Source: Planctomycetota bacterium
GTDB taxonomy: Bacteria; Planctomycetota; PUPC01; JACPCR01
DNA length: 64,000 nucleotides
Assembly: GCA_016179685.1 (NCBI GenBank)
Contig: JACPCR010000051.1
Location: forward strand, 137,965-201,964
Direction: 5' to 3'
In this document: positions 1-64,000 of the stretch, in pieces
Position numbering within the stretch: the first letter of the stretch is position 1
Layout: every line of letters starts with the position of its first letter
Position numbers and translations under genes: made by a program
The notes under the pieces: generated by a model
Databases searched by the model: none
Told to the model about the DNA's origin: nothing
What the model saw: only the letters and a program-made list of their open reading frames with translations

Positions 1-2
1 GG

Positions 3-392
3 ACCGCCGCCGGAATCTTCCTGGCCAAGATGGAGGGGCAGAAATCCATCGCCAATCCCTATAAGATGCCCGCGTCTTATTACGACCGCGTACAGCCCTG
101 GATCGCCGCCCTGATGTACGGCAACCGATATATGGCTCTCGCGGAGCTTTATCGGAGCGCCCGCGTCTTCGAGGGCAACAGGGACCGCTACCTGTCCATC
201 TACCTCAACGAGACGATCATCCGCCGGACAGCTCGCATCAATACCCGCCTTCAGGATATGTCCGTGAACCTGGCCGACCTCGATCGGCAGGAGCTGGGTG
301 ACATCATTTCCGTTTCGGTCGCCACGATGGTGGGCAAGCAGATGTACCGCCTGAACGACGACGAGAAGGTTCTGGAAAAGAAGAAGCTATGA
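3..392 (+). CDS. Hypothetical protein, 5'-truncated by the window edge
   Basis: Frame is open from position 3 (TAAGIFLAKMEG...) to TGA 390-392, which overlaps the MoxR ATG (ATGA). No recognisable motif. Confidence 0.7.
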   Translation, partial: TAAGIFLAKMEGQKSIANPYKMPASYYDRVQPWIAALMYGNRYMALAELYRSARVFEGNRDRYLSIYLNETIIRRTARINTRLQDMSVNLADLDRQELGDIISVSVATMVGKQMYRLNDDEKVLEKKKL

Positions 393-1387
393 ATCCCCGT
401 TCCGTCGAGGAGCAGGCCGCTGAAATTCGAGACAGCCTCCAGCGGGTGCGCGGTGAGATGGCCCGCGTCATTGTCGGCATGGAAGAAGTGATCGACCAGC
501 TCCTCGTGGCGCTCCTGGCCGGGGGGCACGTCTTGCTCGAAGGGGTGCCAGGACTCGGCAAGACGCTGCTGGCCAGGACACTGAGCCGGGTGCTCGGCCT
601 GGAGACCCAGCGCATCCAGTTCACGCCGGACCTGATGCCGGCGGACATCCTGGGCGGGCACGTGCTGGTGGAGGACGGCAGGCCGCGCGTGGAATTCGTC
701 AAGGGACCCGTGTTCACACAGGTCCTCCTGGCAGACGAGATCAACCGGTGCACGCCGAAGACCCAGGCCGCGCTCCTCGAGGCCATGCAGGAGCACGCGG
801 TGACCATCGGGGGCAAGCGCATGGCCCTGCACGAGCCGTTCTTCACCCTGGCGACCCAGAATCCTATCGAGATGGAGGGTACCTACCCGTTACCGGAAGC
901 CCAGTTGGACCGGTTTTTCTTCAAGGTCCTGGTGGCCCGGCCGGACCTGCCCCGGTTGAGGGAGATCGGCCGCCGGACCACTGGGCCGGCGGCCGAGGAA
1001 GCCCGGACGGTGCTCGGCGGCGAGCCCGTGCTCGCGATGCAACGATTCGTGCGGGAGGTGCCGGTGCCCCAGGTCGTCGAAGACTACGCCGCACGCCTGA
1101 TCCTGGCCTCCTCGCCGGATGAACCCTCTGCTCCGGAAAAGGTACGGGAATTCGTCCGGTACGGTGCCAGTCCCAGGGGTATGCAGGCGCTCATGCTCGG
1201 CAGCCGTATCGCCGCCCTCTTGGCCGGCCGGTTCAGCGCCTCCACCCAAGACGTCCGGCAAGTCGCCCTCCCCGCTCTCCGACACCGGCTGATCCTCAAC
1301 TTCGAGGCGGATGCCGAAAACGTGAAGCCCGACGACCTCCTTCGAGGCCTCCTCGAAACGGTCCCCGCGCCGGGCCAGGCCCGCTGA
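389..1387 (+). CDS. MoxR-family AAA+ ATPase
   Basis: Walker A GVPGLGKT, RIQFTPDLMPADILG, Walker B LLADEINR, ATQNPIEMEGTYPLPEAQLDRF, GASPR. Confidence 0.96.
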   Translation: MNPRSVEEQAAEIRDSLQRVRGEMARVIVGMEEVIDQLLVALLAGGHVLLEGVPGLGKTLLARTLSRVLGLETQRIQFTPDLMPADILGGHVLVEDGRPRVEFVKGPVFTQVLLADEINRCTPKTQAALLEAMQEHAVTIGGKRMALHEPFFTLATQNPIEMEGTYPLPEAQLDRFFFKVLVARPDLPRLREIGRRTTGPAAEEARTVLGGEPVLAMQRFVREVPVPQVVEDYAARLILASSPDEPSAPEKVREFVRYGASPRGMQALMLGSRIAALLAGRFSASTQDVRQVALPALRHRLILNFEADAENVKPDDLLRGLLETVPAPGQAR

Positions 1388-1401
1388 GATTCCGACCGCG
1401 C

Positions 1402-3846
1402 ATGCGCCATGACGTTGAGATTCCGTATTCCATTTCCAAGCCTCCCGACTTGAAGCTTACTCTACTGGCGCTCACTGTCCTTCTGGCGCTCGCACTCGCT
1501 CCTGCCGGGAGTCCGGCCCCGCCCCCAGACCTCGATGAGGAAGCGGTCCAGCGATGCCTCGCGGCCCTGCGGGCCGACCCGTTCCTCGATGGGCCGTTCA
1601 ACCGGCTGGTGGACCTTTATCGCCGTGCGGGCCGCCTCGATGACATGGAAGCGGACCTGAGCGTTCGAGTGGGAGATCGGACCTGGGGACAGGCCGGGCC
1701 TCCCTTGATCGCCCGCGTCCAACTCCGGGCCGGCCGGCCGGAGGCCGCCCGACAGACCGTGCTGGACGCCTTGTCGGTCTGGCCGGAGTCCCCCGACTTG
1801 TGGGAATGGCGGTCCAGGATCGACGAAGGCCAGGGGCGTCCATCCGATGCCCTCGAGGCCGCCGAGTCCGCCTTACGAGTCGCTGGGGCCGGTTCGAGAC
1901 GGCTTCGCCTGGTCGAGCGCCAGGCGAGTCTCTTCTTCAAGCTGAATCAGCCGAAAAAGGCCGCTGAAGCCCTGATCGGGGAACTGCGCCAGTCGCCCGC
2001 CGACTCCATTCTTTTCAAACGAGTGATACGCCCTCTGCAGGAACACCTCTGCTGGGATGAAGCCTTGGCCGCCGTGGAGACTCATCGGAACGCTCTACCC
2101 GAAGGAAGCCCGGACACCGTCCAGGCCCGGCTCGTCCAAGCCGAAATCCTCTGGGAATCCGGCCGATATGCGGATTCCCTCGAGGCCGTTCAGTCCCTGA
2201 TGTCCTCTCTGCCGCCGGACCGGGCAGAGTGGACGCAAGCCCTGGAATCCTTGCTCGGATTCAAGAGTCGGCTTGAGTTTGTCCCGGCCATCAACGAATT
2301 TCTGAGAAATGCGGTTCGTTCTTCGCCGGACCCGAAATGGAGGATTGCGCTGGCCCGTTTCGGCATTTTGACCGGTGAGGAGCGGGCGGCCCGGGCGGCC
2401 CTATCTCCCTGGGAGCGGGGCCCGGTGGAGGCATGGGGTGAAGGTGGCGAGGGGCAGGCCGTGCAAGCCCGCGCGGAGTGTGCGGCCGAGGTGGCCCGGC
2501 TCTGGGCGCGGCTCGGCGAGGGGGCCGAGGCGATCCGATGGCTCGAATACGCTTCGGAACTTCAGCCGCGCCGGACGGATCTCCTCCTCGAGCTCGCGGG
2601 TCTGTGCGGCCACGCCGGAGATGTCGAACGGCAGCGGGCGATCGCCCGGAATGTCCTCCAGGTCGCTCCAGAGTCCCACGATGCCGTGCGCGCGCGTCGC
2701 AACCTGTATTCGAGCTTCCTCGGCGAAGGCGTGGAGCTTTTCCGCACCCGTCGGCCGCAGGATGCAACCGCGCCCTTGCGGCAGGCGGGCGACTTCGCCG
2801 AGAACGATTGGGAGGAGGCAGAGGCGGCCTTATGGCTCGCGCTCGCCCTCGAACAGGCCGGGATGCATGGGTCCGGATCGGCCTGGCCTGACCCGGCCGA
2901 AATTCCCGCGCGCGCGCGGCTGCGGCCGATGCCGGGCCTGGAGATCGCCGCCCGGCAAGCCCGCCGCTTCGCCCGGCCGCCAAAGCTCGATCCGGCCAGC
3001 GTGCAGGAGCAACCGTCCCATGACTCCCGGCTCGTTTGGACGTTCGAGCCGGTGAATCCGGAAAACCCGGTCGTCGCCGCCTTGGCCCTCGGCGATTTCG
3101 CCGTGGGTCAACTGGCCTCCGGGTCGCTCGTGGGCATCGAACTCTCCACGGGCCTGCCGCGCTGGACGAGCCCGTCGCCGCGGGGCGTGCCGCTGGCGGG
3201 CCGACTCCGGGGCGCAGAGGGGTGCGTGCTGGAGGCCGATGGGCCTGCGCTCAGGGCGCGGATGGCTTCGGACGGCATCGTGTCTTGGGAACGGCCTTTG
3301 AAGGGCCTGCCCCTCTCTTTCGACGCCGCTGAAGACGTGGCCGCGGCCCTCACCGAGGAGGGGTGGATCGAGGTCTTCGGACTCGGCAACGGAAAAAGCC
3401 TCTGGCAGCACCCCATCAAGTTGTTCCTGGAGGACCACCAGGACATGACGCCGGAATTGCACGTGCGCCGAAACCAGGTCACGGTAGCCTCCGGCCCCAT
3501 CCTGTCGGCCTTCGATGCGGCCTCCGGAGAGTTCCTCTGGCAATGGATTCCTGATGTCGCCGGGTCGTGGAATGACTCCTTTCACAGCTTCCACTGGACG
3601 AAACACGGGATCGAGGCGCAACGGCACTCCGGGGACCGATGGGTTTTCTGGAACGACCATCCTCTGGCGTTTGTCGAGATTCCCGCGCTGAAGTCCTCCG
3701 AGACGAGGACAGCGGCCGGGGACGGGCCTTCTACCGAGTTGGCCGAAGAGGCCGAAGGGTGGCCGGCCGGGCCGCACCCCTGGCGCGTGAAGGTGAGCCG
3801 CGAGGGTTCGCTTCACGCGTATCAAGATGCCGGAAGCATGCCGTAG
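1402..3846 (+). CDS. Exported TPR-repeat protein with C-terminal PQQ/BamB-like beta-propeller
   Basis: Hydrophobic signal-like stretch LTLLALTVLLALALAPA (true start may be TTG near 1450), helical TPR-like repeats, propeller blades such as ELSTGLPRW, GNGKSLW, AFDAASGEFLW. Confidence 0.8.
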   Translation: MRHDVEIPYSISKPPDLKLTLLALTVLLALALAPAGSPAPPPDLDEEAVQRCLAALRADPFLDGPFNRLVDLYRRAGRLDDMEADLSVRVGDRTWGQAGPPLIARVQLRAGRPEAARQTVLDALSVWPESPDLWEWRSRIDEGQGRPSDALEAAESALRVAGAGSRRLRLVERQASLFFKLNQPKKAAEALIGELRQSPADSILFKRVIRPLQEHLCWDEALAAVETHRNALPEGSPDTVQARLVQAEILWESGRYADSLEAVQSLMSSLPPDRAEWTQALESLLGFKSRLEFVPAINEFLRNAVRSSPDPKWRIALARFGILTGEERAARAALSPWERGPVEAWGEGGEGQAVQARAECAAEVARLWARLGEGAEAIRWLEYASELQPRRTDLLLELAGLCGHAGDVERQRAIARNVLQVAPESHDAVRARRNLYSSFLGEGVELFRTRRPQDATAPLRQAGDFAENDWEEAEAALWLALALEQAGMHGSGSAWPDPAEIPARARLRPMPGLEIAARQARRFARPPKLDPASVQEQPSHDSRLVWTFEPVNPENPVVAALALGDFAVGQLASGSLVGIELSTGLPRWTSPSPRGVPLAGRLRGAEGCVLEADGPALRARMASDGIVSWERPLKGLPLSFDAAEDVAAALTEEGWIEVFGLGNGKSLWQHPIKLFLEDHQDMTPELHVRRNQVTVASGPILSAFDAASGEFLWQWIPDVAGSWNDSFHSFHWTKHGIEAQRHSGDRWVFWNDHPLAFVEIPALKSSETRTAAGDGPSTELAEEAEGWPAGPHPWRVKVSREGSLHAYQDAGSMP

Positions 3847-3939
3847 TAGACGAGTTTGCAAGTGCGGATGCAGTTGCAAACTCGTCTACTCGTATCCCTA
3901 TTCAGAAGTGCGGGTGCACTTCTGAATAGGGATACGAGT
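3845..3939. repeat. Two tandem REP-like palindromes (family A)
   Basis: 17-bp perfect IR agtagacgagtttgcaa 3845-3861/3874-3890, then 24-bp perfect IR 3888-3911/3916-3939 with GGGT loop. Confidence 0.9.
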
Positions 3940-3959
3940 TCCTGTAGCGGAAGAAGTAG

Positions 3960-4466
3960 ATGAAGACCTACAGGCCTTCCATGTTCGCACGAGGGTTTTT
4001 CCTGGCCATCCGAGGCGGAAATGCCTGGACACATCTTTTGCCCGGCATCTTGACGCCACTCTGCCTCGCCGCGGGCTGCCAAACCGCGGCCGGGCCATTC
4101 CTCGGCGTCCCTGAAGATCAGGATGTCCGGATCGAAGACCGGCAGTCCGCCCTCTTCGGCACGGTCACCCTGACCCGGGTTCAGCTCCGGGACTACCAGA
4201 CCTATCTTGCCCTCAAGCGTGACGAGCTGATCAGCGAGGAGGAGACCAGGGACGGTTACGTCTATTACGCCGTGGACGAGATTCGACACCTCCCGACAGG
4301 TTCCCTGAAGAGCGGTTCGCCCGGCGGGGCCTTCGTGACCGTTCGGGAAAGATACCGCGCCAGGATACCCGATGGAGACGGCAGCGCTCCCACCGGCGGT
4401 GCTGGCGCATCACCGGCCGAGGGTCAGGGGATCACGGGCCGGGGACTCGATAGCAACGACGAGTAG
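3960..4466 (+). CDS. Putative lipoprotein, hypothetical
   Basis: Hydrophobic segment ending in lipobox-like LAAG|C, located within the MoxR-DUF58 operon. Start uncertain (3960 or 3981). Confidence 0.65.
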   Translation: MKTYRPSMFARGFFLAIRGGNAWTHLLPGILTPLCLAAGCQTAAGPFLGVPEDQDVRIEDRQSALFGTVTLTRVQLRDYQTYLALKRDELISEEETRDGYVYYAVDEIRHLPTGSLKSGSPGGAFVTVRERYRARIPDGDGSAPTGGAGASPAEGQGITGRGLDSNDE

Positions 4467-4508
4467 ACGAGCTTGTCAATGCGGGTGCACTGACGAGCTC
4501 ATCGACTC
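4461..4508. repeat. REP-like palindrome (family A), degenerate
   Basis: gagtagacgagcttgtcaatgc-gggt-gcactgacgagctcatcgactc. Its GTAG supplies the upstream stop codon 4464-4466. Confidence 0.8.
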
Positions 4509-4529
4509 TGGCAGCGCGAGTAGAAGGTC

Positions 4530-5393
4530 ATGGCACTTTTTGAACGCTCGTTCTTCTCCCAGCTTCACGGCCTGCGAATCGTCTCGCGCCGGCTGGCCCA
4601 AGGCCGGCTTTTCGGCGAGGCGAGGGGACTGCGCACCGGCCGTGCGGGCGAGTTCGCCGACCACCGGCGCTATGTGCCGGGAGACGATTTCCGCAGCATC
4701 GACTGGCCAGCCTACGGGCGGCTGCGCAAACCGTTCGTGAAGCTCTCCGAGTCCCGGGAGGAAAGGCCGGTCACCCTGGCGCTTGACGCCAGCGCGTCGA
4801 TGCGATTCGGCCAACCGCCGCGGTGGGACTACGCGCGCCGGCTGGCCGCCGCCCTGGCCTTCGTCGCCCTCGACAGCCGGGAACGAGTCACCATCCTCCG
4901 GTTCGCGGAGCGGCCGGAGGCGCTGATGCCTTCGCTCCACGGGTCCGGAAAGTTCCGGGAGCTGTGCGGCCGGCTCGAATCGGCATCGCTCTCGGGACGC
5001 GGCAGCGTCTCCAACTGCCTGGCCTTTCTTCCCGCTTTCTGCCCCGGACGCGGACTCATCATCGTGATCTCCGATTTCCTGGACTCCCGCGAGGCCGGCC
5101 GAGCCCTGTCGACCCTGGCCGGCACGCGCCACGAAATCATCCTCCTTCACCTCTTCACCCCCTGGGAAGCCATGCCGGAGCTTCCCGGCGATTGGGAGCT
5201 GGAGGACATGGAGACCGGAGAGACCGTTCCGGTAGACGGGGGGGACACCGCGATGGCCGCGTATCGAGGCCGATTTCGGGCTCTGTCCGAGAAGCTGCGG
5301 TCGCTGGCCCTGCGCCGCGGGATGCACTACGTGATGGCCTCGACCGGCGTGCCCGAGGCCACCCGGGTACGCGGTCTGCTCAACAGCTTATGA
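4530..5393 (+). CDS. DUF58 / VWA-like MoxR partner protein
   Basis: GEFADHRRYVPGDDFRSIDW signature, MIDAS-like DASASM, ISDF, LEDMETGE. Confidence 0.93.
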   Translation: MALFERSFFSQLHGLRIVSRRLAQGRLFGEARGLRTGRAGEFADHRRYVPGDDFRSIDWPAYGRLRKPFVKLSESREERPVTLALDASASMRFGQPPRWDYARRLAAALAFVALDSRERVTILRFAERPEALMPSLHGSGKFRELCGRLESASLSGRGSVSNCLAFLPAFCPGRGLIIVISDFLDSREAGRALSTLAGTRHEIILLHLFTPWEAMPELPGDWELEDMETGETVPVDGGDTAMAAYRGRFRALSEKLRSLALRRGMHYVMASTGVPEATRVRGLLNSL

Positions 5394-5398
5394 GCCCG

Positions 5399-5444
5399 AG
5401 TAGACGAATTCGCGAGTGCGGGTGCACTTGCGAATTCGTCTACT
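5399..5444. repeat. REP-like palindrome (family A), may act as terminator between convergent genes
   Basis: 21-bp IR agtagacgaattcgcgagtgc / gcacttgcgaattcgtctact with one G-T pair, GGGT loop. Confidence 0.85.
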
Positions 5445-5661
5445 GCACGTCTATTTCAGCGGCCTGCATCTTGGCCTGCAACTTGCCCTCTTCCATCCGG
5501 CCAACAAGATTCTTGCTCGCGTCGCCTGGTCTTCCCAGGAAGAGTAAAAGCCAGCAGGAGCTTCCGCAGGACCCTACGGTAGGCGCTCCCAGGATGCGGC
5601 ATTCGCCGGTGACGAAGGGAGAAAAACGCCAAACTCCGAAGCGCCAATCATGGGCGGTGCG

Positions 5662-7611
5662 TTAGAACGGGAGCTGGGTGATCGCCGACTTGATCAGCTT
5701 GAAGGCGATTCCGGTCATACCGATGAGGCCGAGGCCGCATCCGTATCCAGCGGCAAGGATTGGGGTGTACTGACTCCAGGCCTTTTCGCCGAACTTTTTC
5801 GCGAAGTAATACCGGCCCAGGAGGGCTGCGCCGAATTCGGGGATGAATCCGATGGCGTTGCCGGCCAGGCCGCGCACGGTGCCCCACAGGAACAGCTCGG
5901 GCAGCTTGAAGAAAGCGAGCAGCGGGAACGTCACGAGGACATAAACGACGCCCCAGAAGATGAAAAGCGGCTTGATCACGCTCATGAAAAAGTCGTTGCC
6001 GGTGGTGCTCGCCGTCCACCAGAGGCAGCCGTTGAACGCCCTCGGGGGCCAGAATTTCACGGCATTGGGATAGCTGGATGACGGGATTTCCCCCATTTTC
6101 CAGATCAAGGACCAGAACAGGATGCCGACGAAGACGGCCAGGGGAATGGCGATGACCTGGGCCTTGAACACGCTCGAAAACTTCGTCCCCGTAAGCTCGC
6201 ACTCCCGAAACCATTGGGCCGATCCGCCGGCGTCCCCGATCGGAATGGGCGCGTTCCAGATGTCCACTCCCTTGTAGCCCGTCAGCAGGATCGACGACTC
6301 CTTGACGAGCGGGAAGCCCGTGCCGTGCCCGGTGAGGCCGACCATCCGTGCGGAGACGTAGGAGACCATGGGAGTGTAGACGAAACCGAAGAACAGCAGA
6401 ATCCAAATGGGGAACTTGGGGACGAGGTAGTGGCAGATGATGATGGTTCCGGTGGTGGAGACGACGTAGAAGAGCAGCGCCATGAGGATGGGGATGTCCC
6501 CGCGGCCCAGCGGCGCCGGGATGAACTTTCGGTCGCCTCCCTCGCTTCGTCTTTCCTTCCAGGATTTTCTCAGCGAGCGGCCAACGGACCAGAATCCGAT
6601 CAGGGCCGTGCCAATCGCCGTGCCGATGCCGAAGCTCAACCAGAAGTCCAGCGTGTTGGCCTGGCCCGTGTCGATGACATCCATTCCGGGCTTCCACGTC
6701 GTCAAGACCCCCGTGTGGTGCAGGATGGGGTTCAAGATGAGCTGCCCGAGCACGGCGGCGAAGAAGCTCCCGGCCACCATCCAGAAGGGAAGCACGAAAC
6801 CGATGAAGATGATGCCGATGTTGGTTCCGATGGCGACAGGAACCGAAGGCAGGATCTTTTCAAAGTTCACGGTAAAATCCTTGAACGGGATGGGGATAAT
6901 GGTCAATTCGCGGTCGAAGACCACCCCGGTGACCGTTGGCACGCCGATGTAGACCGCCCCGTAGGCGAGTCCGATGGCGGCCCCGATGGTGAAGCAGCGC
7001 CAGCGCCAGGTCTGCTTCTCCGATTCTGCCAGCGCCGTGATACCCTGGGCGTTGATCGGGGCCATCGGGAACGGAAGGCGTTCGACGTCGGAGGTGATAC
7101 GGAACAGGGCGTATCCGAGGGAATAGAAGTTGAGCTGGCCCCAGACGATGAAAGTAGCCATCAGCGTCAGGTGGGGCCACCAGTCGTGGTGCAGCAGCGA
7201 GCGCAAGGCGTAGGCATCGGACCCGGGCGGTGGAGCGACCCAGAGCGGAATGCGGTCGCCGATCTCGAACATTTCGGCTGCGGGCGACTGCACGAAGAAC
7301 TGCATCCAGATGAACGAACCGATGCCGCCCTGGCCCAGGATGGTTCCCGTGAAGGCGAAGAGGATGAAAATCTCCTGCTTCCCCAGCTCCCGCCGGCATC
7401 GCTTCGCGATCTCCAGGAAAAGGATGAGGGTGACCCATTGGGAGACGCCGCCCAGGCTTTCACCCACCATGAGTCCCATGAACATGTCGCCCGGGACGAT
7501 CAGGAATCCCACGAACAGGCCGCCGAGCACGGCCATCCAGCCGAACCCATCCTTGTATTCCTTGATCTCCTCCGGAGCTTCCGGAGGCTTCTGGCTCTCG
7601 GTTTGTTCCAT
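5662..7611 (-). CDS. Multi-pass membrane protein, OPT/oligopeptide-transporter-like
   Basis: 649 aa with more than 12 hydrophobic helices and ERLPFP, APIP, YPN motifs. Starts 12 bp after the FtsX fusion stop. Confidence 0.8.
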   Translation of the reverse strand: MEQTESQKPPEAPEEIKEYKDGFGWMAVLGGLFVGFLIVPGDMFMGLMVGESLGGVSQWVTLILFLEIAKRCRRELGKQEIFILFAFTGTILGQGGIGSFIWMQFFVQSPAAEMFEIGDRIPLWVAPPPGSDAYALRSLLHHDWWPHLTLMATFIVWGQLNFYSLGYALFRITSDVERLPFPMAPINAQGITALAESEKQTWRWRCFTIGAAIGLAYGAVYIGVPTVTGVVFDRELTIIPIPFKDFTVNFEKILPSVPVAIGTNIGIIFIGFVLPFWMVAGSFFAAVLGQLILNPILHHTGVLTTWKPGMDVIDTGQANTLDFWLSFGIGTAIGTALIGFWSVGRSLRKSWKERRSEGGDRKFIPAPLGRGDIPILMALLFYVVSTTGTIIICHYLVPKFPIWILLFFGFVYTPMVSYVSARMVGLTGHGTGFPLVKESSILLTGYKGVDIWNAPIPIGDAGGSAQWFRECELTGTKFSSVFKAQVIAIPLAVFVGILFWSLIWKMGEIPSSSYPNAVKFWPPRAFNGCLWWTASTTGNDFFMSVIKPLFIFWGVVYVLVTFPLLAFFKLPELFLWGTVRGLAGNAIGFIPEFGAALLGRYYFAKKFGEKAWSQYTPILAAGYGCGLGLIGMTGIAFKLIKSAITQLPF

Positions 7612-7623
7612 GGCGTTTCTCTA

Positions 7624-10600
7624 TCAGGCTTTCTTGGACTCCGTCACGGCCGCCGCGGCCTCCGCTTCGCGCTGCCGGCGAGACTCTTCGGCCTCCTCGG
7701 CTCGCCGATGCGCTTCGAGCACCTCCGCCGGCGGCTGGCGTCCCAACAGCTCGTAGCCCCGGACCGTCAGTTCCCGCTTGTAACCCGCCTCCACCAGCCT
7801 CCAGATCAGGAGCTGCTTGCGGAGGTCCCTGAAGAATCCGGTATTCATCCGCCGCCACGTGTCGACCTCGCCCGACTCCCGATGGATGTGGAAGCGCAGC
7901 ACGTCCACCTTCGCATCGTCCGGCGCTTCCCGCGTTTCGATCTGCACCCGCTGGCTGATGCCCATGTCGAGCGGCGCGATCCAGACCAGGCTGTTGAGCG
8001 AATAGATGGGCTGGCCTGCCTCCTCCACCATTGAAAACTGGGTCTGGTCGGCGCAGAACCGGCCGATGGAGTCCTCGTCATGCGCCCGGAAGTAGTCGTA
8101 GAGGAAGAGGTTGAGAGCCACGGCCTCCGCCTTGCTGACCGTGAAGGGGAAGTCGAAGACCCACTCATCGCCGACGGGCTTGGGCAGCTTCAACTTACGG
8201 GTCTCGTCCGGCACGGAGATTTCGGCGGCCTTCTTGGCGGGGAAGAGGGTGGACAGAATGACGGTGGCCACGACGACGAGGGTCGTGACGACGGCCGAGG
8301 TGGAGGAATAGTTCACGCTGAGGTCGGTCCAGATGTTGAACCGGACGATCATTCGGGCGATGACCTGTCCGAGGAGGTAGCCGATGATCGAGCCCATGGT
8401 CGCGTAGACGCAGGATTCGGCGAGGAAGAGGGCGCTGATATGGACGGGGGCGAGCCCGACGGCGGCATAGATGCCGATCTCGCGGGTCCGTTCATAGACC
8501 GATCCGAGCATGGTATTGAAAACGATCAAAGCGGCGATGAGGATGGGCACGAAGAGACCGCGCAGGCCCTGAACCGACTGCCCGCTCCTCGAGCTATAGA
8601 GGCGCACCTGGCCCTGGCCCGTTTTCGAGCTTTTCATGCCGGCGAAAAGGATCAGCTTGAGACGCCGGACGTAGTCCTCCAGGAAATGGTCCAGCTCCGC
8701 GCTGGTCCGGTTATCCAGCTTGACGGCCAGGGACCGGATGGAAGCGCCGAGCTGGACGGAGAGGCCGGACGGGATGATCAGGACGTTATCGCCCTCGAGG
8801 TGGATGTACAGCTCCGGCAAGGTCTCCTCCGATGCGGCGGAGTCCTGTCCGCCGGACGCCCGCGCTTGTTCCGCCTGGTCCTTCCTCGACTGCATTTCGA
8901 TGAAGTCCACGGGCGTCAGGGGCTCGTTATCCAGGTCCCGCGTCTCATAGAAGGCCCCGCCATCCACCAGGCCGACGACACGGTATTCGTCGCCGGAGAC
9001 GCGCACGGCCTCGCGGCCCGGCACAAAGTCGTCCTGCTGGATTCCCAGAAACTCGGCCATCCTCTTGGGCAGGATGCAGACGAACTGGCCACGGTTCTCC
9101 TCCTCGGTGAACCATCGGCCTGCGAGGAGCTGGGGCCGCGACACCTCGGCCTCCGCGGGGCTCAGTCCCACGAGCGCCTGGGCCGAGTAGGTGCGTTCGG
9201 GGTCCTCCGCGTGGCGCACCTCGAGGGCCAGAGTGTCCCCCACCTGGGGGGCCGTCTTCCACGTCCGCAGGGCGATTTTCGCGTCGGGGCTGGTCCGGAA
9301 GTAATCCGCGATGCTGTAATACGCATGTTCCTCGAGGGGGCCCCAGTCCCTGCGGCGCAGGAGGACCCCCTGGTACGTCGCGGCATAGCTCGTCTCGACC
9401 TTGTTGAACACCAGGCCCGTGTCGAAGCTGGTGAAGGACATCACGGTGAAGGTCAGCAAGATGAGCGTGGCGCACGTCAGGACGGTCCGCATCTTGCGCC
9501 GGCGCATGTTGGAGATGCCCAGGATGAAGGCGGCCACCGCCGCGCTCCCCCGGGCCACGTCCGTGCCGTGGATCGCCGCCGTCTTCTCCCGGATTTTGGC
9601 CATCTGCGCGTTGAACTTGTTGAGGACGATCAGCGTCACCATCCCGCCCAGGGCCAGCGTGAAAAAGCCATCCAGAATGATCACCGGCGTCTGGGAGATG
9701 CGAAAGGCCGGATGGACGAAGTGGAGCACGACATAGACGGCCATGAAGAAGACGGCAATCCCGCAGAGCTGTTTCCGCAGGTCCGCGAAGGCGAAGAAGA
9801 GACGCTCGGCGAAGAAGGCGAACGGCAGAAGAATGGCAAAATAGAAGATGATCCCCCGGACCACGTCGTTCGCCGTGCTCTGAACATCCGGATACGCCCG
9901 GCCCTCGAGCGCCCATGCCTCCCGGGCCAGGTTCAGGAACTCGTCATACCGCCGCGCTTCCCGGCTCTTCCCGGCCGCCTGAAGCTTCTCCTCCGCGAGA
10001 CGGTGAAGGTCGCTCACCTGCTTGTTTCGAATCCCGGTCTTGCGCAGCTTTTCCATCCGGGACTGGTCCAGATTCCACATGTCCTTCGCGGCCTGGTAAG
10101 GCGAAAAGGGAAGGGTCTGTTCCCGGGCGGCCCGCAGGGGGAAGCCCCGTCCCTCTGCGTATTTCTCGTCCGTCTCGTCCGTGTTGAGCAGCGTGAACTT
10201 CGAGCCGAAGAGGCCCGCGCTCAGGATGAGCTTCACGTCGACATCCGGTTCGGCGAACACCACGGCGCAGGGCTCGGAATAGGACGATCCCCGGCTCTGC
10301 CCGAGGAACTGCGCGTAATACTTCGGCGCGGTGTTGGACTTCGCATCCAGGACCGTCAATTCCTTGAGGGTGGTGAAGTAGAGCTGGTCCAGGAGATCGA
10401 AGACCATGAACGACGAGCAGGGGAAGAGCGGCAGCCGCTGGTCCGGATTCCGTTCCCTCCGCCGGGCGCCCGAGGTGGCATGCGCCGACAGGGCCCGTTC
10501 GCTCCAGGAGCGGGTCTGGCCCCTGAACCGGAAGACGGCCCCCTTGTTGCCGACGAGATTGGCGATGCGTTCCACGCTCCCGTCCTTGCGGTCGAGCAGG

Positions 10601-12831
10601 AAGCCGCAGCACGCCACCTCCTTGTCGCGTTCCTTCGAGGCCCCGAACAGTTCGAAATTGCCGCCCCGGTCGGTGATCTGGTAGGTGTGTCCCCGAACGC
10701 CCATCATGGATTTCTGTTCGTGGATGGCCAGGGAAACCAGGGCGCCGGGGATGGGCGTCTGCGGTAGATAACTGATGAGCTGGTCCTCGATCACCCGGCC
10801 GTAGATGTCCCCGAACAGATTTTCCAGGTTCATCTCCAGAGGCAGGTCCGGGTCATTCACGATCTCGTAAAGGATGGGAAAGAGCAATCGCGTCTGGGCC
10901 AGGAGGTTTTCCGGATCGAAATTGTCCAGGTTGTCGTTGGGGGTGTCCACGAGCGCCCGCGTGTCGTTGGCGGTGACGAAGGAAAGGGAAGCGACTCCGG
11001 CGAGCAGCGGCAACTCCCCGTCCAAGGCGATCTGGTCGGGCATGTAGGACCGCCAATCGCGGCCGCGTTTGGGCACGACGCCGCTGACCACCTCGGCTGG
11101 GCCGGGACCGAGGAGCTTCCGGGCCGCCTCGGCGAACTCGAGGACACGGTCCGCGGTGGCAGCGAGCTGCCGCTGCAGCCTGAATTCGCCCGCCGAGCCG
11201 TACTCGTCGTAGAAATTCCCCTTGTAGAAAAGTCCCATCTGCTGGCCGCGGCTCGAAAGGTCGAGACCGATAAAGAGGGCCGGGAGCGCCTCGGGGGCCT
11301 CGCGCCGGGCCTCGCTCACCCACCGGGGATAGACCTTCTCGTAAAGGTCCGCCGCACGGCCTGCCACCTCCCGCATCCGGTCCAGATTCTTCTGGGCCTT
11401 CGCCTGCTTCAGTTCCTTTTTCAGGTCGTAAAGTTCCTCGACCTCCAGGGGAAAATCCGCGCCGAGTTGAAGGTCTCCCACCAATAAGAGGCATTCCGCC
11501 AGGAAATCCTCCGTCCCTTCCTCCAGCGCTTCCAGATCACGCGGCCCCTCCGGTCCGGCCAGCGCTTTCACCGATTCTCGAAGCTTCTGGACCTTCCCCG
11601 GCACGCTCTTTTCCGGGCTCTTCGGGTCCTCCTTCCCCAAAAAGTACTCCACGGCTTGCGTGCCCTTCTCACGCTGCAAGTAGACGTGTCGCGCCGTCCA
11701 GGCCCGGATGCCCCCCAGGGCCTGGAAGTGGGCGGACGTCGCTACGAACTCCACGGTTCGCCGCGGCGGATGGCTCGCGAGAAGCCGGGCGACCTCGAGG
11801 AGCGCCGCGATGCCGCAGGCGGCGTCCGCCCCAGGCGCCAGCGTCGGCACGACGGAGACCGAATCATAGTAGGCTTCGAGGACGATCGTCTGCCGGGAAA
11901 GGGTGGGGTCCGTGCCCGGCAACGTCGCCACAATATTATGCGCCGTCACTCTTTCCCAAGACATATTCGCCTGGAGCGCGGCTTCCGGGGCCGGACGGCC
12001 TTCGGGTCCCGCCAAGCCCAGGGCCGCCAAGGCCGCTAAGCAGGCCTCCTCCTCGCCGGGCGGAGGCGTCCCCACGGCCTGTGCAACGAGGGCCGGCAGC
12101 GCCCGCCGAGGCAGCCAATAGCGCGGGATCGGCGCCGGCATCAAAAGAAATTTTTGCATCGCTTCCGCCCGAAAAGCCGTCTCCGCCGGCTCGAGGAAGA
12201 CGACCGCCTTCGCCCCCATCATTCCCGCGTTGAGCCACCGTGTCGCGCTGTTGAAATCCATCAGCAGCACGCTGCCCTCCACCGGCTTCAGATTGAAGTC
12301 CGCCAGGTGACCTGAACGCACGTAGAGCAAGGGTCCCCGGACACCCGCCGCCGGCAGCTTCGAGGTCCGCGCCAGATTCGGCCAGAGCGCGTGAAGCTCG
12401 ATCGGGTCACCGCCGGGCCGCACCGTCAGCGTCGCCCCGCGGTCGACCGGCATCGCCAGCGTGAACGCCTCCACCCGCGGGTGCAGCCCGCATTCCTCGA
12501 ACTGATGCGCCACGAATTCCGCCGCGCGCCCACAGCCTTCCGAGCCCGGTAAGCGGCTTCCCAACTCGCTGAGGAATTCCACGGTCGGGGCAGGATGAAT
12601 GTGGCTGATAAAAGCCTGAAGCTCCTCGGCCGTCAGGCTGAGTCCTTCAGCGCAGGCCGAGGGAGTGGATGGGAACGGTGCGAGGACTGCCGCGCCCAGA
12701 AGGCTGATGAGAAGAGTACCGGAAGTAAGACGCACCGTCGGAATCCGCCCTGCTGAAGCCCACAAAAGGAAACGAATTTCAACGCGGGTGATACCCGCAG
12801 CCCAACAAGGCTCGGAAAGGTGGCCCGCCAC
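7624..12831 (-). CDS. Large membrane protein: PA + degenerate M28 peptidase-like ectodomain fused to a MacB/FtsX-type permease
   Basis: NIVATLPG..AYYDS..APGAD M28-like motifs, PA-like GPLLYV..GAKAVVF, ISNMRRRKMRTVLT MacB TM1, SVYERTREIGIYAAVG FtsX motif. Likely true start is GTG 12735, ahead of a signal peptide. Confidence 0.88.
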   Translation of the reverse strand: MAGHLSEPCWAAGITRVEIRFLLWASAGRIPTVRLTSGTLLISLLGAAVLAPFPSTPSACAEGLSLTAEELQAFISHIHPAPTVEFLSELGSRLPGSEGCGRAAEFVAHQFEECGLHPRVEAFTLAMPVDRGATLTVRPGGDPIELHALWPNLARTSKLPAAGVRGPLLYVRSGHLADFNLKPVEGSVLLMDFNSATRWLNAGMMGAKAVVFLEPAETAFRAEAMQKFLLMPAPIPRYWLPRRALPALVAQAVGTPPPGEEEACLAALAALGLAGPEGRPAPEAALQANMSWERVTAHNIVATLPGTDPTLSRQTIVLEAYYDSVSVVPTLAPGADAACGIAALLEVARLLASHPPRRTVEFVATSAHFQALGGIRAWTARHVYLQREKGTQAVEYFLGKEDPKSPEKSVPGKVQKLRESVKALAGPEGPRDLEALEEGTEDFLAECLLLVGDLQLGADFPLEVEELYDLKKELKQAKAQKNLDRMREVAGRAADLYEKVYPRWVSEARREAPEALPALFIGLDLSSRGQQMGLFYKGNFYDEYGSAGEFRLQRQLAATADRVLEFAEAARKLLGPGPAEVVSGVVPKRGRDWRSYMPDQIALDGELPLLAGVASLSFVTANDTRALVDTPNDNLDNFDPENLLAQTRLLFPILYEIVNDPDLPLEMNLENLFGDIYGRVIEDQLISYLPQTPIPGALVSLAIHEQKSMMGVRGHTYQITDRGGNFELFGASKERDKEVACCGFLLDRKDGSVERIANLVGNKGAVFRFRGQTRSWSERALSAHATSGARRRERNPDQRLPLFPCSSFMVFDLLDQLYFTTLKELTVLDAKSNTAPKYYAQFLGQSRGSSYSEPCAVVFAEPDVDVKLILSAGLFGSKFTLLNTDETDEKYAEGRGFPLRAAREQTLPFSPYQAAKDMWNLDQSRMEKLRKTGIRNKQVSDLHRLAEEKLQAAGKSREARRYDEFLNLAREAWALEGRAYPDVQSTANDVVRGIIFYFAILLPFAFFAERLFFAFADLRKQLCGIAVFFMAVYVVLHFVHPAFRISQTPVIILDGFFTLALGGMVTLIVLNKFNAQMAKIREKTAAIHGTDVARGSAAVAAFILGISNMRRRKMRTVLTCATLILLTFTVMSFTSFDTGLVFNKVETSYAATYQGVLLRRRDWGPLEEHAYYSIADYFRTSPDAKIALRTWKTAPQVGDTLALEVRHAEDPERTYSAQALVGLSPAEAEVSRPQLLAGRWFTEEENRGQFVCILPKRMAEFLGIQQDDFVPGREAVRVSGDEYRVVGLVDGGAFYETRDLDNEPLTPVDFIEMQSRKDQAEQARASGGQDSAASEETLPELYIHLEGDNVLIIPSGLSVQLGASIRSLAVKLDNRTSAELDHFLEDYVRRLKLILFAGMKSSKTGQGQVRLYSSRSGQSVQGLRGLFVPILIAALIVFNTMLGSVYERTREIGIYAAVGLAPVHISALFLAESCVYATMGSIIGYLLGQVIARMIVRFNIWTDLSVNYSSTSAVVTTLVVVATVILSTLFPAKKAAEISVPDETRKLKLPKPVGDEWVFDFPFTVSKAEAVALNLFLYDYFRAHDEDSIGRFCADQTQFSMVEEAGQPIYSLNSLVWIAPLDMGISQRVQIETREAPDDAKVDVLRFHIHRESGEVDTWRRMNTGFFRDLRKQLLIWRLVEAGYKRELTVRGYELLGRQPPAEVLEAHRRAEEAEESRRQREAEAAAAVTESKKA

Positions 12832-12834
12832 ATC

Positions 12835-13142
12835 CCATCGGGATCCCTACTAACGTTCCATCGGGATCCCTTCGGGAGGACAGGTCCATGCCCCAACGTC
12901 GCTCCCCATGGGATGCCACCAGAAACGAGATCACCCTAAGAGCATCCCTCCCACGGGGACAGGTGCGGGAGGGGCAAGCCAGGGTTGGGCCGGCCAAGCC
13001 GGGCCAACCCTGGCTCTGAAATCCGCGAGCCCGGAGGGCGCAGCGGATTTCATAAGACTTTAACAGAGAAACCCGGGAGGATCAAGACTCGTATCCGGGC
13101 GCGGAGGCGTACCCGCACTTCCGTGCACGGATACGAGTCTTG
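12835..13142. repeat. Mosaic of small palindromic repeats in a divergent intergenic region
   Basis: Direct repeat ccatcgggatccct (12835, 12858), ccctccc..gggagggg hairpin 12946-12974, hairpin 12978-13014, family B repeat 13008-13053, family A copy in reverse orientation 13083-13142. Confidence 0.8.
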
Positions 13143-13168
13143 GCATACAGACTGCTCGCGGCTACAAT
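13140..13168 (+). promoter_or_regulatory. Putative sigma70 promoter
   Basis: TTGGCA (13140-45), 17-bp spacer, TACAAT (13163-68), upstream of the TPR/HEAT gene pair. Confidence 0.5.
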
Positions 13169-13289
13169 AAACGTCCGGTGAAGGATGACCACGAGCCCCC
13201 GCGGGGCACGAAAACAGCACCGGCCAGGTGGGGGTCCGTTTTCCTTCTCCTATCCTGTGCCGCTCCTTGTGACTGCAAACCCCTCAACC

Positions 13290-13661
13290 ATGCCCAAAAA
13301 GGAAAAGGACGATCTGGATTTCGAGATTGAATTCTTTGAAGGTATCGTGCAGCACGATCCTTCCTACCAGGAACCTCTCATGGCACTCGGCCACGCCTAC
13401 ACCCAGCGCGGCCTCTACCAGAAAGGCCTCGAGGTCGACCGGCAGCTTGTCCGTTTACGGCCCGACGACCCGATTGCTTATTACAACCTGGCCTGTTCCC
13501 TGTCCCTCCTTAACGAGCTGGATTCCGGATTCGATGCCCTCCTGCGCGCTCTTCAGTTGGGCTACCGGGACTACTCTTATCTCCTGAAGGACCCCGACCT
13601 GGCTTCGCTTCGCAAGGACCCGAGGTTTAGCCGGTTGGTCCTCGCTCGTCTGACCAAGTAG
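13290..13661 (+). CDS. Small TPR protein
   Basis: LGHAYTQRGLYQKGLEVD, PDDPIAYYNLACSLSL, C-terminal DPDLASLRKDPRF cap. ATG at 13290 is preferred over 13185. Confidence 0.85.
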   Translation: MPKKEKDDLDFEIEFFEGIVQHDPSYQEPLMALGHAYTQRGLYQKGLEVDRQLVRLRPDDPIAYYNLACSLSLLNELDSGFDALLRALQLGYRDYSYLLKDPDLASLRKDPRFSRLVLARLTK

Positions 13662-13685
13662 AGGGCGGAGGGAGGCTGCACTTCA

Positions 13686-14579
13686 TTGAACGACACGGAC
13701 CGGAAACCCGTCGAGCCTGTCCGGGAAACTTCGATCCGCAGCCAAGTGGGTCGTCTCCTGCTCGCGGCGGGACTGGTGCTCGGCGTCACCGCCGTCTTGT
13801 ACTGGATGTTCCGAGTGGACCTGCCCGGCCGGGTCCAGGAGATGGAAAGCCACTTGGCCAGCCCGGACGACAAGTTCCGGAAACTGGCGGCCTACGAACT
13901 ATGGAAAATCGGGGAAGGAACGTCTCCTGAACAGCGCGCTCGAGTGGGCATCCTCGACGGCAGGGTGGGCCAGAAGCTCCTCGCCCTCTACCGGCGGGGT
14001 GACCTCGAGGAGGAAGAGACGAGGCGATTTCTTATCCTGGCCCTGGGCTATTTCGGCTGCCAGGATGCCCTGCCGGACCTGGTCCGGGAAGTTCAGAATC
14101 CGGGCTCGATTTCCAGCGATCTCCGCCTGGACGCGGTCTACAGCCTGGGTTTACTGCAGAACCGGGAAGCGGCAGGGAGTCTCGTGGAGGCGACGCGGAG
14201 CGAGAATCCGGCGATGCGGAGAGCGGCGGCGGCGGCCCTGGGCAAGCTGGGCGATCCCAGGGCCGAGGGGCCCCTCGAGGCGCTGCTCGAGGACACCCAT
14301 GCCGAGGTGGCCTGGACGGCCGCGTTGGCGCTCGGGGAGCTGGGAAACCCGGCGGGCCAGAAAAGCTTCGAGGCCATGCTGGACCGCCAGGTGCTTCAGG
14401 GCCGGCCCGAGTTGGACGAGGAGGCCCGGTCCCGGATCATGATTCACGTCATCCGGGCGGTGGACCGATTAAAACTCCGTTCCTTCAGGGTCAGATTGGA
14501 GCGTCTCGGGGAGACCGACCCGAATCTGAGGGTGAGGAGCGAAGCGATGCGAGCGCTGCGCAGCCTGGCGGGCGACTGA
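13686..14579 (+). CDS. Membrane-anchored HEAT/PBS-lyase repeat protein
   Basis: N-terminal TM LLLAAGLVLGVTAVLYW, repeats RRAAAAALGKLGDPRA, WTAALALGELG, DPNLRVRSEA. Confidence 0.85.
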   Translation: MNDTDRKPVEPVRETSIRSQVGRLLLAAGLVLGVTAVLYWMFRVDLPGRVQEMESHLASPDDKFRKLAAYELWKIGEGTSPEQRARVGILDGRVGQKLLALYRRGDLEEEETRRFLILALGYFGCQDALPDLVREVQNPGSISSDLRLDAVYSLGLLQNREAAGSLVEATRSENPAMRRAAAAALGKLGDPRAEGPLEALLEDTHAEVAWTAALALGELGNPAGQKSFEAMLDRQVLQGRPELDEEARSRIMIHVIRAVDRLKLRSFRVRLERLGETDPNLRVRSEAMRALRSLAGD

Positions 14580-14723
14580 CGAGCCGCCCCTCCGGCTACC
14601 GGTTGGATCAATCGGGACATCGCGGTCCTGGGCGCCTACGCCATCGGGCCATGGGTGGTTCGTCACGGGTGCAGCCCGCCTTGAAGTCGCGTCAGAACTG
14701 AGTGAAACCGGCGAGTCGGCTGA

Positions 14724-14751
14724 CAAATCGCAAATCGCAAATGGCAAATGG
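14724..14751. repeat. Heptamer tandem repeat (caaat[c/g]g)x4
   Basis: caaatcg caaatcg caaatgg caaatgg between convergent genes. Confidence 0.8.
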
Positions 14752-14764
14752 AACAACTCTGGCT

Positions 14765-16270
14765 TCACTGAATACCTATGCGCCGCACCTCCCTCCACGC
14801 GGCCGCCCAGATCAGCAGAAGCGGCAGAAGGCTCAGCAGGCCAGGCAGCCCGGCCAGCTCCCCGAGGTTGAAGGAGCTCCAGGCCGCGGCCGGGGAGACG
14901 GGCAGGCCTTCCTGCTCCGGCGGCAGTCGATCGAGCAGGCTTTGAGTGTTTACGGATACCCGGTTCGCCGCGAGATGCCGGAACGTGTGCTCGAACAGGG
15001 GATTCTCGATCTCGAAACGCGGGGACGGGTTGACGGCGGTCACGGCGGTCTGGATGAGGACGGACAGGCTCAGCAGGCCGAAGAACAGTGCAGGAAGGCG
15101 TGGCCAGAAGAAGTAGAGGGACACGGCGAGGAAGGGGAGGCAGGGGACGAGGTAACGGGGCCCCGCTGACCATCCGCCTTCCCAATGGATGAAGGCCGCG
15201 TTCAGGGAGAGGTAGAAGAGGACGATTGAGAGGCAGGCCAGGGCTTCGAGCCGTCGGCCCCAGCGGGCGCTCAGGAAGGCCGCGGCGCCCGGGATGGCCA
15301 GGACCAGCAGGGGCGATGTGAAGAAGAGCCCGCGCTTTGGCAGGAAGGTCAATTCGAGGAACACTCGGAGGGGCGGCCAGCGGAACACGCCTCCCTTCGA
15401 GTCCTCGAACAGCGGATTCTGATAGGTATAGTTCGTGGCGAAGGGGCTGCCGAAGCAGGCCTGGTGATAGGCCAGGAGGCCGGCCACCGGGAAGGCCGCA
15501 CCCGCAGCGAACCGGACGAGTCCGCGCCGGGGTTCGGGCCCGAGGAGGCGATAGCCGAGGAGGAAGGCGACTGCGGCCGCGTTGTTGTATTCGACGAGGA
15601 TGGCGAGGCCGGCGAGGAGGCCGGCGATCGTATCCACATCCAGCCCTGCCGCCCGGCCCGGCTGGCCCGCCTCGCGAACGGACCCGTACTCGTGCCGCAG
15701 CCAGAGTGCGAAGATGAAGAAAGTAAGGGCCGCGGAGACCTGGTGGGCCTGGAACAGGGTGGCCCATGGAAAGGCGAGCGTGCCGAGGGAATAGCCGGCG
15801 GTGACCCACAGGCGGGGTCCCACGGGGCCCGGACGCAGGTATCCCAGGGCGCTGAAGAGCGCGGCACCGAGCGCCGCAGAGACCAGCGCCATGCTGCACA
15901 CCGTCGCCACGTAGGCGTTGAAGTGGATCAGAGCCAGGGAGCCCAGAGGATGAACTCCAACCAGGACCTCTCCCCAGTAGAGGACCGCGTAGACCGGCAC
16001 GGCCAGGAAGGAGATGCCCGGCGGCTTGTTGGGGTACACCCGGCCCCGGTGGTAGGCGACGTCGTCCGTGTTCGTCGCCATGCTGCCCGGTTCGAGCCGG
16101 CCGTCGGGTCCGTAGCGTCCGATGACCAGGCTGCCTTCTTCCACGATGGACCAGGTGAGATCGAAACGGGCGTTCTGATTCCAGCCGCCGCCCTGGAAGA
16201 AATAGGCGTACGTCAGGAACAGGGTCCAGAAAATCGTACGCCGGACGCTCCGTTCCCTCCGTTCTTCCAT
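14765..16270 (-). CDS. Integral membrane glycosyltransferase-like protein (GT-C/ArnT-PMT-like)
   Basis: About 11 TM helices, periplasmic loop with NKPPG, RGLFFTSP, WEGGWSAGPRYLVP motifs typical of GT-C-fold membrane proteins. Confidence 0.7.
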   Translation of the reverse strand: MEERRERSVRRTIFWTLFLTYAYFFQGGGWNQNARFDLTWSIVEEGSLVIGRYGPDGRLEPGSMATNTDDVAYHRGRVYPNKPPGISFLAVPVYAVLYWGEVLVGVHPLGSLALIHFNAYVATVCSMALVSAALGAALFSALGYLRPGPVGPRLWVTAGYSLGTLAFPWATLFQAHQVSAALTFFIFALWLRHEYGSVREAGQPGRAAGLDVDTIAGLLAGLAILVEYNNAAAVAFLLGYRLLGPEPRRGLVRFAAGAAFPVAGLLAYHQACFGSPFATNYTYQNPLFEDSKGGVFRWPPLRVFLELTFLPKRGLFFTSPLLVLAIPGAAAFLSARWGRRLEALACLSIVLFYLSLNAAFIHWEGGWSAGPRYLVPCLPFLAVSLYFFWPRLPALFFGLLSLSVLIQTAVTAVNPSPRFEIENPLFEHTFRHLAANRVSVNTQSLLDRLPPEQEGLPVSPAAAWSSFNLGELAGLPGLLSLLPLLLIWAAAWREVRRIGIQ

Positions 16271-16604
16271 GGCTTTTTATGGTCCCTCGACGCCGTGCGG
16301 GGCGCAGAGAAGTTACAGCCTGGGACCTGTCCTCCTGGAGGGATAGCGTTTCCACAGCCATGGGGAAACCGCGCTCAACGTTGGACGCGTCGGCGCAAGA
16401 GTAAGAAAGCCAGTCTAACCGGTTCGAAGCAGATGACAAATGAGGATGTGACTCAGAAGTCCCATGACAGACGGGCCCCGACGCTCATACGAGCACACGT
16501 GCAAGGAAGCGCACCCGCTCCGAGGCCCGCCTGTCACGGTACATCGGAATTGGAGTTGTCCACAAGTTCCAGGCAACGCCCGGGGCGGGGCGGCGCGTTC
16601 GGTG

Positions 16605-17897
16605 TTATCCCCGGCCGGAGCAGTTCCTTTTCCTCGCTTCCCACCAGCGTTCGGCCCAGGGACGCCGGGGTTCTTCGGGCCGGCCCCCGAGCGACACGCT
16701 TTGGGCCAGCTCTTCAGGCGACATACCGGCGTCCGGGGACCGCGTTTCAGGAAAAAGCTGCGTCAGGCGCTCCGTGAGCGGCCCCGCGCCCCGGAGGAAC
16801 TCGATGCCGATGCGCAGGCAGAGGAGCGGCATCTCCAGCTCGAGGAGCGGCTGGAATTTGACCGCGTCCTTTTGAGTGGTCAGGAGGGCATCGGCCCCCA
16901 GGCGGCGGGCCTCGGAAACCAGGGCCAGCAGGTCATCACCCGTATACCAGTGATGGTCCGGATACTCGCAGAAGCCCACGAGAATCACGTTCAAATCCTG
17001 GACGGCACGGCGAAAGCCTTCAGGATTCCCGAGGGCGCAGAAGGCCAGGACGCGCTTTTGTTTCAACCATCCCATGCCGACGGGGGAAAGGTCCGGGCAC
17101 TGCAGGACTTCCTTGACTCGGTGAGCGGAGGTGAGGATGGGAGTCCGGGGCGCGAGGCGGCCGATCCGCTCGTGCAGGGCGTCCAGCGCCGCAGGACCCG
17201 CCTGGTCCGCACGAGTCAGCACGATCAGGTCGGCGCGGCGCATGCCCTGGACGGGCTCTCGCAGCAGGCCGCGGGGGAGGAGATGGCCGTACCCGAAGGG
17301 ATTCAGGGCATCGATGAGAAGGATGTCGAGGTCCCGGTGCAGTCGCCGGTGCTGGAATCCGTCGTCGAGGAGAAAGCATTCAGGCGGCGGCTGCAGGCGC
17401 TCCATGGCCGTCCGCGCTCCGCGAAGTCGGTCGGGGCCCAGGATCAGGTGCACCCCATCGAGGTTGGCCTGGAGCAGGAGTCCCTCGTCATGGATGCCCG
17501 GGGGAAGGCCGGAAAGCTCGCCGGCGGGCGAGGGGCTTGGCCGCTGCCCGTAGCCGCGGCTCAGGACGGCGACGCGGTAGCCTCGCTTGCGAATCCAGCG
17601 GGCGATCCACTCGACCATGGGAGTCTTTCCAGTCCCGCCCGCGGTGAGATTGCCGACGCTGATCACGGCGGCATCGACGAGATGGGTTCGAAACCACTTC
17701 CCATCGTAGAGGGCGTTGCGGATGCCCACTCCGACCCGATAGCACCAGGAGAGGCCGGAGAGCGACAGCCGTTCCGCCGTTGCAGCCGCCCCGACGGTCT
17801 CACCTCGGATGAGCTTCAGGTAGGCGCTTCGCCGCCGAACGGACGCCGCGGCCGGCAACTCCGGACTGTCCATGGGCAAGGTGGCGTTTTCAGGCAT
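16605..17897 (-). CDS. lpxK: Tetraacyldisaccharide 4'-kinase
   Basis: VISVGNLTAGGTGKTP, LSRGYG, DE, LLDDGFQH, LLPRGLLRE, YPDHH, LTTQKDAVK. Start at 17897 or 17873. Confidence 0.95.
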   Translation of the reverse strand: MPENATLPMDSPELPAAASVRRRSAYLKLIRGETVGAAATAERLSLSGLSWCYRVGVGIRNALYDGKWFRTHLVDAAVISVGNLTAGGTGKTPMVEWIARWIRKRGYRVAVLSRGYGQRPSPSPAGELSGLPPGIHDEGLLLQANLDGVHLILGPDRLRGARTAMERLQPPPECFLLDDGFQHRRLHRDLDILLIDALNPFGYGHLLPRGLLREPVQGMRRADLIVLTRADQAGPAALDALHERIGRLAPRTPILTSAHRVKEVLQCPDLSPVGMGWLKQKRVLAFCALGNPEGFRRAVQDLNVILVGFCEYPDHHWYTGDDLLALVSEARRLGADALLTTQKDAVKFQPLLELEMPLLCLRIGIEFLRGAGPLTERLTQLFPETRSPDAGMSPEELAQSVSLGGRPEEPRRPWAERWWEARKRNCSGRG

Positions 17898-18052
17898 GGC
17901 CGGTTGAATGGGAAGGGAGTGTGGCGCTCTTTCTCTCGGGGCTTGCGGTCCGGCGAACCCTGGGTCCATGTCGCCGGAAGTCCAGCCGTGCGTACGGGGT
18001 CGTCCACGCTTCCCTGGATCTTATTGGCCTGGAGCGTGCTTTCAACGCTCCG

Positions 18053-20419
18053 TCAATCGAGCCGGGCCATCCGGTGTCGGGAGCGGAATTCGGCCTGCTT
18101 GGAGCGATTCCACTCGCTGGTCCGGCTGAAGTAGTCCGCGATGCGGGTCAGCGCGGTTACGGAGGCGGAGTCGCACTGGGAGCATCGTTCCCGGGGCCCG
18201 CGCACGGTGCTCCGGCAGTCGGGGCAGAAAGTGAACGTGGGCGTGAAAGCGACCTGAGAGACGAGGGATTCCCGGTAAGCCTTCTGGAGGACCTGGAAAA
18301 TCTCGTCGCCGCGCGGAGGCGGGTCCGACACGAACGCCTGAGTCAAGGCGTGGACTGGAATCCAGGGATGGAACTGCCCCTCGATCCTCCACCGTTCGGA
18401 AAAGGGCACAGCGGAGTCCGCGCGGATTTTGACTCCGTTGGTGTAATAGGCCTCGTCGGCGTCGGGATCGCCCCGCACAAACTCGGCAGCGAGGGGGAAC
18501 GACTTGTAATCCACAAAGGCCAGTCTTCGGGCCGCATTCTCGGAAGGCGTTTCCTCGAGACAGAGACGGATACCCCGGTCCTCCTCGTGCTGGCGGGCGC
18601 GCTCCTGAACGCGTTCCAGGATGCGGCTGGCCAGCGTCTGGGCCTCGCGGCCGGCATGCAACTCCTGCCCGGCCGCGCAGGCGAGACACTCGTTCAGTCC
18701 CATGAGCCCCAGCGTGCAGGGCGCGTGCAGAAGGTTCAGATAAACGTTGCCATCGCGGACGGTCCGGCCGAGCTGCCAGAGCGGAAGCCGGGACGAGGCG
18801 GCGAGCCGGCCGAGAAACTTGCGCTTCTGGAGGTGAGCGAGCACGGCCCGGTCTACGGACCGGTCCACCTCGCGAAGGGTCTCCTCGAACCGGCCGCCGC
18901 CGGCCCGGTAAGCGGCCTGCGGCAGGTTGAGGGTGACGCTCTGGAGGGCGGCCTGCCGCAGGCTCTCGAGCCGGCTGATCGGCAAGAAAGGCGTCAGAGG
19001 CAGCCGCAGGGGCGGGCCGAAGCGTGAGGACTCTTCGCGGTCGAAGACGAACACGGGGACGCCGTTGTGAGCGGCCAGCTCGGCCGCGAGATAGAGCAGG
19101 GACCTGGCCGGCGGCTCCCGGAAACATTCGGCCATGACGTGGAAGTCGCACTTGGGGAAGCAGAAGATGCCGCCGTACTGATCACCCTGCGACCAGACCT
19201 GAAGGAGAGCGCGGGCCATCCGCTGCGCCGCCTCGCGGTAGCTTCCGTAAGGCCGGCCCGTGGGCTTGCCGCCCGGCCCGATCGCCTCGAGGGGCCGCAG
19301 GATGCCCGGCACGTCCGGGTAGATGTTGAGGTCAACGAACAGGGTCTGCCCCCCGCGGGAGAAGGCATGCTGGGCGCCGTCGAAGAGGATGCGCTGCGCT
19401 TCCTGGTACAGCTCGCGCTCGGAAAGGTCCTCGATGAACGGGGCGTACAGCACGTTGAGGAACTCGATGCCTTGGGGCCCCGCGGCGTACGACTGCATGG
19501 CCCCCAGAAACGTGTAAAGCTGGGACGTCAAACTCGAGGGATGCCGGGCCGGCGCGGACGAAACGTCGATCGTCTCCAGCACCAGGCCGTATCGCTTCAA
19601 GAACTCCAGGGAATGCGTCGCCATGTAGATGCGCGTCGGATAACCCAGGTCGTGCACGTGGATCATCCCCGACAGGTGCGCCTCCGATACCTCGGCCGAA
19701 AAGACCTCGTCCAGCGCATATTGCTTGAGCGTGTGCTCGGCAATCGCCAGGTTGATCGCTTCCGGGTTGTTCGTGACGACCTTGTGGTTCGTCTTGCCGC
19801 GGGCAAAAAGGATTTGATCCAGGTCAAACTTCGGTATCCCGATCACCGCCTGCTTCTCCAGCGTGGCCGAGAGACCCCGGCTGAACAGCTCGTTGTCCAC
19901 CAGCTCGCGGATCAGCGAGGTGGAAACCTGCGTCAGGCCCGACGAGAAAATCTTCTGCTCCACGGCTGCCGCAATCTCGCGGGCCACCGTGGGATCGAGC
20001 TGCGCCTCCACCTCCAGCGCCAACACGATCTTCTCGCGGTCCCACGCGGCCATCTCCTCGCGCGTGCCGGGCGATACCTTCACGGCCGCGCCCTCGACAC
20101 CCGCCGGCTTGCGCACCCGCAGACTGTTCCGAATCTGCGTGCGCCGCTCCCGGTACAGAATGTAGGCCTTGGCCGTCTGAACGTGCCCGGTCTCCATGAG
20201 CACCTTCTCGACGAGGTCCTGAATCTGCTCGATGTGCGGCGGCGTGCCGTCGCTGCCCTTCTCAAGAAACAACGTCACCGCTTCCGCCAGCTCCTCCGCC
20301 ACGAACCGGCTCTCCCCGCCCGCCGCCTGAGCCGCCCTGTAGACCGCGTCGGCGATCTTGGTCTGATCAAAGGGGACAGCCCTCCCGTCCCGCTTGAGAA
20401 CCGTCTGGAACTTCGCCAA
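18053..20419 (-). CDS. nrdD: Class III anaerobic ribonucleotide reductase homolog with two ATP cones, catalytic residues apparently lost
   Basis: ATP cone VLKRDGRAVPFDQTKI, second cone WDREKIVLAL..TSLIRELV, IHVHDL, SRGGQTLF, VTLNLP, YYTN, CxxC-x10-CxxC, WNRSKQAEFRSR. Glycyl motif reads RIADYF. Confidence 0.9.
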   Translation of the reverse strand: MAKFQTVLKRDGRAVPFDQTKIADAVYRAAQAAGGESRFVAEELAEAVTLFLEKGSDGTPPHIEQIQDLVEKVLMETGHVQTAKAYILYRERRTQIRNSLRVRKPAGVEGAAVKVSPGTREEMAAWDREKIVLALEVEAQLDPTVAREIAAAVEQKIFSSGLTQVSTSLIRELVDNELFSRGLSATLEKQAVIGIPKFDLDQILFARGKTNHKVVTNNPEAINLAIAEHTLKQYALDEVFSAEVSEAHLSGMIHVHDLGYPTRIYMATHSLEFLKRYGLVLETIDVSSAPARHPSSLTSQLYTFLGAMQSYAAGPQGIEFLNVLYAPFIEDLSERELYQEAQRILFDGAQHAFSRGGQTLFVDLNIYPDVPGILRPLEAIGPGGKPTGRPYGSYREAAQRMARALLQVWSQGDQYGGIFCFPKCDFHVMAECFREPPARSLLYLAAELAAHNGVPVFVFDREESSRFGPPLRLPLTPFLPISRLESLRQAALQSVTLNLPQAAYRAGGGRFEETLREVDRSVDRAVLAHLQKRKFLGRLAASSRLPLWQLGRTVRDGNVYLNLLHAPCTLGLMGLNECLACAAGQELHAGREAQTLASRILERVQERARQHEEDRGIRLCLEETPSENAARRLAFVDYKSFPLAAEFVRGDPDADEAYYTNGVKIRADSAVPFSERWRIEGQFHPWIPVHALTQAFVSDPPPRGDEIFQVLQKAYRESLVSQVAFTPTFTFCPDCRSTVRGPRERCSQCDSASVTALTRIADYFSRTSEWNRSKQAEFRSRHRMARLD

Positions 20420-20424
20420 CCTCT

Positions 20425-20883
20425 CTATCCCTTCTGTGCCAGAAGCCTGCGCAGCTCATCTGCGAAATCGCTGACGTCCTTGAACTCCCGGTAAACCGAT
20501 GCAAAGCGAACGTAAGCCACCGGGTCGGTCTGCTGGAGGTGTTTCATGACCTCCTCGCCAATGAACTTGGTGGGCACTTCCTTCTCGAACCGCTCGCTGC
20601 ATTCCTTTTCGATCTCGCCGACGATGCGTTCGAGGGCTTCCACGGAGACCGGGCGCTTCTCGCACGCCTTCAGAAGCCCATCGAGGACCTTCTGCCTGCT
20701 GAACGGCGCCCTTCGGCCGTCCTTCTTGATGACCCGGAGAGTGGACTGCGCGGCCCGCTCATACGTGGTATAACGTCGGCCGCAGGCGAGACACTCGCGG
20801 CGCCTCCGAATCTCGTTCTCGCCCGCGGATTCACGAGAATCGACGACCTTGTCGGCGTTGGCCTTGCAGAAAGGACATTTCAT
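20425..20883 (-). CDS. nrdR: Transcriptional repressor NrdR
   Basis: MKCPFC..VVDSR..IRRRRECLAC..RYTTYE Zn ribbon, ATP cone VIKKDGRR, DPVAYVRFASVYREFKD. Confidence 0.98.
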   Translation of the reverse strand: MKCPFCKANADKVVDSRESAGENEIRRRRECLACGRRYTTYERAAQSTLRVIKKDGRRAPFSRQKVLDGLLKACEKRPVSVEALERIVGEIEKECSERFEKEVPTKFIGEEVMKHLQQTDPVAYVRFASVYREFKDVSDFADELRRLLAQKG

Positions 20884-20927
20884 ACGGAAGACTCGGTGTG
20901 GAGAAGCAGGGCCCACAATCGAGGCTC

Positions 20928-20955
20928 ATTATAGGAAGCACCGACGCCCTTGCAA
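20928..20955 (-). promoter_or_regulatory. Putative sigma70 promoter of the nrdR operon
   Basis: On the minus strand TTGCAA (20955-20950), 16-bp spacer, perfect TATAAT (20933-20928), about 45 bp upstream of the nrdR ATG. Confidence 0.6.
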
Positions 20956-21059
20956 TGACGAGTGATCCAGGCCACCAGCAATCTCGCCTCCGCCGTGATA
21001 GATTACCATCCATCGCCGTACCGCCTTGATCATCGCATCGGCCGTTCCTCTCTCGCACC

Positions 21060-23357
21060 ATGAATTTTCTCAAACGGCATCCGACGATTCCCCTTTCCGT
21101 CCTGATCCTCATCGGGGGCACTCTCATGATCCGGGTCGCTTTCCACAGCAGCGGAACGTTCGGAGGCACGGCCAATGGCGACGAGATTCCTCACGCACGC
21201 AAGCCCATCCCGCCGCCGGAAGAGCTGGCAAAGCTCCCGAAGGACGGCGGCCCGGAATATAACCGGCTCGTGTTCGAAAAAAGCCCTTACCTCCTCCAGC
21301 ACGCGGGCAATCCCGTCGATTGGTATCCGTGGGGCGATGAGGCGTTCGAGAAGGCCCGGCAGGAGAACAAGCCCATTTTCCTTTCCATCGGCTATACCAC
21401 ATGCCACTGGTGTCACGTCATGGAGCATGAGTCCTTCGAGGATGAAGAGGTAGCCCGCCTCATGAACCAGCATTTCGTCTGCATCAAGGTGGACCGGGAG
21501 GAGCGGCCCGACATCGATCAGGTCTACATGACCGTGACGCAGGCCATGACCGGTTCCGGGGGCTGGCCGATGACCGTCGTGATGACGCCCGACAGGAAGC
21601 CTTTCTTCACCGGCACCTATTTTCCCAAGGAAGGACGCATGGGCATGCGGGGTATGCTCCAGCTTCTTCCCGCCCTGGCCCGGGCATGGAGCGGGGAACG
21701 GGAGAAGGTCCTCCAGGCCGCAGACCACGTGGCTTCCGCTCTTTCCCAGTGGACCCGCGGCGCCCCCGGTGGGGGCCTCCATCCGGCCACGCTCGATACG
21801 GCCTTCCGGCAACTCGAGGCCCGCTACGATCCCGAGCGCGGCGGCTTCAGCCGAGCCCCGAAATTTCCGGTGCCCCACAACCTCTCCTTCCTCCTGCGCT
21901 ACGGGAAGCGCACCGGGAATCCGAAAGCGCTCGAGATGGTAGAAAAAACCCTCGCCGCCTTGCGCCTCGGCGGCGTCTACGATCAGATCGGCTTCGGCAC
22001 GCACCGGTACTCGACCGACCCCGTCTGGCTCGTCCCGCACTTCGAGAAAATGCTTTACGATCAGGCTCTGCTGGCCATCGCCAACCTCGAGGCCTGGCAG
22101 GCCACGGGGAAGAAATTCTATGCCCGGACCGCCCGCGAAATCTTCGACTACGTGCTGCGCGAGATGACCTCGCCCGAGGGAGGCTTCTACAGCGCCGAGG
22201 ACGCCGACAGCGAAGGTGAAGAGGGCAAATACTATCTCTGGACTCCCCAGGAAGTTGTCCAGGTCCTCGGTGAGGAGAACGGCAAGCTGTTCAACCGCGT
22301 CTTCCATATCGTCGAGGGGGGCAATTTCAAGGAGGAAGCGAGCGGCCGGAAGGGGGCCCGCAGCATCCCTCACCTCGTGAAACCCATCCCCGATATCGCA
22401 CGAGACCTCCAATGGGCCGAGGACGAGTTGCAGAAACGGCTCGAAGAAAGTCGCCAAAAGCTTCTCGCAGCCAGGGAAAAACGGGTCCACCCGCAGAAGG
22501 ATGACAAGGTTCTCACGGACTGGAATGGCCTGATGATCGCCGCGCTGGCGCTGGGGGGGCGCACCTTGGAGGATGCCCCGTACACCGCGGCCGCGGAGAA
22601 GGCGGCGAACTTCGTGCTCTCGAAGCTCCGTCGGAATGATGGCCGGCTGCTCAAGCGTTATCGTCAGAACGAGGCCGCCCTGCCCGCCCACCTCGAGGAC
22701 TACGCCTTCATGGTCTGGGGCCTCTTCGAGCTTTATCAAAGCACCTTTGACGTGCGTTACCTCCGGGAAGCCATCTCACTGAACAACCTCATGCTCAAAC
22801 ATTTCTGGGACCCGCAGGACGGCGGTCTGTTCCAGACTGCCGACGACGGGGAAAAGCTTCTGGTGCGCAGCAAGGACATCTACGATGGGGCCATCCCTTC
22901 AGGCAACTCCGTCGCCGCCTTGAACCTGGTGCGGTTGGGCCGCCTGACGGCGAATCCGGACTACGAGAAGAACGCCGAAGGCATCATGAAAGCCTTCTCC
23001 GATGGCGTGGACCGGCAGGCCTCCGGCCATACGCAACTCCTGATAGCCCTTGAATTCATCGAAGGCAGGTCTTACGAGATCGTCATCGCCGGCGACCCCG
23101 AAAGGGAGGACACCCGGGCGGCGCTCCGTGCCCTCTGGAGACCCTTTCTACCCGGCAAGGTCGTCCTCCTCCGGCCGGACGGTGACGCTTCCGCCATCAC
23201 GGACATCGCTCCGTACGCCAAATCGCAGCAAAGCATACAAGGCGCGGCAACGGCGTACGTCTGCCAAAACTTCGCGTGTAAACTCCCTACGACGGATATC
23301 CAGGAGATGCTGAGGTTTCTTGGAGTTGGCAGTGAAGTCTCACCCCAAGAGAAGTAG
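21060..23357 (+). CDS. YyaL/SSP411-family protein (DUF255 thioredoxin + (alpha/alpha)6 barrel) with N-terminal signal/anchor
   Basis: [80 protein letters not shown]. Confidence 0.95.
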
Positions 23358-23581
23358 CCTTCACCTGTATCCTGATCTTTTCAGAGATGTATCTGGTCTG
23401 AGGTGTCAGTAAGAACTTAGTGAAAAAAACGAATTGCCTCTTGATCAACGGCCCCAAATCGAAGATCCCTTTGGGAGGGGCGAAATAACATAGCCCAGGC
23501 CAAGTCCGCCCCTGGCGGACGCCGGCCTGGGTAGAGTGACAAGCTGGATTGGGTCGCACGCAGAGTAGGACAAGCTCTTTG

Positions 23582-23718
23582 GCTAAACATTCACTCAAAG
23601 GACGACGGAAAGATCTGCGCCCTTCCTTGCCATATCGGCGGCGCCGGTGAGTTCCATCGTTCGCCGGACGGTTGCCGCCGTCCAGGCCGGCGCCGCTCAG
23701 ATCGCGGCCCGCTGGGAT
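23582..23718 (+). mobile_element. attC-like site plus an adjacent attC right-half remnant
   Basis: GCTAAAC..ACTCA (from 23582) pairs with TGAGT..GTTCGCC (to 23665). Then gccggcgccgctcagatcgcggcccgctggg, homologous to the 25162-25196 attC end. Confidence 0.5.
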
Positions 23719-23825
23719 CGGAGAGGCAATCACGGTGAGTAACCACGGGATACGACAGATGGTCGTGGCGCTGGCTGTATTCGCGTGCAACATCGACGAC
23801 CTCCTTGCCGATGAGAGTATGAATC

Positions 23826-25001
23826 GTGCCCAAAGACAAGGTTGCTGAAGCGGTCTCTTGGCTGGGAACGGAAGCCCATCGGATTATTCGAGCTTCCGAG
23901 CGTGAAATGAAGGACGGAACGGCGGCCTTCCCCCCGCAGGCAGGGATCGGTTATGACGCGTTCTGGCTGCGGGATTACGAGTATACCCTGGAAGGGTCAA
24001 TCACCTCCTATTCCGACAAGGAACTTGTCGACGCCTGCAGCCTTTTCATACGGAGCATGAACTCGGATGGCGCGGGCGTCGACTGCGTGAAATACGACGG
24101 CACCCCGATCTACAAGCCTGGCTTTGGCTCCATGGGTGAAAACCCCGTTGCCGATGGCAGTCAGTTCACAGTCGGGGTCGCCTTCCATACGTATCGAAGG
24201 ACCAAGAGTGCGAAGCTCCTCGGCGAGATTCTGGACCCTCTCGTCAAAACGATGAAGGCGCTGCCGCGGAACAGCGAGACCGGACTGGTGCACATCGATG
24301 CCTCTCGGGACTGGGACCGCTGCCCGTACGGTTTTACGGACACGATTCGCAAACAGGGCGATGAGCTGTTCTGTTCGCTGCTCTTCGTGCAGGCTGGACG
24401 CCAATTGTCGAGCCTCTTACGGGCGGGACATCGGGAGGACGAGTCGCGCCAATGGAAGGAGGAAGCAGATCGGGTTGCCGCGGGCATTCGCAAGGTGTTC
24501 TGGGATGGCGATACCGGGCTGTTCCGGGCGGCAACCGTAAAATGCCGCGAGCATGACGTCTGGGGGTCATCTTTTGCCGTCTTCCTGGGGGTGGCGGATT
24601 CGGCCCAATCCCATGCCATCGCACGCTACTTCAAAACGCACTACGACGCCATCGTCCTGAATGGCCAGGTTCGGCATCTGCCGGCTGGTGTCTACTGGGA
24701 ACAGGGCTGCGCCCGTGACCAATATCAGAATGGGGGCTTCTGGGCTACCCCTGCCGGGTGGTTCGTCTATACCTTGGACCTTGCTGACCCTATGCTTGCT
24801 GACCGGAGCGTTCTGGACATGGTGAATCATTTCAAAAAGCATGGCGCGTGTGAATGGATCATCGGTGAGCGGCGGCAGTTGCCGGACTATTTGGCGAGCG
24901 CCGCATTGCCGTTGGATGGAATTCGAGCCATGCTTGAGCGCAGGCAGAAGGCACAACCCCTCAAGAATCCCAACGCCGCGGATGCAGGCGACTCGCAATA
25001 G
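23826..25001 (+). CDS. Six-hairpin (alpha/alpha)6 glycosidase-like protein, N-terminus probably separated by a frameshift
   Basis: YDAFWLRDY, YGFTDT, FWD..GLF, YQNGGFW motifs. Signal-peptide-like ORF from GTG 23735 lies one base out of frame. Confidence 0.75.
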   Translation: MPKDKVAEAVSWLGTEAHRIIRASEREMKDGTAAFPPQAGIGYDAFWLRDYEYTLEGSITSYSDKELVDACSLFIRSMNSDGAGVDCVKYDGTPIYKPGFGSMGENPVADGSQFTVGVAFHTYRRTKSAKLLGEILDPLVKTMKALPRNSETGLVHIDASRDWDRCPYGFTDTIRKQGDELFCSLLFVQAGRQLSSLLRAGHREDESRQWKEEADRVAAGIRKVFWDGDTGLFRAATVKCREHDVWGSSFAVFLGVADSAQSHAIARYFKTHYDAIVLNGQVRHLPAGVYWEQGCARDQYQNGGFWATPAGWFVYTLDLADPMLADRSVLDMVNHFKKHGACEWIIGERRQLPDYLASAALPLDGIRAMLERRQKAQPLKNPNAADAGDSQ

Positions 25002-25196
25002 CTCGCGCCTGATCCGCGGCCTCCGCCGGACGGCCGCCGCCGTCCGGCGGACGAGCCGCGATCTGCTTCGCCAGGGAGTGGTTCGGCGGCATCCGCCGCC
25101 GAACCACTCCCTGGAGCGGACACCGGCCTTGCCGTCCGTAAGCAGCCCTGCTGCCGTCAAAGCCGGCGCCGCTCAGCTTGCTGCGGCCCGTTAGAC
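24967..25196 (+). mobile_element. Degenerate attC, two perfect hairpins and a near-complete attC site
   Basis: cccaac..gcggatgcaggcga..tcgcgcctgatccgc (about 24969-25020), 13-bp IR 25022-25051, 20-bp IR 25071-25114, GCCGAAC (25098)..ctggagcgg..ccgctcag..GTTAGAC (25190-25196). Confidence 0.65.
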
Positions 25197-25210
25197 CACC
25201 AGGGTGTTCT

Positions 25211-25909
25211 GTGCCAGTATTCGCCCATCTTGCCTCGGAGCGCAACATCGCGTCGATCCGCCGCAGCGGGATCGGCCTGCGGAAGCGGCGGTATCGGCCC
25301 CGAGGAGTGTACGCCCTGCCGGTGACGCGGAACTTCTACGTCTCGCATCAGTGGCTCCGGGAACTGAAACGCGCGGGCGGCGGGACCATCGCCGGGGTTT
25401 ACTTCCGCATCCCGGACGACGAGGCGGCCGAAGTCGGCCGTTACAACTGCCCCCCTGTGACCATGACCGCTGCTGAAGCCGTTGCTCTCCTGATCGCTCT
25501 TGAACAGCGCGGTCCCACTGGACAGAGGATTTGGCTCGAGTCAACCACGACACTCTGGCGCGGCCAACGATTGCTGTCCTCTCCGGAAGGCTATGAGATC
25601 ACCTGCCCGTGCGAGATTGAGTCGTCCTCGCCGGAAGGCTGTGAGGTCATCATCCCGCGCAAGATTGAGCGGTCCGAAATCATCCGCGTCAGGTCGCTGC
25701 CGCAGGTGGTAGGCTGGCGGTACAGCCCGCGTGCGCACGGCCAACCGCCGTATTCCGACCTCTCCCGTGAACGCGGACAGTACGGGATTCGCAGGTTGGT
25801 GCGAAGAGTCGAAGAGGCCAAGGCGGGGGGCAGGCCCACGAAAATCTTCATATCCGGCCGTAAGCAGGATTCCTTCCGCCGTGTTAAGCGTCCACGTCAG
25901 CAGCGCTGA
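25211..25909 (+). CDS. Hypothetical cassette-borne protein
   Basis: GTG 25211 lies 14 bp after GTTAGAC and the stop is followed within 7 bp by GCCGAAC. Motifs FAHL..NIASIRRSGI, RGVYALPV..FYVSHQWLREL, PQVVGWRY. Confidence 0.7.
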   Translation: MPVFAHLASERNIASIRRSGIGLRKRRYRPRGVYALPVTRNFYVSHQWLRELKRAGGGTIAGVYFRIPDDEAAEVGRYNCPPVTMTAAEAVALLIALEQRGPTGQRIWLESTTTLWRGQRLLSSPEGYEITCPCEIESSSPEGCEVIIPRKIERSEIIRVRSLPQVVGWRYSPRAHGQPPYSDLSRERGQYGIRRLVRRVEEAKAGGRPTKIFISGRKQDSFRRVKRPRQQR

Positions 25910-25915
25910 TGGAGG

Positions 25916-25993
25916 GCCGAACAAGGTGCTGCAACGGACGGGACCGGCATTATGGCTTCTCGTGGAGTGAGGTCCTTGCAGCCGGACCCTGTT
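25916..25993 (+). mobile_element. Truncated attC-like site
   Basis: GCCGAACaaggtgctgcaacggacgggaccggc..gccggaccc. The left arm and stem are present but the R' box is eroded. Confidence 0.55.
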
Positions 25994-26318
25994 GAAAGAT
26001 AATCCTCCCAGGCGTGCTCAGAGAATATGAGCTTCACGCCATCAGCTCCCGTTCAGTCCCCCCACCGGATTCCGGTTCAGCGATGGACTACCAGGAGCCT
26101 GTGAACATTCTTGGGGCTGCGGAAGAGATAGCCGGTTTCTGCGGGGGCCTGATCGTCCTCGAGGGACATCATCACGACAGATCGCTGTGATTTGCTGGTT
26201 TTCTCCGCGCTTTCCGTGTTCTCCGTGGTTCACACCGATTTTGTTTCTCTCTGTCGCAACGAAGCGAGTCCCCAAGCTTCGTAAATCACGCTCTGATCAA
26301 ACTTGGAGAAAAGGTCCG

Positions 26319-27731
26319 ATGATAACTCAGAGCTTCACGGATTTTCGTAGCGAAGCCTGCAAGTTTATCCCCGTGGGGGGCTTCGCCTACGTTCGCCAAT
26401 GGCTTTTTCCCATTCTTGTGCTCTGTTTTCTGTTGCCGCCATCGGCTCAGGCCCTGGAGGAGGCCAGAGAGGCCGAAGCTCAACGCTACTGGCCCCAGTG
26501 GCGCGGGCCTTTCGGTAGCGGCGTCGCGCCGGAGGCCGATCCGCCCATCGAGTGGAGCGAGACGAAGAATATCCGCTGGAAACTGGCTCTCCCGGGCAGG
26601 GGGCACTCCACTCCCATCCTCTGGGGCGACCGAATCTTCGTCACGACGGCCGTCCCTTACGGAGACGCTTTGCCCTCCCAATACAGCGGCGCCCCTGGCG
26701 GCCATGATGAGCTTCCCATCACCCATCGCCACAAGTTCATCGTCCTCGCTCTGAATCGTCACGATGGAAAGGTTCTCTGGGAAAAAACCGTGCGCGAGGA
26801 TCTCCCGCATCAGGGCGGACATTACACCGCAAGCCTGGCGTCCGCTTCCCCCGTCACCGATGGCCAGATGCTCTTCGCTTTCTTCGGATCGTGGGGGCTC
26901 TACGGTCTGGACTTGAATGGGGAACTGAAGTGGCAAGCCGACTTCGGCAAAATGCTCACGCTCCATGGACACGGCGAGGGCAGTTCGCCTGCGCTTTACC
27001 GAGATACCCTCATCATCAACTGGGACCACGAGGGCCAGTCGTTCGTCGTCGCCTTCGACAAGTGGACTGGCAAAGAGTTATGGAAGGCCGAACGCGAAGG
27101 AGGCACGTCGTGGACCACGCCCATCGTGGTGGAACATGGGGGCAAGCCACAGGTCATCATCAGCGGCTCGAAGCGTGTGCAGGGGTACGACCTGGCCACT
27201 GGCGCACTCTTATGGGAATGCCGCGGCCTGTCCGTAGAGAACGTGGTTTCCTCGCCCGTGGCCGGCGGCGGCATGGTCTATGCCGGCAGCAGCTATGATC
27301 GCCAGGCGCTTCTGGCCATTCGTCTGGACGGCGCCCGAGGTGACATCACGGAGAGCGAACGCGTGGCCTGGAAAAGGACACGAGGAGCCCCGTACGTTCC
27401 CTCGCTCCTCCTCTATGGCGACTCGCTCTACTTTCACCACCATTACCAGGGCATTCTGACTCGTGTCGATGCCCGCACGGGCGAAGACCGGCCCGGCGCC
27501 TTTCGGCTGAACGGCATCGGCAGGGTGTTTGCCTCGCCGGTGGCCGCGGCCGGCCGCGTGTACGTCACTGATCTCGATGGCGCAACGGCCGTGTTGAGCC
27601 ACGCGGACAAGCCCGAAGTGCGGGCGCTGAACCGGCTCGACGAAAGCTTCAGCGCCTCAGCCGCGGTCGTCGGCCGTGAGCTCTACCTTCGCGGGGAGAA
27701 GCACCTCTATTGCATCGCTGAAAACGATTGA
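26319..27731 (+). CDS. Exported PQQ-binding-like (BamB-like) beta-propeller protein
   Basis: Signal peptide ending SAQA, WPQWRGP, GHSTPI, ASASPVTDG, SWTTP, FASPV, FSASA, LYCI. Confidence 0.9.
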   Translation: MITQSFTDFRSEACKFIPVGGFAYVRQWLFPILVLCFLLPPSAQALEEAREAEAQRYWPQWRGPFGSGVAPEADPPIEWSETKNIRWKLALPGRGHSTPILWGDRIFVTTAVPYGDALPSQYSGAPGGHDELPITHRHKFIVLALNRHDGKVLWEKTVREDLPHQGGHYTASLASASPVTDGQMLFAFFGSWGLYGLDLNGELKWQADFGKMLTLHGHGEGSSPALYRDTLIINWDHEGQSFVVAFDKWTGKELWKAEREGGTSWTTPIVVEHGGKPQVIISGSKRVQGYDLATGALLWECRGLSVENVVSSPVAGGGMVYAGSSYDRQALLAIRLDGARGDITESERVAWKRTRGAPYVPSLLLYGDSLYFHHHYQGILTRVDARTGEDRPGAFRLNGIGRVFASPVAAAGRVYVTDLDGATAVLSHADKPEVRALNRLDESFSASAAVVGRELYLRGEKHLYCIAEND

Positions 27732-27735
27732 CGCC

Positions 27736-27814
27736 CGTATCCCTGTTCAGAAGCGCGCCAGTACTTCTGAACAGGGATACGAGTACTCCAATGCTCAAAT
27801 CCACCCGCACTTCC
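27736..27814. repeat. REP-like palindrome (family A variant) plus half copy
   Basis: 18-bp perfect IR cgtatccctgttcagaag 27736-27753/27764-27781, nearly identical to the 3891-3937 stem, then acccgcacttcc. Confidence 0.85.
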
Positions 27815-28033
27815 GCACCCGAGCCCTCAGCGCATCGGTTCATAAATGGCGCCTCCCCTGTGGCCTTCCCGTTGCGATAACCCGGCGGAAGTCCTAGAAT
27901 TCGAAGGTTTGACCCGAAGGGCTCAACCCCTGAATGGTGTCCAGAGCCTCTGGCCCCGTCGCTGGCCACGCCGGCTGTTCGCTTCGTCCTCCACGCTTCT
28001 TCCCCCGGCCCGGTCCTCGCTCCTGGCGCTACC

Positions 28034-29593
28034 ATGAGACGCCTCCAGCCGGCATCGTTTTCGTTTCGTTCTGCACAGCCGTTATTCCTCGCTGGCTTCT
28101 TCCTGGCCGCGGCCGCGTGCCTGTCCCGTGAGCAGCTCCTGGCCGAAGACGGCATCCAGTGGGTGGTCGTTGCCGCGGACGAGGCGGAGGTCTACCGCGA
28201 CAACCAGGTCGTGCTGCGCGCTGCGCGGGATCAAAAGTTCCAGCTCGTCGAGACCAAGGGAGAGTGGGTAGGGGTGTCGTGGGATGACGGCGCCGGCCGG
28301 GCCACCGGCTGGATTGCCGCGAGCAAGGTGCGCCGGGCATCCGAGTCCGACGCCGCGGCCGAACGCGTCGATGTCTCGGTCTGGACCTCGCCGGACGGCC
28401 GGCATCCCAGCAAGGAGCGGCTGCGGGCCCTTTTCGACGGCGCCTGCGAGTCGTATGGGCAGGCCGCGGCGGACCAGGCCCAGGCCGCGATCCAGTTGGA
28501 CCCTCATAATGGCCTATTGTATTACCTGCTGGCCAACGCGGCCGCGGACAATCTCCAGTGGGAACTGGTCAAGGACGCCCTGAAAAAGGGGAACTCCAGG
28601 CCCGAAGCCTATTTCTACAACACCGCGTCGGGCCTCGATCAGTACCTGATGCCTTTGCCGCACCTTCAGCCGCTGCGGCAGCTCGCGCTTTCGGTGACGC
28701 GCCAGGCCAGGAAGATGCAGCCCGACGCAGGGGCCGAATTGCTGCGCGACCTCCGGAGGATGGCGCAGAAGCTGGCCGAGGCGCAGCCGCCCTTCTCCAT
28801 CCATCTCCAGTTGGCCATGGGCATCGTGACCGTCGTCGATACCGCTCTGGAAATGCTCGGACAGAAAAAGGGGCTGGACGAGCTGGTCCGGGCCGCCCGG
28901 CGCATCAAGAAAAAGGACCAGGATTGGATCGCCGAGGTCCAGCAGGAGCTGCTGCTCCAGGGGAGCGAGGAAATCTTCATCGCTCGAAAATACCTCCGGG
29001 TCACGGGCCTGAGCCCGGAGGCCATCAATCAATTCATGTCCTTCGGCCCCGCGCTGGCCATGGAGGACCCCACCGGCGCGGCGGTCCCCAAACCGGCCCG
29101 CGAGGAGAAGCCCAAGCCGAAGGAAATCGCCAAGTCGGCAGAGGCCAAGAAGCGGAATCGGTTCTATCGCCAGGTGCGAAACTACGATTTCCTCTCGGAC
29201 ATGCTGGCCGAAGCCGCGTCGCAGGATGAAGAGAGCAGCGAGAAGCGTGAGGAGCCGGACATGATGGAATCCCAGTCGAAGGCCAGCGGAGGGGGCGTCG
29301 GGGAATCGCCGGGCGCGGCGGGCGATCCCCAGATGTTGAAATTCTTCGCCGACCAGGAGGCCACCCTGCTCAAGAGCCTCAAGACGCCCGTCCACAAGCA
29401 GGGGATTCTCACCGCCAAGCAGTTCCTCGCCGCCGCGATCTCCGGCAGCCGTTCACCTCTTTTCGAGCGCCTGATGAACCCGCAGACGGAGGCTGACCGG
29501 TCGGACCGGAATCGATGGGACCGTGCGTGCGACGAGGGCGTGAAGGAAATGGCCGGGCTGCTGGCTCGACTGATGGAGGGCATGCCCGAGTGA
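28034..29593 (+). CDS. Exported hypothetical protein with N-terminal SH3b-like domain and TPR-like helices
   Basis: Signal-like N-terminus, ETKGEWVGV..GRATGWIAASKV SH3-like motif, AIQLDPHNGLLYYLLA TPR. Confidence 0.7.
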   Translation: MRRLQPASFSFRSAQPLFLAGFFLAAAACLSREQLLAEDGIQWVVVAADEAEVYRDNQVVLRAARDQKFQLVETKGEWVGVSWDDGAGRATGWIAASKVRRASESDAAAERVDVSVWTSPDGRHPSKERLRALFDGACESYGQAAADQAQAAIQLDPHNGLLYYLLANAAADNLQWELVKDALKKGNSRPEAYFYNTASGLDQYLMPLPHLQPLRQLALSVTRQARKMQPDAGAELLRDLRRMAQKLAEAQPPFSIHLQLAMGIVTVVDTALEMLGQKKGLDELVRAARRIKKKDQDWIAEVQQELLLQGSEEIFIARKYLRVTGLSPEAINQFMSFGPALAMEDPTGAAVPKPAREEKPKPKEIAKSAEAKKRNRFYRQVRNYDFLSDMLAEAASQDEESSEKREEPDMMESQSKASGGGVGESPGAAGDPQMLKFFADQEATLLKSLKTPVHKQGILTAKQFLAAAISGSRSPLFERLMNPQTEADRSDRNRWDRACDEGVKEMAGLLARLMEGMPE

Positions 29594-29708
29594 CAGGCGT
29601 GACGACGACCTTGGGAATTTCCACGTTGAATTTCGGCGTGGGTCAGGAATCGGTGAAAACGTAAGATGCCCCGTTGCGGAGACGAAAGCTCGCCTTGTGC
29701 TCTAAATC

Positions 29709-31763
29709 ATGCTCAGGCCTGCCCGCACCCTGTTGATCGCTGGCCTCGTGGTCTTTGTGGCGACGAGTGCTCTGACCTGGACCGCCTGGTCGGGCGCTGG
29801 CGATTCGGTCGCGGCCGCGCGTGCGGCCCTCCTGGAACAGGCCCGCGTCGAGTGTCTCTCCGCCGGACGCCGGATCGTCGAGTCCCTCAGCGCCCAGGCG
29901 CAGCGGGTTTTCGAGTCCCTTCTCACGGCGGGGCCCGAGGCGCTGCCGGCCCTCTGGACCCGACGCCGCGACTTCCCCGATCCGGTTGCCGAGCTTCTTC
30001 TCCTGGACGATCGCGGCCGCGTCCTGTTTCCGCGGCCGGGGAGCGTGTCGGCCCCGCGCTGGATCGAGGAACGGCCCCAGGACGCGGAGGCCCGGGAACA
30101 CCTCCGGGCCGGTTACGCCGCGGAGTTCCAGCAGCAACGGCCCGACGAAGCCGCGGCACATTACGCTCGATGCCTCGATGAGCGGTTCGGGATCACGGTC
30201 CGGCTCGAGGCCATCTCGCACCTCGCGGCCCTCGAGATGAAGCGGGGCGAAGTCGCGGCCGCCGCCGGACATCTTCAGGACCTCCTCGAGAAATACCCTG
30301 AAAAGTTTTGTGAGGGGATGACCCGTGCCCACGCGCGCCTTCAACTCGCGCGGGCCCTCCATCTCTGCGGCCGGAGTCCGGAGGCGGCGACGCGGCTCGT
30401 CCCCTTCCTCAGGGACCTCCTCGAGGGCAAGCTGGATCTGGACACCAGCGCCACACGCTTCCTGCTCGAGAAGGCAGCAGCGATCGCCCGTGAGATCGCC
30501 TCGGCTGAACCTTCGGGCCAGGTCGGCCGCGACCTGGCAGAATTCGAAACCCGCATCGCCCGTTACAATGAAATTCTCGAGCAGACGAACCAGAGTCGGC
30601 TCGCCGAGTGGCTGCCGCAGGCCATCGGCTTCGCCGCAGCTCACCCGGAAGAATCCCCTGTCCGCTTCCACTTCAACCCGGACGGACCTGAACTGCGGCT
30701 AGCCAGTTCCAGAGCCATGGGGTCCCAGGGCCGTCGCTTTCACGTCGCCTTCCGCTGGAAGCCCTCGAGGCTCGAGCCCCTGATCGACTCGGGAATCCGG
30801 CAGACCGACCAGGGACCCTTCACCCTGGCGCTCTGCGACCTTTCCGGCCGCGCCCTGGTGTCGCCCCCTTCGCCCGATCGAGCCCCCGCGGCCATCCTCC
30901 CCGTCCCGGAGATACCGGGGTGGTTCGTTCGCGCGGACTTCACCGACCCGGCCGCGCTCGAGCGGTCCCTTCAGCGCCAGCGCGCCGCGGTGATCGCGGT
31001 CGCCGCCATCTTCCTCGCCGTCACCCTTGTCGCCCTCTTGGCCCTTCTTCGGACGGTCCGCCGAGAGGTGGAGCTCGCCGCGCTCAAGACCGATTTCGTT
31101 TCCCACGTCTCTCACGAACTGAAGACGCCCCTGTCCCTCATTCGCCTGTTCGCCGAGACGCTCGCCATGGGACGCGCCCGCAGCAAGGAGGAAGAAAAGG
31201 AATGCATCGACGTCATTACGCGGGAAAGCGAACGGCTGGCCGGTATGATCAACAACATCCTCGATTTTTCTCGCATCGAGAAGGGGCGTCGGGTCTATCG
31301 TTTCGACCGGCTCGAGCTTTCGCCGTTCCTTCTGGAGCTTCTCGAGGCCCAGCGACCGCGGCTTGTCCAGCTCGGTTTCAACTTATCCATCGATGTTCCC
31401 GTGCTTCCCGTGGCAAACGTGGACCGGGAGGCGATGCAATCGGCCCTCTTGAATCTGATCGACAACGCGGTGAAGTACTCGCCCGGCGAGAAGGCCATCA
31501 CGGTCCGGGCGCTGGTCCAGGGTCCCAACGTCGAAATCGCCGTCGCCGATCGCGGCATAGGCGTACCGCCCCATGAACGCGGCCGTATCTTCGAAAAATT
31601 CTACCGGATCAGAGACGAGCGCGTCCGGCAGTCCAGAGGCTCCGGACTCGGCCTGACCCTCGTGAAGCACGTCATGGAGGCACACGGCGGCATCGTGCGC
31701 GTCGATGCGAACGAGGCAGCCGGCAGCGTCTTCACGCTCGTGTTACCCTTCGTGCAGGAGTAG
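29709..31763 (+). CDS. Sensor histidine kinase (HisKA/HATPase_c) with TPR-like periplasmic domain
   Basis: Two TMs, H-box VSHELKTPL, NLIDNAVKYS, DRGIG, FEKFYR, GSGLGL. Confidence 0.95.
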   Translation: MLRPARTLLIAGLVVFVATSALTWTAWSGAGDSVAAARAALLEQARVECLSAGRRIVESLSAQAQRVFESLLTAGPEALPALWTRRRDFPDPVAELLLLDDRGRVLFPRPGSVSAPRWIEERPQDAEAREHLRAGYAAEFQQQRPDEAAAHYARCLDERFGITVRLEAISHLAALEMKRGEVAAAAGHLQDLLEKYPEKFCEGMTRAHARLQLARALHLCGRSPEAATRLVPFLRDLLEGKLDLDTSATRFLLEKAAAIAREIASAEPSGQVGRDLAEFETRIARYNEILEQTNQSRLAEWLPQAIGFAAAHPEESPVRFHFNPDGPELRLASSRAMGSQGRRFHVAFRWKPSRLEPLIDSGIRQTDQGPFTLALCDLSGRALVSPPSPDRAPAAILPVPEIPGWFVRADFTDPAALERSLQRQRAAVIAVAAIFLAVTLVALLALLRTVRREVELAALKTDFVSHVSHELKTPLSLIRLFAETLAMGRARSKEEEKECIDVITRESERLAGMINNILDFSRIEKGRRVYRFDRLELSPFLLELLEAQRPRLVQLGFNLSIDVPVLPVANVDREAMQSALLNLIDNAVKYSPGEKAITVRALVQGPNVEIAVADRGIGVPPHERGRIFEKFYRIRDERVRQSRGSGLGLTLVKHVMEAHGGIVRVDANEAAGSVFTLVLPFVQE

Positions 31764-31791
31764 ACGCGGCAGCCGATTCGTCGCTGGCTTT

Positions 31792-31836
31792 CCCTCACCC
31801 CGGCCCTCTCCCAGCGGGAGAGGGCCGGGGTGAGGG
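31792..31836. repeat. Perfect 21-bp palindrome (CCCTCACCCCGGCCCTCTCCC-type REP)
   Basis: ccctcaccccggccctctccc-agc-gggagagggccggggtgaggg between the kinase and regulator genes. Confidence 0.9.
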
Positions 31837-31919
31837 TCACAAGCGCCAGGACCCGTGACCAATGGATGAGCCGGCGCACTGAGCCTCTCACCGGCGAAAA
31901 GCCAGAACGGCCGGCCCCA

Positions 31920-32600
31920 ATGCCCAAGATTCTGATCATCGAAGACGAGACTGACCTTCTCCTCGGACTCCGCCGCAACCTCGAATTCGAGGGATACCAG
32001 GTGATCCAGGCGACGGACGGCGAGAAAGGCCTCGACCTGGCCATCCGGGAGAAGCCTGACGGCATCATCCTGGACATCATGATCCCCAAACGCGATGGCC
32101 TCGAGGTGTGCCAGGACCTCCGGGCCAGGGGATACTCGACCCCGATCCTCATGCTCACCGCCAAGAGCCAGGAGATGGACAAGGTCGTCGGACTCGAAGT
32201 CGGGGCGGACGATTACGTGACCAAGCCCTTTGGCCTACGGGAACTGCTGGCTCGCCTCAAAGCCCTGCTCCGCCGGGCCGCCCGCCGCGCCGGGCGGCCG
32301 GAAACGCTTCAGGTGGGCCGCTGGACCGTCGATTGCAGCCGCTTCGAAGCGCGGGTTGGAAAGACCGTATGCTCGCTATCCCACTACGAGGTGGACCTCC
32401 TGGCCCTGCTTGCCCAGCGAGCCGGTGAGGTGGTCACCCGCAACGAAATCCTCAACGAAATCTGGGGCATCGAAGCCTACCCGACGGACCGCACGGTGGA
32501 CAATTACATCGTGAAGCTGCGCAAGAAATTCGAGAAGCACCCCCGCAAGCCGCGCCATATCCTCACCGTACACGGCGTCGGCTACAAATTCGTGCGCTGA
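31920..32600 (+). CDS. OmpR/PhoB-family response regulator
   Basis: ILIIEDE, ILDIMIP, LTAK, GADDYVTKPF, wHTH RTVDNYIVKLRKK..TVHGVGYKF. Confidence 0.97.
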   Translation: MPKILIIEDETDLLLGLRRNLEFEGYQVIQATDGEKGLDLAIREKPDGIILDIMIPKRDGLEVCQDLRARGYSTPILMLTAKSQEMDKVVGLEVGADDYVTKPFGLRELLARLKALLRRAARRAGRPETLQVGRWTVDCSRFEARVGKTVCSLSHYEVDLLALLAQRAGEVVTRNEILNEIWGIEAYPTDRTVDNYIVKLRKKFEKHPRKPRHILTVHGVGYKFVR

Positions 32601-32617
32601 CAATTTTCTACAATTTT
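32598..32617 (+). promoter_or_regulatory. Putative OmpR-type tandem binding box
   Basis: tgACAATTTT ctACAATTTT, a 10-bp-periodic direct repeat in an AT-rich patch upstream of the 32775 gene. Confidence 0.5.
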
Positions 32618-32774
32618 ATTCATGCCGGTGATACTTCCAGCTCACCGCATCCCTACAATCCTACCCGTCTTCTTGGCCATGGAGGAGACCCTTCGGCCCG
32701 CCGCTTTCCCGGAGACGGACCCAGGGCAGGTGACGGGGACATCCTCCCGTGCTGTTCTCTTGAGGAGTTTTCCT

Positions 32775-34667
32775 ATGCGTACATTCATCCCTGTCCCGTT
32801 TTCCCGTCGTCTTCTCCTCTCCCTCCTCCTCTCAGCCGCCGTTCCCCGCCCCTTTCAGGCCGAGGAGCCATCGGCGGATGACCTTTTCTACAAGGCCTAT
32901 TACCTCGAGACGCAGGATCGGGACCTGGAGAAGGCCATCCAACTCTACCGGGAAATTCTTTCCCGGGAGCCGGCGGACGAATCCGCGGCGGCCAAAGCCC
33001 AGTACCAACTCGGCGCGTGTTATGAAAAACTCGGCCGGATGGAGGAGGCTCGCAAGGCCTACCGGAGCGTGCTCGACCGGTTCGGTTCCCATCGTGAAAT
33101 GGCACGCAAGGCGGAGGCGAGCCTCCAGAGCCTCCCGACCACCACGCCGATGCCGGGCGACCCGGCCGCCGGGCATCTCCGAGTTGAACCCTCGATTCCG
33201 GCGGCCGGGACGGCGCCGCGAAGCGACCTGGCGGATGCCGGGGCCAGCCAGGAATTCCCGCTGGAGGAAAAGATTCCTGCCTGGATCGAGGCGCTGAAGA
33301 GCGAGCAGGCCGGGCAGCGTGAGGACGCGGCCAGGAATTTGGTGGGGGCAGGACAGGCCTCTGTGCCCGCCCTGGAGGTTTTCCTTGCGAGTCCTGTCGG
33401 CCAAGACGGCTGGACCGCTGCCCGTGCTGCCCTTTACCAGATCCAAGGGATGCCGGCAGACCCGAACCAGGATGCCGTCGAGAAGCTTTTTGAGAACAGA
33501 ATCTCGGTCGACTTCCGCGATACTCCGCTCTGCGATGTCGTCCAATTCTTGTGCAACCTCACAGGTCTGAACATCCTGGTCGATGACCAAAAAATATTGG
33601 GCGCTGAAAGGGCTCCCGTCACCATGAAGGTCGAAGACAGAAGCCTCCGGAACCTCCTCGATGGGATCACTCGGCTTGTCGGCCTGACCTATCGAATGCA
33701 CGAAGGCGCCCTCGTCATCACGACCGCGGAAGGCGGCAAGCGGCTGGAACGCCGCGCTGCGCTCCGGGCCGCCCAGGACGTCTGGGACGAAGCCCACCCG
33801 TCGAAGGAGTCCGGGGCCCGTCAAGCCTTTCTGAACCGGCTCAAAAACATCAAGGTCTCCATCGATCTGCAGAATACCCGGCTCGCCGATGCGCTTTCCT
33901 ACCTCGGCGAATTAGGGTTGCCAGCGAGCCTCTACATCGATGAGGGCTGCGCCGGACAGCCCATCACCCTTCACGGCCAGGAGGTCCCCATGAGCCAGGT
34001 CCTCTCCCTCGTATGCGATTTGAATGACCTGGAGGTCCGGCCCGGCCAACTCGGCACCTACGGGATTTACTCGTCTGCCGGGAGCGCGGGCAGCGGAAAA
34101 GCTTCGAAAAGAGGCGAGGATGAAGCCACGGCGTTCCTGCAAGCTGACCTGGGAGGCGGGAAGGCCATGGTCTTCCTCGATGGCGGCATCGAGGGAGACC
34201 TGGAGAACGGACTCGCCAAGGTGACCTACAAGGGGCACGAGGTGTGGAAGGGGCCCGCCACCCAGCAGTTCTTCACCACGCAGGCCCTCATCCACGGCCG
34301 GCTCATGGCTGCCGCTTTTGATGGTGAGAAGGTCCTCTGGGAGAACCTTCCTGGGGCCGGCCAGAAACTGAAAGAGCATTTGGGAGAAATGCCGCCGATC
34401 GATTGGGCGCACCTGGATGCCCAGGGAAACAAGCTCATCGTCCAGACCGAGAACAACCGCACCACCATCCGGCACGACGGAAAGGAGGTCTGGAAGGGCC
34501 AGACCCGCGGCCGCATCTCCGCCTGGGAGCGCAACATCAACGGAGAGGACTTCGCCGCGGTGTTCGACGGGGACGAGCTGATTTGGGAAAACGTCCCGGG
34601 CGCCGCCCAGAAGGTGAAGGAGCTCGATCCCCAGAATCCCCTCCCGCCCGGGCCCCGCACTTTCTGA
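32775..34667 (+). CDS. Exported TPR + STN-like (secretin/TonB N-terminal) protein with duplicated C-terminal beta domain
   Basis: RBS GAGGAG before ATG 32775, signal peptide, KAQYQLGACYEKLG TPR, ISVDFRDTPLCDVV..GLNILVD and VSIDLQNTRLADAL STN-like units. Confidence 0.8.
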   Translation: MRTFIPVPFSRRLLLSLLLSAAVPRPFQAEEPSADDLFYKAYYLETQDRDLEKAIQLYREILSREPADESAAAKAQYQLGACYEKLGRMEEARKAYRSVLDRFGSHREMARKAEASLQSLPTTTPMPGDPAAGHLRVEPSIPAAGTAPRSDLADAGASQEFPLEEKIPAWIEALKSEQAGQREDAARNLVGAGQASVPALEVFLASPVGQDGWTAARAALYQIQGMPADPNQDAVEKLFENRISVDFRDTPLCDVVQFLCNLTGLNILVDDQKILGAERAPVTMKVEDRSLRNLLDGITRLVGLTYRMHEGALVITTAEGGKRLERRAALRAAQDVWDEAHPSKESGARQAFLNRLKNIKVSIDLQNTRLADALSYLGELGLPASLYIDEGCAGQPITLHGQEVPMSQVLSLVCDLNDLEVRPGQLGTYGIYSSAGSAGSGKASKRGEDEATAFLQADLGGGKAMVFLDGGIEGDLENGLAKVTYKGHEVWKGPATQQFFTTQALIHGRLMAAAFDGEKVLWENLPGAGQKLKEHLGEMPPIDWAHLDAQGNKLIVQTENNRTTIRHDGKEVWKGQTRGRISAWERNINGEDFAAVFDGDELIWENVPGAAQKVKELDPQNPLPPGPRTF

Positions 34668-34668
34668 A

Positions 34669-37431
34669 ATGTCCAACGTCATCATCCTTTGCGCCAATCC
34701 CCAGTGCCAACAGCCGCTCGCCTGCAACTCCTCGCTCGCCGGGCAGGCGGTCCAGTGCCCCCGATGCGGGACGCTCACCGCGGTGGGTGACGTCGGGCAG
34801 GATGGCTTCCCCGGCGGTATCCGCCTGGGCCAGTACACCATCGTCCGAAAGATTGGGCAGGGCGGCATGGGCCGCGTTTATGAGGCGCTCCAGGATGGCC
34901 TTGGCCGCCGCGTGGCCCTCAAAGTCCCGCGAGTGACCCTCAGCATGGACCCCCGCTTTTTCAAGCGCTTCCTCCGCGAGGCCCAGATCGCCGCCACGCT
35001 CAACCACCGCAACATTGTCCAAGTCTACGAGGTCGGAAACGACAAAGGCTACCCCTTCTTCTCCATGGAGCTCGTCGAGGGCGAAACCTTGCAGGCGCGG
35101 CTGGCCCGGGAGACTCGTCTGCCTCCGGCCGTTGCTCTCGAATTCCTGTTCCAGTCGGTCCGGGGGCTCGCCCATGCGGGGCAGCACCGCGTGGTCCACC
35201 GCGATATCAAGCCGGGCAATCTGATCCTCGCGCTCGACGGGACGCTGAAGATTACCGACTTCGGCCTGGCCCGCGCGCAGGGCTCGGGTCAGCAGACCTC
35301 TCAGATCGTGGGCGGCACCGCCACCTACATGAGTCCCGAGCAGGCGTGGTGTCAGAAGAATCTGGATATCCGGTCCGATATCTATTCGCTCGGCGCCTCC
35401 TTCTACCACGCACTGGCTGGCCACGTCCCCTTTCAAGGCCGCACCGCAGCGGAAACGATCTCCCTGGCGGCCCGGGGTCTCCGCAGGCCTCTGGATGAAA
35501 TCCAGCCCGACGTCTCGCCTCGCCTCGCCCAGATCGTCGAAAAAATGATGAACAGAGACGCCGCTGAGCGATATCAAACTCCCACAGAAATCCTGGTCGA
35601 TCTCGATCAGCTCAAGGCTCTGGAGTTTCCTCCAAATCCTACCTCCAAGGCCTCAGCACCCTCTGCCGGTGACTTCCGCCCGCGCGACCCGCCGCCTTCC
35701 CGGCGAGCGCCAGCATGCCTCCGCTCCTCTGCCCGGCCCGAGTCGGGCGCACGGCCGGCCGCCGTCCGCTCCCCTGCGGAAAAAAGGCAGCAGATCGCGG
35801 CCTGGACCCTGGGCGTCCTGATCGCTATGGCCGGCGCCCTGTTCTGGGTTCTTCATCGCGCCCGGCCCGAGTCGGGGCCGGGCCCCACGCTGGAGAGACT
35901 GCCCGCCACGCGGCCTGAAGAGGATTATCGGCTGCAAAATTCAACGCACTCACGGCCAGAGCCAGTCCCTGAAGAGAAGCCACAACAAGCCCCAAACGCC
36001 CCGTCCAGGGGTGTCCAGGTCGATTCCGATTCCGTGGCGGGTTCCGACGCGAAGAGGACCGAGGAGTCGCCGCTCGAAAGCGCCGTCATCATCCCACGAT
36101 GGCCAGCGCAGAGGGATTCGTGGAAGCCGGAAGCCAGAGCCCAGGAGGCGGCCGCGGCGGATGCTGTGGCCGCCGAAGCCAAGCCTTCGCCCGCATCAGT
36201 TCCTCCGCTTCCTGCTGTGGAAGACGTATCCCTGCCGCCGGACGAATTCCCCGAGGACCAGGCGGAGGCTTTCGGCCGCATGGAAGATTCGCTGACGCCC
36301 CTTCTGAAGACCCACGAGCACGCGTCGGCATGGGAAGAGGTTCAGCGACTGGCCCTCCGGCCCGAGAACGCCCGATTCCGCGACGATCTGAGCGCCATGA
36401 AGCAGGATTTCGAGGCCGTCGAGGCCCTGTGGCAGCAGTTTCTCCAGGCCATGGAGGCCGCGAAAGGGACCGAAGAAATATTCAATATCCGTCGCGGCAG
36501 GCTGGCCGGCGCCCGCGATGGCCTCCTCCTCCTCGAGATCAACAGCCGGACCGAGCGCCTCGCTCCGGCGGACGTCGGGCCGGGCAAAATCCAGGAAAAG
36601 CTCCAGATCAGTCCTGCGCGCTCCCCGGCCGAGACCTGTCATGCCCTTGCCGCATTCTGGCTGCACGAAGGCCGGAAAGATAAGGCCCGGGAGCTTCTCG
36701 AAGGCATCGGAGGCTCCCACCCGGACGCCAGCCGGCTTCTCCAGTGGCTGCGGTGGTCACGAGAAGCCGAAGCCACCCAGATGATCCGGGCGATCCAGGC
36801 CGACCAGGCCGGGCGGAACTTCGATGCCGTGTTGAAGCGTGTGAGCGACCTGCTCAGAGATTTCGAAGACACCCGCGCGGTCACTCGCAGGAAATCGGAC
36901 CTCGAACAGCTCCGGGCAGGGGCCGAGGCAGCGATTCTGAAGGAGAAAGAGAAAGTCCAGGCCGCCCTCGAGCGCCTCGAGGTCCTTGTCCAACAGGTCC
37001 AGAAGGAACGGGAGAGGTGGTACGACGACATGAAAGAGAAGGTGAAACAGCAATATGAAAAAGAGAGCACGGACCCGGAAACCTACGTGCGCCGGGGCGA
37101 TGCCGAATTCGGTCACTACGTCGAGCACGCCGCATGCCCGAAGAGCGACAACCTCAAGACCCTGAAAACCATTCTCGAGAACATGCCCCGAGTGACGCAA
37201 TTCGTTCAGGACGTGCAGAACCGCAAGATCGAGTACAAGAAGATGATCGAGCAACTGGAGAAAGAAATCGATCAGGCGAAGAAAAACTACCAGGCTGGAT
37301 TGGCGAAACTGGAAACCCTCTACAAGGAAAAGAGGCGGTCCCTCAAGAACCGGGAAGGCCGAGTGGCCCGGCGCATCCGAGAGGGCATCAATCTGACGAA
37401 TGAGGAAATACTGCGGGAACTGCGCGGCTAG
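34669..37431 (+). CDS. Hanks-type Ser/Thr protein kinase with Zn ribbon, TM and extracytoplasmic helical region
   Basis: CANPQC..CPRC, GQGGMG, VALK, HRDIKPGN, DFGLA, GTATYMSPEQ, DIYSLG, TM IAAWTLGVLIAMAGALFWVL, C-terminal coiled coil. Confidence 0.95.
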   Translation: MSNVIILCANPQCQQPLACNSSLAGQAVQCPRCGTLTAVGDVGQDGFPGGIRLGQYTIVRKIGQGGMGRVYEALQDGLGRRVALKVPRVTLSMDPRFFKRFLREAQIAATLNHRNIVQVYEVGNDKGYPFFSMELVEGETLQARLARETRLPPAVALEFLFQSVRGLAHAGQHRVVHRDIKPGNLILALDGTLKITDFGLARAQGSGQQTSQIVGGTATYMSPEQAWCQKNLDIRSDIYSLGASFYHALAGHVPFQGRTAAETISLAARGLRRPLDEIQPDVSPRLAQIVEKMMNRDAAERYQTPTEILVDLDQLKALEFPPNPTSKASAPSAGDFRPRDPPPSRRAPACLRSSARPESGARPAAVRSPAEKRQQIAAWTLGVLIAMAGALFWVLHRARPESGPGPTLERLPATRPEEDYRLQNSTHSRPEPVPEEKPQQAPNAPSRGVQVDSDSVAGSDAKRTEESPLESAVIIPRWPAQRDSWKPEARAQEAAAADAVAAEAKPSPASVPPLPAVEDVSLPPDEFPEDQAEAFGRMEDSLTPLLKTHEHASAWEEVQRLALRPENARFRDDLSAMKQDFEAVEALWQQFLQAMEAAKGTEEIFNIRRGRLAGARDGLLLLEINSRTERLAPADVGPGKIQEKLQISPARSPAETCHALAAFWLHEGRKDKARELLEGIGGSHPDASRLLQWLRWSREAEATQMIRAIQADQAGRNFDAVLKRVSDLLRDFEDTRAVTRRKSDLEQLRAGAEAAILKEKEKVQAALERLEVLVQQVQKERERWYDDMKEKVKQQYEKESTDPETYVRRGDAEFGHYVEHAACPKSDNLKTLKTILENMPRVTQFVQDVQNRKIEYKKMIEQLEKEIDQAKKNYQAGLAKLETLYKEKRRSLKNREGRVARRIREGINLTNEEILRELRG

Positions 37432-37540
37432 CCCGGATTTCTCACAAGTCACAACGGCACGCCCGATATCCGCCCGTGCGCCAATGCGTTGCAATGCAGG
37501 CTTCAACGCGGCCTTCCTGGCACCTCGATCCGGGCTAGCC
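37426..37540. mobile_element. MITE-like element bounded by CTAG
   Basis: 13-bp perfect terminal IR ggctagcccggat / atccgggctagcc, no ORF. The left CTAG contains the kinase stop codon. Confidence 0.6.
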
Positions 37541-37862
37541 CTGAGCGAGAACGACGCAAGTCGTTCGAGTCGAAGCCCGCAGGGCGCATTTCGAACACAT
37601 CGTGGTAGAAATGCAGGTTCGAGTCTTAGGGTGTAACTTCTCCGCGCCGCGCCCACTTCGTGGGCACCCGGCGGAGAAGTTGAAAGGTGTCCCGCCAGGC
37701 TTGTCCCAGTAGGAGGCGGGTCGGGTGTCCGTTGATTCCTGAACCCTGACACCTGACACCTTTCCGAGCCGTATTGGGCTGCGGGCTTCGCCCGCCTGAA
37801 TCCTCGAGTTCGCAAGTGCGCCCACACTTTCGAACGCGGGTGCGAGTGAGTTGTCCCTCCAA

Positions 37863-37891
37863 TTGAATCGGCGGGTCCGTTGTGCTATATA
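37863..37891 (+). promoter_or_regulatory. Putative sigma70-like promoter of the giant TPR gene
   Basis: TTGAAT, 17-bp spacer containing TG at the extended -10 position, TATATA (imperfect -10). Confidence 0.4.
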
Positions 37892-38098
37892 GAAAGACTC
37901 CGGGCTGGGCCGCGGATACCCTTGGGAAAGGGCGGGGACCGTGATGAGAGACCGGAGGTATTTCTTGATCCAGAGCGACTAAATAAAATCCTGCACCGGA
38001 TGTTCGTTTCGGTCCCAGCCTGTAACTTCTAAGCCTTACCTCCCCAGGATTTTTTGTTGCAGCATCCTTACTGCGGCTCTGCCGCATGAAGAGCGTAC

Positions 38099-41000
38099 AT
38101 GTCCTGGCGTCGCATCCTCGCTCCGGCGGTCCTCGCCTCAAGCCTATCGATCCTATCCCTTTACGCGGAAGACCTTTACGAGGAGGGCATCCGGCACGCT
38201 GCCTTCGCCGAATACCGGCAGGCCCGGGAAAAGTTCCAGGAATTCATCGAAAAGAATCCGGGCGACCCGCGCGTCACGGACGCACGATTCCGGCTGGCGG
38301 ACCAGTTCCTCGCCCTCGGAAGCATCCTCGAAGCCGCCACGGTCTACGAAACCATCCTCGCAGGCCAGCCGCCGGAGGAGGTCGAGGTCCGGGCGCGGCT
38401 TCAAATCGCGCGGTGTCTCGAGGCCCGTGGCGAGTTTCTCCGGGCCATGGCCAAGTACAAAGAATACCTCCGCCGCTACCGCGACTCGAAAGATGTCCAT
38501 GAGACCTGGTTCTACGTCGCCCGGCTCTACCGGCACACGCTGGGCCTGTACGCGGATGCGGAGCGGGAACTGCTCATGTTGCTCGCCCACTCGGCGGGCC
38601 ACCCGAAGAACGCCCCCGTCCTCTGGGAGCTGGCGGAGCTTTACCGGCATCATCTGAAGAATCTCCGCCGGGCCCAGGAGGTGTACGCCGAGCTTTACAC
38701 CCAGTTTCCCAGAGATGCCCTGGCGGCCCAGGCCATGGTCCAGTCCGCCTACCTCCTCGAAGAAGGCGGCATCCAGGACTGGTCCCGAGCCGTGCTGGAA
38801 TACCGCAAGTACTTCGAGGCCTATCCCCAGGCGGAGGACCTTCCGGACCGGTTGGCCCGGGTGGCCTGGATTTACCGGGACCGGCTGAATCAGTTCCAGA
38901 ATGCCATCGATGCCTACGACAAGGCCCTGGCGGCGAGGCCGGGCCCCGCCCTGCTCTGGGAACGGGCCGTCGCCGTGCAGCGAACGGGCAAGCCGGAGGC
39001 GCTGGTGCCCGCCTACCAGCTCATTCTGGACCGGTATCCCGAATCACGGGAGGCGCTCCAGGCGTCGCTCGGATTGGCCCGTCAGCTCTGGGACCTGGGA
39101 AAGCGGGATGAATCCATCCAGAGCATGGAGGCCATGCTCCAGAAATGGCCCGGCGACGTGAACGTCTGGTGGGAGTTCTCGCACCGGCTTCGCGAGCACA
39201 AGCGATGGGACCGTTCCGTGGAGGTCTATGACCTCATCCTGAAGACGTGGCCCAACTGGAATCCGGGCGATGTCTTCGTTTACAAGAGTTGGTCTTATTT
39301 GAACCGGCACGATGGCGCGAGGGCCCGGCAGGCGGAGGCGGAGAAGGAGGGAAAGGCGGACGCGGCAGCCGAGGCGAAGGCGGAGGCGGAGAAGGCCCTC
39401 GAGGGGGCGGCCGAGGCCTTGAGGCCCCTCTGGACGCTCTGGAAGGGTCATGCGGACCCGCAGGTCAAGGCTCTCTGGCATCTCGGCTACGAAATCCATT
39501 ACAGCCGGGCGCGAAGATACCCGGAAGCCATCGCGATCCTCGAGCAGCTCATCCGGAGCTGGCCGGACTACGGGCACTGGCCCAACAAGGACCATGCCCT
39601 CCGGTGGCTGTGCGAGAGCCAGGTTGCGCACTCGCAGTCGCTGGACGCTGCCGCGGCTTTCCTGCGCGACGCCCTCGCCCGAAACCGCTATTCGGAAAAT
39701 TTAAGAAATGGGATCGCGGAGGTCATGCGCAGATACAACGAGCGCAAGGAATTTCAAAAAGCAATCGATCTCTCTCCGGCTGTGCTCAGCGTCCCTCAGA
39801 CGGGCTACGGCGAGGCCTGGACGCTCTACTATCTGGCCGAGGCCTACGGGGGCCTCGCCGCGTCCGCGGGGCCCCAGTCGTCCCAGCTCCAGCAAAAACA
39901 ACTCGAGGCCTATGCACGGCTGGACGCGGTCCGGCGGGACGGAAACATGGGGGGCATCCACGGCGTCATCGACCAGCGACGGCAGGACACCATCCAGCCG
40001 CTGCTGCGCGCTCAATCCCTGGTGATCGAGCCGGTGGCCGAGATGCGGTTCAAACAGGACCCGGAGGGTGACGAGGACAAGGCCTGGGCCGTGGCGGCGC
40101 TCGATGAGACCTGGAAGCCTTCAAGGCTGGGCCAGGACTGGGGCAACTTCGACGGCTTCGGCTGGTTTGCCCTGGACGTCGCCGCCACGGGCAGCCGAGA
40201 GGAATACCGGGTCACGTTCTCCAACGTGGATGACGAGATGTGGCTCTTCGTGGACGGCCGACCCGCAGGCCACCACGCCGGGGCGGGCCAGCCCTTCACC
40301 CTCTCGTTCGATCCGGAAAAAATCGACGGTCACTTCCGCTTGGCCGTCAAGGTCCGCGACGCGGGGGGACCCGGCGGCATCCTCGGCCCGATGACCCTGG
40401 AGAAGCCCCGAATGTTCGGCGAGCAGGAGGCTTTGAACATCGCCCTCGCCCGACACGCCCTGGGACGTGACGCCGACGCCCTCATGGACTACCAGGAATG
40501 GATTCAGAACCTTCCCAAGGAAAGCGAAAAACGCGACCGGGTCATCCCGTTCCAGAACTGGATTTACGCCGCTCAGAACAACCTGGAACGACTCGCCGCC
40601 AACCCCCCGGTCAAGCCTTCCGCCGAGTACCTCGTCCTGCTCGGCCTGGTTCAGGAACGGCAGGGCCGACACGATCAGGCGGAGATGTCCCTCAAAAAGG
40701 CGATCCAGGTGGACGAGCTGGACCGGAACAGTTATCTCGCCCTGGCGCGCTTCTACGAGCGCCGGAACAACTGGAAAGAGGCGCACGACACCTACCTGCG
40801 GCTCATGGATGTGATGAGGGGTGCGCCGGACGAAGGCCACTTCAAGGCCTACCTGGTCTCGCTGACGAACGACCGCTGGGGCAACCGGGGTCGGGCCCGG
40901 GAGTTGATCGCCAAGTACGTGCAGGAATACCCGGACAGCCCCGCCTGGAATCGCCTCTATGCGGACCACCTCTACGATTACGACCCCCGGGACGCCCAGA

Positions 41001-44000
41001 CGAACGCCACCGCCATCACGCATTACCAGAAATGGTATCTGATGAATGACGGGCTGGACCCCTGGCACGCGGGATACCGCCTCTGGGACCTTCTGGTGCG
41101 GACGGGCAATCTTCCGGCCGCTCAGGGCTTCTGCCAGATTTGGCTCAACAAGTTCGAGAACCATCCGCAGAAGCCGGACATGCTGTACCGGCTGGCGGAG
41201 ACGCGGCGGCTTCTGGGCCAGCAGAACGAGGCGGAGCGCGTGCAGGCTCTGGCCACGTTCCAGCAGCTCCAGAGGGATTTCCCGGCTTCGGGAGGCACGA
41301 TCAACGCCATCCAGAACGTCATCGGCAACTACCCCATCGCCGACGCGCTCGAGATGGTGAACCAGTGGGAGAAGGACAATCCGCGCCACGACGCCACGGC
41401 GGTCTTCCTCTGGCCCCTCGGATACCGCATGGAATCGGACAAGGAGTACGGGGTCGAGAAGGCCATGGACCTTTACCGCCGCGTCTGGAACGACTACCGC
41501 TCGAAATGGGCGGAGAATCTCTATGCCTTCGACCGCCTCGGCAACCACCTCTGGTCCCAGAAGAAGTACGCCGAGGCCACGGCCCTCTATGGCCAGGTCA
41601 TGAACCATTTCGGCGGCAACGGGCACGGTCAGATCGTCACCGCCTGGCATCGGTTCGCCCAGCAGTATGGGAGCGAGGTGTTCTTCCAGACCGAGGTGGA
41701 TTCGACGCATCCGCAATTTGACAAGGCCCGGCTGACCGACGGGCAGACGAACGGCAACCAGGGCCATCCGAGCTGGACCTGGTGTTCCGCGGACACGGCC
41801 GAGGACCACTGGGTGGACTGCCTCCTGCCAGCTCCCGAAGAACTGAGGATGGTCCAGGTCTGGTGGGGGCACGAAGGACAGCTCCCGCGGCAAGTCAAGC
41901 TGCAGGTCCGGGAGGGTGAACGTTACCTCGATGCCCCGGGCCACGAGGCCTTCCAGTCGCCCGGGTCGCCGCTCACGACCTGGATGCTGCCGCGGGTGAA
42001 GGCGGACCGGCTGCGCCTGCTGCTGAAGGCCGGCGGGGGCCCCGAGGCCAGACCCGGCATCCTCCAAGTGGCCGAAATCCGTATCTCCCGGCACGTCAGA
42101 GACGACCTCTGGACGCCCCTCGAGGCGCATTACCGCCGCATGATGTCCGCCTATGCCCATACCGGCGAGCACTGGAACGCTGGCCTCGCCCTCTCCCAGG
42201 CGTGCGCCGGGCGCGAAGAATTCCTCCAGGCCGATATCGAGCTCCAGAAGCTCCTCTATGCCCTGCCGGTCAACCACGCCTGGTTCTGGGACGCCGCCGT
42301 CCAGGAAGCCAAGGCGCGGATGGACCGTCAGCGCTACGGCGAGGCCGCAGCCGTCTTCCGGACGCTGCTCAACCGTCACCGGGGCATCGATTCGACCCGC
42401 CGCATGGATGCCGAACGCTTGATGGGCCAGTGCCTGAGCAAGTCGGGTGAAGATTACGCGGCCATTGATCCCAACCTCCCCGAATCGGGCCTCCTCTGGG
42501 GCAACGTCTTCGCCCGGAACGGCGAGGAGGACCTCGCCTGGGACCGGTTCGAGCAGAACCGGTCCCTCTTTCCCGAGCACCAGCACAAGCTGTCCTTCGA
42601 ATACATCGGCCTGATCGCCCGCCGGCTGCTGGCCCGCAAGGAGACGGCCGCCGCCATCGACGTCTGCAAACAGTTCCTGATCAAGCGCAAGGACGACCGG
42701 CAGGTCACGGACTCCGAGCGCGCCCAGATTCAGCTCCTCATCGGCGACGCCCATTACCGGGACGAACGCTACGAGATCGCCCGCGAGGAATACAACACCG
42801 TCCTCACGCTCCCCGAGTACCGCCACCTGCCCGAGGCGGTCGAGGCCCGGTTCAAGGTCGCCACCACCCTCATGTCGCAGAAAATCTTCGGCAAGGCCGA
42901 AGAAATCTTCAACGAGTTGACGAGAAACCCGAACGAGGATACGAACGCCCGGGCGCACCTCATGCTCGGCATCCTCTATCACGCCCAGGATGAGCGCAAG
43001 AAGGCCGAAGAGAAGTTCAAGGAGGTGCTGGCGCTGGCCCCGCGAAGCGAGACCGCTGACGAGATCATCTACCGGCTCGGCATCGTCTACCAGGAGGGCA
43101 AGAAGTACAAGGAGGCGCTGGACGCCCTGCGCCTCATCGGCGCCTGGTCCGGCGACAGCAAGAAGGTGGTCGAGCCCGGCCGCATGCTGCGGGTCCGCTT
43201 GAGCGACCGCGACCTGACCATCGCCCGCGGGGCCACTGAAGTCCCCGTCCTCGTCACCACCTCCGCCGGCGATCGCGAGCGCGTCCTGCTCGAAAAGTCC
43301 GAGGTCGGCCGCGGCCTCTTCGTCGCCGAGGTCGAAACCGTCCTCGGCACCCCCACCCCGGACGACCGCAAGCTCCAGGTCATGGGACGGGACACGATCA
43401 CCTACCGGTACGATCCCCAGTGGGCGAAAGATTTCAAGATTCTGGACCAGGACGCGCCTCCGCCGGTCATCACCATCGCCGCGGACGCGACCCTCAAGAT
43501 TTCGCCGACGGAGATCAAGGAGGAGGAGGAGACGAAGATCAGCCCTGACCTTTTTGTCGGCGAGGAGCCGAAGCGCAGGGGTTACCGCCTCTTCCGCGAT
43601 GAGAAGCAGATCAAGCCGGGAAACAACGTCTACATCCGGGTGCTGGACGGTGACCAGGACGTTTCGGACCAGGCGGACCGGGTGGAATGCACGGCGGAGG
43701 CGTCGAGCGGGGACACGGTGATCTTCCCGCTGATGGAGACGGGGCCGCACACGGGCATTTTCAAGGGGGCGCTGGCGACGGGTGCGCGGCCGCCCGACGC
43801 CCTCGCCTCGGACTCCACCGAGGGCCGCGAGGCCTGGTACGCCATCGATGGCGACGCGAGCGCCCGGTCCTCCTGGGTCGGCACGCTCGATGCCCGGGCC
43901 CCCAAGTGGATTCGGATCGACCTCAAGGAGGTCTACCGCCTCTCCCGTTTCGAATGGAACGTGGGCGTCGGCATCGATCCGAAGGAGGACCGCGCCCCCA

Positions 44001-46987
44001 TCCGCTACGTGATCGAGGGCTCACGGGACAAGCTGACGTGGTTTCCCATCGCCGAGGAGCCGCCGAAGCAAGGACTCCGCATCCGCGGCGCCGTGGGAAT
44101 CTGGGACCCCGATGGCCTCCGTCACCTGGGAACCACCCCGGAGGCCATGCTCGAAGGCGACGACAATACCACTTCCCGATGGGTCGGCAAGGATAACCAG
44201 GCCGAATGGGTCATCGACGTCGACCTCGGACAGATCACCGAGGTCCTGCAGACCGTCCTCCGCAACCACGATCAACAATACGAGGTGAAACAGTACGCCT
44301 TGTACACGGAGAAGGAAATAGGAAAGTATCCGGGCCAGGATCGGGGCCTGGACCGCTGGGTCATGGCTTACCGTTCCCCTGTCTTCGACCAGCCGCGGGC
44401 GGACACGGTGGACTTCACCGTGCCGGCGCAGCCCAAGCCGGACCAGCGATCACAGCCCCTGAAAAGCCGCTACCTGCGGCTCGTCATCTCCCAGGCCTTC
44501 CAGTCCCACCCGGAGATCGGCGAGCTCGAGATCACGCCGCGGCTCGACTTCCAGATGGAAAAAAGCAACGAGGGGATCGGCGCATCCTTCCGCTTCAGCG
44601 GCGTCGAAGCGCGCTTCGTCCGCATGACGGTCCACGAGTTTCATAACGACGCGCCTGCCATCGCTTCGATCACCATCAATGACCATGAGGGCAGACGCCT
44701 CGTCCCCACCGGGCAGAACCTCCGCGAGCTCGCCGCCAATACGGTCCTCGAACTGACCCCCGGCGACGAGATCACGGTCTCCTACCGCGACGAGAAAAAC
44801 ATCCATCCCGGCGAGCCCAAGATTTACCGGGAATCCCTTTCTGCCACCTTCTTCAATGGGCTGGTGCGGCCCATCGTCCACGAGTGGATCGAAGACGAGC
44901 AGGGCAACCGCCACATGCGGGACCACATGGTGCGGCGCATCCGGCCCGGTGACCGGTTCATCGTCCAGCTCATTGACTACGACGAGGACAAGACCGACGG
45001 GATCGACAAGCTTTCCTTCACGGTGACGTCGAGCACGGGGCAGACGAAGGAATTCGAGGCCCGGGAGACCGACCCTTACAGCGGGGTGTTCACCAAGGAA
45101 GTGGACACTTCGCCCGAGGAGAAGAGCGGGGCCGTGACGGTGGGCGAGGGCCAGTCCCTGACACTGTCCTACGTGGACGTGGACAATACGGACCCGGGCA
45201 ATCGGACGCCGCGCACGTCGAGCCTGGACGTGGCGGTCCCTACGCCCGGCAAGGTGCGCATCCTGCCCAATCTGCGGACGGACTACATGTCCCGTGAAAC
45301 GGCGGAGAGCGGCGACCGGCCTCAGAAGCTCGTAGCCGTGGAAAGGGACATGGAGGTGGAGGTGGTTGACCCTGATGCCGCGCTCCACAGCGGAAACACG
45401 GTCAAGGTCCGCCTGGCAACCACTTCCGGGACCGAGATCGACGTCGAATGCGCCATCCTGGGCGGGGGCCTGGCCTCCGGCGCCTTCTCGGGCTACCGCG
45501 AATATCACCGGGCCCTCGTCAATGCCCTGGACGTCGGGCTCTTCCGAGGCCGGATTCGCGTCGTCCTCGGCGATAAGAAGTCCCCCACCCAAAGGGTCCA
45601 AGCCACCAGCTTCGGCGAGCAGGAGTTCGAATTCAGCCGCGGCAAAAAAAAGAAGCTCGAAGGCCCCACCGTGGACGTCCTCAACGTCATGGGCGGAGAC
45701 ACCATCAACGCTCGTTACGCGGACGAACTCACCCCGGACAACCCGCTCCCCACGGACCGCTATGACTCCGCCCGGATACTTTCCGACGCCGAATTCGGCA
45801 TCTTCGACGACGAGTTCGAGAACCGGGTGGAATCCGTGCACGTGGGCGAAAAATTCTATCTCCAGGTGATCGATCCGGACATGGACCGGAGCGAGGAGCG
45901 GGACACGGTGATGGTGACGCTGCAAGCCACGTTTGACGAGGGGGCCGGGGACACGCTCGCACAGCCTCTCGTCGAGACGCTGTCGCACAGCGGCATCTTT
46001 ACCGCCAGCGTCCCCATTGTCTGCGCCGACTCGGCGACGCCCGCCAACGACTCCCTCGAGGCCAACTTCGGCAGCCGTATCCGGGCGGTCTATTTCGACA
46101 AGTACAACACCAAGTCCGGCGTCGATGCCGTGGAGCTCGACGCCGCCGTCGAGGTGGTCACCGGTACCGACGGCGAGATGATGGCCTTCAGTCGGCGGTT
46201 TCCCACCGACGACATGGCGACGGAGACCCAGTTCCGGATCGGCGAGTGCTACTATTACTTGGGCAAGGAGCACGTCGAGCTCAAGCAGTCCGACGCGGGA
46301 CTGAAGGAGCTTTCCGAAGGCCAGGAGATTCTCTCGGAGCTCCTGGTCCACCACCCGGATTCCGCGATGGTGGACCAGATCGGCTACCTCCTGGGCAACA
46401 TCGCGCAGGAGCAGAACAAGTGGGAGGACGCCATCCTGACCTACCGGAGGATCACCCGGGACTTTCCCGAGAGCATCGTGGCGCCCGACGCACAGTACAA
46501 AATCGCCATGTGCTATGAGAAGAAAGGGGATTTCGACCTGGCCTGCGAGGAATACGTGCGCCTGGCTTACAAGTACCCGGACAGCCCCCTCGTTTCCGAT
46601 TCCATGATTCGCATTGGACTTTATTACTTCAACAAGAAGAAATACGACGTGGCCCTCCAGGTCTTTCTCCGCTTCACCAGCAAGTTTCCCGAGCACGCGA
46701 GCGTCCAGAAGGTCGCTTTCAAGATCGGGCTCTGCTACATCCTCAGCGAGCAGTTCCTGCCGGGCGGAGAATATTTCAAGTCGTTCGTGGAAAAGTTTCC
46801 CGACAGCGACCTGAAGCCTGCGGCGCTCTACTGGGCGGGCGACAGCTTCCTGAAGGGAAACGATCCCCGCCACAGCTACCAGATGTTCAAGCGTTGCATC
46901 TGGGACTTCCCGGAAACCAAGTGGGCCAAGTACTCCCGCGGCCGCCTCACCGCTCCCGTCTTCGACCGCATCCAGGAAAACGAATAG
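38099..46987 (+). CDS. Giant exported TPR protein (2962 aa) with galactose-binding-like/discoidin domains, Ig-like repeats and BamD/CpoB-like C-terminal TPRs
   Basis: Signal peptide, many TPRs (ARFRLAD, AQYKIAMCY, ALYWAGDS), FDGFGWF..VDDE..FVDG sugar-binding-like domain, F5/8C motifs (AIDGD..W..WIRIDL, ARFVRM), ETxxxSGxF repeats. Confidence 0.9.
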   Translation: MSWRRILAPAVLASSLSILSLYAEDLYEEGIRHAAFAEYRQAREKFQEFIEKNPGDPRVTDARFRLADQFLALGSILEAATVYETILAGQPPEEVEVRARLQIARCLEARGEFLRAMAKYKEYLRRYRDSKDVHETWFYVARLYRHTLGLYADAERELLMLLAHSAGHPKNAPVLWELAELYRHHLKNLRRAQEVYAELYTQFPRDALAAQAMVQSAYLLEEGGIQDWSRAVLEYRKYFEAYPQAEDLPDRLARVAWIYRDRLNQFQNAIDAYDKALAARPGPALLWERAVAVQRTGKPEALVPAYQLILDRYPESREALQASLGLARQLWDLGKRDESIQSMEAMLQKWPGDVNVWWEFSHRLREHKRWDRSVEVYDLILKTWPNWNPGDVFVYKSWSYLNRHDGARARQAEAEKEGKADAAAEAKAEAEKALEGAAEALRPLWTLWKGHADPQVKALWHLGYEIHYSRARRYPEAIAILEQLIRSWPDYGHWPNKDHALRWLCESQVAHSQSLDAAAAFLRDALARNRYSENLRNGIAEVMRRYNERKEFQKAIDLSPAVLSVPQTGYGEAWTLYYLAEAYGGLAASAGPQSSQLQQKQLEAYARLDAVRRDGNMGGIHGVIDQRRQDTIQPLLRAQSLVIEPVAEMRFKQDPEGDEDKAWAVAALDETWKPSRLGQDWGNFDGFGWFALDVAATGSREEYRVTFSNVDDEMWLFVDGRPAGHHAGAGQPFTLSFDPEKIDGHFRLAVKVRDAGGPGGILGPMTLEKPRMFGEQEALNIALARHALGRDADALMDYQEWIQNLPKESEKRDRVIPFQNWIYAAQNNLERLAANPPVKPSAEYLVLLGLVQERQGRHDQAEMSLKKAIQVDELDRNSYLALARFYERRNNWKEAHDTYLRLMDVMRGAPDEGHFKAYLVSLTNDRWGNRGRARELIAKYVQEYPDSPAWNRLYADHLYDYDPRDAQTNATAITHYQKWYLMNDGLDPWHAGYRLWDLLVRTGNLPAAQGFCQIWLNKFENHPQKPDMLYRLAETRRLLGQQNEAERVQALATFQQLQRDFPASGGTINAIQNVIGNYPIADALEMVNQWEKDNPRHDATAVFLWPLGYRMESDKEYGVEKAMDLYRRVWNDYRSKWAENLYAFDRLGNHLWSQKKYAEATALYGQVMNHFGGNGHGQIVTAWHRFAQQYGSEVFFQTEVDSTHPQFDKARLTDGQTNGNQGHPSWTWCSADTAEDHWVDCLLPAPEELRMVQVWWGHEGQLPRQVKLQVREGERYLDAPGHEAFQSPGSPLTTWMLPRVKADRLRLLLKAGGGPEARPGILQVAEIRISRHVRDDLWTPLEAHYRRMMSAYAHTGEHWNAGLALSQACAGREEFLQADIELQKLLYALPVNHAWFWDAAVQEAKARMDRQRYGEAAAVFRTLLNRHRGIDSTRRMDAERLMGQCLSKSGEDYAAIDPNLPESGLLWGNVFARNGEEDLAWDRFEQNRSLFPEHQHKLSFEYIGLIARRLLARKETAAAIDVCKQFLIKRKDDRQVTDSERAQIQLLIGDAHYRDERYEIAREEYNTVLTLPEYRHLPEAVEARFKVATTLMSQKIFGKAEEIFNELTRNPNEDTNARAHLMLGILYHAQDERKKAEEKFKEVLALAPRSETADEIIYRLGIVYQEGKKYKEALDALRLIGAWSGDSKKVVEPGRMLRVRLSDRDLTIARGATEVPVLVTTSAGDRERVLLEKSEVGRGLFVAEVETVLGTPTPDDRKLQVMGRDTITYRYDPQWAKDFKILDQDAPPPVITIAADATLKISPTEIKEEEETKISPDLFVGEEPKRRGYRLFRDEKQIKPGNNVYIRVLDGDQDVSDQADRVECTAEASSGDTVIFPLMETGPHTGIFKGALATGARPPDALASDSTEGREAWYAIDGDASARSSWVGTLDARAPKWIRIDLKEVYRLSRFEWNVGVGIDPKEDRAPIRYVIEGSRDKLTWFPIAEEPPKQGLRIRGAVGIWDPDGLRHLGTTPEAMLEGDDNTTSRWVGKDNQAEWVIDVDLGQITEVLQTVLRNHDQQYEVKQYALYTEKEIGKYPGQDRGLDRWVMAYRSPVFDQPRADTVDFTVPAQPKPDQRSQPLKSRYLRLVISQAFQSHPEIGELEITPRLDFQMEKSNEGIGASFRFSGVEARFVRMTVHEFHNDAPAIASITINDHEGRRLVPTGQNLRELAANTVLELTPGDEITVSYRDEKNIHPGEPKIYRESLSATFFNGLVRPIVHEWIEDEQGNRHMRDHMVRRIRPGDRFIVQLIDYDEDKTDGIDKLSFTVTSSTGQTKEFEARETDPYSGVFTKEVDTSPEEKSGAVTVGEGQSLTLSYVDVDNTDPGNRTPRTSSLDVAVPTPGKVRILPNLRTDYMSRETAESGDRPQKLVAVERDMEVEVVDPDAALHSGNTVKVRLATTSGTEIDVECAILGGGLASGAFSGYREYHRALVNALDVGLFRGRIRVVLGDKKSPTQRVQATSFGEQEFEFSRGKKKKLEGPTVDVLNVMGGDTINARYADELTPDNPLPTDRYDSARILSDAEFGIFDDEFENRVESVHVGEKFYLQVIDPDMDRSEERDTVMVTLQATFDEGAGDTLAQPLVETLSHSGIFTASVPIVCADSATPANDSLEANFGSRIRAVYFDKYNTKSGVDAVELDAAVEVVTGTDGEMMAFSRRFPTDDMATETQFRIGECYYYLGKEHVELKQSDAGLKELSEGQEILSELLVHHPDSAMVDQIGYLLGNIAQEQNKWEDAILTYRRITRDFPESIVAPDAQYKIAMCYEKKGDFDLACEEYVRLAYKYPDSPLVSDSMIRIGLYYFNKKKYDVALQVFLRFTSKFPEHASVQKVAFKIGLCYILSEQFLPGGEYFKSFVEKFPDSDLKPAALYWAGDSFLKGNDPRHSYQMFKRCIWDFPETKWAKYSRGRLTAPVFDRIQENE

Positions 46988-47204
46988 CACGACGAGGTTA
47001 GATTTTGGCGTAAGTCGTTGGAGTGGGCGCTTTAGTGCTTGGGAAGGGACAAGTAGCGGAAGCGGGATCCCCAAAGAAGGCCTGCCCCCGGAAGGAATCC
47101 CGTTGCGGTGAGGTTTTCTTGCCTCTGTATTCTCTGCGCCCTCCCCGTTGAGCTCCTCTGTCTCTGCGTCCCCTGCGGTGAGCCTCCCTGACCTCCGCGT
47201 CCCT

Positions 47205-48314
47205 TCACGACGCGTTCAGCGGCAGCTTGACCGGCTTCTTCGTCCGGTAACACTTCAGCGCCGCGAAGGCGATCTCGTGCGTATGCGCCGCATCCTCCAG
47301 GTTGCAGTGCGACTCCCGGTCCGCCAGGATGCAGTCCACGAAATGGTCCATCTGGCCCTGGAACGGGTGGTGCGTCACCTCGGCGCTGTCCGGCAGGACC
47401 GTCGGGATCGTCACCCAGCTTTTCTGGCCCGGATACTTGTGCGACCAGACGCGGTTGTCCTTGACCGTCCCGTGGCTGCCGAACACCTCGATGGGGAACG
47501 TGTACGGCATGATGCAGTCGAAATTGACGGACACCTTTCCGATCACCCCGTTGGTGAACTTCACGAGCGCCACCTCGAACCCGTCGTATTCCAGGGGCCC
47601 CTTGGCCTTCTTCCAGCGGTTGAGCGTGTAGTCGAATTCTTCATCTCGGCCTTTGCGGTATCCCCCGGAGTAGGCGAAGACCTCGGAGGGAATCGCCGCC
47701 TCGAAGCGGCCGCGCCCGGCGAACCATCGGACCGCGTCGATGGCGTGGCAGCCGCCGACCAGGAAGGCGCTGACGCCCGTGCTTTTCTTGCGCGTATCCT
47801 CGAAGCCGGACCACCAGCTCCCGATGTCGTGCTGATAATCCGCCTCCGTGGCATAAATTTCTCCCAGGGCGTTGTCCTCGATTAACGCCTTGACCGTCTC
47901 GAAGAGCGGATTCCAGCGCAGCACGAAGCTGACTACCGTCTTGACGCGGGCCTTGCGGACCGCGGACCGCATGGCCTGGATTTCTTTCAAGCTGTTGGCA
48001 ATCGGCTTCTCGATGACGATGTGCTTGCCCGCCTCCGCCGCGGCGATCGTATTCTCCGCGTGCACGTGCTGCGGCGTGCAGACGCATACGATGTCCACTC
48101 CCTCGTGCCTGAGCGCCCGACCGAGATCGTCATAGAGGCCGATGCCCTCGAGGCCCGCCTCATCCGCACGGCGTCTGGCACTCTCGAGCTTGCGGCTCGA
48201 AACCGCCACGACCTGCGTGTGGGGATTCTTCTGGAATGCCTTGATGTGCTGGGTGCTCACCCAACCCGCCCCGTGCACGAGCACGCCCATCTTTCGCTGG
48301 TCCTGGCCGGCCAT
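47205..48314 (-). CDS. Gfo/Idh/MocA oxidoreductase
   Basis: GAGWVS Rossmann, VCTPQHVH, AGKHIVIEKP, GGCHAID. Confidence 0.95.
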   Translation of the reverse strand: MAGQDQRKMGVLVHGAGWVSTQHIKAFQKNPHTQVVAVSSRKLESARRRADEAGLEGIGLYDDLGRALRHEGVDIVCVCTPQHVHAENTIAAAEAGKHIVIEKPIANSLKEIQAMRSAVRKARVKTVVSFVLRWNPLFETVKALIEDNALGEIYATEADYQHDIGSWWSGFEDTRKKSTGVSAFLVGGCHAIDAVRWFAGRGRFEAAIPSEVFAYSGGYRKGRDEEFDYTLNRWKKAKGPLEYDGFEVALVKFTNGVIGKVSVNFDCIMPYTFPIEVFGSHGTVKDNRVWSHKYPGQKSWVTIPTVLPDSAEVTHHPFQGQMDHFVDCILADRESHCNLEDAAHTHEIAFAALKCYRTKKPVKLPLNAS

Positions 48315-48664
48315 GAGAGTCCTCCTTTACTGGAACGCCGCAACTTCGTGTTTTCCATCTTGCAGCCGACATCGTAACAAATTTCCTGTGCTTTGTTTTT
48401 CCCATCCGCGGCTTTCCCTTTCAGTGGTTGGGTGAACCCGATGCTTGAGGCCAGGGAGTCAAGCACCGCGTGAGGGCTCTTCCCAGGCCCTGTGGCCGCG
48501 AATATACTGGCCATCCCATCCTCGTTATCCGAAATCTGAATTCCCATGTCGACACCTCCTGGCGTCGAAGCCGTCGACTCCGGCGGAATCTCCGCCGCAC
48601 CTCTTCGGGCCTACCTGGAGACGGACAACGTTCGCAGTGACGTCGTTTGCAAGCGAGAGGCCAG

Positions 48665-51070
48665 ATGCGACTGACATACTTCGCCCTTCCACTGGTGTTG
48701 AGCCTGTTCGGTCCCGCAGCGGCAACAAGGGCCATTGACGCCGCGGAGTGGAAACTGGCTTTTGAGGAAAGCTTCGACGACCCTGGCTGGCAGGGCAGAT
48801 GGGAGCTGAAGGGCGGCCTCGGGCCCACCGACCAGAAAGCCCTGCTGAGCAGCGGCAGGGAGCTCCGCGCAAAGCTGAACACGAAATTCACCTCGGCGGC
48901 GATACGGGTGGAGTTCGACGCTGCCATGACGGCAGCCGACGACGCCGGCCAGTGCAGCGACCTCTCCGTCTTCGTCGGTGATGTCTTCTTCCAATTCGGC
49001 GGCGAAAACAACACGCAAACGATCATCCAGTGCGATCGCCAGACGCTTTCCATTCCCGAGCCGGACCCGCCGAAGATCGAAGTCGGCCAGACTTACCGCG
49101 TCGCCGCGGAAGTCAACGGCGTTTACTGCACGTTGTCCGTCGACGGTCGAACCGCCGCGAAGCTCGTCCTGGAAAAGCCCCTCGCCGAGGCGACCGTCGT
49201 GCTCTACACGTGGAGTGGAAAAGCTCGATTCGACGACCTCCGCATTCTCATCAGCGCGCAGGTCGATCCACTCCCGGCCGACCTTCCGCGGCTTATCGAC
49301 GATGAGCAGCGGAAGGCCGAAGCCGAGGAGGCCTGGCGGCAAATCAAGACTTCTACCTTCCGCCAGTTGCGCGTGGCGTCCACCATCCATTGCGTGGGCA
49401 TCGAATGGGACATCGAGGGCGACGGCAATCACAACGCCGCCTGCGCCGTCCGTTACCGCAAACAAGGCTCGCCCGACTGGAAAGCCGCCATGCCGCTCCT
49501 GCGCATCGACTATCGCGGCTGGTACAACCGCAAGGAGCACCGGGCCTTCCGCCACTTCAACATGCTCGCTGGAAGCATCCTGTTCCTCGACTCTGACGTC
49601 AACTACGAAATCGAGCTAAAAGCGACCGACCCCGACGGCGGAGAGGAGCAGAAAACCTTGACGAGCACCACACGCACGGAGCCTCGGCTGCCGCAGGCCA
49701 CCCGCACCTACCACGTCGCCCCCGGCAACGGCGGCGGCGTCGGCTCACAGGCCGATCCCTTCAGGGGCATCCAGGCCGCCGAAGCGGCAGCGCAGCCAGG
49801 CGATCTCTTCCTCCTGCACTCCGGTGAATATCCAGGCTGCACCTTGACCCAGCCGGGCGAACCGGGGCGACCCATCGCCTGGAAGGCCGCGGGCGACGGC
49901 CCAGTCGTCTTTCGCTCCTCCCTCGGGCTGAGCGCAAGCCATCTCTGGTTGGAGGGGCTGACTTTCGAGCCGACCACCGCGGAGGACTTCGGGGGAATCC
50001 GTGGCAAGCCCCAGGGCCTTCAGGAAATCGTCATCGTCCGCAACCTCTTCCGAAACTGCCGCTACGGGGTCTCCAACACCGAACGGGTCTGGAACGGCGC
50101 GGCGGATGCGCTCCACCGACACTGGACTATCGCCGACAACGTCCTTGAAGGCGGCCCGTTCACGGAGTATTTCGCTCGGCTCTACATGCTGGCCGACTCC
50201 GACATCTGCTACAACCGCATGACGACCACCTTTAACGGCAAGGGCGGCGACGGTATCGCCGTGCGCTTCTCCACGAACCTCGACCTCTATCACAACGACC
50301 TGCGCGACATCGAAGACGACTGCTTCGAGCCAGACTCCGCCTACGCCAACATCCGCATCTGGCGCAACCGGGGCATCAATCCGATTTACACCGCCGTCAG
50401 CTTTCAGCCCATGCTTTGCTCGCCCTGGTACATCGTGCAGAACGAGTTTGTCCTGACGCAGCCGAAACGCCTCGGCTTGCTCCTGAAAGCCAACGTGTTT
50501 GACCGCACCGTGCTGGCGAATAACACCTTCGTCATGCGGGCACGATATGCACAGGTCCACGCCGACATCATGCTCCGGTCCGTCTCCCGCAACAACCTCT
50601 GGGTTCACCTTTACGACAATCCCTACGAGCACACGACGAACCCCGGCGGCGCCATCTGGTTGGGCTACGGAGACCAGCATCCCGACCAGCGCTACGAAAT
50701 CCACGGCCAGAGGCTGCCGGACTGGAAGACGGAGGCGGACTACGACGGCTTTGCCTGGGACTGCGCCGAGTACCGGCCCTTTTGGTGGGCCTCCCAGCAG
50801 TATCCCGACCTTCAGTCCTTCTCAAAGGACGTCGGCATCGAGCAGCACGGAAAATTTCTCAAGATGGATGAACTCTTCGAGGTTCCCGACATCGTGGCCT
50901 ACGCCTTGGAGTCCTACTCCGCCCGGCGCTTGACGCTCAAGCCCGGCAGCCCCGCCATCGACGCCGGCGCTGCGCTTCCCAACCTGGCGGAGGATTTTGA
51001 GGGCGAGGCGCCCGACCTCGGCGCTTACGAGTTCGGCCGCCCGCCTTGGCACTTCGGACCCCGACCCTGA
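48665..51070 (+). CDS. Exported right-handed beta-helix (pectin-lyase-like) protein with N-terminal lectin-like and Fn3-like domains
   Basis: Signal peptide, STIHCVGIEW..VRYRK Fn3-like, AQPGDLFLLHSG, DDCFEPD, NIRIWRN, SPAIDAG..APDLGAYE. Confidence 0.85.
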   Translation: MRLTYFALPLVLSLFGPAAATRAIDAAEWKLAFEESFDDPGWQGRWELKGGLGPTDQKALLSSGRELRAKLNTKFTSAAIRVEFDAAMTAADDAGQCSDLSVFVGDVFFQFGGENNTQTIIQCDRQTLSIPEPDPPKIEVGQTYRVAAEVNGVYCTLSVDGRTAAKLVLEKPLAEATVVLYTWSGKARFDDLRILISAQVDPLPADLPRLIDDEQRKAEAEEAWRQIKTSTFRQLRVASTIHCVGIEWDIEGDGNHNAACAVRYRKQGSPDWKAAMPLLRIDYRGWYNRKEHRAFRHFNMLAGSILFLDSDVNYEIELKATDPDGGEEQKTLTSTTRTEPRLPQATRTYHVAPGNGGGVGSQADPFRGIQAAEAAAQPGDLFLLHSGEYPGCTLTQPGEPGRPIAWKAAGDGPVVFRSSLGLSASHLWLEGLTFEPTTAEDFGGIRGKPQGLQEIVIVRNLFRNCRYGVSNTERVWNGAADALHRHWTIADNVLEGGPFTEYFARLYMLADSDICYNRMTTTFNGKGGDGIAVRFSTNLDLYHNDLRDIEDDCFEPDSAYANIRIWRNRGINPIYTAVSFQPMLCSPWYIVQNEFVLTQPKRLGLLLKANVFDRTVLANNTFVMRARYAQVHADIMLRSVSRNNLWVHLYDNPYEHTTNPGGAIWLGYGDQHPDQRYEIHGQRLPDWKTEADYDGFAWDCAEYRPFWWASQQYPDLQSFSKDVGIEQHGKFLKMDELFEVPDIVAYALESYSARRLTLKPGSPAIDAGAALPNLAEDFEGEAPDLGAYEFGRPPWHFGPRP

Positions 51071-51176
51071 GTTAAGAAGACGGCCATCCTATGGCTATCC
51101 TGTTTCCAAATAGTTAAGTTCGAATGGCTCTTGAATTCCGCCTCCCTCCCGCAGGGATCCCGCTTGGGAAACGGGA

Positions 51177-51291
51177 CCCCTCCCACAGGGACAGGTTTGG
51201 GAGGGGTGAAACAGGAAAGCCCAGGCCAAGTCCGCCTCAGCTAGTTTCCCGGTTCAGAAGTGCTCCCGCACTTCGAAACCGGGAAACTAGC
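51177..51291. repeat. Composite repeat (family C hairpin + family A palindrome)
   Basis: cccctccc..gggagggg 51177-51206 and agcccaggccaagtccgcc 51218-51236 (also at 23492-23510), then family A IR 51240-51291. Confidence 0.8.
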
Positions 51292-53163
51292 CGACGCCTC
51301 GTGAGCTTTCTTCCTTCCTGCGCCGCTCACGTCAATCGGCGCGATGCCCAGCGTCAACGCCGGGGAATCGGGCTTGAAACGGTAGTCGCCATGCGCAACA
51401 TCCACGAAAAGAGGATCGCCCACCAACGAGTCGCCGGGCGCCCCTTGCGATGTCCCCGCTGGGCTATAGTCCTTCAACTCCACGCCTTCAATCTGTCGGC
51501 TTCCTGAAAAGAACACGTTCTTGGACCAGGTTGCGACGGCCCCCGGATTGTCGATCCGGATTTTCCCGGTCGCACAGATGACGTTCCTCTCAAGCGTGAA
51601 TTCGGAGGACCGGGGAAAGGTCAGCTTTGCCTCCCCTTCCACGAGAAACACGTTTCCCCGGATGACGTTGCTCTTGGCCATGTGGTTATGTGAGGGACGG
51701 TTCACTCGGAGCGACAGGTTGCCTTCCACCAGGCAATTCTCCGCCTGCTCGTCCAAATAGTAAGCCGAAGCGCCGTAACCGCCCGTCTCGATGATGTCAC
51801 GGATGATGTTTTGCCGGAGCGTGACGCCTTTGCAGAAGGTGATGTAGATGCCTGCGCCGTCGTGCAGCGCCTCCATGGCCTTGTAAATCAGGTTGCGCTC
51901 GATGCGGTGGTCATGGCCCCCGCCCGCGATGGCCGTGTAAGGCGTGTCGTGAATCTCGTTGTGGCTGACTTCCGCCCTCTCCCCATGAATCCACACCCCG
52001 ATCGCGCTCGGATAGAGAACGCCGACGTGGTGAACGTGGTTGTTCGTGACGACCGAATCCAAGCCATCCACCTTCATGCCGCACGCGCCGACCTCTCTGG
52101 TCTCGCAGTTTTCGATGCGCACGCCCCGGCATCCCCAGGCCTTGATGCCTTGCCCGCCGACGTTGAAGACGGTCAACTCTGAGGCCCTGCACTGCCGAGC
52201 AAAGGCCATCGAGACGGCCCCGTCGAAAGCGTTCGCGCCAAAGCCGCCAGCCTTCAGCGGCGTGTGAGTCACCGAGAGCGTTAATCCTTTCAGCGTCACG
52301 TCCCGCACCGGTGTTTCCTTAGTGCCTTTGAGGCGGAAAATGGACTCCACCGTCGGGGCGATGGCGTCTGCGTTCGTCATGTCTTCGTTCGGCAACGGCC
52401 AATAAACGACCTTTCCCGCGGCTCGGTCCAGATACCATTGGCCCGGCGCTTTCATTCCTTCCCGGACGTTCCAGACCACGTATTTCTTGACACCGAACGC
52501 GCCCGGCGGATGCCCGGAAGGCAAGGAAAACTTCAGCGTTTGCGTGACCGCGTCATGCGATGCCAGCCCCACGCAGGATTCGTCCCACATATGGTACACG
52601 GTGATTTCCGCGTTGAAGATGTCGAGCCACGGGCCGAGGTCCCCGAGCTTGTATTTCATGGTCGTCAGTTCTTCTTCCGTGGGCTTGCGCTGCCATCCGC
52701 CACCGGTCGTGCTCATCCACGGCACCTTGAATTCCGTCAAGTGAGTGAAAAGGCCATTTTCGGGAAGGCGGGCGCGAAGACAAAATCGACCATTCACCAC
52801 AAGCATTCGGAAATCCCACTTTCGTTCCTTCGCTTCGGGTACGCCTGCAGACCAGAAACGGTCGCCATCCTTTTGCCAGCCCGTGAGGCGCCTGCCGCCA
52901 AAAAGATGAACCCTTTCGCCGGCAGCGGCTTCGAGACTCAGACCCGAATCTTCGGGGCCCAGTTCCAGCGTGGATTCGAGGAAGTATTGGCCGCCTTTCA
53001 TCACCATGCGGGCTTCCCCGGATTCGCCAGCCTTTCGAAGTGCTCGAACCGCGTCCCTGGCCCGGCCAAGTGTAGCGAACGGCCCATCCGTCCCCCGCCG
53101 GATCGGTGACTCCAAGCGGCCCGACCACGCATCGTTCCCATCGGTCGAAACGTAAAACGTCAT
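51241..53163 (-). CDS. Right-handed beta-helix protein, GH141-like, no signal peptide
   Basis: FYVSTDGNDAWSG..DGPFATL.RAR, ARLP, PGQWYLD, YTAI, DGAGIY, YLDE, DPLF..DYRFKPDSPA. RBS GAGGTG before ATG 53163. Confidence 0.88.
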   Translation of the reverse strand: MTFYVSTDGNDAWSGRLESPIRRGTDGPFATLGRARDAVRALRKAGESGEARMVMKGGQYFLESTLELGPEDSGLSLEAAAGERVHLFGGRRLTGWQKDGDRFWSAGVPEAKERKWDFRMLVVNGRFCLRARLPENGLFTHLTEFKVPWMSTTGGGWQRKPTEEELTTMKYKLGDLGPWLDIFNAEITVYHMWDESCVGLASHDAVTQTLKFSLPSGHPPGAFGVKKYVVWNVREGMKAPGQWYLDRAAGKVVYWPLPNEDMTNADAIAPTVESIFRLKGTKETPVRDVTLKGLTLSVTHTPLKAGGFGANAFDGAVSMAFARQCRASELTVFNVGGQGIKAWGCRGVRIENCETREVGACGMKVDGLDSVVTNNHVHHVGVLYPSAIGVWIHGERAEVSHNEIHDTPYTAIAGGGHDHRIERNLIYKAMEALHDGAGIYITFCKGVTLRQNIIRDIIETGGYGASAYYLDEQAENCLVEGNLSLRVNRPSHNHMAKSNVIRGNVFLVEGEAKLTFPRSSEFTLERNVICATGKIRIDNPGAVATWSKNVFFSGSRQIEGVELKDYSPAGTSQGAPGDSLVGDPLFVDVAHGDYRFKPDSPALTLGIAPIDVSGAGRKKAHEASASFPVSKCGSTSEPGN

Positions 53164-53324
53164 CTTTCACACCTCAAGAGCGAGATTGGGTGACCCGGGA
53201 GATGGACCGCATCGCATGGGATTTCTGCACTCACGTTCAAGTTCTTGGAGTCTTGCGTCGGCCATGCGCAAGGTATAACCTGTTTCTTGGCGGACGTCAG
53301 CTAAAAAGTTGAGGTTCTGTCACC

Positions 53325-56300
53325 ATGAAATCCACGGCGCAGCGATCCCACCCGTTTCTGTTGTCGATGCTCGCTTTGCTTTCCGCGGTCACCGCCGCCG
53401 CCGCGGAGGAGCCTGTCGAGGCGCTACTCGTACGGGCGCGCTCGGGCGAGCCTTTCGACCGCGCGGCGGCCATCGCCGCGCTCGGCTCGAGCCCGTCGCC
53501 CGAGTCGCTCAAGGTCCTGGCGGACATCCTTCGATCTGAGCCGCGGGCCGGCCTGCGGCTTCTCGCCCTGGACGCCTTGGCCGCGCGCAATGACCGCTCC
53601 GTCCTCCTCGAGAATCTTCCGCCGCTGCTCCAGGATGCCAATCCGTCCATCCGACACGCGGCCGCGTTCCGGCTCTCCGCCCTGGCGACTCCGGCGGACA
53701 CGGCAATGCTTCCCGCCCTTGTCGCGGCAATTCGGGATGAGGATGCCCAGGTCCGGCTCGCTGCCGCGGACGGCCTGATCAAGCTCGGAGCGGCCGGGTC
53801 CCAAGCCCTCGTGCCCGCTCTCGAGTCGCCCGATGAGGCTCTTCAGGCCAAGGCCCTGAGCGCGCTCTCCAAGAATCCCGTCCCGGAATCGGCGCCGGCG
53901 CTCTTCACGCTGGCTCGCCAAGGCGGCAGCCCCACCCTCCGTCTCGCCGCCCATCAGGCGCTGGGCCGCCTGGAGTGCGGCATGCGGCTACTCGCTCTCG
54001 TTCATGCTCTTAAGGACGATCAGCCCATACGCCTCTGGGCCGCTGCGGCCGCGGCCGATCCCTGGGTTCAAGCCCTGACCCCCGAAAAAATACAGAAATG
54101 GATCGTCAGCCGGCCCGGCAACGATGCTGGCCTCGAAAACTTGCCGAAGCTGCTGATTCCATCTCCTGGCAGCTTGCTGCTTTCCCGTGCCCTTGCCGAA
54201 GACTCGAGTCCGGAGGTGCGCCAGACGGCCGCGGAAAGCCTCGCCCGATATGGCGAACAGGCCCAGAAGGCCCTCCTCTCTGCCGCCCTTTTTGAAGGCG
54301 AAGAAATGGGTGTCCGCTTGAAAACCCTGGCCTCCCTCGGCATCGCTGGCCAGACCTACGCCGTCCCGTTCCTCCGGTTTCTCGCCACTTTTGCCCAGGA
54401 GAAAGACATCCGGAAGGCTGCGGGCCAGGCGCTCGATGCCGTGCAGAAGCGTCTCCCCCAGAGCGCAACCGGAGTGACCCCAACGATGCCGAGTCTGCCT
54501 TCATCATTGTCCCGTGAAGAGGTACAGCGTTCCTCGGGCGACCCGGACGACCGTGTGAAGCTGCTCGCGGTCCAGGCAGCGCCCTCCGCAGCGCACACAC
54601 CGGGGGACCGTGAGGCGCTCTTCAAGCTTGTTCTCAAAATCGTCGAGGATGGACATCGCCGGGCTGCGGAGACTTCCCTTTTCCCGGATGCCGGTAGGAT
54701 TCTTTTCCAGCGTGCCGCGAAGAGGTCCGCCCAGCGCCTCCTCGAGGACGCGGCCCGGGAGGAGCGGGAAAGCGCCAGGGGCGACGCAGGCCCGGCGGCA
54801 GGTCAGTCTAACGATAAGTTGTTCCGAATGGGTCTCAAGGCCTGTGACCCGGAACTCCGCCTGTCGGCCTTCTGGTCCATGAGCCATCGGCCTTTCGCCG
54901 ACCTCTGGCCCACACTCGCCGGGATTCTCCGAAATCCAGAGGAAGATGCCCATCTCCGGGCCGCCGCGGCCCGGAGAATCCGCCTCGAAGCGGAAGCCCT
55001 CGAACGGTCGAACCGGGAGTTTTCCCACGACGGCAGCAGTTCAGCAAGGGACGCTTCGGGCGGCCCCGGGGAGACGGTTCTCCTTCCTGACCCCGTCATG
55101 GCATTGTTGCTCCGTCTCCTGGAAGACGCTGAGGATGAGGTGCGCTATCAAGCCCGTGGCGCCCTGCGGGCGCTTTCGGGTCAGGACTACCGGTTCGATC
55201 GCCAGCGGTGGAAGGCGTGGGCTGAGAGCCGGCGGAACGGCGGAAGCCGTGAAGTGGTCCTTCACCCCGTTTCCGGAAGCTGGGGGCAGGAAATCGTTTT
55301 CGAGCCCATGGGACGCGCTCTTCTCTCCTTCGGCCGGCCCGCCGACGTGGCCGTCCGCGGCGACTGGGCCTACGTCGCCGAGGGCGAGGGCGGCGTCGGC
55401 GTCTATGACCTTTCCGATGCGGCGGGTCCTCGCTTGGCGGACCGCTACGTCACGTTCGTCCCGGGCCACCTGACGGAAGCGCACAGTTGGGCTCGCAACG
55501 CCAACGGCGTTTGCAGCCAGATCGTCCTCGAGGGCGACCGCGCCTACCTCATCGCGCAGCACTCGGGCTTCGCCGTCGGCGGCGTCGAGTTGACGGCCCT
55601 GGATATCTCCCAGCCGGGCCGGCTGCGCTACGCTGGCGGCTTTCCGACCACCCATGGCAGTGCGATGCACGCCCGCATCGCCGCCCGGGGCAACCTCGTC
55701 TTCTCCGCCCAGGGCGCTTCCATCGTCCTGTATGACTTCACGGAGGCCGCGCGGGCCATGCCAGTCGGCTCGTTCCAGGCGGGCGCGGAGGTCGCCGCCC
55801 TCGCGGCCGCACAGCCTGCCTTTGTCCTCTTCGGCGAGGGCGGCAACGGCCTTCGGGCACTCGATGTCTCCGATCCCGCGAAGCCTCAAGCCCGCGGCCA
55901 CTACACGCCGGCTGGAAAGGTCGCCGCCCTGCTCGTCCAGGGCGACCGCGTCGCCGCCGGAACGGAGAAGAACGGCCTGCACCTTCTGAAATTGCTCGCC
56001 GACGGGGGCCTCGAGGCCCAGGGCGTCCTGCCCCTCGATGCGCCCATCGTCTCCATCGCCGGGGAGGGCAGCGTCCTTTACCTGAGCACGCCTGCCGGCG
56101 TCCGGGCCGTGGACGTGTCGAGCCGGGACGCCCCGCGCAGGATCGAGCCCGCGCTCGAAGCGCTTCGGGGCGTGCGCCTCGCCTCGTGGCGCGACCGCGC
56201 GGTCGCCGCGGACCCCTTCACGGGCCTGGCGCGGCTCTCCTGGCTGGAAAAGGGCTGGGAGCACCTGCCCGGCAGCGGTCCCCCGGCCGAGGCCAGGGAC

Positions 56301-59300
56301 CTCGAGATACGGGCAGGGTACGCCGTCGTTGCCGCCGGAGAGGCCGGCCTGCTTCTCTACGACCTGCGCCAGCTTGCCGAGCCTCGCCTCGTGCAGCGCG
56401 TCCCCATCCCCGGTCAGGCCTGGCGAGTGACCCTCCAGGGCGATACGGCCTTCGTTGCCGCCGGCGCCGGCGGCCTCGCCGCCGTGAATGTTGCCGACCC
56501 GGCACAGCCCGGGCCGCCCGTCTCCATTCCGGTCCAGGTTCTCATCGGCAAGGAAGGCGGCGAGGTCAGGGACGTCTTCATCGAAGGGGGTAAGGCCTAC
56601 CTGGCCGTCGACCGGGCGGGTCTCGTCGTGGCCGATCTCACGGACCCGGCGAGGCCCCGGCCGCTGGGACAACTTGTGTTCGACGATGAGCGGGCCACGC
56701 CCCGCGCCATCGACGTCCGCCAGGGGCTCGCCGCCGTCGCCTGCGGGCGGGCCGGCCTCTATCTTGTCGACGTGTCGGACCCGGCCGCGCCCCGCCTCTT
56801 CTCGTGGTTCTGGGACGAGGACGGCCACCGCCGGATGAGCACCTGGGACGCTCGAATCGAAGGCCAACGGGTCTTTCTCGCCGATGCGGACCGCGGGCTG
56901 CTTGTCCTGGACATTTCCGACCCGCGGAAACCCAGGCTGGCGGGGCGCACCGGCGCCGGCAACGCCCACCAGGTCGCCTGCCGAGGTCCCCTCGCCCTCA
57001 TCGCGGACGGCGGATACGGCCTGCGCGCCATCGACGCCTCGGACCCCGCCAGTCCGAGACGGGCGGGCAGCTTCCACCACGAACGCGCCCGATTCCAGGC
57101 CGCTCGATTCCTGGACGACGACACCCTCGCCGCCGCCGGCACGTGGGAGGTCCGTACCTTCCACATCGCCCAGCGCGGTCTTCCCCTTCGCACCGCCTTC
57201 TCGCTCAGCGCGGACGGGTCACCCACGCCCATCCTCAGCCGGAAAGGCAAGTCTCTCCCGCCCGAGGACGTACCCACTCGATACGGCATCGACTTCACCC
57301 TCCTGGACGCCGGACAGGACATCTGCGGCGAGGGCTATCCGGACCGGAGCGATCCCGGTCATCGCCTCCGCCCGGTCTTTCAGGACCTCTCCGACGCGGC
57401 GGGCTGGCCGCGGACTCGGGTCGCTTCCGGCTCGGTGGCCGTGGACCCGCGCCTCGGCCGAATCAAGTTTCCCGACGGCGACAACGACCCGTGCCGCTTC
57501 ATGGGCTGGACGCCGCTTCCGATGGGCATCTGCCACACCGTGCGTCTCTCCGGCGATCACGTCTTCCTGAGCGACGAAGAGGGGTGGAACATCGCCCTGT
57601 GGGATATTTCCGGCGACCCACTCAAGCCGGTTCGACGGGGCCTCTGCTGCACCGGCGGCTTCTGCATCGGCGCCCTCTGGGTGCAGGGCAACCTCGCCAT
57701 CGGCGGCAATAACATGGGCCGCTTCACCCTCTTCGACGTGTCCGAGCCGGACCGACCCGTCCCCGTCGGCTGGTTTCCCGGCAACGCCCGCTGCGTCGTC
57801 GCCAGCGGCCACTATGCCTTCGACATCAGCGGACAGCTCGTGGCCTGGGACATCTCCGATCCCCGCAAGCCCCGCAAGGCCGCCGAGGTCACCGACGGCT
57901 CCCTGGCGCTCTCGATGACCGGAAGCCATGCGAACCCGCAGGTCCTGGCGACGGACCGTCACCTCATCGGCGCGGGCGGGAAGGGCTTGCGCGTGATCGA
58001 TCTTGCGGACATGCCTCATCTGAAGCTCCTGGCGGACCATCCCATCCCGGCCACGTGCCTCGCGCTCGACGGCAGCCGCCTCTATGCGGGCGACGGCGGC
58101 ACGGTGCGCGTCTATGACTTTTCGGACCCGCAGAGGCCCCTGCTGCTGGGGCGGTGCGTGCTGCCGGAGCACTTCAAGTGCCTCGCGGTCGATGGAAACA
58201 CCCTCTACGCCGGATATTACGCCCTGCAAGTCATCGACGTTTCTGACCCCTCGGCCCCGCACCTCCTCGGCCGATGCCCACAGGTCAATTTCTATACCGG
58301 AAACACGGAGCAAAATGCCGTTTACTCCATTGTCGCACGCGGCCGGGCCGTTTACGCCGCACAGCCCGGCTGGGGCCTCGCCGTCTACGACGTGTCCGAT
58401 CGGGCGAATCCCAGGCCCGTGCGAGGCGATACGCTCCAGACGCTGGCCATGGGCGGGGACTACACCGGCATCACCGTCCGAGGAAACCGGGCCTTCTCCG
58501 CCAACAACTGGAGCGGGGTACGCGTCGTCGACATCTCGGACCCCGCGCGTCCGAGATTCGAATTCAGCACGAAGTACCACGACAGCGGGGCGAGCCTCGG
58601 CGTCGCCGCCAACGACGAGATTTTCATCTATCACTCCGCAACCACCGGCAACATGGTCTTCGATTATCGGGACCCGCGGGACATCCGGGAGGTCGGGCGG
58701 CCACAGCCGCAGCCGCAGCCGCCCGCAGGCTGGGGCAACGCGGGCAGCCGACACTTCTGCCTCCGGGGCAACTACGCTTACGGCGGCGGCGTCATCCTCG
58801 ACCTCACCTGCCCCAGCCGGCCCGAAGAGATTGCCACTTTCCCGTCCGCCAGCGCCGGCGCCCTTTCCGGCGACTGTTTCTATACCTGGGGCACGGTCGT
58901 CGACGTCCGCCAGCCCTATAACCCGAGGGTCCTCGCGGGCACGCCCGCCCTGCACGGCGGCGGGTGGTACGGCCGCGGCTTCTACGCCTCCCGCGGGATT
59001 GCCTGCTCGACGAACCGTGCCGGTCTGCTGATCACGGACGTATCCGACCCGGCGCGACCGCGGCTGCTCGCCTGCCTGTCACTTCCCCATCTCACGTGCG
59101 ACGTCTGGATGCAGGGCCATCTGGCCTACGTCGCCACTTACTATGGCGGCGGCGACGTACTGGACTTATCGGACCCCGCGCGGCCGAAGCTCATCGACCA
59201 TTTCGAGTTCGGTCCCTTCTGGGACTTCGGCGGCTGGGACAACCTCGTCTGCTATCAGAGCGCAGCCATCGACGGCGACTACCTCTGTGCCAACGAGTAT

Positions 59301-59393
59301 TACAGCGGGTTGCACGTGATCGACGTGCCTACCGCCGCGGTCGTGCCACGGGGCCGCCTGGCCCTCCGCCTCTCCGGCGCCCACCCGCACTAA
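53325..59393 (+). CDS. Exported 2022-aa HEAT-repeat + LVIVD-repeat protein
   Basis: Signal peptide, HEAT units (DEDAQVRLAAADGL, DSSPEVRQTAAESL), more than 20 LVIVD units (GLLVLDISDPRKP, GLYLVDVSDPAAP, GLHVIDV). Confidence 0.9.
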   Translation: MKSTAQRSHPFLLSMLALLSAVTAAAAEEPVEALLVRARSGEPFDRAAAIAALGSSPSPESLKVLADILRSEPRAGLRLLALDALAARNDRSVLLENLPPLLQDANPSIRHAAAFRLSALATPADTAMLPALVAAIRDEDAQVRLAAADGLIKLGAAGSQALVPALESPDEALQAKALSALSKNPVPESAPALFTLARQGGSPTLRLAAHQALGRLECGMRLLALVHALKDDQPIRLWAAAAAADPWVQALTPEKIQKWIVSRPGNDAGLENLPKLLIPSPGSLLLSRALAEDSSPEVRQTAAESLARYGEQAQKALLSAALFEGEEMGVRLKTLASLGIAGQTYAVPFLRFLATFAQEKDIRKAAGQALDAVQKRLPQSATGVTPTMPSLPSSLSREEVQRSSGDPDDRVKLLAVQAAPSAAHTPGDREALFKLVLKIVEDGHRRAAETSLFPDAGRILFQRAAKRSAQRLLEDAAREERESARGDAGPAAGQSNDKLFRMGLKACDPELRLSAFWSMSHRPFADLWPTLAGILRNPEEDAHLRAAAARRIRLEAEALERSNREFSHDGSSSARDASGGPGETVLLPDPVMALLLRLLEDAEDEVRYQARGALRALSGQDYRFDRQRWKAWAESRRNGGSREVVLHPVSGSWGQEIVFEPMGRALLSFGRPADVAVRGDWAYVAEGEGGVGVYDLSDAAGPRLADRYVTFVPGHLTEAHSWARNANGVCSQIVLEGDRAYLIAQHSGFAVGGVELTALDISQPGRLRYAGGFPTTHGSAMHARIAARGNLVFSAQGASIVLYDFTEAARAMPVGSFQAGAEVAALAAAQPAFVLFGEGGNGLRALDVSDPAKPQARGHYTPAGKVAALLVQGDRVAAGTEKNGLHLLKLLADGGLEAQGVLPLDAPIVSIAGEGSVLYLSTPAGVRAVDVSSRDAPRRIEPALEALRGVRLASWRDRAVAADPFTGLARLSWLEKGWEHLPGSGPPAEARDLEIRAGYAVVAAGEAGLLLYDLRQLAEPRLVQRVPIPGQAWRVTLQGDTAFVAAGAGGLAAVNVADPAQPGPPVSIPVQVLIGKEGGEVRDVFIEGGKAYLAVDRAGLVVADLTDPARPRPLGQLVFDDERATPRAIDVRQGLAAVACGRAGLYLVDVSDPAAPRLFSWFWDEDGHRRMSTWDARIEGQRVFLADADRGLLVLDISDPRKPRLAGRTGAGNAHQVACRGPLALIADGGYGLRAIDASDPASPRRAGSFHHERARFQAARFLDDDTLAAAGTWEVRTFHIAQRGLPLRTAFSLSADGSPTPILSRKGKSLPPEDVPTRYGIDFTLLDAGQDICGEGYPDRSDPGHRLRPVFQDLSDAAGWPRTRVASGSVAVDPRLGRIKFPDGDNDPCRFMGWTPLPMGICHTVRLSGDHVFLSDEEGWNIALWDISGDPLKPVRRGLCCTGGFCIGALWVQGNLAIGGNNMGRFTLFDVSEPDRPVPVGWFPGNARCVVASGHYAFDISGQLVAWDISDPRKPRKAAEVTDGSLALSMTGSHANPQVLATDRHLIGAGGKGLRVIDLADMPHLKLLADHPIPATCLALDGSRLYAGDGGTVRVYDFSDPQRPLLLGRCVLPEHFKCLAVDGNTLYAGYYALQVIDVSDPSAPHLLGRCPQVNFYTGNTEQNAVYSIVARGRAVYAAQPGWGLAVYDVSDRANPRPVRGDTLQTLAMGGDYTGITVRGNRAFSANNWSGVRVVDISDPARPRFEFSTKYHDSGASLGVAANDEIFIYHSATTGNMVFDYRDPRDIREVGRPQPQPQPPAGWGNAGSRHFCLRGNYAYGGGVILDLTCPSRPEEIATFPSASAGALSGDCFYTWGTVVDVRQPYNPRVLAGTPALHGGGWYGRGFYASRGIACSTNRAGLLITDVSDPARPRLLACLSLPHLTCDVWMQGHLAYVATYYGGGDVLDLSDPARPKLIDHFEFGPFWDFGGWDNLVCYQSAAIDGDYLCANEYYSGLHVIDVPTAAVVPRGRLALRLSGAHPH

Positions 59394-59408
59394 AGCATCG
59401 ACCCATGA

Positions 59409-59454
59409 ATGAAATCCGCTGCGCCCTTCGGGCTCGCGGATTTCAGAGCCAGGG
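59409..59454 (-). repeat. Family B repeat, inverted copy of 13008-13053
   Basis: 45/46 identity to the reverse complement of 13008-13053, with internal hairpin gaaatccgc..gcggatttc. Confidence 0.9.
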
Positions 59455-59490
59455 CTGCTCCGACTTCGCCGGCCCAACGTCCAGTGTCAG

Positions 59491-59689
59491 CTCAATAAGT
59501 TCGGGGAAGACGATCAGGTCAAGTCCATGAAGCATGAATTCCGTAGCGGAATGCGTCAACGTTGCGTCCGAGCGATGAGATTTTGGGGCCCCGACGAAGC
59601 GCTGACGCGCTTCGCTACAAAAATCCGCGAAGCGTTGAATCATCATCGGTTACGAAATCGGGCGGGGCCGTCTCCCCGAACTTATTGAG
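59491..59689. mobile_element. MITE-like element with nested GTAG-REP pair
   Basis: 17-bp perfect TIR ctcaataagttcgggga 59491-59507/59673-59689, internal inverted GTAGCG..CGCTAC pair 59543-59618. Confidence 0.65.
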
Positions 59690-59736
59690 AAGTTACGACA
59701 TCCAGGTGGCGCCAGATATGTCGCAAACAGTTAGAT

Positions 59737-59776
59737 GGAAACCCCTCCCGCAAAGGTCCCTGCGGGAGGGGTTTCC
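59737..59776. terminator. Strong hairpin between convergent genes (possible terminator, family C-like repeat)
   Basis: 16-bp perfect IR ggaaacccctcccgca / tgcgggaggggtttcc. No long U-tract. Confidence 0.45.
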
Positions 59777-59822
59777 TGTAGTAATCGGGCACGGAGTGCG
59801 CCAACACTTCCGCGCCCAGTCG

Positions 59823-60878
59823 CTAACCCAGCCGCGATCGCACGGGCACGGACCGGTCATCCTTCGAAGAAGCGAGGCCCGCGAGGAGGATTTCGGTCAC
59901 GTGCCGGGCCGTACGGGCGTTCGAGAGGAGGGGCTGAACCTCTCGGCGGATACAGTCGATGAAATGCTGGTGGGCCGTGACGGCTGGGTAGCCCGCGGCG
60001 TCCACGGCGAGCGGCGTCGGGGGAACGTCCTCGCGGGTGGAGGAGCCCGGATTCCAGCGGGTCGCCCCAGCGCCCTGCGTCCCGGGCATGGTCAGCTTGC
60101 CGGCCGTGCCGTGCGCCCGAAATTCGAAGGTCCGCGCGGGATCACACCAGCCGGTCTCCGCGGTGGCGAGGCCTCCGCCTTCCATCTCCAGGATCAGCGT
60201 GGCGGTATCCTCGAGGTCGGTCGGTTTGGCGACGGTCCGGACGAGGCCGCAGACGCGGACGGCGCTGCCGAGGACAGCGACGAGGAGGGAGACGGCGTAG
60301 ACGCCCATATCGAAGAGGGCGCCGACGGAGGCCCGGCGGGCGTCGAAAAACCAGAGGTCGCCGCCCTCTTCACCAAAAGCGTCCCTGACCTCGGCGTAAT
60401 AGACTTCGGGGCCGCCATGGCTGACGCGGGCGTGTCCGCCGGACACTCGGCCGATGGCCCCCTCGCGGACCAGATCGCGTAAGGCAAACACGTGCGGGCC
60501 AAAATGCGGCAGACAGAACACGGTCCGGCCGCTCCGCTCCGCCGCCTCGACGAAGGCGTCTGCTTCGGCGAGATTCGCGCACAAAGGCTTCTGCATCAGC
60601 ACATGCTTGCCGGCCGCGAGGGCCTCGATCCCCATCGGGACATGCTGCGGATGCGGCGTGGCAATGCAGACCGCGTCGATCGAGGGATCGGACAGGAGGG
60701 CGTGATAGTCCTGGGTCCAGCGCGGGACGCCGAAACGCTCGGCGAGCCGGCGCAGCCGGTGCTCCTTCCGGCCGGCAAGGCAGGTCACTTGAACGCCCGC
60801 GACGGCTTGAAGCTCCGGCAGGTGCAGCTTGTGGGCGATCCCGCCCGCGCCCAGGATGCCGACGTTGAGGGGTTTCAT
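59823..60878 (-). CDS. Gfo/Idh/MocA oxidoreductase
   Basis: MKPLNVGILGAGGIA, IATPHPQH, AGKHVLMQKP, GALFDMGVY. ATG at 60878. Confidence 0.94.
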   Translation of the reverse strand: MKPLNVGILGAGGIAHKLHLPELQAVAGVQVTCLAGRKEHRLRRLAERFGVPRWTQDYHALLSDPSIDAVCIATPHPQHVPMGIEALAAGKHVLMQKPLCANLAEADAFVEAAERSGRTVFCLPHFGPHVFALRDLVREGAIGRVSGGHARVSHGGPEVYYAEVRDAFGEEGGDLWFFDARRASVGALFDMGVYAVSLLVAVLGSAVRVCGLVRTVAKPTDLEDTATLILEMEGGGLATAETGWCDPARTFEFRAHGTAGKLTMPGTQGAGATRWNPGSSTREDVPPTPLAVDAAGYPAVTAHQHFIDCIRREVQPLLSNARTARHVTEILLAGLASSKDDRSVPVRSRLG

Positions 60879-61134
60879 GGATCTCCGAATCCGCGGCCCC
60901 TGCCGGGCCATCGCCGCATAACGACCACGCTCCAGCTCATAGCCCGTCAGACGCACCTGCAAGTATTCCAATCCCGACGTGCCGTGACAGACTGACCCCG
61001 ACTCTCAGAGGGATTTCCCAACAGGAATCACGTTAAGTCCAATGCCCAGGTCGGACCCAAATCCGTCCCCCGTCCCTTGTCCCTGCCTATTATCCGACAC
61101 CTTTGCTGCCGCTTCAACGGCCCGGCTGCGCGAA

Positions 61135-61284
61135 GTAGCGCGGTCGCTGTGCGACCGCAGGGTTGGGGACGCGAACGCCCGACCCCCGGTACCCCGCCGG
61201 CGCAGCGGCGGGCCTGCTTCGCACGCGGCGCAAACGCCCGACCCCCGGTACCCCGCCGGCGCAGCGGCGGGCCTGCTTCGCACG
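61135..61284. repeat. GTAG-REP hairpin followed by a 52-bp perfect tandem duplication
   Basis: gtagcgcggtcgctgtgcgaccgc at 61135, identical units at 61174-61225 and 61233-61284 (59-bp period). Confidence 0.85.
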
Positions 61285-61572
61285 GGTCCCATCAAACTGA
61301 GACGGGACTCCCCGGGAGCGTGACATGCGACAGCCCGCTCTTCCTCGGGTCCCTGGGAGCGCCCCTTCGGCCTCTTGGTTTTCTCCACCAACCAACAACC
61401 GTGCTGGAGCTTGCCAGCGAGATGCCTGTCTGCGCCGCTTCGGCAGGCAGGCTGGCGCTCCCATCAGCGGCCCCTGCTCGTTCGCACCCCGCCCCGCTCC
61501 TCACCACGAACCACCAGCCACCAACCGATTCCCTCCCCGCTCACTCGGGCTTGTCGCCGGCCATCGTCCGCC

Positions 61573-63441
61573 TCACCGGAACATGGGGAGATACCTGTAA
61601 TAGACCTCCAGGCTCAGGGCCGCCATGCACGTCACGTAGATGCGTCCCCCGTTCCCACCGTACTGCGTCCCTTTCGTATCCCAGCTTCCCGCATAGCGCC
61701 CGGCCCGCACCTGGCGGCCAGCCAGCGAAGCCGCGAACCCGCTATTCCATTTCTCCCATCGCTTCCCGCCCACCTGGAACAGGCCCAGGGTTCCGTAATA
61801 GAGGAAATACTCCTGCTGGACCTGCGGCCCCGTCTGGCTCAACGCGTCCGCCACTTTCTGCACCAGGGCATCTTCGGGCGCGTTCTGCCCGAGGAACAGG
61901 CGGCAACAGAGCCCCGCGGCCGTCATGGCCGGGCTGCCCTGACCCCGCACGGTGTAGCCGGTCACCCCCGTCGCCGGGTCGAGCATGGCATCGAGGAAGT
62001 CCTTCATCCGTTCCACCGTCTCTTCTGGCACACGGAGGCCGGCGACCCTGGCGGATTTGATGGCCAGGATTTGCCACCCGGTGACGGACATATCGCCGCC
62101 CGGGCCGGCGTAGCCGAAGCCGCCGGTCGGCCCCTGCACCCGGACGATGTAATCGACCCCGGCCTGAGCGGCTTCCAGCGCCTGGGATCGGTCTCTGGCC
62201 ATGCCATAGGCCTCCGCCATGGCCATCGTGCAGATTCCGTGTCCGTACATCATGCCCCCATGCGTCCACGCACCGTCATGGGACTGTTGTTCCCGCAGCC
62301 ACTTGACCGCCTTCTGGACGACTCTGCGGTATTTTCCAGCGATCTCGGTATGGCCGGCGCCCTCGAATGCCAGGAGGGCGAGGCCCGTCACCGCGAGGTC
62401 GGCCGGACCCGCAGCGCCCGACTCGAACTGGCCGTCAGGGGCCGAGGACCAGCGGCCGTCCTCCCGCTGCATCCTTGCCAGGAACGCCAGGGCTGCCTCG
62501 ACCGCGGCCTCGGTCTCCCGGCTTCCTCCTCCGAGGGCGGCGATTCTCATCCTTGCGGAGACGCCGCGGCGGCCGCCGAAGCCACCCAAGTGAAGGGCCA
62601 GACCGGAAAGGTTACCCCTGACCACGACCGACAGGTCATCGCCGAGGACGGGCCTCACCACGCGGTCCGGCGCCTGCGCGTAGAGGCTTTTCTGGACCGG
62701 GCTTTCTTCTTCGAGCAATTGCTCCATCTCTTCTTGCGCGCGGTCGTTCACGGCCGGTCCAACCGCCGGGCGTGCAAGTTCCGGCACGGCCGAGGCCATG
62801 CTCGGATGCTCCATCGACGGCGGGCGGGCCTCCTCGTCGGGCGCCTTTGACCATGAGGCCGGTGCAGGCCCAAAAATCTCATCGATGAGCGCCCGGTCCA
62901 CCGGCAACCCATCCTGGCCCGTGATTCCCACGACCTGGACCTCTGTTTCGGCGTCGGCCGCCGGATGCAGCCAGGGGATGCGGACCCCTGCGAGGGCGAG
63001 GAGGACAACGGCGTGCACGGTGATGGAAGCCGAGTAGCAGAGCCCGACCTTCATTCGTTGGAGGTAAAGGAACGCGGCGGACCGTGGATTGGCTGCACCG
63101 GTCCGCCAGCAGATCGACGTCCACGCGGCCGCCGCAGCGTCCCGCAGCGCGCCCCAGGCCCGGCCCGCGTCGGCGAGCACCCCCTTGCGGACCCCTCCGG
63201 CCCCGTCGGCGCGTTCCTTCGCCCGCCAGCCCGCCGAGGAGTGGCCTTGTTCCTCCAAGGCCGTCTCAGCCGCCTCGGACGCCGGCGACCTCGAGGGAGA
63301 GAGCGACGCCTGCTTCTCCTTCAAGGACGCCAGCATCGCCGCCTTCTTCTCGGGGCTCAGGCGGGGAAGATGGTCCTCGCTCCGGCGCAACAGGCGCAGC
63401 AGATTCTCCTCCAAAGGCTGTCCGTCTCGCTCCTGCAACAT
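61573..63441 (-). CDS. Membrane-anchored prenyltransferase/squalene-cyclase-repeat ((alpha/alpha)6) protein, candidate anti-sigma factor
   Basis: TM YSASITVHAVVLLALAGV, repeats FLARMQREDGRW, WLREQQSHDGAW, QGPTGGFGY, DMSVTGW, LEVYYRYLP. ATG 63441 overlaps the sigma TGA. Confidence 0.88.
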   Translation of the reverse strand: MLQERDGQPLEENLLRLLRRSEDHLPRLSPEKKAAMLASLKEKQASLSPSRSPASEAAETALEEQGHSSAGWRAKERADGAGGVRKGVLADAGRAWGALRDAAAAAWTSICWRTGAANPRSAAFLYLQRMKVGLCYSASITVHAVVLLALAGVRIPWLHPAADAETEVQVVGITGQDGLPVDRALIDEIFGPAPASWSKAPDEEARPPSMEHPSMASAVPELARPAVGPAVNDRAQEEMEQLLEEESPVQKSLYAQAPDRVVRPVLGDDLSVVVRGNLSGLALHLGGFGGRRGVSARMRIAALGGGSRETEAAVEAALAFLARMQREDGRWSSAPDGQFESGAAGPADLAVTGLALLAFEGAGHTEIAGKYRRVVQKAVKWLREQQSHDGAWTHGGMMYGHGICTMAMAEAYGMARDRSQALEAAQAGVDYIVRVQGPTGGFGYAGPGGDMSVTGWQILAIKSARVAGLRVPEETVERMKDFLDAMLDPATGVTGYTVRGQGSPAMTAAGLCCRLFLGQNAPEDALVQKVADALSQTGPQVQQEYFLYYGTLGLFQVGGKRWEKWNSGFAASLAGRQVRAGRYAGSWDTKGTQYGGNGGRIYVTCMAALSLEVYYRYLPMFR

Positions 63442-64000
63442 CAAGCTGTCTCCGTCCTCGCCAGTGTCAAAAAGGTCTCTCGAAAGGCCGCCCGGGCGCG
63501 GCGCAGCATCGACTTCACCGAGTCCAGAGTCGTCGATCTCAGCCGCGCCATCGTCTCAAGCGACTGCCCATCCAGATACTTCGCCTGAAGAACATCACGG
63601 TATTGCGGCGGCAAATGGGCCAGCGTCATCCCGACCAGCTCCTGCGTCTCCTTCCGTTCCAGCACCTCGTCCGGCAGGAGTTCCCGATCGATCCTCTCGT
63701 AAATGTCCTCCAGCTTCCGGTCGATATTCTCCCAGACCTCTTGGAGCTGCGTCTCCTTACGCCGGGCCGAAAGCAGTTCCCGAATCACGTTCCGGGAGAG
63801 CACCCGAAGCCAGGTGATCATGTTCCCCCTGTCAGGATCATATTCGTTCAGCTTTTCCATAGCCTTGGCAAAAGTCGCCTGCGTCCCGTCCGCAGCCAGG
63901 TCAGGGTCCTTTCCTACCCGGTAGTAAACGAAGAGGTAAACGGCGTCAACGTTCTCCTCGAACCACAAGGCCATGGCTTCAGGGTCGCCCTGCCGGATTT
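63441..64000 (-). CDS. ECF RNA polymerase sigma factor, 5'-truncated by the window edge
   Basis: Region 2 VYLFVYYRVG..AADGTQATF..TWLRVLSRN, region 4 LPPQYRDVLQAKYLDGQSLETMA..VKSMLRRAR. Confidence 0.92.
   Translation of the reverse strand, partial: IRQGDPEAMALWFEENVDAVYLFVYYRVGKDPDLAADGTQATFAKAMEKLNEYDPDRGNMITWLRVLSRNVIRELLSARRKETQLQEVWENIDRKLEDIYERIDRELLPDEVLERKETQELVGMTLAHLPPQYRDVLQAKYLDGQSLETMARLRSTTLDSVKSMLRRARAAFRETFLTLARTETA

Follow-up and report, generated by a model that had tools for sequence, protein, structure and literature searches.

The window, meaning the whole 64-kb stretch of DNA analyzed, carries two closely spaced genes (table 1). The first encodes a giant protein, hereafter the giant, and the second, located downstream, encodes an OPT-like protein (P0002). 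As read from the DNA, the stop codon of gene 1 is separated by 12 bp from the ATG that opens gene 2, and the two ORFs (1,735 and 649 aa, both on the reverse strand) are present as originally described. Translation of gene 1 probably begins at residue 33 (GTG at 12735) and would then yield a signal peptide; a hydropathy scan places the signal-like segment at residues 35–56. The database version of the giant is 1,652 aa, begins at residue 84, and would be without a signal peptide.

Scans of the window for promoters and terminators and against Rfam returned nothing exceeding chance. The sequencing runs listed are four DNA runs of a single groundwater study, with no RNA among them. A TPR gene (13185–13661, forward strand) is divergent from the pair and was unmatched in tblastn searches that used the upstream TPR genes of two related loci (L005 and L007) as queries. 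A MoxR/DUF58 cluster of the window shows no conservation beside the pair across 80 related loci. We count neither the TPR gene nor this cluster in the module described below.

Table 1. Genes of the pair and regions of the giant, in positions of the window
Feature	Positions	Strand	Description and basis
Gene 1 (giant)	7624..12831	−	1,735 aa as longest ORF; PA/M28-like ectodomain and MacB/FtsX-type permease
Gene 2 (OPT-like, P0002)	5662..7611	−	649 aa; divergent OPT-superfamily polytopic membrane protein
Probable signal peptide or uncleaved N-terminal TM helix	12646..12735	−	Residues 33–62, ...PSACA/EG; hydropathy, N-termini of homologs, DNA
PA and M28 aminopeptidase-fold ectodomain	10837..12663	−	Residues 57–665; AF2, Foldseek, VIA, column counts, HMMER/hhalign
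Beta-rich periplasmic domain(s) and helical stalk	9862..10836	−	Residues 666–990; secondary structure of predicted model; no family assigned
Extra bundle of three TM helices	9616..9855	−	Residues 993–1072; hydropathy, family alignment
MacB-type TM1 and periplasmic core domain	8557..9492	−	Residues 1114–1425; Pfam MacB_PCD, PDB MacB matches
FtsX domain, TM2–4	8215..8553	−	Residues 1427–1539; Pfam, NCBIfam, PDB matches
Cytoplasmic tail domain	7627..8214	−	Residues 1540–1735, 196 aa; AF2 pLDDT 93.6

Domain order and permease class of the giant

Pfam matches and the hydropathy scan uphold the order originally predicted for the giant: an M28-like domain and large periplasmic region, a TM bundle, a MacB-like periplasmic loop, an FtsX motif, and a cytoplasmic tail. 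Peptidase_M28 (PF04389) matches residues 299–368 with 44.2 bits against a cutoff of 21.3, covering only positions 1–66 of the 193 in the profile. MacB_PCD (PF12704) matches residues 1116–1294 (32.1 bits; Pfam cutoff of 27) and FtsX (PF02687) matches residues 1427–1539 (54.8 bits; Pfam cutoff of 25.5). Hydropathy places three TM helices at about residues 993–1072, TM1 at 1114–1136, and TM2–4 at 1427–1533. Among PDB sequences, the best matches of the permease part are MacB (5lil; E of 6.9e-12 for the single sequence and 5.8e-13 for the profile), YtrF, LolC, and LolF. These comparisons show the giant to be, in sequence terms, a type VII (MacB/LolC/FtsX-type) ABC permease, with FtsX TM2–4 and a core domain between TM1 and TM2. 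NCBIfam scores are far under all curated cutoffs (e.g., 34.2 vs. 966 for MacB). Assignment to the ADOP family of duplicated permeases (TIGR03434) was rejected, with 45.5 bits against a cutoff of 622.3 and a single FtsX module.

The giant has FtsX TM2–4 in common with MacB, LolCDE, FtsEX, YtrF, and LolF and, like them, a periplasmic core domain of the MacB type that separates TM1 from TM2. Unlike these proteins, it bears a 930-aa N-terminal PA/M28 ectodomain. It also differs from permeases of the MacB/LolC/FtsX type in having three more TM helices ahead of TM1 and in ending in a helix-grip-like domain of ∼200 aa. The extra bundle has ten invariant residues (G993, F996, P1003, E1009, R1010, L1011, F1029, H1040, P1041, and F1056), and in the loop between TM2 and TM3, E1447, R1448, and E1451 (ERxxE) are likewise invariant. 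A duplication of FtsX was considered, in which the bundle would be a decayed FtsX module and the signal segment would supply TM1 of a first half; topology would fit, but sequence gives no support (hhalign probability of 0.4% against the TM2–4 module).

In the AF2 model, the tail begins as an alpha+beta fold of the helix-grip-like kind and continues into long helices. Its best fold matches are a VIA Z of 9.1 (Aha1 C-terminal/START/KA1-like) and a Foldseek E of 9e-4, and a Protein Atlas search with the tail gave no usable match. The model thus suggests only a common helix-grip-like arrangement, with no family assigned, and the predicted fold is not that of a nucleotide-binding domain.

Fold and pocket of the ectodomain

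The predicted model (AF2 pLDDT of 92.7) shows a complete PA plus M28 aminopeptidase fold in the ectodomain and, around residues 380–510, a helical insertion specific to the clade. The Pfam score and the top VIA match, the Aeromonas aminopeptidase 1rtq (Z of 29.1, rmsd of 2.6 Å, 268 of 291 residues aligned), both place it in the M28 alpha/beta fold. VIA Z values for the M28 core are 27.8 for 2ek8, 25.6 for TfR, 22.9 for GCPII, and 19.7 for 7w72_A, a chain of the GPI-transamidase complex and its noncatalytic M28-like subunit. Glutaminyl cyclases are also among the fold-search matches. The top Foldseek matches are 2ek8, BSAP, and PaAP (E of 7e-22 to 1e-19).

The ectodomain had originally been likened to nicastrin and nicalin. 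The specific likeness to nicalin is weak (E of 0.011 for the single sequence and 2.3e-7 for the profile): aminopeptidase 2ek8 is matched by the profile at 7.5e-17, and active aminopeptidases lead the fold comparison. Nicastrin had no sequence match in PDB searches with either the single sequence or the family profile, and neither nicastrin nor nicalin is among the best 50 matches listed by Foldseek and by VIA, although either may stand lower in those lists.

In M28 peptidases, the metal ligands are His, Asp, Glu, Asp, and His, and the first Glu of a Glu-Glu pair is the catalytic general base. The motifs originally read in the giant are all present in its translation: AYYDS at residues 320–324 (bases 11860–11874), APGADAACG at 332–340 (bases 11812–11838), and SAHFQALGG at 366–374 (bases 11710–11736). 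We mapped them with HMMER against 2ek8 and with hhalign (probability of 98.4%) against a canonical PA-M28 protein of the same genome. His368 aligns with the leading Glu of the AEE motif both in 2ek8 (HMMER) and in the canonical protein (hhalign), and both methods place a one-residue deletion in the GA-D/E-xACG motif of the giant. The change from Asp to Ala in the original prediction was therefore an alignment slip; once the deletion is allowed for, the bridging Asp is retained, as Asp in this giant and as Glu in 105 of 119 aligned sequences of relatives.

Column counts over these 119 sequences describe a pocket that is unusual and constant. D323, D524, and H368, the last at the position of the canonical catalytic Glu, are invariant (119 of 119 each), and residue 336 is Glu or Asp in 117. 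Residue 321 is Tyr in 107, Phe in 10, and His in 2; residue 369 is Phe in 72, Tyr in 25, and His in 21; and residue 629 is Asp in 73, Asn in 32, and Gly in 11. D524 is assigned as the Asp ligand by motif spacing read by eye, whereas hhalign, with low confidence, is 16 residues off, and a phmmer search of residues 505–660 against the PDB for the strand with the Asp ligand returned no helpful match. In the family as a whole, the canonical His, Asp, Glu (base), Glu, Asp, and His are represented by Tyr, Glu or Asp, His, Phe/Tyr/His, Asp, and Asp/Asn/Gly, and by regular expression, none of the 150 best library matches has the canonical HxD...GAxD[ND]...EE pattern.

At the five ligand positions, the giant has Tyr321, Asp336, Phe369, Asp524, and Asp629, leaving two or three carboxylates, and His368 takes the place of the general base. 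With these replacements, the giant is not a canonical cocatalytic di-zinc aminopeptidase. Nevertheless, the alignment shows that the M28 pocket has been remodeled and held constant across the family rather than decayed. The positions of the pocket rank with the best conserved of the family, as would fit a functional binding site or a metal site of another kind. The canonical di-zinc and Glu-Glu set is gone, as originally predicted, but this does not show the domain to be dead, given three invariant residues and a nearly invariant acidic residue 336.

The giant has an M28 core with a PA insertion like those of the aminopeptidases of Aneurinibacillus (2ek8), Bacillus subtilis (BSAP/YwaD, 6hc6), and Pseudomonas aeruginosa (PaAP). 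It differs from PA-domain M28 aminopeptidases in that two or three of five metal-ligand positions are noncanonical, the GAxD motif is one residue shorter, and the domain is membrane tethered within a permease; the invariant His in place of the catalytic Glu separates it from these and from 1rtq. Conversely, it resembles TfR, nicalin, nicastrin, and 7w72_A in having a membrane-attached PA/M28-type fold without the canonical zinc and Glu set. In the searches above, it is less similar to these proteins than to active aminopeptidases, and unlike them, it has a strictly conserved pocket and is fused covalently to an ABC-type permease.

Pairing, neighborhoods, and the OPT-like partner

Across 80 related loci, which span at least six phyla (Planctomycetota, Latescibacterota, Poribacteria, Gemmatimonadota, Armatimonadota, and a Nitrospirota metagenome-assembled genome), the OPT-like gene is directly downstream of the giant and on the same strand in 76. 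In a sample of 151 genomes of the phylum, 23 have both genes, one has only the giant, and 127 have no match for either. The giant is directly upstream in 37 of the 43 places where an OPT-like gene occurs in this sample, and a genome can have up to four copies of the module. The genome under study has a second, paralogous pair on another contig (C49) with the same pocket signature. The giant family comprises at least 572 confirmed stretches in a scan of species genomes and no fewer than 584 clusters at 50% identity. Adjacency, co-occurrence in genomes, and the paralogous pair support a functional link and show, at the level of sequence, that the two genes are a conserved, coinherited module. 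A failure of the two genes to occur together elsewhere would have counted against the original prediction; they do occur together, both in the related loci and in 23 of the 24 sampled genomes that have the giant.

An ATPase is missing beside the pair in this window but not throughout the family. Genome-wide, there are 62 matches to the ABC ATPase model PF00005, with none in the 64-kb window and the sole match on the contig of the pair lying ∼74 kb before the window. None is beside the paralogous pair. However, a survey of neighborhoods, proposed with the original prediction, found a LolD/MacB/FtsE-type ATPase in the flanks of 32 of the 80 loci, though in none of the nine labeled Planctomycetota. 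In Poribacteria, such an ATPase follows the module and no other FtsX gene is there. Given these ATPases, the family of the giant would seem to be a genuine ABC system of type VII. In this genome, the best match to the accessory ATPase (47% identity) is inside a separate MacAB-like operon, and a search for the accessory short FtsX yielded generic FtsX matches only.

Downstream of the pair, 47 of the 80 loci have a gene of the PqqD family (PF05402, E of 2e-12), accompanied by a conserved unknown protein of ∼311 aa and often by the ATPase. No homolog of the PqqD-like gene was found in this genome by tblastn, and the surroundings of the pair contain no ATPase, PqqD-like, or short FtsX gene either in this genome or in the nine Planctomycetota-labeled loci. 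Two further features set the giant apart from known type VII systems: the OPT-like gene that is its obligate partner and the lack, in this genome, of an adjoining ATPase.

Some OPT-like members are named "peptide transporter" or "OPT/YSL family transporter" by NCBI, and 9 of 53 aligned homologs match PF03169 (best E of 1.5e-9). For P0002, neither Pfam nor NCBIfam gives a match, and the Pfam OPT profile gives none even at E ≤ 10. By these comparisons, the product of gene 2 is a remote relative within the OPT superfamily and not a core member. It is polytopic and ∼650 aa, like members of the OPT/YSL family (PF03169, TC 2.A.67), but stands apart from the core family in a subfamily of its own, whose genes almost always come after that of the giant. 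A relation of the OPT-like protein to a DUF6785 protein was considered and set aside (best BLASTP E of 0.57).

Proposed function and alternatives

Mechanotransmission across the inner membrane is known from type VII ABC systems (MacB, LolCDE, FtsEX, and BceAB), and in all those known to us, the effector in the periplasm is either a protein of its own or a domain of small size. The giant fuses an entire aminopeptidase-fold receptor to a permease and is genetically tied to an OPT-fold transporter, and the comparisons above point to the pair as an undescribed envelope machine. Our best explanation of the whole, which we hold at a little short of an even chance, is a conserved module that captures or processes a periplasmic peptide-like substrate and is coupled to OPT transport. 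The pocket of the ectodomain would bind a periplasmic peptide or the free N-terminus of a protein and may trim what it binds using one metal and the His. The ectodomain would be moved by FtsX-type mechanotransmission, powered by the LolD-like ATPase that is operon encoded in other phyla and in this genome is either encoded elsewhere or missing. The OPT partner would take the captured or processed substrate through the cytoplasmic membrane.

The direction of import and the peptide nature of the substrate are the weakest steps. To our knowledge, type VII systems export, extract, or regulate, and none imports. The PqqD-like gene suits peptide maturation and export at least as well as import, and because P0002 does not match Pfam OPT, the specificity for peptides is taken over from the name of a remote family. 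The drive by ATP is only proposed for this organism, as Planctomycetota loci are without an ATPase and the best candidate in the genome is in the MacAB-like operon.

Alternatives differ in what they assign to the ectodomain. It could be a dead substrate receptor like those of nicastrin, nicalin, or GPAA1, in which case the pair would be a machine for assembling membrane proteins or the envelope rather than a nutrient transporter. Replacement of the canonical His, Glu-Glu, and His positions, the profile match to nicalin, the fold matches to 7w72_A and TfR, and the obligate pairing with a large polytopic membrane protein are consistent with such a receptor. We nonetheless consider it unlikely, as the nearest relatives in sequence and fold are active bacterial aminopeptidases, pocket residues are invariant with no drift, nicastrin is without a sequence match in the PDB searches, and neighborhoods give no pointer to protein insertion or assembly. 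Known MacB-type systems are exporters, and together with the frequent PqqD-family gene, the ∼311-aa protein, and the ATPase, this raises the possibility of a MacB-like extruder whose M28-like domain handles a secreted or ribosomally made peptide. The PqqD-like protein would then be a peptide chaperone and the OPT-like protein a membrane conduit or a means of recapture or immunity. This is improbable given that the loci examined have no gene for a precursor peptide or modifying enzyme (radical SAM, cyclase, or protease), that the pair persists without the PqqD-like gene in this genome and the nine Planctomycetota-labeled loci, and that no gene for a membrane-fusion or outer-membrane factor adjoins the pair in the window and four loci scanned.

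A role in the cell wall would be modeled on FtsEX, whose control of periplasmic hydrolases is a described paradigm (PMC7668044, PMC12505981). The M28-like domain would bind or cut stem peptides of peptidoglycan under control of an ATPase, and the OPT-like protein would recycle the peptides. Although a hydrolase-fold domain is fused straight to the permease and the FtsX-type module weakly matches FtsX models and structures, we regard this as very unlikely: no conserved cell-division or peptidoglycan genes adjoin the pair, the distribution in the phylum is patchy (23–24 of 151 genomes), and up to four copies per genome run contrary to a core role in division. That the genes are mere neighbors with independent functions is scarcely credible in light of their adjacency across at least six phyla, the near absence of giant-positive genomes lacking the OPT-like gene, and the duplication of the pair as a unit in this genome. 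There is also a small chance that the two proteins are physically joined in a single machine of an undescribed kind, a hybrid of a primary (ABC) and a secondary (OPT) transporter in which a mechanotransducing FtsX-type permease employs the remodeled M28 receptor to seize the end of a periplasmic polymer (a peptide or protein N-terminus) and hands it to a channel with a secondary-transporter fold. The Planctomycetota version may then be without a dedicated ATPase, and the helix-grip tail may be a sensor of ligands or lipids.

A literature search found no paper on the M28-FtsX fusion, its OPT partner, or DUF6785. If the two proteins work together, as in the preferred reading of substrate capture coupled to OPT transport, they would represent a new coupling of ATP-driven conformational work to a secondary transporter and provide a concrete partner for bacterial OPT proteins. 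M28 sites have been repurposed in TfR, nicastrin, nicalin, and glutaminyl cyclase, and the remodeled yet invariant Tyr/Glu/His/Asp pocket offers a clean test case for such repurposing. The phyla that carry the module are mostly uncultured and are important in groundwater, sediments, and sponges.

Pairing of the giant and OPT-like genes

The stop codon of the gene for the giant protein P0001 and the ATG of the gene for the OPT-like membrane protein P0002 are 12 bp apart (table). Scanning a single genome for each species gave at least 599 pattern matches; at least 572 of the matches listed were confirmed as P0001 relatives, and the best 80 loci were fetched. These are from MAGs labelled Planctomycetota/Brocadiaceae, Latescibacterota, Poribacteria, Gemmatimonadota, Armatimonadota, Nitrospirota, or unclassified bacteria. 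As the original prediction expected, the two genes co-occur: in 76 of the best 80 loci, the giant gene is followed on the same strand by a P0002 homologue, whose start lies −12 to 1,050 bp past it. Among the exceptions, L052 and L061 have no P0002 homologue within 10 kb of the giant gene, the contig of L071 ends 144 bp past it, and L079 is arranged differently. Of 151 genomes drawn evenly from the window's phylum, 23 carry the OPT-like gene and 24 the giant; both occur in 23, one (89% complete) has only the giant, and 127 have no match for either. A giant match is directly upstream, on the same strand, at 37 of 43 distinct OPT-like places, and the other six are not evidence of absence because only three giant candidates were scored per genome. 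Several of these genomes have two to four pairs. The window's genome has a second pair, on contig C49, whose giant keeps the pocket signature (YYDS, PGADQACG, GHH, LDLSS) and whose surrounding genes are unrelated to those of the window. The pairing is obligate, and the two genes form a unit.

Searched alone against 1.84 billion representatives, the ectodomain of P0001 yields at least 584 clusters at 50% identity (E ≤ 1e-30). Among the best 150 matches, 101 are at least 1,300 aa and the shorter ones are indistinguishable from fragments.

P0002 itself has no match in Pfam or NCBIfam. Its database relatives number more than 2,055; NCBI calls some of them "peptide transporter" or "OPT/YSL family transporter", and 9 of 53 aligned homologues match PF03169 (OPT; best E 1.5e-9). 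By homology, P0002 is assigned to a putative remote branch of the OPT superfamily; because the kinship is only remote, the family name does not tell its substrate.

Features of the window, of P0001 (residues of the longest ORF) and of related loci. Signal-like, soluble, and TM segments are from a hydropathy scan; pocket counts are from an alignment of 119 family members.
Feature	Location	Strand	Detail
MoxR/DUF58 cluster	window 389-5393	+	MoxR AAA+ ATPase, 814-aa TPR + PQQ-like beta-propeller, 168-aa unknown, DUF58/VWA protein
P0002 gene	window 5662-7611	-	ORF, 649 aa
P0001 gene	window 7624-12831	-	ORF, 1,735 aa
M28 insertion	window 11300-11700	-	~110-140 aa
Hairpin	window 12977-13015		18-nt arms 94% complementary, 3-nt loop
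Hairpin	window 13083-13142		23-nt arms 91% complementary, 14-nt loop
TPR	window 13185-13661	+	
HEAT-repeat protein	window 13686-14579	+	
656-aa ORF	window 14469-16439	-	no Pfam match
LpxK	window 16605-17969	-	
NrdD	window 18053-20419	-	anaerobic ribonucleotide reductase
DUF255 protein	window 21060-23357	+	thioredoxin-like
Signal-like segment	P0001 35-56		
Long soluble part	P0001, after signal-like segment to ~990		
Peptidase_M28	P0001 299-368		Pfam 44.2 bits vs cut-off 21.3; profile positions 1-66 of 193 only
Pocket	P0001 Y321		107 Y, 10 F, 2 H
Pocket	P0001 D323		119 D
Pocket	P0001 336		105 E, 12 D
Pocket	P0001 H368		119 H
Pocket	P0001 369		72 F, 25 Y, 21 H
Pocket	P0001 D524		119 D
Pocket	P0001 629		73 D, 32 N, 11 G
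Three TM helices	P0001 993-1072		
TM1	P0001 1114-1136		then soluble part
MacB_PCD	P0001 1116-1294		Pfam 32.1 bits vs cut-off 27
TM2-4	P0001 1427-1533		
FtsX	P0001 1427-1539		Pfam 54.8 bits vs cut-off 25.5
Soluble tail	P0001 1540-1735		
Second pair	C49 13673-21260	-	locus L081 10670-18488
C49 OPT-like gene	C49 13673-15970	-	paralogue, ~45% identical, 798 aa, carries insertion
C49 giant	C49 16344-21260	-	paralogue, about 37-41% identical
Accessory-gene loci	L005 16390-19676; L007 8107-10334		also Poribacteria loci, e.g., L026, L037
DUF6785/DUF6784 protein	L003 7806-9869; L018 7571-9685; L029 7891-9861		also 23 other loci

The permease module and candidate ATPase partners

P0001 is a member of the MacB/FtsX permease class. 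The best PDB sequence match of its C-terminal half is MacB 5lil (E 6.9e-12; profile 5.8e-13), with further matches to YtrF, LolC, and LolF. In the family alignment, an ERxxE motif is invariant in the TM2-TM3 loop; in MacB-type proteins the ATPase docks onto this loop, their coupling helix. P0001 has the FtsX and MacB-type domains of type VII ABC permeases and would work like them, but it matches the curated full-length NCBIfam models of MacB, LolC/E, FtsX, and ADOP below threshold only and has three added parts that those proteins lack. The three TM helices ahead of TM1 are highly conserved, and sequence profiles lend no support to reading them as an FtsX module (hhalign probability 0.4%). The model of the tail (residues 1536-1735; pLDDT 93.6) runs beta-alpha-beta4-alpha plus long helices, and among known folds it comes closest to Aha1 C-terminal, START, KA1, and BamC-N-like domains (Z 8-9.1; Foldseek E no better than 9e-4). 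The tail is modelled as a common helix-grip-like arrangement that these matches place in no particular family; it clearly does not form a nucleotide-binding domain.

Every ORF of the window and the 80 loci entered one clustering, with tblastn and family checks added. A type VII ATPase is in the operon in other phyla: a LolD/MacB/DevA/FtsE-type gene occurs in 32 of 80 loci. In Poribacteria it comes after the PqqD-like gene and there is no FtsX gene besides the giant, the strongest sign we have that the giant belongs among true ABC permeases. A PqqD-family gene (PF05402, E 2e-12), usually behind a conserved unknown ~311-aa protein, occurs in 47 loci, a short FtsX-only protein (214-220 aa) in seven and, upstream, a DUF6785/DUF6784 membrane protein in 26 and a small TPR protein in eight. 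These accessory genes were found near neither pair of the window's genome nor in any of the nine Planctomycetota-labelled loci; the neighborhood survey for ATPases gave a positive answer only in other phyla. The earlier remark that no ABC ATPase lies beside the pair is true at both pairs of the window's genome, where the best ATPase match (47%) belongs to an ordinary operon of ATPase, two FtsX permeases, and HlyD protein.

Outside Planctomycetota, the order is the pair, the ~311-aa unknown, the PqqD-family protein, sometimes the 214-aa FtsX-only protein, and the LolD-type ATPase, whose 70-87% identity between phyla greatly exceeds that of the giant (about 37%). At L007, a PilZ-domain ORF comes behind the ATPase. 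The DUF6785/DUF6784 protein is polytopic (~650-700 aa) and directly upstream of the giant; in four Latescibacterota loci a LolD-type ATPase lies ahead of it. Its BLASTP similarity to the OPT-like protein is not significant, and an ERL(P/N)FP motif common to both was seen by eye.

The ectodomain and its remodelled M28 pocket

The longest P0001 ORF opens at GTG 12831. Homologue N-termini and the DNA best fit GTG 12735 (residue 33), suggesting this as the probable start; it yields a predicted signal peptide ending ...PSACA/EG. The database entry P0122 (1,652 aa) begins at P0001 residue 84 and would lose the signal peptide (window 12582-12831, minus strand), likely a start-site error.

Residues 57-990 were modelled with AlphaFold2 from 60 sequences (mean pLDDT 92.7, pTM 0.91). 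Foldseek against PDB ranks PA-domain aminopeptidases first (2ek8 from Aneurinibacillus, E 7e-22), next BSAP (6hc6/6hc7) and PaAP, with transferrin receptor and GCPII behind them. Among 48,161 representatives searched with VIA-align, the best is 1rtq, an aminopeptidase of Aeromonas that scores Z 29.1 and aligns over 268 of its 291 residues at 2.6 Å, with 2ek8 at Z 27.8, transferrin receptor at 25.6, glutaminyl cyclases at ~25, GCPII at 22.9, and GPI-transamidase chain 7w72_A at 19.7. By these matches, the ectodomain is a whole PA + M28 fold with a complete M28 core, split by the PA domain and, in the window's clade, by a helical insertion (~380-510). Model residues ~617-850 (beta-rich) and 854-933 (a helical stalk), counted from the start of the model, were barely tested by the fold searches. 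The insertion (pLDDT ~88-95) is limited to close relatives (63-74% identity) and is a short loop in most family members. Some Planctomycetota relatives (P0138, P0139, P0141; 1,955-1,960 aa; L003, L004) have many WD40/beta-propeller Pfam matches plus the FtsX module, and keep the M28 pocket columns.

The motifs and coordinates first read from the sequence are correct. The canonical M28 set is His, Asp, Glu-Glu, Asp, His. HMMER aligned the family (AYYDS...APGA.ESACG...TSGHFQAL) with 2ek8 (SHHDS...APGANDDASG...FGAEENGL), and hhalign (probability 98.4%) with a canonical PA-M28 protein of the window's genome (HHD, AADN, AEE, WHTPYD). In P0001, the first His maps to Tyr321, the catalytic Glu to His368, the Glu ligand to Phe369, and the last His to Asp629. 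The bridging Asp, Glu in most members, is kept as Asp336 after a one-residue deletion, so the "Asp to Ala" change read earlier was an alignment slip. Motif spacing (LFIGLDLSS...GLFYKG versus LQLYYDGHG...ELFVTG) would make Asp524 the second Asp ligand; hhalign, at low confidence, placed that equivalence 16 residues away. The canonical pattern is absent (regex) from all of the best 150 library matches, and P0001 has the M28 fold without the canonical catalytic residues. "Dead" holds only as "not a canonical co-catalytic zinc aminopeptidase". That Asp323, His368, and Asp524 are invariant and Glu/Asp336 near-invariant at only 37-74% identity points to a pocket remodelled rather than decayed, which may still work as a binding pocket or one-metal centre.

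Readings of the pair and its surroundings

We tentatively favor, at somewhat short of probable, a single reading: the periplasmic PA/M28 domain would capture a peptide or free N-terminus, perhaps trimming it; the domain would be moved by FtsX-type mechanotransmission powered by ATP, and the OPT-like protein would take the substrate across the membrane. Against it, no type VII system is known to import, no ATPase partner is identified in the window's organism, and the peptide specificity is borrowed from a distant family. We consider the originally proposed nicastrin/nicalin-style non-catalytic receptor within an assembly machine unlikely. P0001 shares with transferrin receptor, nicalin, and nicastrin the general principle of an M28 fold that is attached to a membrane and lacks the zinc set, but the likeness is not specific: the nicalin profile match (E 2.3e-7) is far weaker than that of 2ek8 (7.5e-17). 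Peptide export or processing with PqqD as chaperone, which would employ the PqqD-family gene of other loci, seems comparably doubtful; tblastn found no PqqD-like homologue in the window's genome (90% complete). Less likely still is a role like that of FtsEX, regulating the cell wall and recycling peptides. Chance adjacency is very improbable given the obligate pairing. The remaining probability goes to some explanation we have not thought of. Literature searches found no paper on the M28-FtsX fusion, its OPT partner, or DUF6785; the family is large, cross-phylum, and unstudied, with a clear, testable architecture.

When the 80 loci were clustered, no window gene besides the pair was conserved beside it; the MoxR/DUF58 cluster, convergent with the OPT-like gene, is not kept at other loci. 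The giant and TPR genes diverge from a 353-bp intergenic region that contains two strong hairpins, neither with an Rfam match.

Follow-up and report, generated by a model that had tools for sequence, protein, structure and literature searches.

A catalytically dead NrdD homolog retained directly behind nrdR in Planctomycetota

The nrdR-nrdD* locus and the predicted fold of NrdD*

The window, which is the whole 64-kb stretch of planctomycetal DNA analyzed in the present study, carries on its minus strand, as is the case for all of the features described below, an nrdR gene followed by a gene for a catalytically dead homolog of the oxygen-sensitive ribonucleotide reductase NrdD, designated here as nrdD*. 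The nrdR gene (20425..20883, ATG at 20883) was predicted to encode a 152-aa protein with a Zn ribbon and an ATP-cone, based on a TIGR00244 score of 187.6 bits (cut-off 124.65) and matches to both Pfam domains. Its stop codon TAG is located at 20425-20427 and nrdD* starts at 20419, which leaves the 5-bp gap given in the earlier note. The nrdD* gene (18053..20419) runs from a TTG start codon to a TGA stop codon in a frame that is uninterrupted over all 788 aa, and its downstream neighbor is lpxK (16605..17969; Pfam and NCBIfam), which takes the place held by nrdH-like and nrdG genes in canonical loci.

Upstream of nrdR, a putative sigma-70-like promoter (TTGCAA, a 16-nt spacer, and TATAAT; 20928..20955) was read from the sequence and its alignment, and its -10 block, CTTCCTATAATG, is conserved across three loci of the dead clade described below. 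A scan allowing up to four mismatches to a 16-bp NrdR-box consensus, from which the box of this phylum may differ, found no box upstream of nrdR in these three loci, only scattered weak matches in canonical loci, and none in the whole window. That no NrdR box was recognized upstream of the operon with this consensus may count against the assignment of NrdD* to an NrdR circuit, and autoregulation is putative.

Regarding the protein, NRDD (PF13597) matched residues 214-782 with 313 bits (cut-off 26.2) and ATP-cone (PF03477) matched two stretches with 108.9 bits, which, together with NCBIfam and HMMER alignments, place NrdD* in the NRDD homology family. The AlphaFold2 (AF2) model (pLDDT 79.7) found NrdD structures as its best Foldseek matches (E 1e-25, TM up to 0.77), and the protein is thus predicted to adopt the barrel fold of ribonucleotide reductases (RNRs) and glycyl-radical enzymes, with two ATP-cones, a flap, a ten-stranded barrel, a Zn ribbon, and a C-terminal loop and tail in this order. 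Its score in the equivalog model TIGR02487 was 269.4 bits, under the cut-off of 326.35, and Pfam and NCBIfam recognized NRDD, ATP-cone, and RNR models only, with no catalytic motif of any other family.

ATP-cone 1 (residues 6-94, 20138..20404; Pfam and alignment) has K9, R10, Y86, Y89, and R97 invariant across dead and canonical proteins. Nucleotides are contacted by particular Lys, Arg, and Tyr residues of the P. copri NrdD cone (PMC11226230), and the alignment maps these positions onto retained residues in NrdD*; the domain match and the conserved contact positions predict that the cone binds nucleotides. A second, more divergent ATP-cone with its linker was placed at approximately residues 113-205 (19805..20083) from the two Pfam stretches and the helices and strands of the AF2 model, and its boundaries are approximate. 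The CxxC..CxxC Zn ribbon (C732, C735, C746, and C749; 18173..18226) and Tyr763, Glu627, and Arg766 are retained.

Loss of the chemistry residues and constraint on the remaining protein

The earlier note had described a full-length NrdD with two ATP-cones, a barrel, and a Zn site, but without its radical Gly and catalytic Cys residues, and this description held in Pfam, in HMMER alignments, and against an aligned set of 114 close canonical homologs. The codon GAC at 18134..18136 puts Asp762 where canonical NrdDs have the glycyl-radical Gly (RIADYF vs. R[IV]VGY[FY]), as noted before; in HMMER alignments with solved NrdDs, this Asp, within TRIADYFS, aligns with the Gly in RITGY (8p23) and in RIVGY (4coi). 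After HDLGYPTRIY, the codon ATG (19622..19624) encodes Met266 under the column of the first-strand catalytic Cys, again as claimed; this position is Met or Leu across the dead clade and Cys in canonical NrdDs. The finger loop, which had been reported to lack Cys, is a remnant (residues 461-488, 18956..19039) of low pLDDT in the AF2 model, in which the canonical SACCRLRT reads RFGPPLRL; the finger-loop Cys of solved NrdDs aligns with a gap or Pro, the canonical CC is G-P or G-V in the dead clade, and no Cys occurs between residues 433 and 567 of NrdD*.

Redoxin-dependent NrdDs carry a third Cys on the sixth strand, and the roles of the reducing Cys positions on the first and sixth strands and of the flap have been described (PMC11226230). 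By alignment, the sixth-strand Cys is replaced by Ala490 (18950..18952), a position that is Ala or Gly in the dead clade and Cys in canonical NrdDs, and the former NxN substrate flap is now N211-x-K213 (19781..19789), with Lys213 in 6/6 dead-clade proteins and Asn in 114/114 canonical proteins. The Cys columns 266, 468, 469, and 490, which are invariant in the 114 canonical homologs, therefore read M, G, P, and A in NrdD*. The canonical state at the sites of Gly762Asp, Cys266Met, Cys468Gly, Cys469Pro, Cys490Ala, and Asn213Lys is lost in all six clade members, and the remaining 114 listed homologs (approximately 50% identical) are canonical at all of these columns. All of the chemistry residues have thus been lost: NrdD* has neither the Gly, the thiyl-radical Cys at the finger-loop tip, the reducing Cys, nor the NxN of a catalytically competent NrdD, no NrdG was found in its genome, and it does not reach the TIGR02487 cut-off.

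The stretch is covered by the per-run contigs of four of four metagenome runs with zero differing letters, the GAC codon included; these are four DNA runs, with no RNA run among those listed, and they are not independent because they belong to a single study that was possibly the source of the DNA. Since the same Asp occurs in five further protein clusters of other assemblies, a sequencing or assembly error is ruled out by these clusters and the run contigs taken together.

Orthologs with identical losses, for which the earlier note had proposed a search, were found: six protein clusters (61-100% identical) carry all of the chemistry losses and form a single clade with an SH-aLRT support of 100 and a stem of 0.46+0.48 substitutions per site. 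The clade was recovered in a second tree, the conclusions of which rest on 30 rows, those of G007 and G015 having been left out due to wrong frames and a branch length of 4.6. The dead clade has a single origin.

The dN/dS ratio of nrdD* was 0.063 (NG86) or 0.080 (YN00), which are approximate values because the only pair close enough for measurement, the sister genome G001 and L049, has a dS near 1 (0.9-1.1). The same pair gave 0.058/0.078 for nrdR and 0.079/0.084 for lpxK (NG86/YN00), and this equality with the genes beside nrdD* rules out a recent pseudogene. All regions of nrdD* are constrained (omega 0.017 to 0.123), including the Zn/C-terminal domain (0.041) and the former finger loop (0.096), which demonstrates strong purifying selection across the full length of the gene and, together with the six-cluster clade, bears out the selection for a non-catalytic role proposed earlier. 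Since the chemistry residues have been lost under purifying selection, a non-catalytic role is required.

Constraint coexists with extensive replacement. Among 346 near-invariant canonical columns, 194 are retained in all six dead proteins and 152 have changed, many of the latter to one new residue fixed in 6/6. NrdD* evolves at approximately twice the rate of canonical NrdD when compared at equal NrdR divergence; at an NrdR identity of 75-80%, the NrdD* proteins are 62% identical, whereas canonical pairs average 80.7% (range 76-85%, n=20). In the alignment, the clade-specific C420 and C432, present in all six proteins, flank the conserved C424 in a C-x3-C-x7-C arrangement (19124..19162), and a further clade-specific Cys, C568 (18716-18718), is present in five of the six.

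Activase, other reductases, and gene order in related genomes

The earlier note had reported no adjacent nrdG, and its absence extends to the genomes. In the genome of this DNA (G000, 90% complete), nothing scored over the TIGR02491 or TIGR02495 cut-offs, the top TIGR02495 score being 42.8 bits (cut-off 131), and no TIGR02495 match was found in the sister genome with the same dead NrdD (94% complete); both genomes are incomplete and nrdG may lie on missing DNA, which leaves a small doubt. NrdG was found over the cut-off in 19 of 20 relatives with a canonical nrdR-adjacent NrdD. The suggestion that NrdD* may act as an inhibitory subunit for an active NrdD from another locus was dropped because nrdD* is the only NRDD match, with no second NrdD, in the 90%-complete genome. 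This genome encodes a class II NrdJ (1452 bits vs. a cut-off of 859), the N-terminus of which has no ATP-cone motif, its first 24 residues lying outside any NCBIfam match; NrdB was not found in it. The sister genome encodes a class I NrdA with its own N-terminal ATP-cone, and nrdJ and nrdA are located on contigs other than those of nrdD*.

Among 56 related Planctomycetota genomes carrying nrdR, an NrdD-type gene directly follows it in 46, with gaps of approximately -55 to +95 bp, many of them -3 to +5. These 46 genomes comprise 20 with canonical proteins, 4 with proteins lacking Gly only, 2 with dead full-length proteins, and 20 with eroded proteins; the radical Gly is absent from 26 of the 46, and 20 of these 26 have been eroded to relics in which chiefly the ATP-cones remain. 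The Pfam ATP-cone cut-off was reached by 20 of the 21 eroded proteins scanned, and one genome (G054) has an eroded copy behind nrdR as well as a canonical NrdD with NrdG elsewhere. Sister families also include NrdDs that lack Gly yet have all Cys residues, a redoxin gene, and nrdG. NrdDs with Asp in place of this Gly occur in families f2 and f5, and those of the G002 and G008 type retain their Cys residues and come with an NrdG and a redoxin of their own.

The gene order is ancestral and is shared by intact NrdDs of the same taxonomic class, and adjacency alone thus requires no protein-protein link. The 5-bp linkage to nrdR, which had been taken as a clue, is therefore not special to the dead form; however, an NrdD-derived ATP-cone protein is retained directly behind nrdR phylum-wide, even after erosion of the catalytic core, and this part of the argument stands. 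As 50 of 53 eroded forms score better against canonical NrdD than against the window clade, decay with retention occurred more than once.

Possible roles of NrdD* and comparison with known systems

With a probability of approximately 0.9, NrdD* is a selected protein that is not a reductase. In the proposed scheme, it is in all likelihood a pseudoenzyme derived from a redoxin-dependent class III RNR with the whole fold retained, which would be unable to make or use a glycyl or thiyl radical, the activase having presumably gone from the cell, and dNTPs would be supplied by a different enzyme, namely NrdJ (class II) in the genome of this DNA and NrdA (class I) in its sister. The nrdR and nrdD* genes are probably expressed from a single promoter, with the translation of nrdD* probably coupled to that of nrdR; the intact ATP-cones would read ATP/dATP, and NrdD* may modulate NrdR or relay the nucleotide state. 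Nucleotide binding by NrdD* and a functional or physical tie to NrdR are what we infer, and the chance that the protein is an NrdR-linked nucleotide sensor, the nucleotide-binding part of an NrdR circuit, appears to be slightly less than even. A complex prediction for NrdD* and NrdR, run without controls, gave a score of 0.00 and a mark of 0.32 and counts neither way. The barrel and C-terminal domain are also constrained in the window clade, beyond the cones; this counts against a reading as a cone sensor, and a pure ATP-cone sensor is inadequate for this reason.

A neofunctionalized protein that employs the former active site for a new ligand, a metal site, or non-radical catalysis without any tie to NrdR is a less probable competitor. 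New residues are invariant in all six proteins (N213K, G299S, H300Q, Y312A, A315P, L316Q, H343R, H367Y, N494S, S662G, Q680E, G690H, H694Q, V761A, and G762D), the clade-specific Cys residues join C424, and the core and C-terminal domain evolve at an omega of 0.04-0.08; however, Pfam and NCBIfam recognized no catalytic motif of another family, and erosion of the core with persistence of the cones in 20 further lineages suggests that the enduring function resides in the cones. A trans-acting allosteric or scaffolding subunit that confers ATP-cone regulation on NrdJ would suit an NrdJ without its own N-terminal cone motif, and dead subunits supporting an active partner occur in eukaryotic RNRs, such as yeast Rnr4. 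Nevertheless, we consider this improbable because the sister genome has the same dead NrdD alongside an NrdA with its own ATP-cone, such that the partner would vary within the clade, and nrdD* is linked to nrdR and not to nrdJ or nrdA.

The two remaining explanations carry very little weight. Continued RNR activity with a radical obtained in another manner is conceivable from the retained fold, Zn ribbon, Tyr763, Glu627, and Arg766, and from the Gly-less NrdDs of sister families that retain all Cys residues, a redoxin gene, and nrdG, but is highly unlikely given that all six members lack the three catalytic Cys residues, the neighboring Cys, and an Asn of the flap, that no activase was found in the genome, that TIGR02487 scored 269 vs. 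326, and that the genomes encode a complete NrdJ or NrdA. The idea that the gene is a pseudogene in decay or an artifact of assembly or sequencing, in favor of which only the twofold faster evolution at matched NrdR divergence may be cited, is the least credible of all and is refuted by the shared losses, reading frames that stay intact in six lineages with identities as low as 61%, an omega equal to that of neighboring essential genes, and identical letters in the contigs of four runs. Taken together, the best reading is a non-catalytic, putatively nucleotide-binding NrdD derivative that must serve another role, for which nucleotide sensing with NrdR is the leading candidate.

A broader model remains tentative and, in our estimation, is rather unlikely as a whole: NrdR of Planctomycetota may have a dedicated partner derived from class III reductase, the ATP-cones of which, in the window clade also the dead barrel, the Asp-for-Gly loop, and the new cysteines, would sense the state of the nucleotide pool or of redox and control the activity of NrdR. 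Recruitment of dead NrdDs would have occurred several times independently, the window clade being the youngest and still complete stage and the Gly-less, Cys-retaining NrdDs of sister families the first step.

Both glycyl-radical enzymes and RNRs are usually regarded purely as catalysts. Yeast Rnr4 and the betaherpesvirus R1 homologs M45/UL45 are RNR-derived proteins that have lost catalytic residues and are kept for other roles; they differ from NrdD* in their class I descent, organisms, and roles, and we know of no ATP-cone or NrdR link for them. In the portions of the literature that were accessible, a bacterial NrdD-derived pseudoenzyme was not described beyond one table entry from another phylum, and supplements may mention such sequences. 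This entry concerns an organism that relies on other RNR classes and has an NrdD-like gene but no activase (Table 1, PMC12816986); unlike the present case, it stands as a table entry alone, with neither a residue analysis nor a function, and the likeness is one of description. Database records name the dead proteins found here 'anaerobic ribonucleoside-triphosphate reductase', and anaerobic dNTP synthesis may therefore be misjudged in genome-based metabolic reconstructions.

NrdD* shares its fold, domain order, Tyr763, Glu627, and Arg766 with redoxin-dependent class III NrdDs of the three-Cys type (Thermotoga maritima, 4COI/4U3E), whereas it lacks their radical Gly and their first-strand, finger-loop, and sixth-strand Cys residues, has an NxK flap, scores below the cut-off, evolves approximately twice as fast, and is not followed by an nrdH-like redoxin gene or nrdG. 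In sequence, it is nearest to canonical NrdDs of Planctomycetota (approximately 50% identity), with which it has the position directly behind nrdR in common. NrdR itself, encoded 5 bp upstream in the same operon, has an ATP-cone in which the same nucleotide-contact positions are conserved; in contrast, NrdD* has no N-terminal DNA-binding Zn ribbon and includes a dead reductase body of 580 residues. Should the link to NrdR prove real, a second ATP-cone protein would be added to a regulator present in most bacteria. The eroded ATP-cone proteins encoded directly after nrdR in other members of the phylum (20 genomes; 45 of the best 150 cluster representatives at 50% identity) resemble NrdD* in their NrdD descent, lost chemistry residues, and retained ATP-cones, but have an origin separate from the window clade, no longer contain the Zn ribbon or the C-terminal domain (except for the Zn cysteines in G052 and G037), and have a barely recognizable barrel. 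Given a real link to NrdR, the intact, Gly-less, dead full-length, and eroded forms would represent a natural series for the change from an enzyme to a regulator.

Loss of catalytic residues in the NrdD homolog behind nrdR

The locus consists of three consecutive genes on the minus strand, nrdR (20425-20883), a 788-aa ORF designated nrdD* (18053-20419), and lpxK (16605-17969), with 5 bp between the stop of nrdR and the start of nrdD*. A divergent 765-aa ORF (21060-23357, plus strand) points away from the nrdR promoter region. Every detail reported for nrdD* in the earlier note holds, including the codons and Zn Cys residues. The codon for the lost radical Gly (18134-18136) is GAC, giving Asp762 in TRIADYFS, and that for the lost first-strand Cys (19622-19624) is ATG, giving Met266. 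HMMER aligned these residues under the radical Gly and first-strand Cys of solved NrdDs, the thiyl Cys of which lies opposite a gap in the Cys-free finger loop. In a comparison with 114 close canonical homologs, which have all key residues, the invariant Cys columns 266, 468, 469, and 490 were occupied by M, G, P, and A, while the four Zn-ribbon Cys were present. A further loss, beyond those previously recognized, affects the NxN flap, which reads N211-x-K213; this motif, described for P. copri NrdD, is among the most conserved in NrdD and touches the substrate (PMC11226230). Contigs from four sequencing runs, all from one study and possibly the source of this DNA, matched the stretch with zero differing letters.

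Pfam assigned NRDD to residues 214-782 (313 bits) and the ATP-cone to two stretches, and the NCBIfam NrdD equivalog scored 269 bits, below its cut-off of 326. The AlphaFold2 model, built from an input alignment of 49 sequences, had a mean pLDDT of 79.7; its top Foldseek matches were all solved NrdDs (E down to 1e-25), with a TM-score of up to 0.77 against T4 NrdD. Judging from the residues lost, the nrdD* product is unable to perform class III chemistry.

The G000 assembly, from which the window derives (7.23 Mb, 137 contigs, 90% complete), contained no second NRDD match, and the proposal that nrdD* is an inhibitory subunit of another, active NrdD is not supported in this genome. NrdG was not found over the cut-off (best score 42.8 bits vs 131), nor was NrdB found; one class II NrdJ was present (1452 bits vs a cut-off of 859). 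NrdG was likewise not found in G001, a sister genome with the same dead NrdD (94% complete), the reductase of which is a class I NrdA carrying its own ATP-cone. NrdG exceeded the cut-off in 19 of 20 relatives with a canonical nrdR-adjacent NrdD, the exception being a genome that is 61% complete. Canonical nrdD is often followed by nrdG and a small redoxin gene; in the window, lpxK takes this place. Two imperfect palindromes upstream of G001 nrdA (L110), CCCAGTATATTGTGCC and CCACATAAAAACGGTG, approximately 31 bp apart, resemble tandem NrdR boxes when compared by eye with the consensus; on the same basis, CTACCATATTTGGTGC upstream of G000 nrdJ is a weaker candidate. The region upstream of nrdJ (L002 3800-3990) also includes a strikingly AT-rich stretch.

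Shared losses and selection in the dead clade

A large protein search yielded 2084 homologs, and residues were read in the best 120. Orthologs with the same losses, which the earlier note had proposed to seek, were found: the nearest six clusters among the 120 matches listed (P0001-P0006), which are 61-100% identical, uniformly show Asp762, Lys213, a finger loop without Cys, and either Met or Leu at 266. The other 114 are canonical, about 50% identical, and, where names are given, assigned to Planctomycetota or Brocadiia. The six clusters group into a single, long-stemmed clade (SH-aLRT 100), and the order nrdR-nrdD*-lpxK is conserved in all three members with DNA (the window, G001, and a metagenome locus, L049). 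A member of this clade is labeled 'anaerobic ribonucleoside-triphosphate reductase' by NCBI. A Gly-less or Cys-less NrdD was not described in the portions of the literature searched, including those of a 2026 glycyl radical enzyme review (PMC13450708), an RNR phylogeny paper (PMC9531940), and the P. copri NrdD paper (PMC11226230).

The dN/dS of nrdD* between G001 and L049, the only pair close enough for measurement (dS about 1), was 0.063 (NG86) or 0.080 (YN00), which is comparable to those of the neighbors nrdR (0.058/0.078) and lpxK (0.079/0.084). All regions were constrained, among them the former finger loop (0.096) and the Zn/C-terminal domain (0.041). When pairs of equal NrdR divergence were compared, the dead proteins were approximately twice as diverged as canonical NrdDs (62% identity, compared with 80.7% on average among 20 canonical pairs); therefore, constraint has been relaxed, but is far from lost. 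All six dead proteins kept 194 of the 346 near-invariant canonical columns, and many of the 152 changed columns were fixed to another residue. Three Cys, C420, C432, and C568, are clade-specific. C420 and C432 (19124-19162, minus strand) form C-x3-C-x7-C with the conserved C424, and C568 is encoded at 18716-18718 (minus strand); the corresponding canonical residues are Ala, Thr/Ser, and Tyr. Selection maintains the whole protein, and there is good support for interpreting nrdD* as a selected pseudoenzyme.

The gene behind nrdR across the phylum

Among the 61 genomes searched, 56 contained nrdR, immediately 3' of which an NrdD-type gene was located in 46, as counted by comparing the coordinates of both sets of matches and adding one extra case. 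No NrdD-type gene followed in eight genomes (smc was there instead in four), and contig ends cut off the neighborhood in two. Using a profile built from canonical proteins to read the key columns, the 46 were sorted into 20 canonical (17 complete and 3 truncated at contig ends), 4 lacking only the Gly, 2 dead full-length (G000 and G001), and 20 eroded proteins of about 380-790 aa. Since the nrdR-NrdD order is common to canonical and dead loci, linkage to nrdR was inherited and did not arise with the dead form.

The Gly-only group (L034 in G002, L028 in G008, L032 in G005, and L035 in G059) belongs to families other than that of the window. The Gly is replaced by Asp in G002 and G008, Pro in G005, and Ala in G059 (loops RRIDY, RGIDY, RRGVPE, and SRIDAS for G002, G008, G005, and G059), and all catalytic Cys, the NxN flap, Glu, and the Zn ribbon are retained. 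These proteins evolve at the canonical rate; the redoxin gene is still downstream in G002, G005, and G059, and nrdG in G002 and G059. The proteins of G002, G008, and G005 group together as a basal clade of the canonical NrdDs, adjoining the branch of the window clade. The Gly-only proteins could mark the opening stage of the same decay; alternatively, they could be enzymes with another radical source.

The eroded proteins share 30-53% identity with NrdD over the first ~265 residues; the barrel is barely recognizable, and the Zn ribbon/C-terminal domain was not alignable in 18 of 20. Zn cysteines are retained in G052 and G037, and the landmarks V(T/S)LNLPRAA and GLxGLxE in some members. When 21 were scanned with Pfam (the 20 plus one from G032, in which nrdR was not found), the ATP-cone reached the cut-off in 20 and NRDD in 10. 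The set (L082-L093, L096, L102-L109) is spread over many Planctomycetota families. In G054, an eroded copy follows nrdR (L106), and a different contig carries a fully canonical NrdD with NrdG (L042, C32); a comparable arrangement may exist in G031, where pieces lie on C144 and C302 and an NrdG on C302. In G043 (L041/L104), the NrdD-like match behind nrdR contained three stop codons (one TGA, two TAA) according to the whole-genome search, which conflicts with a 714-aa open frame containing NRDD (138 bits) and the ATP-cone at the same place.

For 50 of 53 eroded or Gly-less cluster representatives, canonical NrdD gave a better score than the window clade did; therefore, loss with retention occurred several times. 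Representatives clustered at 50% identity were searched exhaustively, and the 150 best matches comprised 62 canonical proteins, 45 with the first-strand Cys replaced and the Zn or C-terminal domain not alignable, 10 with replacements of the Gly and of one or more Cys, 2 with the Gly alone replaced, 7 in which the Gly is kept and a Cys is missing, and 24 partial or other. Many of the closest representatives (P0121-P0270) are 1000-1700 aa and match the query in two to four separate stretches, the pattern expected of intein-bearing NrdDs.

Possible role in the NrdR circuit

The constraint on the barrel and Asp-bearing loop indicates that more than the cones matters in the dead clade; this may reflect dimerization, binding at the effector site, or a new site for a ligand or metal. 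A role for nrdD* within the NrdR circuit is suggested by the promoter shared by both genes, by intergenic distances that are -3 to +5 bp in many loci, and by the pair having persisted throughout the phylum; a putative partnership with NrdR is plausible, and there are now better grounds for proposing it. What lasts behind nrdR after the loss of catalysis is an ATP-cone protein of NrdD descent. The cone positions known to contact ATP/dATP in P. copri NrdD (PMC11226230) are invariant in the aligned nrdD* proteins; because of this, nrdD* probably binds adenine nucleotides.
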